DNA from: Oscillospiraceae bacterium
GTDB lineage: Bacteria; Bacillota; Clostridia; Oscillospirales; Oscillospiraceae
NCBI GenBank assembly: GCA_017519005.1
Contig: JAFWTG010000060.1
Coordinates: 1-57,613, forward strand
Direction of reading: 5' to 3'
Length of the DNA stretch: 57,613 nt
In this document: piece by piece, positions 1 through 57,613 of the stretch
Numbering within the stretch: the first letter of the stretch is position 1
Layout: every line of letters starts with the position of its first letter
Notes under the pieces: generated by a model
The model's database searches: none
Told to the model about the DNA's origin: nothing
The model's input: the letters and a program-made list of their open reading frames with translations, nothing else
Made by a program: the position numbers and the translations under genes

Positions 1-742
1 GACGCTTGACCGCGATGGGGTACTCGGCACGGACGTAGATATAGCCCTGGCTGGCGCCGATGGTATAGCCGGCGATGGTCATGGCTTCCAGAACGGCGTG
101 GGGGTCGCCTTCAAGGACGGAGCGGTCCATGAAAGCGCCGGGGTCGCCTACGTCGGCGTTGCAGCAGACGTACTTCTGGTCGTTGTCATAAGCTCTGGCG
201 AACTTCCACTTGAGGCCCGTGGGGAAGCCGGCGCCGCCGCGGCCGCGGAGGCCGGAGTCCAGCAGGGTCTGAATGACGTCGTCGGGGGTCATCTCGGTGA
301 GGACCTTGCCCAGGGCCATGTAGCCGTCGCGGGCAATGTACTCGTCGATGTTCTCGGGGTTGATGACGCCGCAGTTGCGCAGGGCAACACGGAGCTGGGA
401 CTTATAGAAGTTGGTGTCGTTGAGGGAGACGTTGGTGCCGGGCTCGGTGATCTCGGCGCCTTCCTTGTACTCCAGGCGGGTCACGATACGGCCCTTGAGC
501 AGGTGCTCCTCGACGATCTCGGGGACGTCCTCGGGGGTCACGCGGGAGTAGAAGGTGCCCTCGGGGTAGACGATCATAACGGGACCCAGGGCGCAGAGGC
601 CGAAGCAGCCGGTCTGCACGATCTTGATCTCATTCTCCAGGCCCTTGGCCTTCAGCTCTTCCGCCAGCCGCTCCCGGACGTGGACAGAGCCGGAGGAGGT
701 ACAGCCGGTGCCTCCGCAAATCAGTACATGAGAACGATACAT
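1..742 (-). CDS. NuoF-like NADH/FMN-binding subunit of bifurcating [FeFe]-hydrogenase (HydB-type), N-terminal part; 3' end lies beyond the window start
   Basis: The minus-strand ATG at 740-742 is preceded by AAGGAGGAA. Translation reads MYRSHVLICGGTGCTSSGS... and later DVIQTLLDSGLRGRGGAGFPTGLKWKF, the NuoF/51-kDa family signature. The frame stays open to position 1. The plus ORF 98..1837 is its antisense shadow. Confidence 0.85.
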   Translation of the reverse strand, partial: MYRSHVLICGGTGCTSSGSVHVRERLAEELKAKGLENEIKIVQTGCFGLCALGPVMIVYPEGTFYSRVTPEDVPEIVEEHLLKGRIVTRLEYKEGAEITEPGTNVSLNDTNFYKSQLRVALRNCGVINPENIDEYIARDGYMALGKVLTEMTPDDVIQTLLDSGLRGRGGAGFPTGLKWKFARAYDNDQKYVCCNADVGDPGAFMDRSVLEGDPHAVLEAMTIAGYTIGASQGYIYVRAEYPIAVKR

Positions 743-754
743 AGCTGTTCCTCC

Positions 755-1126
755 TTACTTCTCAGCAGCGCCGATGGTGTACTCGGTGATGACGTGACCG
801 TTCTTCAGATGCTCCTCGGCCACGCGGCGCGCCTTCTCGGCGGTCATCTTGACGTAGGTGACCTTCTCCTTGTCGGCCTCATAGACCTCGACGATGGGCT
901 CGTAACGGCACAGGCCGATGCAGCCGGTCTGGGTGACGGTGACCTTTTCGCCAAGGTCGAGCTTCGCGACCTCCTCCACCAGGGCAGACAGCACGGGTCT
1001 GGCGCCGGCGGCAATGCCGCAGGTGGCCATGCCGACCACGGCGCGGATGCTGCCGCTGCCGGAGCGCATGGTCACGTTGTCCTTCATGCGTTCACGAATT
1101 GCTTGAAGTTCCGCCAAAGTTTTCAT
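755..1126 (-). CDS. thioredoxin-like (2Fe-2S) ferredoxin (HndB-like)
   Basis: Inner start MKTLAELQAIRERMK. The motifs MATCGIAAGA and TGCIGLCRYEPIV are typical of small 2Fe-2S proteins in NuoEF-type hydrogenase operons. The TAA stop is at 755-757. Confidence 0.8.
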   Translation of the reverse strand: MKTLAELQAIRERMKDNVTMRSGSGSIRAVVGMATCGIAAGARPVLSALVEEVAKLDLGEKVTVTQTGCIGLCRYEPIVEVYEADKEKVTYVKMTAEKARRVAEEHLKNGHVITEYTIGAAEK

Positions 1127-1243
1127 AGTACGTTCCTTTCTTATGATAATATTTACGAATTCTTGTTCGCTGTAGCGCCGGCAATCTGCCGGCAATTGCT
1201 CACTGTGTCGTGCCTGGCCGGCAGATTGCCGGCGCTACAAGGG

Positions 1244-1786
1244 TCATTGCTGTTCCGCTTCAAACTGCAGGGCGTCCTGCATCCACATCAGAACGTCGGG
1301 CAGGTCCAGCGGGACCTCGGGGCCGAGCACGCTGCGCACCTCGGCGGTGTCCAGCGTAACCGACTGCCCGTCCTCGCGGTTGTAGACGAAAAGGAAGTCG
1401 ATCTCCGGGCTGCCCTGGATCAGGGTGACGACGGAGCCCGCGTAATCGCCCACGGGAACGCAGTCCAGGTGGTCGATCCGGAAGGTGGCCCGCACCGTGG
1501 TCCCGGTGGGAGGCTCGACGGAGGACTCGATGAAGAGGTCCCCGCCGGTCTGCTGCGCCGCCAGCTTCAGAAGCGGCAGGCCCATACCCACGGGCCGGGT
1601 GGTCCGGGTGGTGGTAAAGGGGTCCGTTACGGTCGCCACGAATTCGGGGGGCATCCCGCAGCCGTTGTCGATGATGGACAGGGTGCGCCAGCCGTCGGCC
1701 TCGTCGATGCGGATGACGATCCGCGTCGCCCCGGCCTTGACCGAATTCTTGGCCACGTCCAGAATGTTCAGGGACAGCTCTTTCAT
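1244..1786 (-). CDS. GHKL (histidine-kinase-like) ATPase domain protein
   Basis: N-box-like LNILDVAKNSVKAGA, G1 IIDNGCGMP and G2 GMGLPLLK are present. The start overlaps the stop of the upstream PHP gene. Confidence 0.75.
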   Translation of the reverse strand: MKELSLNILDVAKNSVKAGATRIVIRIDEADGWRTLSIIDNGCGMPPEFVATVTDPFTTTRTTRPVGMGLPLLKLAAQQTGGDLFIESSVEPPTGTTVRATFRIDHLDCVPVGDYAGSVVTLIQGSPEIDFLFVYNREDGQSVTLDTAEVRSVLGPEVPLDLPDVLMWMQDALQFEAEQQ

Positions 1787-2523
1787 CAGACCATACCCTC
1801 CCGCAGCATGGAAATCAACGAATCTCTCACCTTCTGAGAGGAATAGGGCTCGTCGTCCAGCTCAAGCCATTGGCTGGCGTCGCGCATGCTCTCCAGGCGG
1901 TGGGCGTCGGAGGAGCAGAGCAGCCGCCGGCCCTCCAGGCCGTACTGCTTCGCGTAGCTCTCCCGGTTTTCCGGATCGTTCAGCTCCAGCGTGGGGAAAA
2001 AGGGCTTCTCGGGCAGAGCGCCCAGGATGCCGATGATCCCGTTGGAGGGCCGGTCAATGTGGGCCGGGAAGGCCGCGCCGCCGTGGGCCAGGGCCAGGGC
2101 CGTGCCAGCCTCCAGGTCCAGCTTCGTGGCCGGGATCAGCAGGTTGGGCTCCTCGCCCAGCACCTGATCCTCCGCGTCCATATAGAGCTGGTTGCCGAAG
2201 ACGGCGGGCTTGTTTCGGATCGGAAAGCGTTTCTCCCGCACAGCCTCGCTGAAGCCCTCCGCCGCCTCCACGGTGGGAAAGAGGCAGACCAGATGAATCT
2301 CCTCGGCGGTGGTCAGCTCCATGCCGGGGACCCCGACGATGCCGTACTGCCGGCAGGCTTGCAGAAAGGCCCGGCAGTTGCCGCAGCTGTTGTGGTCGGT
2401 GAGCGCCATGAGCTGCAGCCCGCAGAGGCTTCCCATGCCCGCGAGATTGGCGGGGGTCATATCGTCGTCCGCGCAGGGCGACAGGCAGGAGTGCATGTGC
2501 AGATCGTAGAAATACCGGCTCAT
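1786..2523 (-). CDS. PHP (polymerase/histidinol-phosphatase) domain protein
   Basis: N-terminus YFYDLHMHSCLSPCADDDM followed by LTDHNSCGN, and later SSDAH: the PHP metal-binding His/Asp pattern. Confidence 0.75.
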   Translation of the reverse strand: MSRYFYDLHMHSCLSPCADDDMTPANLAGMGSLCGLQLMALTDHNSCGNCRAFLQACRQYGIVGVPGMELTTAEEIHLVCLFPTVEAAEGFSEAVREKRFPIRNKPAVFGNQLYMDAEDQVLGEEPNLLIPATKLDLEAGTALALAHGGAAFPAHIDRPSNGIIGILGALPEKPFFPTLELNDPENRESYAKQYGLEGRRLLCSSDAHRLESMRDASQWLELDDEPYSSQKVRDSLISMLREGMV

Positions 2524-2846
2524 AGCAGGGCCGCCACCTTCGCGCAGAGCGGGAAGGCCGCCTCCGGGGAGCGATAGAGGTTGATCCCCTTCCGCTCCGC
2601 CAGCTCCGCCACGCCGGGGTCGGGCGACACGTTTTCGGCCAGAATGACCAGGGCGGCGTCCGTCAACGTGGCGACTGCTATGACGTTATTGTTGGACATG
2701 ATGGTAATCCAGGCGTCGCCGGCCTGGGCGCGTCCCATGACCCAGGAGAGCAGGTCGCCCACGTAGCCGCCCGTGACCTCCCGGTCCGGCTCGGCCTCGC
2801 AGACTGGCTCCAGACCGAGCTGCCCGGCCAATTCCCTGACTGTCAT
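2520..2846 (-). CDS. DRTGG domain protein
   Basis: Inner start MTVRELAGQLGLEPV sits at an ATGA overlap with the upstream stop. VTGGYVGDLLSWVM followed by AWITIMSNNNVIAVATL fits a DRTGG fold. The 18 Ala/Arg-rich residues upstream in the track ORF are probably not translated. Confidence 0.65.
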   Translation of the reverse strand: MTVRELAGQLGLEPVCEAEPDREVTGGYVGDLLSWVMGRAQAGDAWITIMSNNNVIAVATLTDAALVILAENVSPDPGVAELAERKGINLYRSPEAAFPLCAKVAALL

Positions 2847-4135
2847 TTGGCGCCTCCTTCCTGCTGCTCCAGCAGACGCCGCCGCAGCAGAACCACGCAA
2901 TCCTCCAGCCCGGCCTCGCCCTTCACCACGTCCTCGGCAAAGGCCCGGCAGGTGGGCGCGCCGCAGGAGCCGCAGTCAATCTGGGGCAGCTGCTTCACCA
3001 GCTCTTCGATTTGCATCATCAGGCGCATGGCCTCGAAGCGGTCCTCGGAGAGGCTGTAGGCGGGAACGTAGTCGTTGATGGGCGCGTCCAGCATGGCGTC
3101 GGGGGGAACGAAGTCCGGCCCCTGATCCTTCACGTCCAGATAGTTTCGATTGTGGGGCAGGCCGTGCCGGAAGGACATGAGCCTGGCCCTGGCAACGTAG
3201 GGATTCTCCACCGTCGCCGCGCCGCCGACGCAGCCGCCGGGACAGGCGTTGAGCTCGACGAATTCCAGATGGGGGAATTTCGCGTTCTCAATGGCGTCCA
3301 GCACCTGAATGGCGTTGTCCATCTCGTCGGCCGCCAGATAGCGGTCGTCGAAGAGGCCCTCAGCCTCGCCACCGGAGGAGGCCCACTTGACGCCGGCAAT
3401 GCCGGCCCGGGAGCGCATCATGCCGGGGTGCTGGGCCTTGGTCTTGCCGCCCAGCTTCATGTAGACCTCCGAGACGGAGACCACGTAGTCGATGCTGCTG
3501 CGGGTCTGGCTGAGCCCGTTCTTGGCGTAGCTTCGCTTGGCGGGACAGGGAGAAATGAATACGGTGCAGATTTCGTCCTTCGTCAGCTCCGGGTGGTTTT
3601 TCAGCGCCTTCGCCTTGGCGATGCGGCTGGCGTATTCCACCGGGGGCAGGATCGGCAGGACGTTGTCGCAGAGCTCCGGGAACCGCAGCCGGATGAGCCG
3701 CACGATGGCGGGACAGGCGGAGCTGATCACCGGGCGGGGAATGTTGGGCTTTCGCATATAGCGGCGAGTACACTCGGAGATGATCTCCGCCGCGCGCGCC
3801 ACCTCGTAGACCTCGTCAAAGCCCAGGTCCAGCAGGGACTCCAGCAGGCATCCGATATCGCTCAGCCCGTCGAACTGCCCGTAGAGAGCAGGGGCCGGCA
3901 GGGCGATGCGAAGCTTGTACCTGGGGTCGATGTCGCTGAGCTTGTCAAAGATGGCCTTCTTGGCCTTGTGCTGGCAGACCCGCACGCAGCGACCGCAGTC
4001 GATGCAGAAGTTGGTGCGGATTACCGCGTGGCCGTTGCGAATTCGGATGGCCTCGGTGGGGCAGTGGCGCAGACAGGAGGTGCAGCCGATACACTTGTCG
4101 GCGTCCAACGACACCGAATGAAGAAAATCAGACAC
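2843..4135 (-). CDS. HydS-like putative sensory [FeFe]-hydrogenase (ferredoxin-like N-terminus, H-cluster domain, C-terminal 4-Cys motif)
   Basis: Two CxxCxxCxxxCP motifs are present (CIGCTSCLRHCP, CIDCGRCVRVCQ). H-cluster-type motifs are SSACP, SPCPAKRS and NACPGGCVGG. The C-terminal motif is CGSCGAPTCRAF. Confidence 0.7.
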   Translation of the reverse strand: MSDFLHSVSLDADKCIGCTSCLRHCPTEAIRIRNGHAVIRTNFCIDCGRCVRVCQHKAKKAIFDKLSDIDPRYKLRIALPAPALYGQFDGLSDIGCLLESLLDLGFDEVYEVARAAEIISECTRRYMRKPNIPRPVISSACPAIVRLIRLRFPELCDNVLPILPPVEYASRIAKAKALKNHPELTKDEICTVFISPCPAKRSYAKNGLSQTRSSIDYVVSVSEVYMKLGGKTKAQHPGMMRSRAGIAGVKWASSGGEAEGLFDDRYLAADEMDNAIQVLDAIENAKFPHLEFVELNACPGGCVGGAATVENPYVARARLMSFRHGLPHNRNYLDVKDQGPDFVPPDAMLDAPINDYVPAYSLSEDRFEAMRLMMQIEELVKQLPQIDCGSCGAPTCRAFAEDVVKGEAGLEDCVVLLRRRLLEQQEGGAK

Positions 4136-4154
4136 GCGTTCCCTCCCTTCCGAG

Positions 4155-4574
4155 TCACACGCTCACAACCATGGTGAGCTTGGTGCCTACGCCGACCTTC
4201 GTCTCGATCTCAAGACTCTGCGTATAGCGTTTCATGTTGGGCAGACCCATGCCGGCGCCGAAGCCCATGTTCCGGATCTGCTCCGTGGAGGTGGAATAGC
4301 CTTCCTGCATAGCCAGCTCCACGTTGGGGATCCCGGGGCCGTGGTCCTCGAGAACCATGACGACCTTGTCGGGATAGACGTCAACGTCGGCGCTGCCGCC
4401 GTTGGCGTGGATGACCATGTTGATCTCACCCTCGTACATCGCGATGGAACAGCGGCGGATGACGTCGGAGGGAAATCCGAGCTGCCGCAGCTTCTTTTTC
4501 ATCTCCACGGAGGCCTCGCCTGCGGAGGAGAAGTCTTCCCCGTCGATGTCGAAGTGAAAATGCAGCGCGGCCAT
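4155..4574 (-). CDS. anti-sigma-factor-type Ser/Thr kinase-like GHKL protein
   Basis: MYEGEINMVIHANGG, LEDHGPGIP and GFGAGMGLPNMKR form an RsbW/SpoIIAB-like GHKL pattern. Confidence 0.7.
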   Translation of the reverse strand: MAALHFHFDIDGEDFSSAGEASVEMKKKLRQLGFPSDVIRRCSIAMYEGEINMVIHANGGSADVDVYPDKVVMVLEDHGPGIPNVELAMQEGYSTSTEQIRNMGFGAGMGLPNMKRYTQSLEIETKVGVGTKLTMVVSV

Positions 4575-4578
4575 GGCT

Positions 4579-4929
4579 TTAATCCTCGTCCGCGTTCAGG
4601 CGGCCCGTGTCGTAGAGGGCGCCCGCGGCGCGGAACATGGATTCGGTCGTCACCATGACAACGATATCGTTGGCGTCGGCCAGAGAGACGATCTCGGGGG
4701 TCGGCTCCTTGCCGTGGATGAAGACGATGCAGTGCATGTCCAGCATCATGGCCGTGCGCACCACCTGGGGATTGAGAAGCCCGGTGATCAGCACGGACTG
4801 ATTGGTGGCAAAGGCCAGCACGTCGCTCATCATGTCGCAGCAGAAAGCGTTCTGCACCTCGGTGTCCAACATGTCCTCACTGGAGAGGACCTGGGCGTAG
4901 AGCAGCTCCGCGATCTCCCGAAGTTTCAT
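4579..4929 (-). CDS. DRTGG domain protein
   Basis: CCDMMSDVLAFATNQSVLITGLLNPQVVRTAMMLD is a paralogue-like pattern to 2520-2846. Confidence 0.65.
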   Translation of the reverse strand: MKLREIAELLYAQVLSSEDMLDTEVQNAFCCDMMSDVLAFATNQSVLITGLLNPQVVRTAMMLDMHCIVFIHGKEPTPEIVSLADANDIVVMVTTESMFRAAGALYDTGRLNADED

Positions 4930-4955
4930 AGGCTACCTCCGTTGTGTGGAAAGAC

Positions 4956-5447
4956 TCAATACTTGCCGAGAATGCCCTCGATCTGGTCGGGTGTCAGGCG
5001 GCCGTAAACATCGTCGTTGATCATCATAACAGGAGCAAGGCCGCAGGCGCCGACGCAGCGGCAGGCCTCCAGGGAGAACTTGCCGTCGGGGGTGCACTGG
5101 CCTTCCTTCAGCCCGGTGACCTGACAGATCTTGTCGAACACGGCCTGAGCGCCCTTGACGTAGCAGGCGGTGCCAAGGCAGACGGAAATCCGATACTCAC
5201 CCTTGGGCGCCAGCGCAAACTGCGCGTAGAACGTGGCGATGCCGTAAATCTTCTCCAGAGGAACGTTCATCTGGTCGGCGATGATGGTCTGGACCTCGAT
5301 GGGCAGATAGCCATAGATGTCCTGGGCTCTTTGCATGATGGGCATGAGCGCGCCCGGGGTGTCCCGCAGCTCGTCGATCACGGCCAGCAGCTTCTCTTCT
5401 TGTTCCTTCGTGCCACGGAAGGGAACGGTCGTTACTTTACAAGCCAT
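4956..5447 (-). CDS. NuoE-like 24-kDa-type 2Fe-2S subunit (HydC-type)
   Basis: Inner start MACKVTTVPFRG. IATFYAQF, VCLGTACYVKG and EACRCVGACGLAPV give the NuoE Cys pattern. The upstream part of the 202-aa track ORF lies in AT-rich promoter sequence. Confidence 0.85.
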   Translation of the reverse strand: MACKVTTVPFRGTKEQEEKLLAVIDELRDTPGALMPIMQRAQDIYGYLPIEVQTIIADQMNVPLEKIYGIATFYAQFALAPKGEYRISVCLGTACYVKGAQAVFDKICQVTGLKEGQCTPDGKFSLEACRCVGACGLAPVMMINDDVYGRLTPDQIEGILGKY

Positions 5448-5579
5448 TTGTTGCAACTTACCTCCTAATCGTAGTTTGCAAAAGGTGATACAGGTCGCAG
5501 AGGACCATAGTACAATATGTATTGTAACAGATTTGTGCATAATTGTAAAGCGGAAAATGGACATTTTTTATGAAAGATG

Positions 5580-5608
5580 TGGAAATCCGCAAAGCGTTGT
5601 TGTATAAT
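5580..5608 (+). promoter_or_regulatory. possible sigma-70-type promoter (TGGAAA-17 nt-TATAAT)
   Basis: TATAAT lies at 5603-5608 and TGGAAA at 5580-5585, in an AT-rich divergent intergenic region upstream of the 5661 gene. Confidence 0.3.
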
Positions 5609-5660
5609 ACACGCAGAACTCCGCGAGCCCCTGACCATTCTGTTTTTGGGAGGGATTTCC

Positions 5661-6611
5661 GTGAACCGCATCATGGTTGACAACTGGTTTTTAGGCGAGG
5701 TGATCCGCTATCTGCGGGCGCCGAAGGAGAACCCGGCCCGACCCTACGCCGAGCTGCTGATGGCGCTGGTGCTCTGGGACGAGGTCTGCTTTCCGGAAAA
5801 TGAGCGCAGCGCCAGCTGGGCGGACGGCACAGAGCTGGCAGGCTGTTTGAGCCCCATCGACGACCGCGAACGGGCCTTTGACGACGCCTCCCGGGAGCTT
5901 CTGATCGGCATCATGCAGCAGGATGAGCTGCCGGACCCCTATTACCTCTGGCTCCGCGACCCGGAGCACGTCGTCAACGCTTCCGCCCTGCGCTATCTGA
6001 TGCTCAGCGCGAAGCACGGCTGCGACTATCTGCCCAGCACCCAGCGGCAGGCCTTTCTCCGGACGCATGAGAACAGCCGCTATATGAAGGGGCTGCTCGC
6101 CCGGATGCAGATGATGGGCCAGCTCGACGAGCGGGCCGACGCCTACTACCGGGAGAGCTACAAGGCCCTGCTCGATTTTTCAGAGCTGAAGCTGGAGATG
6201 CCGGTGCTGGCGGATTTCATCGTCCACAGCACGCCGGCCGGCATGACGGCGGTGGAGCACGCGATGCACCTGCGGCAGGAGGGGCCCGTGATCCGCTACC
6301 GGGCCTATCTGGAGCAGGTGGAACAGGCCCTGGAGCGCCAGGACTGGAAAACCCTGCGCAGCCTGCTGGCCGCCTCCGCCGACGCCATGGAGGAGGTCGT
6401 GGGACTGGACCGGAAGCGCCTCAGCGGCGTCACCGTAAAGCTTCTGCCCACCCCCTCCGTGCTGGTCAATTACGGACGCTTCCGGGGTGAGCTCTCCGCC
6501 TCCCCCTCCGTGAGCTTTGAGAATATTCTGGGCGCAGGCGGCAGGAAGCTCCACCTGACCTTCCTGAAGGACCTGACGGCTTATGCCGTCAACGAGCGGA
6601 AGCTGTTATAA
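5661..6611 (+). CDS. hypothetical protein, first gene of the hypothetical-NudC-SIR2 unit
   Basis: The long ORF has ordinary amino-acid composition. The GTG at 5661 lies 6 nt after GGGAGGG; alternative starts are ATG 5673 and ATG 5577. I recognise no domain. Confidence 0.6.
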   Translation: MNRIMVDNWFLGEVIRYLRAPKENPARPYAELLMALVLWDEVCFPENERSASWADGTELAGCLSPIDDRERAFDDASRELLIGIMQQDELPDPYYLWLRDPEHVVNASALRYLMLSAKHGCDYLPSTQRQAFLRTHENSRYMKGLLARMQMMGQLDERADAYYRESYKALLDFSELKLEMPVLADFIVHSTPAGMTAVEHAMHLRQEGPVIRYRAYLEQVEQALERQDWKTLRSLLAASADAMEEVVGLDRKRLSGVTVKLLPTPSVLVNYGRFRGELSASPSVSFENILGAGGRKLHLTFLKDLTAYAVNERKLL

Positions 6612-6634
6612 ATTTATATTTCAGGTGATGCGAT

Positions 6635-7465
6635 ATGTTTCAGGATTTGGACGTTCGATATGACAACGCCTTTCGGCGCGCGGCGCCGGAGGCGGCGGAT
6701 ACCGCCCTGCTCTTTCGGGAGGACGCGGTGCTGGCCCGGTCCGCGGACGGACGGCTGGGCCTCCCCGGCTTCGGCGCGCTGCCGGAGCGCCTGCGGGCCC
6801 GGCCCTGGCGCTATGCCTTTTCTCTGGGAGCGGCGCGGTTCTTCCTGGCGGACGCCGCCGACGCCGCGCCGGAGCTTCCGGGCTTCGCTTGGGTCCCCTC
6901 CAGGGAATATCGGGGCATGGGGCCCAAGGAAGCAGTCTTCGCCGCCGCCGTGGGCGAGAGCCTGCACCGCTGGTACGGCGCCAACCGCTTCTGCGGCCGC
7001 TGCGGCGCGCCCATGGCGGACAGCGAGACCGAGCGCGCCAGGGTCTGCCCGGCCTGCGGCCTGACGGTCTACCCCAAAATCTGTCCCGCCGTCATCGTAG
7101 CCGTCACCAACGGAGACCGGCTGCTGCTGACGAAGTATCAGGGCCGGGCCTTCAAGCGCTACGCCCTGGTGGCGGGCTTCAACGAGATCGGAGAATCCAT
7201 CGAGGACACGGTTCGCCGGGAGGTCCTGGAGGAGACCGGGCTGCGGGTGAAGGGGCTGCGCTTTTACAAATCCCAGCCCTGGGTCTTCACCGACAGCCTG
7301 CTGATGGGCTTTTACTGTGCGCTGGACGGCAGTGACAGGATCAAGCTTCAGGAGACGGAGCTCTCCGAGGCGAGCTGGTATCCCCGGGCGGAAATTCCGG
7401 GGGACTACTCCTCCATCAGTCTCACCGGCGAAATGATCGAGCGCTTCCGGCGCGGAGAACAATAA
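6635..7465 (+). CDS. nudC: NAD+ diphosphatase (NADH pyrophosphatase), Nudix family
   Basis: Zinc ribbon CGRCGAPMADSETERARVCPACG, Nudix box GFNEIGESIEDTVRREVLEETGL and the NudC-specific SQPWVFTDS motif are all present. Confidence 0.85.
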   Translation: MFQDLDVRYDNAFRRAAPEAADTALLFREDAVLARSADGRLGLPGFGALPERLRARPWRYAFSLGAARFFLADAADAAPELPGFAWVPSREYRGMGPKEAVFAAAVGESLHRWYGANRFCGRCGAPMADSETERARVCPACGLTVYPKICPAVIVAVTNGDRLLLTKYQGRAFKRYALVAGFNEIGESIEDTVRREVLEETGLRVKGLRFYKSQPWVFTDSLLMGFYCALDGSDRIKLQETELSEASWYPRAEIPGDYSSISLTGEMIERFRRGEQ

Positions 7466-7494
7466 GCCAAGCTCCACAAAAGGAGGGAAACGAC

Positions 7495-8463
7495 ATGAGC
7501 GTACTGCTGCTGGGAAACGGCGTCAATCAGCTGGAGGGGCTTGCCCCCGGCTGGGACGGACTGCTGAAGCAGATCGCGGCGAAGCACGGCTGCAAATCGG
7601 ACGCCAGCCTCTCCAACATTTTGGGCTACGAGATGCTGGAGCAGCAAATCCTGCGGAACGACCCCAAGGCGACGGTGCGCAGCGTCCGTCAGAGCATCGC
7701 GGACGGTGTGCAGACGAAGGCGCTGCTGGAGAAGCGGGACTGGAGCGGCAGCGTCCACGCGAAGCTGACGGCCCTGCCGGTGAACACGATTCTGACCACC
7801 AACTACGACTACGCGCTGGAGCGCTCGCTGGACGCCGGCTTCCAGCCCGTGCGCTTCAGCACGGAGACCACCTACAGCCTGCGCCGCTTCCACGACGCGG
7901 GCGGCAAGCGCGTCTTCCACGTCCACGGCGAATGCGAGAAGCCGAACTCCATCTGCCTCGGCTACGAGCACTACGCCGGGACGCTGCAGAAGATCCGCGA
8001 GCAGATCGTGCTCTCCACCGGCAAGACGATGCCGGGGAAGGGCTACAGCTTCCAGCTGGCGGACATCCTCCACGGCCTCACGGAGAAGCCCGCCGACAGC
8101 TGGATCTACGACTTCTTTCTGGAGGACGTCTATATTCTGGGTCTGAGTCTGGACGTCTCGGAGCTGGACCTCTGGTGGCTGCTCTCCTACCGCTCCAAGC
8201 AGCGCACGGCCGGGCGGCTGCCGATTGAAAACCGCGTCGTATTTCTCGACACCGGCCGCGACGAGGTCAAGGACGAGCGCCCGGACTGCGCAAGAAGCGA
8301 CTGCGGCTATCGGAAGCGCGCCCTCAACGCCCGGCGGGAGGAGCGCCGCAGGAAGCGGGCTCTGCTGGACAGCTTCGGCGTGGAATACGTCATGTGCGCC
8401 GGCGACAGCTTCCCCGCCCAGTACGACGACGCCCTCCGCCGCCTGAAGAAGCTCTGCCTTTAA
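7495..8463 (+). CDS. SIR2-like (SIR2_2 family) domain protein, stand-alone
   Basis: LLLGNGVNQLEGLAPGWDGLL, ILTTNYDYALERS, VFHVHGE and VYILGLSLDVSELDLWWLL reproduce the SIR2_2 motif order. The RBS is AAAGGAGGG. The gene starts 29 nt after nudC. Confidence 0.75.
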   Translation: MSVLLLGNGVNQLEGLAPGWDGLLKQIAAKHGCKSDASLSNILGYEMLEQQILRNDPKATVRSVRQSIADGVQTKALLEKRDWSGSVHAKLTALPVNTILTTNYDYALERSLDAGFQPVRFSTETTYSLRRFHDAGGKRVFHVHGECEKPNSICLGYEHYAGTLQKIREQIVLSTGKTMPGKGYSFQLADILHGLTEKPADSWIYDFFLEDVYILGLSLDVSELDLWWLLSYRSKQRTAGRLPIENRVVFLDTGRDEVKDERPDCARSDCGYRKRALNARREERRRKRALLDSFGVEYVMCAGDSFPAQYDDALRRLKKLCL

Positions 8464-8485
8464 CCGGTATCATAAAGACAGTTTG

Positions 8486-8515
8486 CCCCGCGGCAGCCTG
8501 CCGGCTGCCGCGGGG
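8486..8515. terminator. GC-rich hairpin between convergent genes (possible bidirectional terminator)
   Basis: CCCCGCGGCAGC (8486-8497) and GCTGCCGCGGGG (8504-8515) form a perfect 12-bp stem with a 6-nt loop. The flanking U-tracts are weak. Confidence 0.45.
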
Positions 8516-8559
8516 CATTCGTATCGAAACAGATCAAAACGCTGACGGCGGGCGTCGGA

Positions 8560-11500
8560 TCAGATCGTCGCGCCGTTTTGCCGGAGCATCTCCCGGAGGC
8601 TGTCGGTCAGGTCTGCCTCCGAAAAATCCCGGCCGAAGACGTCCGCCTCCATTGCCTCCAGCTTGCAGACACAGGCGCCGCGCTCCAGGTCCCAGATTCG
8701 CAGCGTCATATCCGAGGAGCCGCTGATAAGCTGTCCGTTCGGGAACCAGCCCTCCGGCAGCACGGCGATACAGCGCACCCAGTCGGTATGGCCCTCGAGC
8801 TGCCCGCACTCCTCGCCGCTTTCCGCGTCCCACAGGTGCAAACGCCTGTCGTCGCCGCCGCTGACCAGCATGCGCCTCCCGTCCCGGACGAGCAGCCGCA
8901 CGCTGCGCAGATTGCCCTGCGCTTCTGCGCAGATGACGTTTACGCTCCGCTTCGGATGCCGCAGATCCCAGATCGCGATCTTTTCGTCGCGGCTGCAGCT
9001 CACAAGCAGATTCTCGCCGTCCGTATCCAGACAGTTGATGTAGCGCTCATGTTCCTTCGGCATCCTGATCTGACAGCGCAGCGTCTCTCCGCGGGACAGC
9101 TTCTCCAGATCCCACAGCAGCAGATTGCTGCCGGCTGAGGCCGCGATCCACCTGCCGCCGATCGCGGCGACGGAATCGACGCCGTCCGCTTCCTCGGTGT
9201 CCCGGCCAGGCAGCACCTGATCGCACCACTCGTTCTGCCGCAGCTCCCAGAGCTTCACGCGCTTGTCCCCGGAGCCCGTGACGAAGCTGCCGTCGGCGCG
9301 TACGGCGACGCTGGTCACCGCTCTGTCGTGCGCGGCGGGGATCCGCTGCACCGGCTCGCAGCAGTCCGGCGACCACAGCATCACGCTGTGATCCTTGGAC
9401 GCGCTGACGATTCGCTCCTCCTGCCGCTCCGGCTCATAGAAGCGCTCCACCGCGAGAATCCATCTGGAGTGACCGTCCGCCGGCTCCGCCGGAAGAATCC
9501 GCTCGCATTCCCGCCTGTCCAGATTCCAGATCCGGATTTTCCTGTCCCAGGAGCAGGCGGCGACGCGGTGCTTCGAAAGCACCGTGACGTCCGTGATCGC
9601 GCTGGAACGGCCGTACATGGTCTGCAGGCAGCGTCCGGAGGAGGGATTCCAGACTCTCAGGCTCCGGTCCTGGGCGCCGGTCACACACTGTCCGTTCGGC
9701 AGGATCGCGGCGCATCGCACCTTGTCCTCATGGCCGGGCAGCGCACGCCGCATCCGATTGTCCGTGCCCCAGAGCTCCGGCGTTTTATTGCCCAGGCAAA
9801 GCAGGTAGCAGTCCTTCAGCTCCGCAGGGCAGTCCCTGGCCTGTCCGAAGGCGACGAAGCAGTTGACCGGGCAATTTTTTTCGGAGGGTTCCCGGACTGT
9901 TTCCGGGCGCGGATCGGAGAGGCCGCATACCGCGACCCCGCCGCCGCTGTCTCCCACCAGGATCCGATCATTCCTCCCGTTCGGAAGCAACGCCAGACGC
10001 GTAATTCTCTTCTGCGCTTTCAAAAGCTCCCGTTTATGACAGCTCCGGTCCCAGGCGATCAGCTTGCCCGTTTCGTCCGCGCTGACGATGGTACTGGCAT
10101 GCTTGTCGTCTCCGTTTGGGGTGCAGACGACGTCCGTGATCGCGCCGCAGTGTCCCGTCAGCGCGGCGCGGGCGGGCGTTCCGTTTCTGTTCCAAAGCTG
10201 AATGGTCCCGGCCTTTGTCCCGCAGACGAGCCGATAGTCGAGATCGTCCTCGTCGTCCGGGTCTCCGCAGCGCAGCACCGCCAGCGCGGTGATCGCGCTG
10301 TCGTGCCTGGCCGGGCTTTTCCAGAGCGCCTCGTCCCGGTTTGGGTCCCAGAGCTGAAGACTCCCGTCCTGCGCGCTGCTGGCGATTTTTCCGTCCGGAA
10401 GCGCTATGACCGCGCTGATCGGTCCCGTGTGTCCGGCCAATCTGCGGACGAGCTGGCCCGTTCTGGCATCCCACACCCGGAGCAGGCCGTCGTCGGCGCC
10501 GTTAACGATCAGCGTACCCTTTCTCTTCGTTGGCGCCAGCGCCATACACCCGCAGCGAATAACCGTCTCCGCCGCGTCATGCTCCGTCCGGTCTGTCAGC
10601 AGCGCGACCCGCTGCCCGGTGGTGAGGTCCCAGATGCGAAGGGTCCCGTCGTAGGCGGCGGTGACGCAGCGATGTCCGGGCAGGGCGGCGACGCAGCTGA
10701 TGGTGCCGCTGTGTCCGGGGCCGCGGAAGGTCTCCTCGCTGAGCCTGGTCATGGCGGAATGCGCAGGGTTTCGGAACAGCCGCATATCCGCCTCCGCCGT
10801 GCTGCAATATCGGCTCAGGCTCAGGCTGCGCAGGTCCATATAGGAAAAGTTCAGGCCCGCGTCCCTGTCCGCAAGGCCCTTCTGGATCTGAATCCGTCTG
10901 AGCTCCAGCAGATTATACAGCAGGGTCTCGGCGCGCTGTTTTTGCTCCCATTGCTCCGCGCTGAGCGTCTGCTCGTCCGACCAGAGCTCGGCGTTTCGCT
11001 TCCAGAACAGACGGTTCGCTGTCCAGATTGCCTGAAATACGTTCTTCGGCATCAGCTCGGCGGCGTATTCCAGCGCCTCCTTCGGGATATGCTCCTGCCA
11101 CAGCGCGGGAATCTGATCGAGCTTTTTGCCGTCCTCCGGCAGCTCCATTTCCACCTGATTGACCAGATGGATCCCGGCCAGACAGTCGCGGAAATGCTCA
11201 TGGACAAATTGGAATACGGCTTTTCCGTTTTTTGGCAGCAGCAGCCCTGTATCGTACAGGACCCGATTCTCCCATTCCGCATGGTCCTCCGGGTCGATCC
11301 GCGGGCGCGCGCTGTGCGTTCTCCTGGACTCGTAATGGCTCCAAAGTCCCCGCAGGTGCAGGGGCAGCTTATCCGGGTCATAGGCGCGAAGCGCCTGCTC
11401 GATCGTCCTCGCGGCGGAGGCCTTGTCGATTCTGTACGGATCGTTCCCGAGCATCCAGCACGCCAGCTCCGGCAGGAGATAGTCGAAGGCGAAGGAATAA

Positions 11501-12771
11501 TGGACGATCCACTTCTCCTTGTCCGCCTCTTCGCACACCATGTCGCTGTTCCGGCGCAGCAGCTCCCGCTGGAAATAGTTCCAGATTAGGGCGCCGCGGC
11601 TCTCGGGATTGCGGACGGAAAGCTGGTAGCCGCAGGGAAGCGGCGGCAGCTTTGCCGTTGTGATGTACAGATTCAAAAACAGCGGATAACACAGGATCTC
11701 CCACAGCGGAGAGTCCTCCTTCGGGATCCTGACCAGATCGCGGGGATATTCCTTCAGACAGGCCCGAACCGTTTCCCGATTGAGCGGCTCCAGCCTGATC
11801 CGAAGGATTTCATCCCGGCCGCCGGGATCGAACACCTCGGAAAAGCCGGCGTCTCCGAGGGGACGCGAGGAAAACACGAGCTGCACGCCGCGGTGCTCGC
11901 TCCATCTTCGGACGCATTCCAAAACGCTCCGCCGAACGTCCTCCTGCACCTCGTTCACGCCATCGAGCAGGATCAGCATTTGGGGCCGGTCCGTCCACTC
12001 CTGCTCGGAAAGCCGCAGGATTCCGTCCTTGCAGCGCTTATATTTCTTTTCGAGATAGTCTTCCAGCTCCGGCGACTGTTTCTTTTTGAACAGATAGTCC
12101 AATTCGCACAGGGAGATATAGACCGCGGGAATCGGCGGCTCTCCCCCGGGCGAAACGATGCTGAACAGGGCCACGGTCTTTCCACTGCCGCCCTCGCCCT
12201 CGATCAGAACGACCTTCTTCTCGCCCCTCGCCCAGCTCTCCCGGATGATCCGCCACACCGGGCTGACACTGTCCTCCCCCTTCAGATGTCCAAAGGAGGT
12301 CTGCTCCGCAATCTTCATCAGGGCAAAACTGGGGTGGTTCTTCCGGCATGCCGTCAGGCACTCGTTCAACTTCTTGATGAGCGCTGCGTCCGCCGGAAGC
12401 GTCGAAGCACCGGTATTCAGGCCTCGGATTTCCCGCCTCGCGGCGTCCTCCGCCTGTCTTTTCCACTCCTTCAGCAGCTCAACTGTATAAATCTGATCAT
12501 TATCGATTATATGGGCGCAGCATTGGCATAGCCAGATCCCGTTTTCCGCCGACGCCCGCTCCTTCGCGGTCATGGTGAGGTCGTATCTTGGCCCGCCCTC
12601 CGCGGCAGCGCAGATATGGGCCGCTACGCCGACATTCGTGGCCTTTTCGGGATCGCTGTTCGGACCGCTCGTACCGATTCTGCATTCCGGATTGCTGCAG
12701 CGGTATCCGGCCCGCTTTGCAAGCACCTCTTTGACACTCGGAAGAAAATCATCCCGATTGTTTCGCTTCAT
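8560..12771 (-). CDS. NLR-like STAND NTPase: N-terminal HNH nuclease, NACHT NTPase, C-terminal WD40 repeat array
   Basis: The start MKRNNRDDF (ATG 12769-12771) follows GAAAGGAAG. The HNH-like motif is AAHICAAAEGGPRYD...NGIWLCQCCAHIIDND. Walker A is LIEGEGGSGKTV (about 12175-12200) and Walker B is MLILLDGVNEV. There are more than 12 WD40 units, e.g. GHSGTISCV...DGTLRIWD and GHTGPISAV...DGSLQLWD. Confidence 0.85.
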   Translation of the reverse strand: MKRNNRDDFLPSVKEVLAKRAGYRCSNPECRIGTSGPNSDPEKATNVGVAAHICAAAEGGPRYDLTMTAKERASAENGIWLCQCCAHIIDNDQIYTVELLKEWKRQAEDAARREIRGLNTGASTLPADAALIKKLNECLTACRKNHPSFALMKIAEQTSFGHLKGEDSVSPVWRIIRESWARGEKKVVLIEGEGGSGKTVALFSIVSPGGEPPIPAVYISLCELDYLFKKKQSPELEDYLEKKYKRCKDGILRLSEQEWTDRPQMLILLDGVNEVQEDVRRSVLECVRRWSEHRGVQLVFSSRPLGDAGFSEVFDPGGRDEILRIRLEPLNRETVRACLKEYPRDLVRIPKEDSPLWEILCYPLFLNLYITTAKLPPLPCGYQLSVRNPESRGALIWNYFQRELLRRNSDMVCEEADKEKWIVHYSFAFDYLLPELACWMLGNDPYRIDKASAARTIEQALRAYDPDKLPLHLRGLWSHYESRRTHSARPRIDPEDHAEWENRVLYDTGLLLPKNGKAVFQFVHEHFRDCLAGIHLVNQVEMELPEDGKKLDQIPALWQEHIPKEALEYAAELMPKNVFQAIWTANRLFWKRNAELWSDEQTLSAEQWEQKQRAETLLYNLLELRRIQIQKGLADRDAGLNFSYMDLRSLSLSRYCSTAEADMRLFRNPAHSAMTRLSEETFRGPGHSGTISCVAALPGHRCVTAAYDGTLRIWDLTTGQRVALLTDRTEHDAAETVIRCGCMALAPTKRKGTLIVNGADDGLLRVWDARTGQLVRRLAGHTGPISAVIALPDGKIASSAQDGSLQLWDPNRDEALWKSPARHDSAITALAVLRCGDPDDEDDLDYRLVCGTKAGTIQLWNRNGTPARAALTGHCGAITDVVCTPNGDDKHASTIVSADETGKLIAWDRSCHKRELLKAQKRITRLALLPNGRNDRILVGDSGGGVAVCGLSDPRPETVREPSEKNCPVNCFVAFGQARDCPAELKDCYLLCLGNKTPELWGTDNRMRRALPGHEDKVRCAAILPNGQCVTGAQDRSLRVWNPSSGRCLQTMYGRSSAITDVTVLSKHRVAACSWDRKIRIWNLDRRECERILPAEPADGHSRWILAVERFYEPERQEERIVSASKDHSVMLWSPDCCEPVQRIPAAHDRAVTSVAVRADGSFVTGSGDKRVKLWELRQNEWCDQVLPGRDTEEADGVDSVAAIGGRWIAASAGSNLLLWDLEKLSRGETLRCQIRMPKEHERYINCLDTDGENLLVSCSRDEKIAIWDLRHPKRSVNVICAEAQGNLRSVRLLVRDGRRMLVSGGDDRRLHLWDAESGEECGQLEGHTDWVRCIAVLPEGWFPNGQLISGSSDMTLRIWDLERGACVCKLEAMEADVFGRDFSEADLTDSLREMLRQNGATI

Positions 12772-12834
12772 TTCACTTGCTTCCTTTCGTCGTTTCGGCT
12801 CCCCGAAACAGATCATAAATTGCAGCTCACTGAT

Positions 12835-12863
12835 ATTCTATACGAATGACTGCTTTTTTTCAA
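12835..12863 (-). promoter_or_regulatory. sigma-70-type promoter for the NACHT gene (TTGAAA-17 nt-TAGAAT on the minus strand)
   Basis: The reverse complement of 12858-12863 is TTGAAA and that of 12835-12840 is TAGAAT, with an exact 17-nt spacer. The site lies in an AT-rich stretch about 65 nt upstream of the start codon. Confidence 0.5.
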
Positions 12864-12931
12864 CAAAAAAATCCGCAAAACAATCAGCAAATTTGTAAAA
12901 CATCACGTCTGTTATCCAGCCAGTCCCTCCG

Positions 12932-12970
12932 AAAAAATCCGCCCGCCCCCCGGCGGGGACGGGCAGTTTT
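12932..12970 (-). terminator. rho-independent terminator downstream of the ROCO gene (bidirectional shape)
   Basis: GCCCGCCCC/GGGGACGGGC forms a stem with one bulge and a 5-nt loop (12941-12964). It is flanked by A6 (12932-12937) and T4 (12966-12969), so the minus-strand RNA ends hairpin-UUUUUU. Confidence 0.6.
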
Positions 12971-13114
12971 CGATATTCGTCGGAACGTGGAAACAGTGGA
13001 TCGCCGGCAAGCGGTGCGGCAGTCCAACTCCAAATTTTTTCGCAATCAGGGTACCGTCAGACAACTCGCTGCTCCGGGTTCTTTTCTCGTTGAACGGAAT
13101 CGGAAGCGTGATGG

Positions 13115-16101
13115 TCATTCCTCCGTCTGGTACTCCTCCAGCAGGCGCAGCACCTTCGGAGCCATTCGGGCGGCGTGGAGGTGCCAGGCCATCAGCGAGA
13201 AGGGGTCCGTGCAGTTGCTCTTGTCCAGGTTGCAGCTGCGGTGGGCAGGGAAGTAGTTTTCCAGGTAGTCCGGCTTCGCCGTGACGAAGCCGTGGTCGTT
13301 GAGATACTTCACGTACTCCGCCAGCTCCGGCCTCTCCCGGTATCTGGAGGGGAAGATGTGATCGACCTCCATCTCCCGATAGTTCCGGATCGGATTGTTG
13401 CAGTAGGGGCAGACGCCGTTGTAGGCCTCGAAGAGGGCCTTCCGCAGCGCCTGGTTGTCCTTGGAGAAGCGATGATACACGGCGGGCAGGATTTGAACCA
13501 CGATGGCCTTGTTTTCCACGCGGATTCCCTTGATGATCCGGCTCTCGTAGAAATCGCCCAGCAGGTCCGCGGCGTCGCGCTCCTCGCCGCTGACGTTGCC
13601 GTAGACCTTGCTGCCGCGCTCCGACGCCCGCAGCAGGCTGACGACGGAATACTGATCCTCCCCGTCCACGATGACCTCGGAGGCCGTCAGGCCCAGCTCG
13701 CCGTTGATGCGCAGGAGCTCGTCCCGCAGCCGGAGGAAGATGACGGAGGCGGGCCGCGCCGGATCGGCCCAGAGGTCGATCCGCAGGGTCTCGTCGTCGT
13801 CCATGCGCACCTGGACCCGGGGGCCCTCGCTGTGGGCCAGGAGCAGGCCACGCAGCCAGCAGTGATCCACGGAATAGTCGTTCCGCATGCAGCGGATCAT
13901 CAGCCGGTGAATCACGTTGTCCGGCAGATAGCTGTATTTCAGCCGGTACTGCACGCAGCGAAGCCCCTCGCCGGGCTCCTCCAGCGCCTCCGGGGGAGAT
14001 TTGGTGGGGCAGAGCGCCGGGAAGAACAGGGTATCCGCGTCCAGTCGGTAGCAGAGCTTGTGGAGCACGGCCACGTCCAGAACGTAGGCGCACTCCTCCG
14101 GCCGGTAGACGATTTCCGGGACGGTGCGGCGGTAATCCCGCTCCCGAATTCTCTTCGGGGCCTCGCCGCAGAGCAGCTCGACGATCTGCTCCGCGCGGAT
14201 GCGGCCCTCGACGGCGCGGCTCATGCCCTCCTCGATGACGGCGTAGATGGCGTTGGTGAGCCAGACGGGGTTGAGCAGGCGGTAATCCGCCAGCTCCCGC
14301 CTGTTTTCGTCCCGGTGGTAGCTGAAGCAGACGCCCAGGCTGTTGAAGTAGGCCAGCAGAGCCGGGGCGTCGTCGTCCTCGACGCCGTTGGCCGCGCAAA
14401 GAGCGTGATAGCGCTCCCGGGTCAGGTAGTTCCGGCCCCGGCTCTCCGCGGCGATGGCGTCCCGGACCGCCTTCCACCTGCGGTTCTCCTTCCGCCTGCA
14501 GCCCTCGGAGCTCGCGGCGATCTCCACCAGGGGCTCCATGAGCTCTTCCCGGAAAACCCGGTCCTCCGCCTCCTTGGCCGAGACGCAGGCCCCCTTCGGA
14601 TCATGGGGAAGTCCTTTTTCAGGCGGGACTCGTCCAGCACGCGCAGGCCGTTGTCGTTGTCCCAGCAGTTGACGAAGAGCAGGATGGGCGATTTGGGGGC
14701 AAAGGCCGTCACGTTGCGCAGCCAATAGCGGGCCCGCTCGTCGGCCTTGGTCTCCCGGCTCTTCACCGTGACCACGTAGCAGCTGTCCTCGGAGAGGAAG
14801 CAGCGGTGCATGGAGTGGAGCAGCTGCTGGCCGCCGAAGTCCCAGAAGTGGAGGGTGTAGTCCTCCCCCTCCCAGGGAACCGTCTCGTCCAGAATCTCCA
14901 CGCCCGGCGTCTCGGAAACGTCGTAAGGCTCCGCCGCCGTCTCCCTTCGGCCGCCGCTGCGGAAGCGCCGGATGGTGTAGCTCTTGCCGGAGGCCCCGTC
15001 CCCCAGGAAAATGACCCGGCACTCCCGGAGGGGCTGCAGCGCGTCCTCCTCGTAGAGGCCGCGGATCAGCTCCGGATCGTTTTGCAGGAAGACGCTCAGG
15101 TCCTGCTCCGTCAGGGTGACGCTGCGGAGGTTGACGCCGGACTCCTCGGAGGAGAAGCCGCCGTCCCGGAATCGCAGCCCCTTCAGCGCCAGGGAACGCG
15201 GGATGGAGGGGAGGGTCAGGCCGGAGAGCGAAAGATTCTCCAGGGCCGGCAGCTGGCCGATCCACGCCGGGAGCCGCGTGACGCCGGAGCGGCCCAGCCA
15301 GAGGGCGCGCAGACTGGAGAGCTTCGCGACGCAGTCCGGAAGCTCGGTGAGCTTCGTCCGGTTGAGGTACAGCTCCCGCAGAGCGGCCAGCTGCCCGAAG
15401 GACGCCGGCAGGGCGGCGAGGGGCGCGCTGTCCAGGTCCAGCTTTTCCAGATTGGCAAGCTGCCCAAAGGAATCCGGCAGAGCGGTGATTTGCGTGTCGC
15501 TGAGGTCCAGGCTTTCCAGATTGGCAAGCTGCCCGAAGGACTCCGGCAGGGTGGCGATTGGTGTGTTGTAGAGGTACAGGGTTTGCAGATTGGCAAGTCG
15601 CCCGAAGGACTCCGGCAGGGCGGTGATTGGCGTGTAGCTGAGGGAAAGCCATTGCAGCCCGGCAAGCCGCCCGAAAGAATCCGGCAGGGCGGTGATGGAG
15701 CTGTTGTGAAGCGACAGCCATTGCAGCTTGCCAAGCTGCCCAAAGGACTCCGGAAGGTCTGTGATTCGCGTGTCGCTGAGGGACAGGCTTTGCAGATTGG
15801 CAAGCTGCCCAAAGGACTCCGGAAGGTCTGTGATTCGCGTGTCGCTGAGGGACAGGCTTTGCAGATTGGCAAGCTGCCCGATGGATTCCGGCAGGGTGGT
15901 AATTGGGGTACCGCTGAGGTCCAGCGTCTGCAGCTTGACCAGCAGTCCGACGGATTGCGGGAGGAAGCTGATTCCGGAGCCGCTCAGATCCAATTTCCTG
16001 CGGTTGGAAAGCATCCGGGATTCTTCCGCGCTGGGCGTATAGCCCCCGTCGACGCGGCAAAGCAATTCATAGACCGCCTTACTGCTGTATCGTTTCGCCA
16101 T
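13115..16101 (-). pseudogene. LRR-Roc-COR-HNH (ROCO-type GTPase with C-terminal HNH nuclease), interrupted by one frameshift near 14590-14620
   Basis: The frame from ATG 16101 gives about 11 LRRs of 23 aa (LxxLPESFGQLANLQxLxLSxTxI), then Roc motifs VIFLGDGASGKS (G1), FWDFGGQ (G3) and LFVNCWD (G4). That frame then degenerates into Arg/Pro-rich nonsense. The adjacent frame continues with ACVSAKEAE (G5 SAK), a COR-like region and the HNH motif CPYCNNP...EVDHIFPS...AHRSCNLDKSN, stopping at 13115. Confidence 0.8.
15721..15879 (-). repeat. near-perfect 69-bp tandem duplication inside the LRR array
   Basis: 15733-15789 is identical to 15802-15858, and 15790-15810 recurs at 15859-15879. It encodes SLSLSDTRITDLPESFGQLANLQ twice. 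Confidence 0.9.
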
Positions 16102-16205
16102 GGTTCCAGCCGCCTTTCGTCTGTGTTCGCGGCGCTGCCTCCAATCGGCTTGCTGCCGCCGTTTTGAGACAGCGCCGCCCGTTTTTCCGGGATTTCCCGG
16201 TTCGA

Positions 16206-19200
16206 TCAGACCTTGAGATTGTCGGGCTTACTCTTCCTGTTGTTCATCGTGTTGCTCTTCCTGTCATGGTCGGGCGCGAGTCGCTCGTCCAGCAGCTTGG
16301 TGACCTTGGCCGCGAAGTCGGGGAGCTTTTGCTGAAGCGAATCCGGATTCTTGAACAGGTCGAAGAGCTCCTTCATCTGCGCGGTCTCGGTTTTGTCCTC
16401 CGAGAGCCTCATGGTCGCGTTGATGGCCTGGCGCGCGGCCGCGTAGCTGTCCGTATGCAGGGCGTTGACGTTCAGGTTCACTTCCTCGCTCAGGGCGTCC
16501 TTCCCGGCCCTGATTTCCTGCGGACTATTTTTCGTCAGGAGTTTGCGCATGAGCCCCTTGGTGTCCTCGTCCAGGTCGAAATTCCAGTTGCCGGTCGCGC
16601 TGTGGAGCTCCGTCATGGCATAGGCGTCCATCAGCATCTCCCGGAGTTCGTTGCGCTTGAGCGTGCGATTCTCTCGCTGCGTATCGAAGACCTTGTTGAG
16701 CTGGCGCAAGCGGTTTCCGATGCTGAACGGCACCTCGGGATCCAGCTCCCCGTGGAACGAATCCTTGGGCTGACCGACGGAGGGCTTCTCCTGCCGCGGG
16801 TTCTGCTCGTGCGGATTCTGCTGCTGCTTCATCTCTTCGTTGGCCGCGAGTTCCTTCTGCCGGTCCTTCTCCGCCTGAACGTCCCGGATAAGCCTGGACA
16901 GCTCGTCCATGAGATTGTCCGGCTTCTTCAGTAGCCTGACGAGCCGATTCAAATAGACGGGCTCCGCTTTCCGTTCTCCCCGGGCGTTCGAGGCCTCCTT
17001 CGGATCGCCGGCCTGTCTGGGCTTTCTCTCCTCAAGGGTGCTCAGGGTCGCTCGGACGGCGTCGCGGAACAGCTGGTACTGATCCTTGTGCAGCCTCGCG
17101 TACGCGCTCGCCTCCATCAGGCCCTTGTTCTGCTGCCCGGCCGGTCCGCCCTTCAGCCGCGCGTCGCTGTCCTTATACAGGCCGGTGTCGGCTTTGGAGC
17201 GGATAAGCGTGTTCACGTTTCTGACGGCGGCGTCGGTCACCGGTTTGTCGGGGCCGCAGGCGGCGCCGAGCTCCGTTAAGGTGAAGGCGTTATACAGCGC
17301 GTCGGCAATCTTTTCGCGGCTCATGGTACGGCTCTCGTTGTCCAGATAGAGGCTGCCCTGATGGCTCAGAGCCGCCAGCACAGGCTCCATGCGCTGCTGC
17401 GGGGTGAGATACGTTACCGCGCCGGCCTTCTCCCGCACCTGTCGGTCCTGCAGCCTTTGCCGTTCCGTCAGGTTATAATGATTCAGCAGCTTGTCTGTGC
17501 GAACGGCCGCCGCCGCCTGTTTTTTGGCCGGGTAGAGCCGCTGGATGGCATCCAGCTTCCCGGGCAGCTCAGCCATATGATTCCACTGCGCCTGAAGCTT
17601 TTTGCTGATTCTCGCGGCCAGATTGTGTCTTTCCAGGCCCTTTTTGTCCAGCTTATGATTCTGATACTGCTCCTTCTTGCGGTTGGTATAGGTCACGATG
17701 GCCTGGCTGAGCGTGACGTAGCAATTCTCCAGGCTCTGCAGCTCCTCCTGGGTGGGCTTGTGGACGGGCAGGCCGGCTTTTTCCTCCTGTTTGGTGAGCG
17801 GCGCGCCGGTCAGATCGCTGTGCTGCTTGGAAAGCTTGTGGAGGGCGGTCTTGATGGCCCCATACTCCTTGGAGCTGAAGTACACGCCCTTGTCCGCATC
17901 CAGGAGCTGATTGTAGAAGCTCAGAAGCTCCCGCTCGTCCTGCCGAAGGGTGTTGCCGAGCTTGCGCAGCTCCTCCTCGCGCTTGGACTGCCTGGCCGTG
18001 TCGCACGCGCCGTCCCAGAAGCGCTTGATGGGCATGTCGTTCACGCGATCCATGGAGAGCTTGCCGTAGTCGCCGTCCGGCACTACGTGGATGCAATCGT
18101 CGGAGACCGCGTTGATATCCTTGTCCTTAAAGTATTCCGCGCCGAGTCTGATCCGGTCCTGGACCGCGTTGAGGCGGTTCACGGCCCGGTCGATCTGGAG
18201 CTCGGGCAGGCGGTACTGCTGCAGGAGCTCCTTCAGGCTATTCCCGTCCAGCGCCATCACCCGGTCGGCCATGGACTTCGGAATGGTTTTCAGCTCCTCG
18301 AGCTTTCGATTTCCGCCGAGGTCGGTGTTCATGGTGCAGCCCATAAAGCACATGCTGTTATCGACCGCCTGGATGCCGCCCAGCTCGGCGGCGCCGTTCA
18401 CCATGGACACCTGGAAGCGCAGATTGTTCCGGCTCCGGTCCGCGTTGCCGCAGATGAAGTCCAGCACCTGCAGGGCGGCCATATCCCGGACCGCGTTCTG
18501 CGCAATCCGGGAGGACCTGTCCGCCTGCAGGAGGGCGTCGCCGTCCGCCGGGTTCCTGCAGTCGGAGCCCTTGCCGTTTTCCATGAACCAGCCCTGCGCC
18601 TTCCTGCCGTTCTGCGTCACGGTAACGGGCCTGCAGGCGGCCGTCAGGGACCCGACGCCCAGCGCCTCCGCCACCGCGGACATGGCCGCGGCCCGCGCCT
18701 CCATGGGCTGGCCGGGCTGAATCTGCATGGCTTCGCACAGCTTGCCGCGGCTTATGATCCCGGCTCTGTCCAGGAGATAGCTGTCTATGTAATCGGCGTA
18801 ATCATTCTCCGCAATGTCGTGAATGAGCTTCAGCGAGATGATTTGATCGTGCGTGGCTTCCACCGCCAGATCGTCGTAGCGATGGTTGTAGGTCCAGTTG
18901 TTGAAGATCGACGCCTGATCCAGGCGCTGCATTTCCCGTATGCCGTTTTCATCCATCGACAGCAGCGCGTCGCGCACTTTCGCGCTCTTCTCGAAGTAGC
19001 CGAGGAGCACGTCGGCGTTCTGCACGTTCGGATTGTCCGGCGACTGCTGCGCCCGCTGCTTGAGCGTGTTGAGCTCCTCCGTCATGCTTCTGAGCGGCCG
19101 GTCCGGGGTGAAGACGCCGTTCACTGCGCGCCCGTCGGGCATGGTGAAGCGCAGGGTGTTGCGGGGATTCTCCTGCGTGCCCAGGTTCACCGAATTCTGG

Positions 19201-26879: not shown

Positions 26880-28919
26880 GTGTTCAAGGGCATCAAAAAG
26901 CTGCTCGGCAGCGGCAGGGATCAACGAAAGTGGTACCCTGTGTTTTTTCTGATTCTGCTGGTCGGCTCCCTGCTTCTGGGCGTCCTGGCCCGCTTTCTCG
27001 CGGAGAATCTGGGCAGCATCATGTCCGGCGGGGACTGGAGCTTTCGCCTCTCCCTGCTGACCGAGGCGCGGACCTGGCTGGTCGGCTTTCTGATCTGCGG
27101 CCTGTTTACGGCGATCATCGCCCTCAACGGCGGCTTCCGGGGCGTGCTGGGGAAGAGCCTGCTCAGCGGCGACGCGGCGAAGAACGTGGTGGAGGGCGCG
27201 CTGGAAAACAGCCGCTTCCTCACCGACGAGGAACGGGACAAGTATTTCCCTACGTTCAAATACGACGAGATCGACAAGGTTAAGAAGGACGGCGTCCCGG
27301 CCAGAGCCGTGCTGGACAAGAAGGGCAAGCTGGTGGGCAACTTCAAGCCCGGCGTCCATGCCCTGGTCATCGGCGCCACCGGCTCCGGTAAGACCACCAC
27401 CTTCATCAACCCCATGATCCAGCTCCTGGGCGCCACCAACTGCGGCTCCTCCATGATTATGACGGACCCCAAGGGCGAGCTCTTTGATCTGCACTCCGGC
27501 TTCCTCAAGAGCCGGGGCTACAACGTGATGGTGCTGGACCTGCGCGACACCTACTCCTCCAGCCGCTGGAACCCCCTGGAGCCCATCTGGGATGCCTATC
27601 AGGAATATATCAAGGCCGGACGCGGCATCAAGATGCACCTGGACGCCATGAGCGACTACCCGGAGCTGCGGCGCATGAACGGCGAAGCCGCGCCGGGCGA
27701 ACGCTGGGTGGAATACGACGGCAAGGCCTATCTGGACCTGACCCACTGCCAGGACGACGTTCAGGTGGCCAAGCAGAAAATCTACGATGAAATGTACGAG
27801 GACCTGAGCGATCTGATCGGCGGTCTGATCCCCGTTCAGAACGAGAAGGACCCCCTCTGGGAAAAGGGCGCCAGGTCCATCGTGATGGCGCTGTGCCTCG
27901 CCATGCTGGAGGACAGCGAAAACCCCGCCCTCGGCATGACGAAGGAAAAATACAATCTCTTCAACGTCAACAAAGCCCTGGGCAACAGCGAGAACGAGTA
28001 TCAGGCGCTGAAGGACTACTTCGAGGGCCGCAGCAAGCTCTCCCAGGCCTATCAGCTGTCCCGGCAGGTCATGACCGCCCCGGACACCACCCTGGGCTCC
28101 TATATGTCCATCACCTTCGACAAGCTGAACCTCTTCAACGACCGGGGCCTCTGCGCTCTGACCTCCGCCACGGACATTCACGCCGACCGCTTCGCCTTTG
28201 AGCCCACCGCCCTCTTCCTGAAGATCCCCGACGAGAAGGACACCCGCCATTCCCTGGCGTCTCTGTTCATCCTGAGCACCTACAAGGCCCTCATCAAGAT
28301 CGCCACGGGACTGCCCGGCCAGACCCTGCCGCGGAACGTCTACTTCATCATGGACGAGTTCGGCAACATGCCGAAGATCGACAAGTTCGGCCAGATGATC
28401 ACCGTGGGCCGCTCCAGAAAGATCTGGTTCAACATGGTGGTCCAGTCCTTCGTCCAGCTGACCAACGTCTACGGCAAGGAGGTGGCCGATATCGTCATCG
28501 GCAACTGCGGCGTCAAGATGTTCATCGGCTCCAACGACACCGACACCTGCAAGATGTTCTCCGAGATGTGCGGCAACATGACCGTGCGCACCACCTCCAC
28601 CTCCTCCAGTCTGTCCAGCAAGGCCGGAGACGTCAGCGTCTCCTCCCAGACCCAGGTCCGCCCGCTGATCTACCCCAGCGAGCTGCAGCGGCTGAACAAC
28701 CAGGAGAGCACCGGCAACTCCATCATCGTGTCCTTCAACTCCTTCCCGCTGCGGACGAAGTACACGCCCTCCTACAAGTGTCCCTACTATCAGTTCGGTC
28801 CCATGGACCTCAGCGAGATCCGCAGCAACGTATTCCGTGCCGACGAAGTTTACTACGACCTGAAGGAACGCAACAGAATCGTTCTGGGCGATCCGGACGA
28901 TGACTACATTGAAGGATGA
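26880..28919 (+). CDS. VirD4/TraG/TcpA-type type IV coupling protein
   Basis: Two N-terminal TM helices, Walker A VIGATGSGKTTT and Walker B YFIMDEFGNMPKI. GTG start after GAGGGGAAGGGA. Confidence 0.85.
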   Translation: MFKGIKKLLGSGRDQRKWYPVFFLILLVGSLLLGVLARFLAENLGSIMSGGDWSFRLSLLTEARTWLVGFLICGLFTAIIALNGGFRGVLGKSLLSGDAAKNVVEGALENSRFLTDEERDKYFPTFKYDEIDKVKKDGVPARAVLDKKGKLVGNFKPGVHALVIGATGSGKTTTFINPMIQLLGATNCGSSMIMTDPKGELFDLHSGFLKSRGYNVMVLDLRDTYSSSRWNPLEPIWDAYQEYIKAGRGIKMHLDAMSDYPELRRMNGEAAPGERWVEYDGKAYLDLTHCQDDVQVAKQKIYDEMYEDLSDLIGGLIPVQNEKDPLWEKGARSIVMALCLAMLEDSENPALGMTKEKYNLFNVNKALGNSENEYQALKDYFEGRSKLSQAYQLSRQVMTAPDTTLGSYMSITFDKLNLFNDRGLCALTSATDIHADRFAFEPTALFLKIPDEKDTRHSLASLFILSTYKALIKIATGLPGQTLPRNVYFIMDEFGNMPKIDKFGQMITVGRSRKIWFNMVVQSFVQLTNVYGKEVADIVIGNCGVKMFIGSNDTDTCKMFSEMCGNMTVRTTSTSSSLSSKAGDVSVSSQTQVRPLIYPSELQRLNNQESTGNSIIVSFNSFPLRTKYTPSYKCPYYQFGPMDLSEIRSNVFRADEVYYDLKERNRIVLGDPDDDYIEG

Positions 28920-28957
28920 TCGGGCCAGCCCAATCGCCGAAAGGGAGGAAAATCACC

Positions 28958-29410
28958 GTGAGCCAACCCAATAACAGTCCCGCCATGAGCTGCGGAGAAT
29001 ACCTGCGAAGGCAGCGCGCCGAGCTGGACCGGATCACCGACCTCGGTACGGACGCCGCCAGAGCAGAGGTCAAACGGCTGCTTGCGAATATTTACGCGGT
29101 CAACTATCAGATGATGTACGAGCGCATCGAGCCCCCCGGACCCAACCGCCGCTCCGCCACCCTGGAGCCCGTAGACCGGGAGCTGGTGGAGAGCACCGCC
29201 AAGGCCCTGAACGAGGGCGCGCCGGAGCTTCAGGACATCGTGGACGACCCCTGGAAGCTCAGCGAGGCGATCTACCGGGCCCAGCAGGGCAACGGCTTCC
29301 AGCTGGTGGAGATGGTCAACATCGCCCACCTGGCCCGGACGGCCCAGCACAGGCCCGAGGCCCCCGCCCGGACGGAGCCCGCCGCCCGTCCGGCCAAGCC
29401 CGGCCTGTAA
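28958..29410 (+). CDS. small cytoplasmic hypothetical protein
   Basis: The GTG at 28958 follows AAGGGAGG. There are no TM segments. The protein contains DDPWKLSE, reminiscent of the DPW motifs in the VirB4 tail. Confidence 0.6.
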   Translation: MSQPNNSPAMSCGEYLRRQRAELDRITDLGTDAARAEVKRLLANIYAVNYQMMYERIEPPGPNRRSATLEPVDRELVESTAKALNEGAPELQDIVDDPWKLSEAIYRAQQGNGFQLVEMVNIAHLARTAQHRPEAPARTEPAARPAKPGL

Positions 29411-29422
29411 CAGGAGGCAATT

Positions 29423-30826
29423 ATGAAGGACAACAAAAAAAGAACCGGCCTTCTCCGAAGGCTCTGTCTGCTCCTGACGGCGGCACTGCTCCTCTTTGGG
29501 ACCTTCGGCGCCGCGCCCCGGGCCGAGGCCGCCGAGAAGAGCCTCTCCGCGGTGCCCGGCACCTACGTCCGCTGGCGCAAGGGCCTGCCGCCCCAGGACG
29601 GCAGCTGGTACCGGGCCCTGATCATTGCCGATTACGGCTTCGGGCTCCGCTTCCTGATTCACGGCAACGAGGTGGGGCCGAATCAGTATTACGGGAACGG
29701 CGCATCCGCCGGCGACAAGCTGGTGATGGATAACCCGGGAGACGATCTGGACCGCTTCCCGGAGATCGACCTTTCCAAGGATTCCTTCTTTACCGACTCC
29801 TACCTGATGGCCCTGGCCCTGCGCTACAACAGTACGGCCGGCTCCGCCGGAAACGGCAGGGAGCCCCATTTCGGCAACGCGCCCTATTACGAGATCGCCC
29901 TGCCCAAGACCGATAAGGCCGTAGACAGCATCGGCTTCCGCTATGACCCCGCCACCCAGGTTGACAGCGACGGAGAGCCCCTTTACGGCGCAAAGATCAC
30001 CAACAATCCGACGCCCTGGTACTTCTGCGGTTACGAACACGACAGCTCCGTGGACAAGGGAAAGTACGTCATCGGCTGCCTGCGCAATCGGAACAACAGC
30101 GGCACGAACACCTATCTTTGCAGCGGAAAGGATCTGTTTCCGCCGAAAACCCATCAGAACGCTTATACCTGCTTCGCCAGCTCGGTCATATGGTGGGACA
30201 CGGATGAATTTTACGTCTACTACGGCGAGCAGATGCTGATCGACGCCGTCGCGGACAACCAGGTCATTGACGACGACGAGATCGTCAACGTCAACGGCAG
30301 CAGCTACCTGACGCTGCAGTCCGGCAGCACCCTGACCGTCAAGGACGGCGGCATCCTCTCCATCGGCAGCGGCCTGTTCAACGACGGCACCATCCGGGTG
30401 GAAAAGGGCGGTACCCTCATCGTCAAGCAGAACGCCTTCATCATGCCCTGGCAGCTGGGAAACGGCAGCGGGAATATTATCTGCGACGGCGGCGACGTGA
30501 TCATCCAGAGCGGCGGCCGCGTGGTCTGCGAGGGCGCCTCCGGCTTCAAGTTCGTGGAGGACGGCAGAACCTGCGGCACCGTCTATAACTACGGCGTCAT
30601 CGTCACCCAGGCGCTGACCATTCGCGGCAAGGCCAACGCCTTCCACAACCTGGGCGGCGTGATGCTGGGCTACCGGGTCAAGCCCGCCGAGGCCCAGGCC
30701 TTCCGGGACAGCGCGATCCACTTTTACGGTGCCTCCGCCATACTGGACGGCATGACCGCCGGCGGAATTAACGTGGACCAGGTGACGGCCGGCGTCGTCA
30801 CCGGCAATCAGGTGATACGCCCATGA
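29423..30826 (+). CDS. secreted hypothetical protein (signal peptide; Gly-rich beta-helix-like C-terminal half)
   Basis: The signal peptide is MKDNKKRTGLLRRLCLLLTAALLLFGTFGAAPRAEA. Later short repeats include GGILSIGSG, GGTLIVKQ and GGDVIIQSGG. The RBS is CAGGAGG. Confidence 0.75.
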   Translation: MKDNKKRTGLLRRLCLLLTAALLLFGTFGAAPRAEAAEKSLSAVPGTYVRWRKGLPPQDGSWYRALIIADYGFGLRFLIHGNEVGPNQYYGNGASAGDKLVMDNPGDDLDRFPEIDLSKDSFFTDSYLMALALRYNSTAGSAGNGREPHFGNAPYYEIALPKTDKAVDSIGFRYDPATQVDSDGEPLYGAKITNNPTPWYFCGYEHDSSVDKGKYVIGCLRNRNNSGTNTYLCSGKDLFPPKTHQNAYTCFASSVIWWDTDEFYVYYGEQMLIDAVADNQVIDDDEIVNVNGSSYLTLQSGSTLTVKDGGILSIGSGLFNDGTIRVEKGGTLIVKQNAFIMPWQLGNGSGNIICDGGDVIIQSGGRVVCEGASGFKFVEDGRTCGTVYNYGVIVTQALTIRGKANAFHNLGGVMLGYRVKPAEAQAFRDSAIHFYGASAILDGMTAGGINVDQVTAGVVTGNQVIRP

Positions 30827-31812
30827 AAAAATACAATTTGACGCGGCGAATCCTCGCCCTGCTCTCCGCGGCCGTCATCAGCCTCGGACTCTGCCTGCCT
30901 GCCTCTGCCACGGACGGCGGCGAGGACTATCAGGGAGATATCAACTACGTCGGAGAGGTCGATCCGGAGACGGGCTACGGCTACCACGCGCCCGATCTCG
31001 GCAGCCGGATTTCCATCACCGACACCATGCTCTACGACAGCGCGGACGGCAGATTCGTCTTCCCCATCGGCGCCAACAGCGAGCTTTCCTGCACCGCCGC
31101 CGACGGGATGCTCCTCAGCGATTCCGTGACCCTCTCCACCGTCGGAGCTCCGCAGCTGGCGGTGTATCGGAACGGGGAAGCAGTGGACCTGAGCGCGGGG
31201 AGCACCCTGCGGACGCCCGGGGAGTACACGGTTTATCTCGGCTCCTCCTCCGGGACCCGCATCTGCGGCTTTACCATCCTGCCTGCCGTCACCAACCTCA
31301 TCCACGGTTATTCCGTGCCGGAGGGCTTCGCGGTCCGGGAGGTCCTGCGCAACGGCGAGCAGCAGGGCTTCGAGCGCTACTACGCCGAAACGGAGGCGGA
31401 GGGCGAGTACGAAATCAGCACCCGCTGCCTCCAGGCCGACCGGGTCTATACCCTGCGCGTGACCATCGACCGGACCCCGCCTGCGCTCACGCTCAGCGGC
31501 AACGTGGGCGAGGACGGACGGGTGCGCGGCCCGGTGACGATCTCCGGCATCGAGGCGGATACGACCCTGAGTCTGGAGCTGGACGGCAAGGCTGAGAAGC
31601 TGACGGTCCGGGATGGGTCCGCCACGGTCCGGGACACCGGCAGCTACCGGCTCGTTGCGGTGGACGCCGCCGGAAACAGCAGCAGCTATCAGTTTACGAT
31701 TTTGCTCTATCTGGATTCCAGCGCCTTTCTGTTCGTTCTGCTGGCGCTGGCAGCCCTTGTCTCCGTGTTCCTCTACGCCCTGCGGAAGCGCAGGAAATTC
31801 AAAGTGCGCTGA
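30823..31812 (+). CDS. secreted protein with C-terminal membrane anchor
   Basis: The signal peptide ends ...LCLPASA. The C-terminus is the hydrophobic FLFVLLALAALVSVFLYAL followed by RKRRKFKVR. There is an ATGA overlap with the upstream gene. Confidence 0.75.
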   Translation: MKKYNLTRRILALLSAAVISLGLCLPASATDGGEDYQGDINYVGEVDPETGYGYHAPDLGSRISITDTMLYDSADGRFVFPIGANSELSCTAADGMLLSDSVTLSTVGAPQLAVYRNGEAVDLSAGSTLRTPGEYTVYLGSSSGTRICGFTILPAVTNLIHGYSVPEGFAVREVLRNGEQQGFERYYAETEAEGEYEISTRCLQADRVYTLRVTIDRTPPALTLSGNVGEDGRVRGPVTISGIEADTTLSLELDGKAEKLTVRDGSATVRDTGSYRLVAVDAAGNSSSYQFTILLYLDSSAFLFVLLALAALVSVFLYALRKRRKFKVR

Positions 31813-31890
31813 GCGTCCGACCGCGCCCCGTCCGCGCGGCGGGGCGGACGCGAGCCGCAAGCCGATTACGACGATGTTAGGAGCTTCCCG

Positions 31891-34644
31891 ATGGCTGAAT
31901 CATTCTTGTCGAAGTTACTCTTTACCATACTCAAGATCATCTGCTGGGCCGTCAACCGGCTCACGCAGCTCTTTGAGATCTTTTCCGGCCTGACCAAGGT
32001 GAGCTTCAATGGGGAGCGCATCTTCCTCTTCGACGTCTTTCTGAACAACACCGCAATCAACAATATCTACTGGGGCATGGCGCTGATCGGCATCGTGCTC
32101 TGCTTTGGGTTTGCGATTTTCGCCGTCGTCCGCAAGATGTTCGACTCGGCGGGACGGGTCCAGATGTCCATCGGCCAGATCATCACGGAGGGTCTGAAGA
32201 GCATTCTCCTCATTTTGAGCATGAACGCCATTCTGACCGTGACCCTCACCGGAACGGATATCCTCATGCGGCAGGTGAACTATCTGTTCACAAACGCCGA
32301 GGGCCTCAGCCAGGCGGAATCCATCACCTACACCGACGAGCAGTGCGCCGCCATGGGCCGCGCTCTGGGCACCATCGCCAATTACGGCATGAATCCTTCC
32401 TTCAACAGCCGCTACAATCTGAATGACTGCTTCAACACCATACGCCCGGATCTGATCTATCTCGAGGACCAGGGCGTATTCGATTATCATTATCCCCAGG
32501 ATTCCGATTCCTGGCAGTCCATTCTGCAGGAGGTGGCGGCCTCCGCCGATCTGCGCTACGAGCTCAAGGCGGACGTCTATTATGAAAACGTCGCCAAGTC
32601 CCTGCAGCACGCCCTGGACGTGATGCGGACCGACTCCTCCTTCCGCCCCCTGGAGCAGTTCAAGAAGGAGAACACGGCGCTGCTTCAGATTCCGCTGGAC
32701 CGCGTCATTTTCCTGTCCGGCACGCTGGACGCGGCCAACAACAGCTATTACAACGTCAACCCGAGCTTTACGGACGCGCTCCGCTATCCCTACTACTCCG
32801 GAGAAAAGTCCCTTTACGACACCGACACCGTCGATTCCATCGACGTCATCAGCAGCGATTTTTCCATCAGCTACGCGCGTTTCGACTACCTGGTCTCCAT
32901 CGTGCTCGGCGTCGCGATCCTGATCAACACCTTCGTGATTCTGCTCTCGCTGGTGGCGCGGATGTTCAACATTCTGCTGCTCTACGTCATCGCGCCGCCC
33001 GTGCTGGCGGTCCGCCCGCTGGACGGCGGCGGCAAGAGCAAGCAGTGGGCCATCGCCTTTATGATTCAGGCCCTGGGCGTCTTCGGCAACATCGTCGTCA
33101 TGCGGCTGCTGCTGATCTTCGTGCCGGTGATCTTCGACGCCAATCTGGTGCTGATCGCGGACAGCGCCGCGATGAACTATTTTGCCAAGGCCGTGATGCT
33201 TTTTGCGGCCTACTCCGTGGCAAAGAAGGCCTCCGGCCTCCTCACCGGCATCATCTCCGACTCGGCCGCCATGCAGTCCACGCACGCAGCCGACATGAAG
33301 GAGGACGCCATGCAGGCCATCGGCCAGGCCAGGAGTACCGCCAGAAACGCCCTGCACAGGGTCGGCGCCGCCGCGGGCTTTGCCGCCGCGCCTGCCCTCA
33401 ACTACTTCAGCAAGCCCTTTGACGCCTGGCGCAGTCTCGGAAAGTCCTCCGATAAAGAGGGCGGTTCCGGCAACAAGGGCGGCGGCACCCTTCCCGGCGC
33501 CAACCGCCCCGGCGACAAAAAGCCGGGAAGCAAGGGCGGCGGTTCTCCCAAGCAGCCCAAGCCGCCGGCGGAACGGCCCCGCTCCAGGAGCATGCCGAAT
33601 CCTTCCGCAAAGGGCATTGGCGACGAGCTTCCGCTCCCCGCGAAGCAGAAGGCTCCCGGCTCCGACGGAAGCAAGGACGGCAGCCTGCCCAAGCAGCCGC
33701 AGGAACGGCAGCGCTCCAACAGCATGCCGAATTCTGCCAAAAAAGCCGCCGACAACAAGCTTCCGCCCTCCGGGAAGCAGCAGGCTCCCGGCTCCGGCGA
33801 CAAGCTTCCGCCCTCCGGGAAGCAGCAGCCTCCCTCCGGCTCGGAGAAGAACGTCCCTTTTGACCTTCCCGGCCCCGAGATCGGACGCAACGAAGAGCAG
33901 GAGCGGATTCTGTTCGACGAGGATCTCCCGGGCCGCAGCATCCTTGGAAACCGGGACTCCGATCAGCTCCTGGGCGGCTCCTACGAAGACGACAGCGGCT
34001 TCGGGGAGGGTGAACGGCTCAACTCACGTTCGGGTTCCCTCAACGGTTCCTCCAACAACGTTTCCTCCGACGTTCCCCTCCCGCAGCGGGACCGGCGCGA
34101 CAGCCTCGGCAATCAAAGCGTTTACTCGGCCTTTTCCCGTTCCGAGCACAGCGACGACGCCGGCGGCGGTGACAACAACGTTTATGCAGACCTTCCCCGT
34201 CAGGAGCAGAACCGCCGCTCCGACAGCCTCGATAATCAAAGCGTTTACTCGGCCTTTTCCCGTTCTGAGCACAGCGACGGCTTCGGCGGCGGTGACAACT
34301 ACGTTTCCGCAGGCCTTCCCCATCAGGAGCAGAACCTCCGCTCCGACAGCGTCAATCAGAATAAAGCTCCTTCTGGCCTTCCCCGTCAGGAGCAGGGCGG
34401 CCGCTTCGACAGCAGCACCCGGAACAAAGCTCCTTCGGACCTTCCCCACTCCGGCGGCGAGACCCGTTCCCGTACCAGCTCCGCGGACTACGGTTCCGCT
34501 TCAGGTCCCGTTCCCGGCGGCAGCGTAAACAAGCGCGCAAAGCAGCCTCCGCAGAAGGGTCCGAAGGCTCCGGGCGGCATGCCGGAGCGGAATTACACCG
34601 ATCGAAGAAGCTTCTTCCAAGATGACGGAGATCAGCATCACTAA
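31891..34644 (+). CDS. polytopic membrane protein, VirB6/TcpH-like candidate, with a ~420-aa disordered Pro/Gly/Ser/Lys-rich tail
   Basis: The first ~480 aa contain multiple hydrophobic helices (e.g. IYWGMALIGIVLCFGFAIFAVV and VLGVAILINTFVILLSLVA). The gene sits directly before virB4. The tail is low complexity with internal repeats. Confidence 0.6.
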   Translation: MAESFLSKLLFTILKIICWAVNRLTQLFEIFSGLTKVSFNGERIFLFDVFLNNTAINNIYWGMALIGIVLCFGFAIFAVVRKMFDSAGRVQMSIGQIITEGLKSILLILSMNAILTVTLTGTDILMRQVNYLFTNAEGLSQAESITYTDEQCAAMGRALGTIANYGMNPSFNSRYNLNDCFNTIRPDLIYLEDQGVFDYHYPQDSDSWQSILQEVAASADLRYELKADVYYENVAKSLQHALDVMRTDSSFRPLEQFKKENTALLQIPLDRVIFLSGTLDAANNSYYNVNPSFTDALRYPYYSGEKSLYDTDTVDSIDVISSDFSISYARFDYLVSIVLGVAILINTFVILLSLVARMFNILLLYVIAPPVLAVRPLDGGGKSKQWAIAFMIQALGVFGNIVVMRLLLIFVPVIFDANLVLIADSAAMNYFAKAVMLFAAYSVAKKASGLLTGIISDSAAMQSTHAADMKEDAMQAIGQARSTARNALHRVGAAAGFAAAPALNYFSKPFDAWRSLGKSSDKEGGSGNKGGGTLPGANRPGDKKPGSKGGGSPKQPKPPAERPRSRSMPNPSAKGIGDELPLPAKQKAPGSDGSKDGSLPKQPQERQRSNSMPNSAKKAADNKLPPSGKQQAPGSGDKLPPSGKQQPPSGSEKNVPFDLPGPEIGRNEEQERILFDEDLPGRSILGNRDSDQLLGGSYEDDSGFGEGERLNSRSGSLNGSSNNVSSDVPLPQRDRRDSLGNQSVYSAFSRSEHSDDAGGGDNNVYADLPRQEQNRRSDSLDNQSVYSAFSRSEHSDGFGGGDNYVSAGLPHQEQNLRSDSVNQNKAPSGLPRQEQGGRFDSSTRNKAPSDLPHSGGETRSRTSSADYGSASGPVPGGSVNKRAKQPPQKGPKAPGGMPERNYTDRRSFFQDDGDQHH
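34099..34344 (+). repeat. in-frame 123-bp tandem duplication in the VirB6-like tail
   Basis: GACAGCCTCGGCAATCAAAGCGTTTACTCGGCC... at 34099 recurs at 34222. It encodes DSL.NQSVYSAFSRSEHSD..GGGDN.V.A.LP.QEQN twice. Confidence 0.85.
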
Positions 34645-34692
34645 GGCAGGATTCCCCTCGGGAATCCAGAAAACAATCAAGGAGATCCGTAC

Positions 34693-37600
34693 ATGAAACG
34701 TTTGATACCCGGGAAAACAAAGGTACAGGTCGAACTGTTCAAGGGCGTCATGCTTGGCGACATCTTCGTCGCCGGGCTTGGCATTGCCATGCTCGTTTTG
34801 ATCCTGATTTCCTCTCTTCCGTACAAGCTGTACTTCTGTATCGCTGTGATGGGCGTGGCGGGAATCCTGCTGGTTCGTTTGGACACCGTACCGAACTATC
34901 GGTATCTGCTGCAGATCATCACGCATTACGCCTATAAACGGCGCTATGAACGCATCACCGACGACGAGCTTTTGAAATCGCGGGCGCTCGGAACGGAAAA
35001 GGCGACCAAATTTGACCGCCTGTTCAAGAACAAAGGCGACGCGGAGCAGGAGCCCGTGACCCTGAAGCCCGCGAAGCAGGAAAAGCAGGCGGCCAAGGCC
35101 TCCCGTCAGGCGGATTTGCAGAAGCGCGGGAAGCGCTCCGACAAGAAGCGCGCGAAGCAGACGCAGCCCTCCGGGGACAGGGCCAGGGCCGCGAAAAAAG
35201 CCCGGGAGGAGGAAGATCGGCTTCTCAGGAGCGACTCCGTCTCCGAGGAGGAAAAAGACGCGATCCGCGCCCGCCGCCGGGAGGAATTCGCCGCCTCCAT
35301 GCAGCGGCAGGCCCTCTCCCGGGAGGCGGAGATCAACCGCGAGGACATGAGCAAGCTGATCGGCTTCACGGGAATTCAGGACGCTTACATTGAATATAAC
35401 GGAGAATACTTCGGCGGCGTGATCGAGATCGACCCGGTGGAGTTCCGCTTCTTCAGCGAACACAGACGGGCAAATACCATTGAAAACTGCTTCGGCCGGG
35501 TCCTCCGCTCCATCCACGGGAAGTTCAGCGCCAACATCATCAAGCTGGAGCGGGCAATCAACTACGATAGCTATCTGGCCCGGGAGCGGGCAAAGCTGGA
35601 CGCTCTCCGCCAGTCCTTTGAAAGCGGCCTGCTCACGGAGGAGGAATACCAGATTCGTGTCGAGATCACCTGGGACCGCGTTCAGGAGCTGGAGGCCATG
35701 TGCGGGGAAGACAAGGTCATCGACCCCTTCTATTACCTCGCGCTGTTTGAAAGCGATAAAAAGCAGCTGGATATGATGCTGCGGGACGCGGTGATCCAGC
35801 TGGAGCAGGGCGAGCTCACCGTTCGCCGCCTGCAGGGGAGGGAGCTTGCCGTCTTCCTGAAATACACCAATCAGTTGGATTTCGACGAGCATGAGGTGGA
35901 TCAGATCCGCCCGGAGGACTACGCCCTGTGGGCGCAGCCCAACGTGGTGGACGTCTATCCGCGCCGGGTGGAGGTCAACCACATCGTGACCCACAATTTC
36001 CGGGTCGTCAGCTACCCGATGACCGTGGGAGACGCCTGGCTGGCGGGCGTGATGAGCATTCCCGGGACGAAGGTGGTCGTGAAGGCCAGACAGATGGATC
36101 GGGATAAGGCTGTCCGCACCATCGACCGCAGCCTGATGGAGCTGCGCGGACAGTGGTCCGCCACCGGCATCGACTCCAAGCGCCTGGAAATTGAGGCGCA
36201 CCTGAACACCCTGCAGGAGCTGCTGGCTACCCTGCAGGGAGACAACGAGATGCTTTTCGAGTGCAACGTGTACATCACGGCCTATGACATCATGGGGACC
36301 CGGAACAATCTCCGCATTCCCCAGCCGCCCAAATCTCTGCTGCCCAGCATCAGCAGCATGAAGAAATCGGTCCGGCGTTCCTGGCAGGAGGCGGGCTTCC
36401 GCCTGAACAACATGGAATTCGACCAGATGCGGGCCTTCCTGGGCTCCCAGGTCAGCTCCCTGGACCCGCTGGCCAAGGAGGGCCGCGGGATTCCGAGCAA
36501 TACCGTCGCGGCCAGCTTCCCCTGGATCTACGCCCATATCTCCGACGAGGGCGGCGTCCACCTGGGCCAGAGCGGCGGCGTCCCGGTCTTTATCAATTTC
36601 TTCCGCCGGGACAGTGAGCGCATCAACTCCAACATGGTCATCATCGGCAAATCCGGCTCCGGCAAATCCTACGCAACCAAATCCCTGCTGGCCAATCTGG
36701 CGGCGGAGGACGCCAAAATCTTCATTCTGGACCCGGAAAACGAATATACGGAGCTGGCCCGGAACCTGCACGGCAAGTATATCAACGTCGGCAACGCCAC
36801 CTACGGCAGACTGAATCCCTTCCATATCATCACGGCCTTGGACGACGACGAGGCGGGAACGGAGGGCCCCAGCGGGAGCTACGCCACCCATCTGCAGTTC
36901 CTGGAGGAGTTTTTCCGGCAAATCCTGCCGGACTGCGACAAGGACGCCCTGGAATACCTGAACAATATGGTCGACCGGGTCTACACGGATAAAGGGATCA
37001 CCCCGGAAACCGACCTGAGCAAGCTGCGCCCGCAGGATTACCCCGTGTTCGACGATCTCTACGAGACGATTTTTGAAGAATTCCAGAGCACGGACAATCA
37101 GTACCTTCGCACGATCCTGCGAACGCTGATGAATTACATCGCGAAGTTTTCCAGAGACGGGCGCAACGCCAATATCTGGAACGGTCCCAGCACCGTTACG
37201 ACGGATGAAAACTTCACGGTTTTCAATTTCCAATCGCTGCTGGCCAACCGCAACACCACCATTGCCAACGCGCAGATGCTTCTCGTGCTGAAATACATTG
37301 ACAACGAGATCATCAAAAACCGTGACTTCAACACCCGCTACGGCTTAAAACGCAAGATCGTGGTGGTCATCGACGAAGCCCACGTGTTCATCGACACCAA
37401 ATTCCCCGTGGCGCTGGATTTCATGTTCCAGCTGGCAAAGCGCATCCGGAAATATAACGGTATGCAGATCGTCATTACGCAGAACATCAAGGATTTCGTG
37501 GGCAGCGAGGAGATTGCCCGGAAATCCACGGCCATTATCAACGCCTGTCAGTACAGCTTTATCTTTGCCCTGGCGCCCAACGACATTCAGGACCTGGTCC

Positions 37601-57613: not shown

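Follow-up and report, generated by a model that had tools for sequence, protein, structure and literature searches.

We analyzed a 57,613-nucleotide stretch of DNA from an Oscillospiraceae bacterium (contig JAFWTG010000060.1), hereafter the window. On its minus strand, 13115–16101 encodes 11–12 leucine-rich repeats (LRRs), a Roc G domain, COR-A, COR-B, and a C-terminal HNH domain, and is followed by a gene for an HNH-NACHT-WD40 protein. Protein positions refer to the product obtained after in-silico repair of a frameshift.

8560–12816, minus strand: HNH-NACHT-WD40 neighbor; CBASS-type HNH effector models match aa 24–130 (PADLOC), NACHT 30.6 bits, WD40 1e-64
12786–13035, minus strand: 250-bp insert found in the frameshift lineage only, lying after the ROCO stop codon and ahead of the NACHT gene
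13115–16101, minus strand: whole LRR-Roc-COR-HNH gene, a pseudogene; repaired product 995 aa
13118–13480, minus strand: predicted HNH domain, aa 875–995, with a CCHC zinc site and D-H...N...N catalytic residues
13493–13957, minus strand: COR-B, aa 716 to about 870; Pfam 1.1e-5, 25.7 bits, just under the cutoff of 27
14012–14482, minus strand: COR-A, aa 541–697; Pfam 8e-22, 78 bits, cutoff 35; Foldseek matches 6hlu and 3dpt
14573–15018, minus strand: Roc (Ras of complex) G domain, aa 362–510; Pfam 3.7e-18, 66 bits, cutoff 27
14590–14594, minus strand: frameshift site, a five-G run reading CGAAGGGGGCCTGCG where intact alleles read CGAAGGGTGGTCTGCG; loss of one nucleotide plus a T>C change
15184–16011, minus strand: LRRs, 12 units of 23 aa (aa 31–306); Pfam LRR_14 7.8e-48

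A preliminary description of this DNA had proposed about 11 LRRs, Roc, COR, and a C-terminal HNH domain for the gene, and Pfam, sequence matches to PDB entries, and AlphaFold models searched with Foldseek all bear this assignment out. Roc and COR-A lie well over their Pfam cutoffs; COR-B and HNH (1.6e-3, 19.0 bits, cutoff 21.4) fall under theirs. The tandem HNH-NACHT-WD40 gene named in the same description was recovered with the matches listed above, and probably starts at ATGAAGCGAAAC near 12772. The locus is a variable hotspot that also holds a SIR2/ThsA-like gene.

A ROCO core with hypervariable repeats

Searches against PDB sequences aligned aa 36–761 with the Chlorobium tepidum Roco structure 6hlu (4.3e-50), followed by the Roc-COR structure 3dpu (1.1e-39) and Methanosarcina barkeri Roco2 (4wnr, 9.7e-37). 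An AlphaFold2 model of an intact allele (pLDDT 87) found the C. tepidum LRR-Roc-COR structure 6hlu as its best PDB fold match (Foldseek E 1.9e-32), with LRRK1 and LRRK2 next. COR-B (PF25497) is recorded for many homologues in precomputed Pfam lists, which give no scores, and in one relative (P0136) the match extends into the stretch aligned to aa 800–870 of the window protein. With COR-A and COR-B directly after Roc and LRRs at the N-terminus, the predicted protein is, judged by its sequence, a true ROCO protein. The Ras-like Roc domain is its only NTPase, and Pfam and PADLOC returned no STAND NTPase match.

Within Roc we located G1 (GDGASGKS, 367–374), the switch I threonine T398, G3 (DFGGQ, 421–425), G4 (NCWD, 478–481), and G5 (SAK, 508–510). 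The G1 pattern G-D-G-x-x-G-K-[ST], T398, and W-D-F-G-G-Q do not vary across 95 homologues, all of which also have N478; S-A-K is conserved, and G4 reads N-C-W-[E/D/G]. The protein may bind and hydrolyze GTP and may pass through a COR-mediated dimer cycle; since G4 is non-canonical rather than NKxD, guanine specificity is not assured.

Eleven of the repeat units are clear (aa 54–306) and one, at aa 31–53, is weaker; Pfam LRR_8 also matches the repaired protein (2.9e-38). One unit, LANLQSLSLSDTRITDLPESFGQ, occurs twice in exact duplicate, and the underlying DNA is a 69-bp tandem repeat of 8.1 copies (15378–15937). Comparison with an intact allele (P0001; 972 aa, 99% identical over Roc-COR-HNH, in flanks of 99.2% identity) revealed that the LRR region is only 73% identical and carries a repeat indel, while Roc and COR are 98% and the last 195 aa 100% identical. 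Between these alleles dN/dS is 0.74 in the LRRs vs 0.12 in the rest of the protein, and dS is 0.24 vs 0.07. The LRRs are thus hypervariable between near-identical strains, diverging far faster than the remaining protein; the higher dS points to recombination or gene conversion, not purely to positive selection.

A C-terminal HNH domain in the position of the LRRK2 kinase

The C-terminal domain combines C898-x2-C901, D914-H915, N949, and H954-x2-C957-N958. Degeneration of these residues across the family, which would have counted against the preliminary description, was not seen, and they are kept in 89–95 of 95 homologues: N949 and N958 in all, C898, C901, and H915 in 94, and D914 and C957 in 89, with position 954 being H or C. 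Precomputed Pfam lists record PF01844 for several homologues (e.g., P0021, P0023, and P0034). PADLOC, which has no model for the ROCO-HNH protein, gave a weak PtuB match to the HNH region as its sole hit (8.6e-5, over about 50 aa). For an AlphaFold model of the C-terminal part (pLDDT 86), the top 50 PDB matches in Foldseek were all HNH nucleases, among them the Cas9 HNH domain, McrA, Cap5, and Gme, although each match is weak (E of at least 0.02, TM about 0.3–0.45). From these sequence features, a predicted zinc-finger HNH nuclease occupies the place that the kinase holds in the architecture of LRRK2.

nSTAND3/5 and NB-ARC-TPR proteins carry the same HNH subfamily N-terminally, and it is also found within giant LRR-Roc-COR-HNH-NACHT-pentapeptide fusions. 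Its presence on STAND proteins is what would be predicted if Roc-COR replaces the STAND ATPase as a switch. PADLOC found no match to Avs or another defense model among these STAND-HNH relatives.

A recent frameshift has inactivated the gene in this genome

Two open reading frames share the gene: 14422–16101 covers the LRRs and most of Roc, and the C-terminal part lies in the frame of 13115–16060. Adding one G to the five-G run in silico restores a single ROCO protein. The lesion falls inside Roc, between G4 and G5, at a position where intact alleles carry GGGTGGTC and have no homopolymer. As the one-nucleotide deletion splits the gene, the full-length protein is not made in this genome.

Because the lesion falls in a short homopolymer, an assembly or sequencing artefact in an otherwise intact gene had to be weighed. 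The truncated 536-aa product (P0105) is, however, present on six metagenome contigs in ENA, and the identical DNA lesion was confirmed in both ENA loci whose DNA was compared (L006 and L007), where it is accompanied by the T>C substitution and by a lineage-specific 250-bp insert. Recurrence of the same lesion in other metagenome assemblies argues for a real pseudogene over a read error, and we regard an artefact as highly improbable. Nor do we give much credence to a regulatory switch, in which −1 ribosomal or transcriptional slippage or phase variation would keep the gene expressed. Such a switch would fit the shift needed, −1 within five Gs, and the lack of further decay downstream, including the perfectly conserved C-terminus; but the absence of a homopolymer in intact alleles means that no slippery or contingency tract is conserved here, five Gs are too short for efficient slippage, the canonical X_XXY_YYZ heptamer is absent, and a recent mutation explains the missing decay equally well. 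Slippage is therefore very unlikely. The frameshift is genuine and recent, and the ROCO gene in this genome is a pseudogene, so that any function holds for its relatives only.

The 250-bp insert contains a terminator-like hairpin (12966–12939) and a promoter-like TTGAAA-17-TAGAAT (12863–12835), and is missing from loci with the intact allele. That it might be a repeated mobile element was ruled out, as it is single-copy in the window and was found only in loci of the frameshift lineage.

Family, distribution, and neighborhood

The LRR-Roc-COR-HNH family comprises about 90 clusters in metagenome-assembled genomes (MAGs) of Clostridia, Ruminococcus, and Oscillospiraceae, and occurs in uncultured gut and rumen Clostridia; related gut or rumen bacteria have intact copies. 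The closest match among species representatives is 58% identical to the ROCO-HNH protein. Several MAGs hold paralogues (four loci in CAMVKI01, three in JAFPWD01, and two each in JAGABH01 and JAFXYD01), the distribution is patchy, and insertion sites differ between genomes. The nearest relatives without HNH have a different C-terminal tail, either helical and 135–180 aa long or absent. Plasmid and phage collections yielded no ROCO-HNH protein, only HNH-less ROCO or LRR matches.

The preliminary description had called for a survey of enrichment in defense islands, and the association seen was partial: 123 flanking ORFs in 16 homologous loci showed no clear defense enrichment in PADLOC and Pfam searches, the matches being mostly generic ABC/SMC-type. 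Across about 20 homologous loci, neighbors are mostly housekeeping genes (V-ATPase/tRNA_edit, the dnaA region, the vicinity of recG), with defense or mobile genes in the minority. Among the latter, one 50%-identical homologue (L097) is flanked at one end by BrxL and a serine recombinase and at the other by two SMEK_N NLR-like genes, and sits directly upstream of the SMEK_N-NACHT-propeller genes; PemK occurs at a second locus (L095) and IS elements at a third (L091). All-against-all BLAST found no conserved small partner or immunity ORF within 1.5 kb of 17 loci, where the one neighbor to recur, in a single further MAG, is homologous to the giant protein encoded upstream.

The NACHT gene itself differs in presence between close strains. 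At intact-allele loci it lies about 100 bp from the ROCO gene, and we found no promoter or terminator between the two; at a locus with a 95%-identical ROCO-HNH allele (L094) it is missing, and it is thus not an obligate partner. In the window the NACHT gene is intact and has its own promoter-like element while the ROCO gene is dead.

A proposed immune sensor and its alternatives

We propose that the intact protein is an intracellular, NLR-like immune sensor in which a GTPase switches a nuclease, and that the window holds a recently inactivated allele. Judged from sequence features, we assign this reading a probability of roughly 60%. The variable LRR surface would sense a cue derived from an invader, most likely a phage protein, and its binding would free an autoinhibited LRR/Roc-COR conformation. 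The nucleotide and oligomeric state of Roc-COR would then shift, as in C. tepidum Roco and LRRK2, and this switch would activate or juxtapose the C-terminal HNH domains, leading to nucleic acid cleavage and abortion of the infection. DNA could be the substrate, or else tRNA, as is reported for the PtuB HNH of Septu. The adjoining HNH-NACHT-WD40 gene would be an independent second sensor in the same variable hotspot. The sensor-switch-nuclease design put forward earlier is upheld in part by the hypervariable LRRs, the conserved GTPase and HNH residues, the paralogues, and the occurrence of this HNH on nSTAND and NB-ARC-TPR proteins, but the minority share of defense neighbors weakens it.

The main competitor is a nuclease under GTP control that would serve housekeeping or regulation, such as DNA repair, recombination, competence, or stress-triggered processing of self-DNA, with the LRRs as a protein–protein scaffold. 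It draws on the housekeeping setting of most homologous loci, on the absence of a conserved defense partner and the few PADLOC matches among the 123 neighbors, and on the fact that, to our knowledge, no characterized bacterial Roco protein has an immune role. Hypervariable LRRs between near-identical strains speak against it, as do an HNH subfamily common to STAND NTPases and the ease with which a circulating lineage lost the gene to a frameshift, together with several divergent paralogues in one MAG, a patchy distribution, and varied insertion sites. All of these are atypical of housekeeping genes, and we consider such a role unlikely. The close spacing of the ROCO and NACHT genes at intact-allele loci, the second pairing at L097, and the 2413-aa LRR-Roc-COR-HNH-NACHT-pentapeptide fusion found on 22 contigs could alternatively reflect one cooperative two-sensor system formed with the downstream NACHT protein. 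Given the 95%-identical allele without a NACHT gene, the lack of a NACHT neighbor at most homologues, no detectable similarity between the window NACHT protein and the NACHT half of the fusions (P0132 and P0124), and a window NACHT gene that is intact under its own promoter-like element beside a dead ROCO gene, this is less probable still. A delivered or polymorphic toxin, with HNH on an LRR carrier and aimed at other bacteria or host cells, was also considered, since HNH modules commonly form the C-terminal tips of toxins and the LRR region is matched by models of LRR-type type III effectors (XopAE and XopL). Those matches are far under family cutoffs and confined to the LRRs, a cytosolic Roc-COR switch sits between LRRs and HNH, the sequence showed neither a signal peptide nor a secretion domain, and the 17 loci yielded no small immunity ORF conserved downstream; a toxin seems very improbable.

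More tentatively, and at somewhat less than even odds, intact LRR-Roc-COR-HNH proteins would be genuine anti-phage sensors in which a Ras-like GTPase gates a nuclease, and ROCO and NACHT switches could be wired together, the latter suggested by the operon-like pairing seen twice and by the fusion.

Relation to known systems

The preliminary description knew of no experimentally described defense role for a bacterial ROCO protein; the idea itself is found in earlier work. In a computational prediction, Kaur, Iyer, Burroughs and Aravind (eLife 2021, PMC8195603, Fig. 6D) described prokaryotic LRR + AP-GTPase (Roc) + COR proteins as counter-invader systems with at least 24 swappable C-terminal effectors, including TIR, caspase, trypsin, DRHyd, FGS, GT4, EADs, and REase7 (a restriction-endonuclease-fold fusion), with emphasis on multicellular or filamentous bacteria. 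The ROCO-HNH family shares with these the fast-evolving N-terminal LRRs, AP-GTPase/Roc, COR, a variable C-terminal effector, and multiple paralogues per genome, but lives in gut and rumen Clostridia MAGs. Text searches of the supplementary tables of that study turned up no fusion of an AP-GTPase-COR protein with HNH, which appears not to have been catalogued as an effector of the class. The family is probably part of this little-studied and so far computationally predicted class of bacterial immune sensors. A gasdermin-activating protease from Runella zeae, labeled "Roc-COR-CHAT", was moreover purified and used in a gasdermin study (Johnson et al., bioRxiv 10.1101/2021.06.07.447441). By domain description it is likewise a bacterial Roc-COR protein with a C-terminal effector, there a cell-death effector; it differs in that its effector is a caspase-like CHAT protease, with a gasdermin from a separate gene as its target, where the window protein has HNH.

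Among characterized ROCO proteins, C. tepidum Roco and M. barkeri Roco2 are alike in the sequence of the LRR-Roc-COR core, and the former in fold. The matched PDB constructs contain this core only, whereas the window protein adds a conserved HNH after COR-B and a G4 of the form NCW[D/E]; we know of no catalytic output domain in the full-length C. tepidum and M. barkeri proteins. As in LRRK2, LRRK1, and DAPK1, an LRR-Roc-COR stack precedes a catalytic output domain, and the predicted fold aligns to LRRK1 and LRRK2 structures (E about 1e-24 to 1e-28) at 16–18% identity. Unlike in those proteins, the output is HNH and not a kinase, and there are no N-terminal ARM/ANK or C-terminal WD40 domains.

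Avs and other antiviral STAND proteins, as well as bNACHT, follow the same logic of sensor repeats, NTPase switch, and nuclease, and the nearest non-ROCO relatives of the HNH domain are the N-terminal effectors of nSTAND3/5 and NB-ARC-TPR proteins. The ROCO-HNH switch is instead a Ras-like GTPase plus COR, the domain order is inverted such that the effector is C-terminal, and PADLOC gave no Avs match. The protein may work like Avs without being a member of the Avs/STAND group. Septu, which was reported to cleave tRNA-Tyr (PMC13096335), resembles the protein in the weak PtuB similarity of the HNH domain, but the PtuA ATPase partner is missing, no PtuA gene adjoining ROCO-HNH in the window.

Implications

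The central unsolved question about LRRK2 in Parkinson's disease is by what means LRR-Roc-COR governs the catalytic domain that follows it, and we know of no bacterial ROCO protein with an experimentally established biological role. As the window copy is dead, the value of the finding rests with the family and the intact allele P0001. With its simple nuclease output, a compact ROCO protein of about 970 aa would make GTPase-gated activation easy to follow, whether by cleavage of DNA or RNA, by toxicity, or by phage plaques. The family would likewise put to the test the prediction, made computationally in 2021, that Roc-COR proteins are prokaryotic immune switches parallel to STAND/NLR. If the more tentative reading, of anti-phage sensors gated by a Ras-like GTPase, is true, it would provide a bacterial model for an LRR-Roc-COR stack that controls a C-terminal catalytic domain, as in LRRK2.

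Domain architecture of the ROCO-HNH protein

The gene at 13115-16101 (minus strand) is split between two long ORFs that overlap in different reading frames, and adding a single G at their junction yields an uninterrupted ROCO-HNH protein of 995 aa, whose residue numbers are used here.

14422-16101 (minus): ORF encoding the LRR array and most of the small GTPase
14590-14594: run of five Gs at which the two ORFs join
Frame ending at 13115 (minus): remainder of the ROCO-HNH protein

Pfam domain scan of the frame-repaired 995-aa protein
LRR_14: E 7.8e-48
LRR_8: E 2.9e-38
Roc: aa 362-481, 66 bits (cutoff 27)
COR-A: aa 541-697, 78 bits (cutoff 35)
COR-B: aa 716-797, 25.7 bits, under the cutoff of 27
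HNH: aa 898-918, 19 bits, under the cutoff of 21.4

The LRR array comprises 12 units of 23 aa, visible in the DNA as a 69-bp tandem repeat. PADLOC returned a weak match to PtuB, the Septu HNH protein, and no other, while NCBIfam gave only sub-threshold LRR-effector matches and a weak small-GTPase match. In sequence searches, the intact 972-aa allele P0001 aligned over aa 36-761 with the C. tepidum Roco protein (E 4.3e-50) and also matched the Roc-COR crystal construct 3dpu (E 1.1e-39) and M. barkeri Roco2 (E 9.7e-37). The AlphaFold2 model of P0001 (77 homologues, mean pLDDT 87.3) found its best PDB match in 6hlu, an LRR-Roc-COR structure from C. tepidum (E 1.9e-32 over 869 columns); LRRK1 and LRRK2 ranked next. 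Modeled separately, aa 800-995 of the window protein (pLDDT 86.2) found HNH nucleases throughout its top 50 PDB matches, including Cas9 HNH domains, EcoKMcrA, CBASS Cap5 and Gme HNH, with weak E-values (best 0.02). Pfam, sequence and model matches therefore bear out the LRR-Roc-COR-HNH order that the preliminary description had read from the sequence, and the repaired product is a ROCO protein carrying the defining sequence features of that group.

The window copy is a pseudogene

At the frameshift site, intact relatives have CGAAGGGTGGTCTGCGTC (R-R-V-V-C-V) and the window has CGAAGGGGGCCTGCGTC, which differs by one lost base and a T>C substitution; in the intact allele, this tract forms no homopolymer. 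The truncated N-terminal product of this lineage, P0105 (536 aa), is called on six ENA contigs, and both loci that were fetched (L006 and L007) carry a lesion identical to that of the window. A read error is thereby ruled out, and the frameshift is a true mutation of a lineage that is in circulation. Inactivation is recent, since the window and the intact allele still agree at 100% identity over the last 195 aa. The ROCO-HNH gene in this genome is thus a pseudogene, from which an LRR-Roc fragment of 559 aa lacking G5 is expected, together with no more than a COR-HNH fragment of 369 aa.

The frameshift lineage also differs downstream of the ROCO stop, where it carries an insert unique to it.

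12786-13035: 250-bp insert between the ROCO stop and the neighboring HNH-NACHT-WD40 gene

This insert contains a strong terminator-like hairpin with a 12-bp stem and a near-consensus promoter-like element, TTGAAA-17-TAGAAT (10/12). In strains with the intact allele, the two genes are separated by about 100 bp, with no promoter or terminator match in that gap. With the insert in place, the NACHT gene seems to be uncoupled from its inactivated ROCO neighbor.

Family distribution and residue conservation

Searching with the Roc-COR-HNH part retrieved 419 proteins; among the best 120, 91 had a CxxC...D[HN] HNH signature in the C-terminal 220 residues, with lengths of 830-1090 aa and identities of 40-99%. 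Hosts named among the matches were Ruminococcus, Oscillospiraceae or Clostridia MAGs. Across species-representative genomes, full-length matches occurred in rumen/gut Clostridia-type MAGs only, several of which held 2-4 paralogues each; the source species is absent from this set, as the best match there is only 58% identical. No ROCO-HNH gene was found among the plasmid and phage records searched.

We scored residue conservation on an alignment of 95 family members. The Roc motifs G-D-G-x-x-G-K-[S/T] and W-D-F-G-G-Q, the switch-I Thr and N478 were invariant, and S-A-K nearly so, while G4 was not NKxD but N-C-W followed by E (49), D (31) or G (12). Within the HNH domain, C898, C901, D914, H915, N949, C957 and N958 were kept in 89-95 of the 95 members, so the family-wide HNH degeneracy that the preliminary description named as refuting its proposed defense role is absent; residue 954 was His in 75 and Cys in 19.

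The LRR array varies, and so does the C-terminal domain

Against the intact allele from strains with 99.2% identity in the flanking DNA, the LRR region was 73% identical with a difference of one repeat, whereas Roc and COR were each 98% and the C-terminus 100% identical. By the Nei-Gojobori method, dN/dS was 0.74 for the LRR region (dS 0.24) and 0.12 for the rest of the gene (dS 0.07). As judged from these sequence comparisons, the pattern fits diversification plus recombination or repeat conversion. LRR copy number varies as well, with related alleles encoding 972, 995 or 1019 aa. In the window, one 23-aa unit, LANLQSLSLSDTRITDLPESFGQ, is exactly duplicated in tandem at 15832-15969 (aa 77-122), a duplication that the otherwise identical P0105 on other contigs lacks.

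The nearest HNH-less ROCO relatives (35-40% identity) carry an unrelated helical tail of 135-180 aa in the HNH position. In these relatives (P0108-P0120), the tail is conserved and has a KEKKxPLxR motif ahead of a helix that is amphipathic or hydrophobic; no family for this tail is recorded in Pfam, and it could serve as an EAD-like adaptor or as a membrane effector. The C-terminal module used as an HMMER query against the whole library returned 188 cluster representatives, and outside ROCO proteins the HNH core lies at the N-terminus of ~950-aa nSTAND5/nSTAND3 proteins and of one NB-ARC-TPR protein, and at the C-terminus of one SMEK_N-AAA protein. The earlier suggestion that Roc-COR takes the place of a STAND switch predicts one effector on STAND scaffolds too, as seen; these STAND-type and other non-ROCO relatives matched no PADLOC model.

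Genomic neighborhood

Gene order in the window lineage
1: HTH response regulator
2: LytS-type kinase
3: 2541-2665-aa protein without known domain
4: ROCO-HNH
5: HNH-NACHT-WD40
6: convergent SIR2/ThsA/LmuA-like gene
7: NudC-type NUDIX gene
8: hydrogenase cluster

Further features of the window
16206-24203 (minus): giant ORF of 2665 aa immediately upstream of the ROCO gene
8560-12816 (minus): HNH-NACHT-WD40 gene
7495-8463 (plus): SIR2_2/AbiH-like protein, 322 aa
6635-7465 (plus): NudC-type NADH pyrophosphatase (NUDIX + zinc ribbon)
29423-46484 (plus): large ORFs (917 and 2463 aa) without Pfam match around a 1466-aa HerA/TraG-type P-loop protein

The giant protein is helical and highly charged, varies between strains from 2541 to 2665 aa, has ~40-aa acidic repeats at aa 1340-1500 and gave no match in Pfam and PADLOC scans; by eye, a kinase-catalytic-loop-like motif, FICGNADRSRNNLRF...VDNSMCF, lies at aa 1915-1955. 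Its homologues (25-36% identity) adjoin ROCO-HNH paralogues in another MAG (L015 2508-4835, L021 5391-8912). The SIR2-like protein has PADLOC SIR2 matches (ThsA E 5e-10, LmuA E 4e-9) and is paired with the NudC-type gene in all related loci; the two may form an NAD-centered defense or counter-measure pair. The region at 29423-46484 may be another defense, conjugation or secretion module. The true NACHT start probably lies 45 nt downstream of the annotated one at 12816: ATGAAGCGAAAC and a ribosome-binding site, GAAAGGAAG, are present near 12772.

The tandem with HNH-NACHT-WD40 is present in the window but is a presence/absence polymorphism: in L094, the corresponding locus of a strain whose ROCO-HNH allele is 95% identical, the NACHT gene is missing altogether and SIR2/NUDIX directly follow the ROCO stop. 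This makes the site a variable hotspot, in which NACHT is not an obligate partner. Beyond this locus, ROCO-HNH is a stand-alone insertion in varied places.

Contexts of ROCO-HNH at other loci
L009, L012, L096: V-ATPase/tRNA_edit/AcrB
L010: dnaA region
L008, L093, L095: near recG; a PemK toxin adjoins in L095
L097 (P0070, 50% identical): BrxL and a large serine recombinase upstream; SMEK_N-TPR and SMEK_N-NACHT-propeller downstream

L097 is a second, independent ROCO-HNH/NACHT adjacency in an apparently mobile defense island. In addition, a single 2413-aa ORF with the order LRR-Roc-COR-HNH-NACHT-pentapeptide, flanked by DDE and IS21 transposases, occurs on 22 contigs (P0132, L091 6001-13242; also P0124) and places one HNH between two different NTPase switches; its NACHT part has no detectable similarity to the window NACHT protein. 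The 123 ORFs flanking 16 loci were mainly housekeeping families with few candidate defense matches, and no conserved small neighbor was found among the loci compared. The link to defense genes is therefore partial: two independent adjacencies and one fusion are suggestive of an association with NACHT-type genes but make no general rule.

An apparently new effector in a predicted class of conflict systems

Kaur et al. (PMC8195603) described a class with fast-evolving N-terminal LRRs, COR, many paralogues per genome and at least 24 alternative C-terminal domains, including TIR, DRHyd, caspase, trypsin, FGS, GT4 and EADs. In its sequence features, ROCO-HNH fits this class. A text search of their tables found COR+TIR, COR+CASPASE and COR+REase7 but no AP-GTPase protein with an HNH fusion; thus the effector appears to be new, while the class was already predicted and the concept already published. 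A Runella 'Roc-COR-CHAT' protease has been purified in a study of bacterial gasdermins (bioRxiv 10.1101/2021.06.07.447441), and our literature searches turned up no experimental studies of phage defense by ROCO proteins. Lacking the STAND NTPase that defines Avs/STAND proteins, ROCO-HNH is not one of them, though by analogy it may work like one.

The C. tepidum Roco protein and LRRK2 have established a nucleotide-dependent COR dimer cycle and autoinhibition of the C-terminal catalytic domain by the LRR, and HNH effectors such as Cap5 work as oligomers. From this behavior we infer that the intact protein would be autoinhibited at rest, that binding of a phage cue by the variable LRR would alter Roc nucleotide state and COR-mediated assembly, and that the freed HNH domains would cleave nucleic acid, leading to abortive infection. 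The substrate could be DNA or tRNA: a recent report (PMC13096335) describes tRNA-Tyr cleavage for Septu, whose PtuB HNH weakly resembles the ROCO-HNH domain (PADLOC). This sensor mechanism is not operating in the window copy. LRR divergence and an HNH shared with STAND proteins argue for the immune-sensor interpretation, and the partial defense association and a pseudogene in the window weigh against it, leaving it partly supported. As a tractable system, the family would allow tests of GTPase-gated immune nucleases and of how LRR-Roc-COR controls an output domain.
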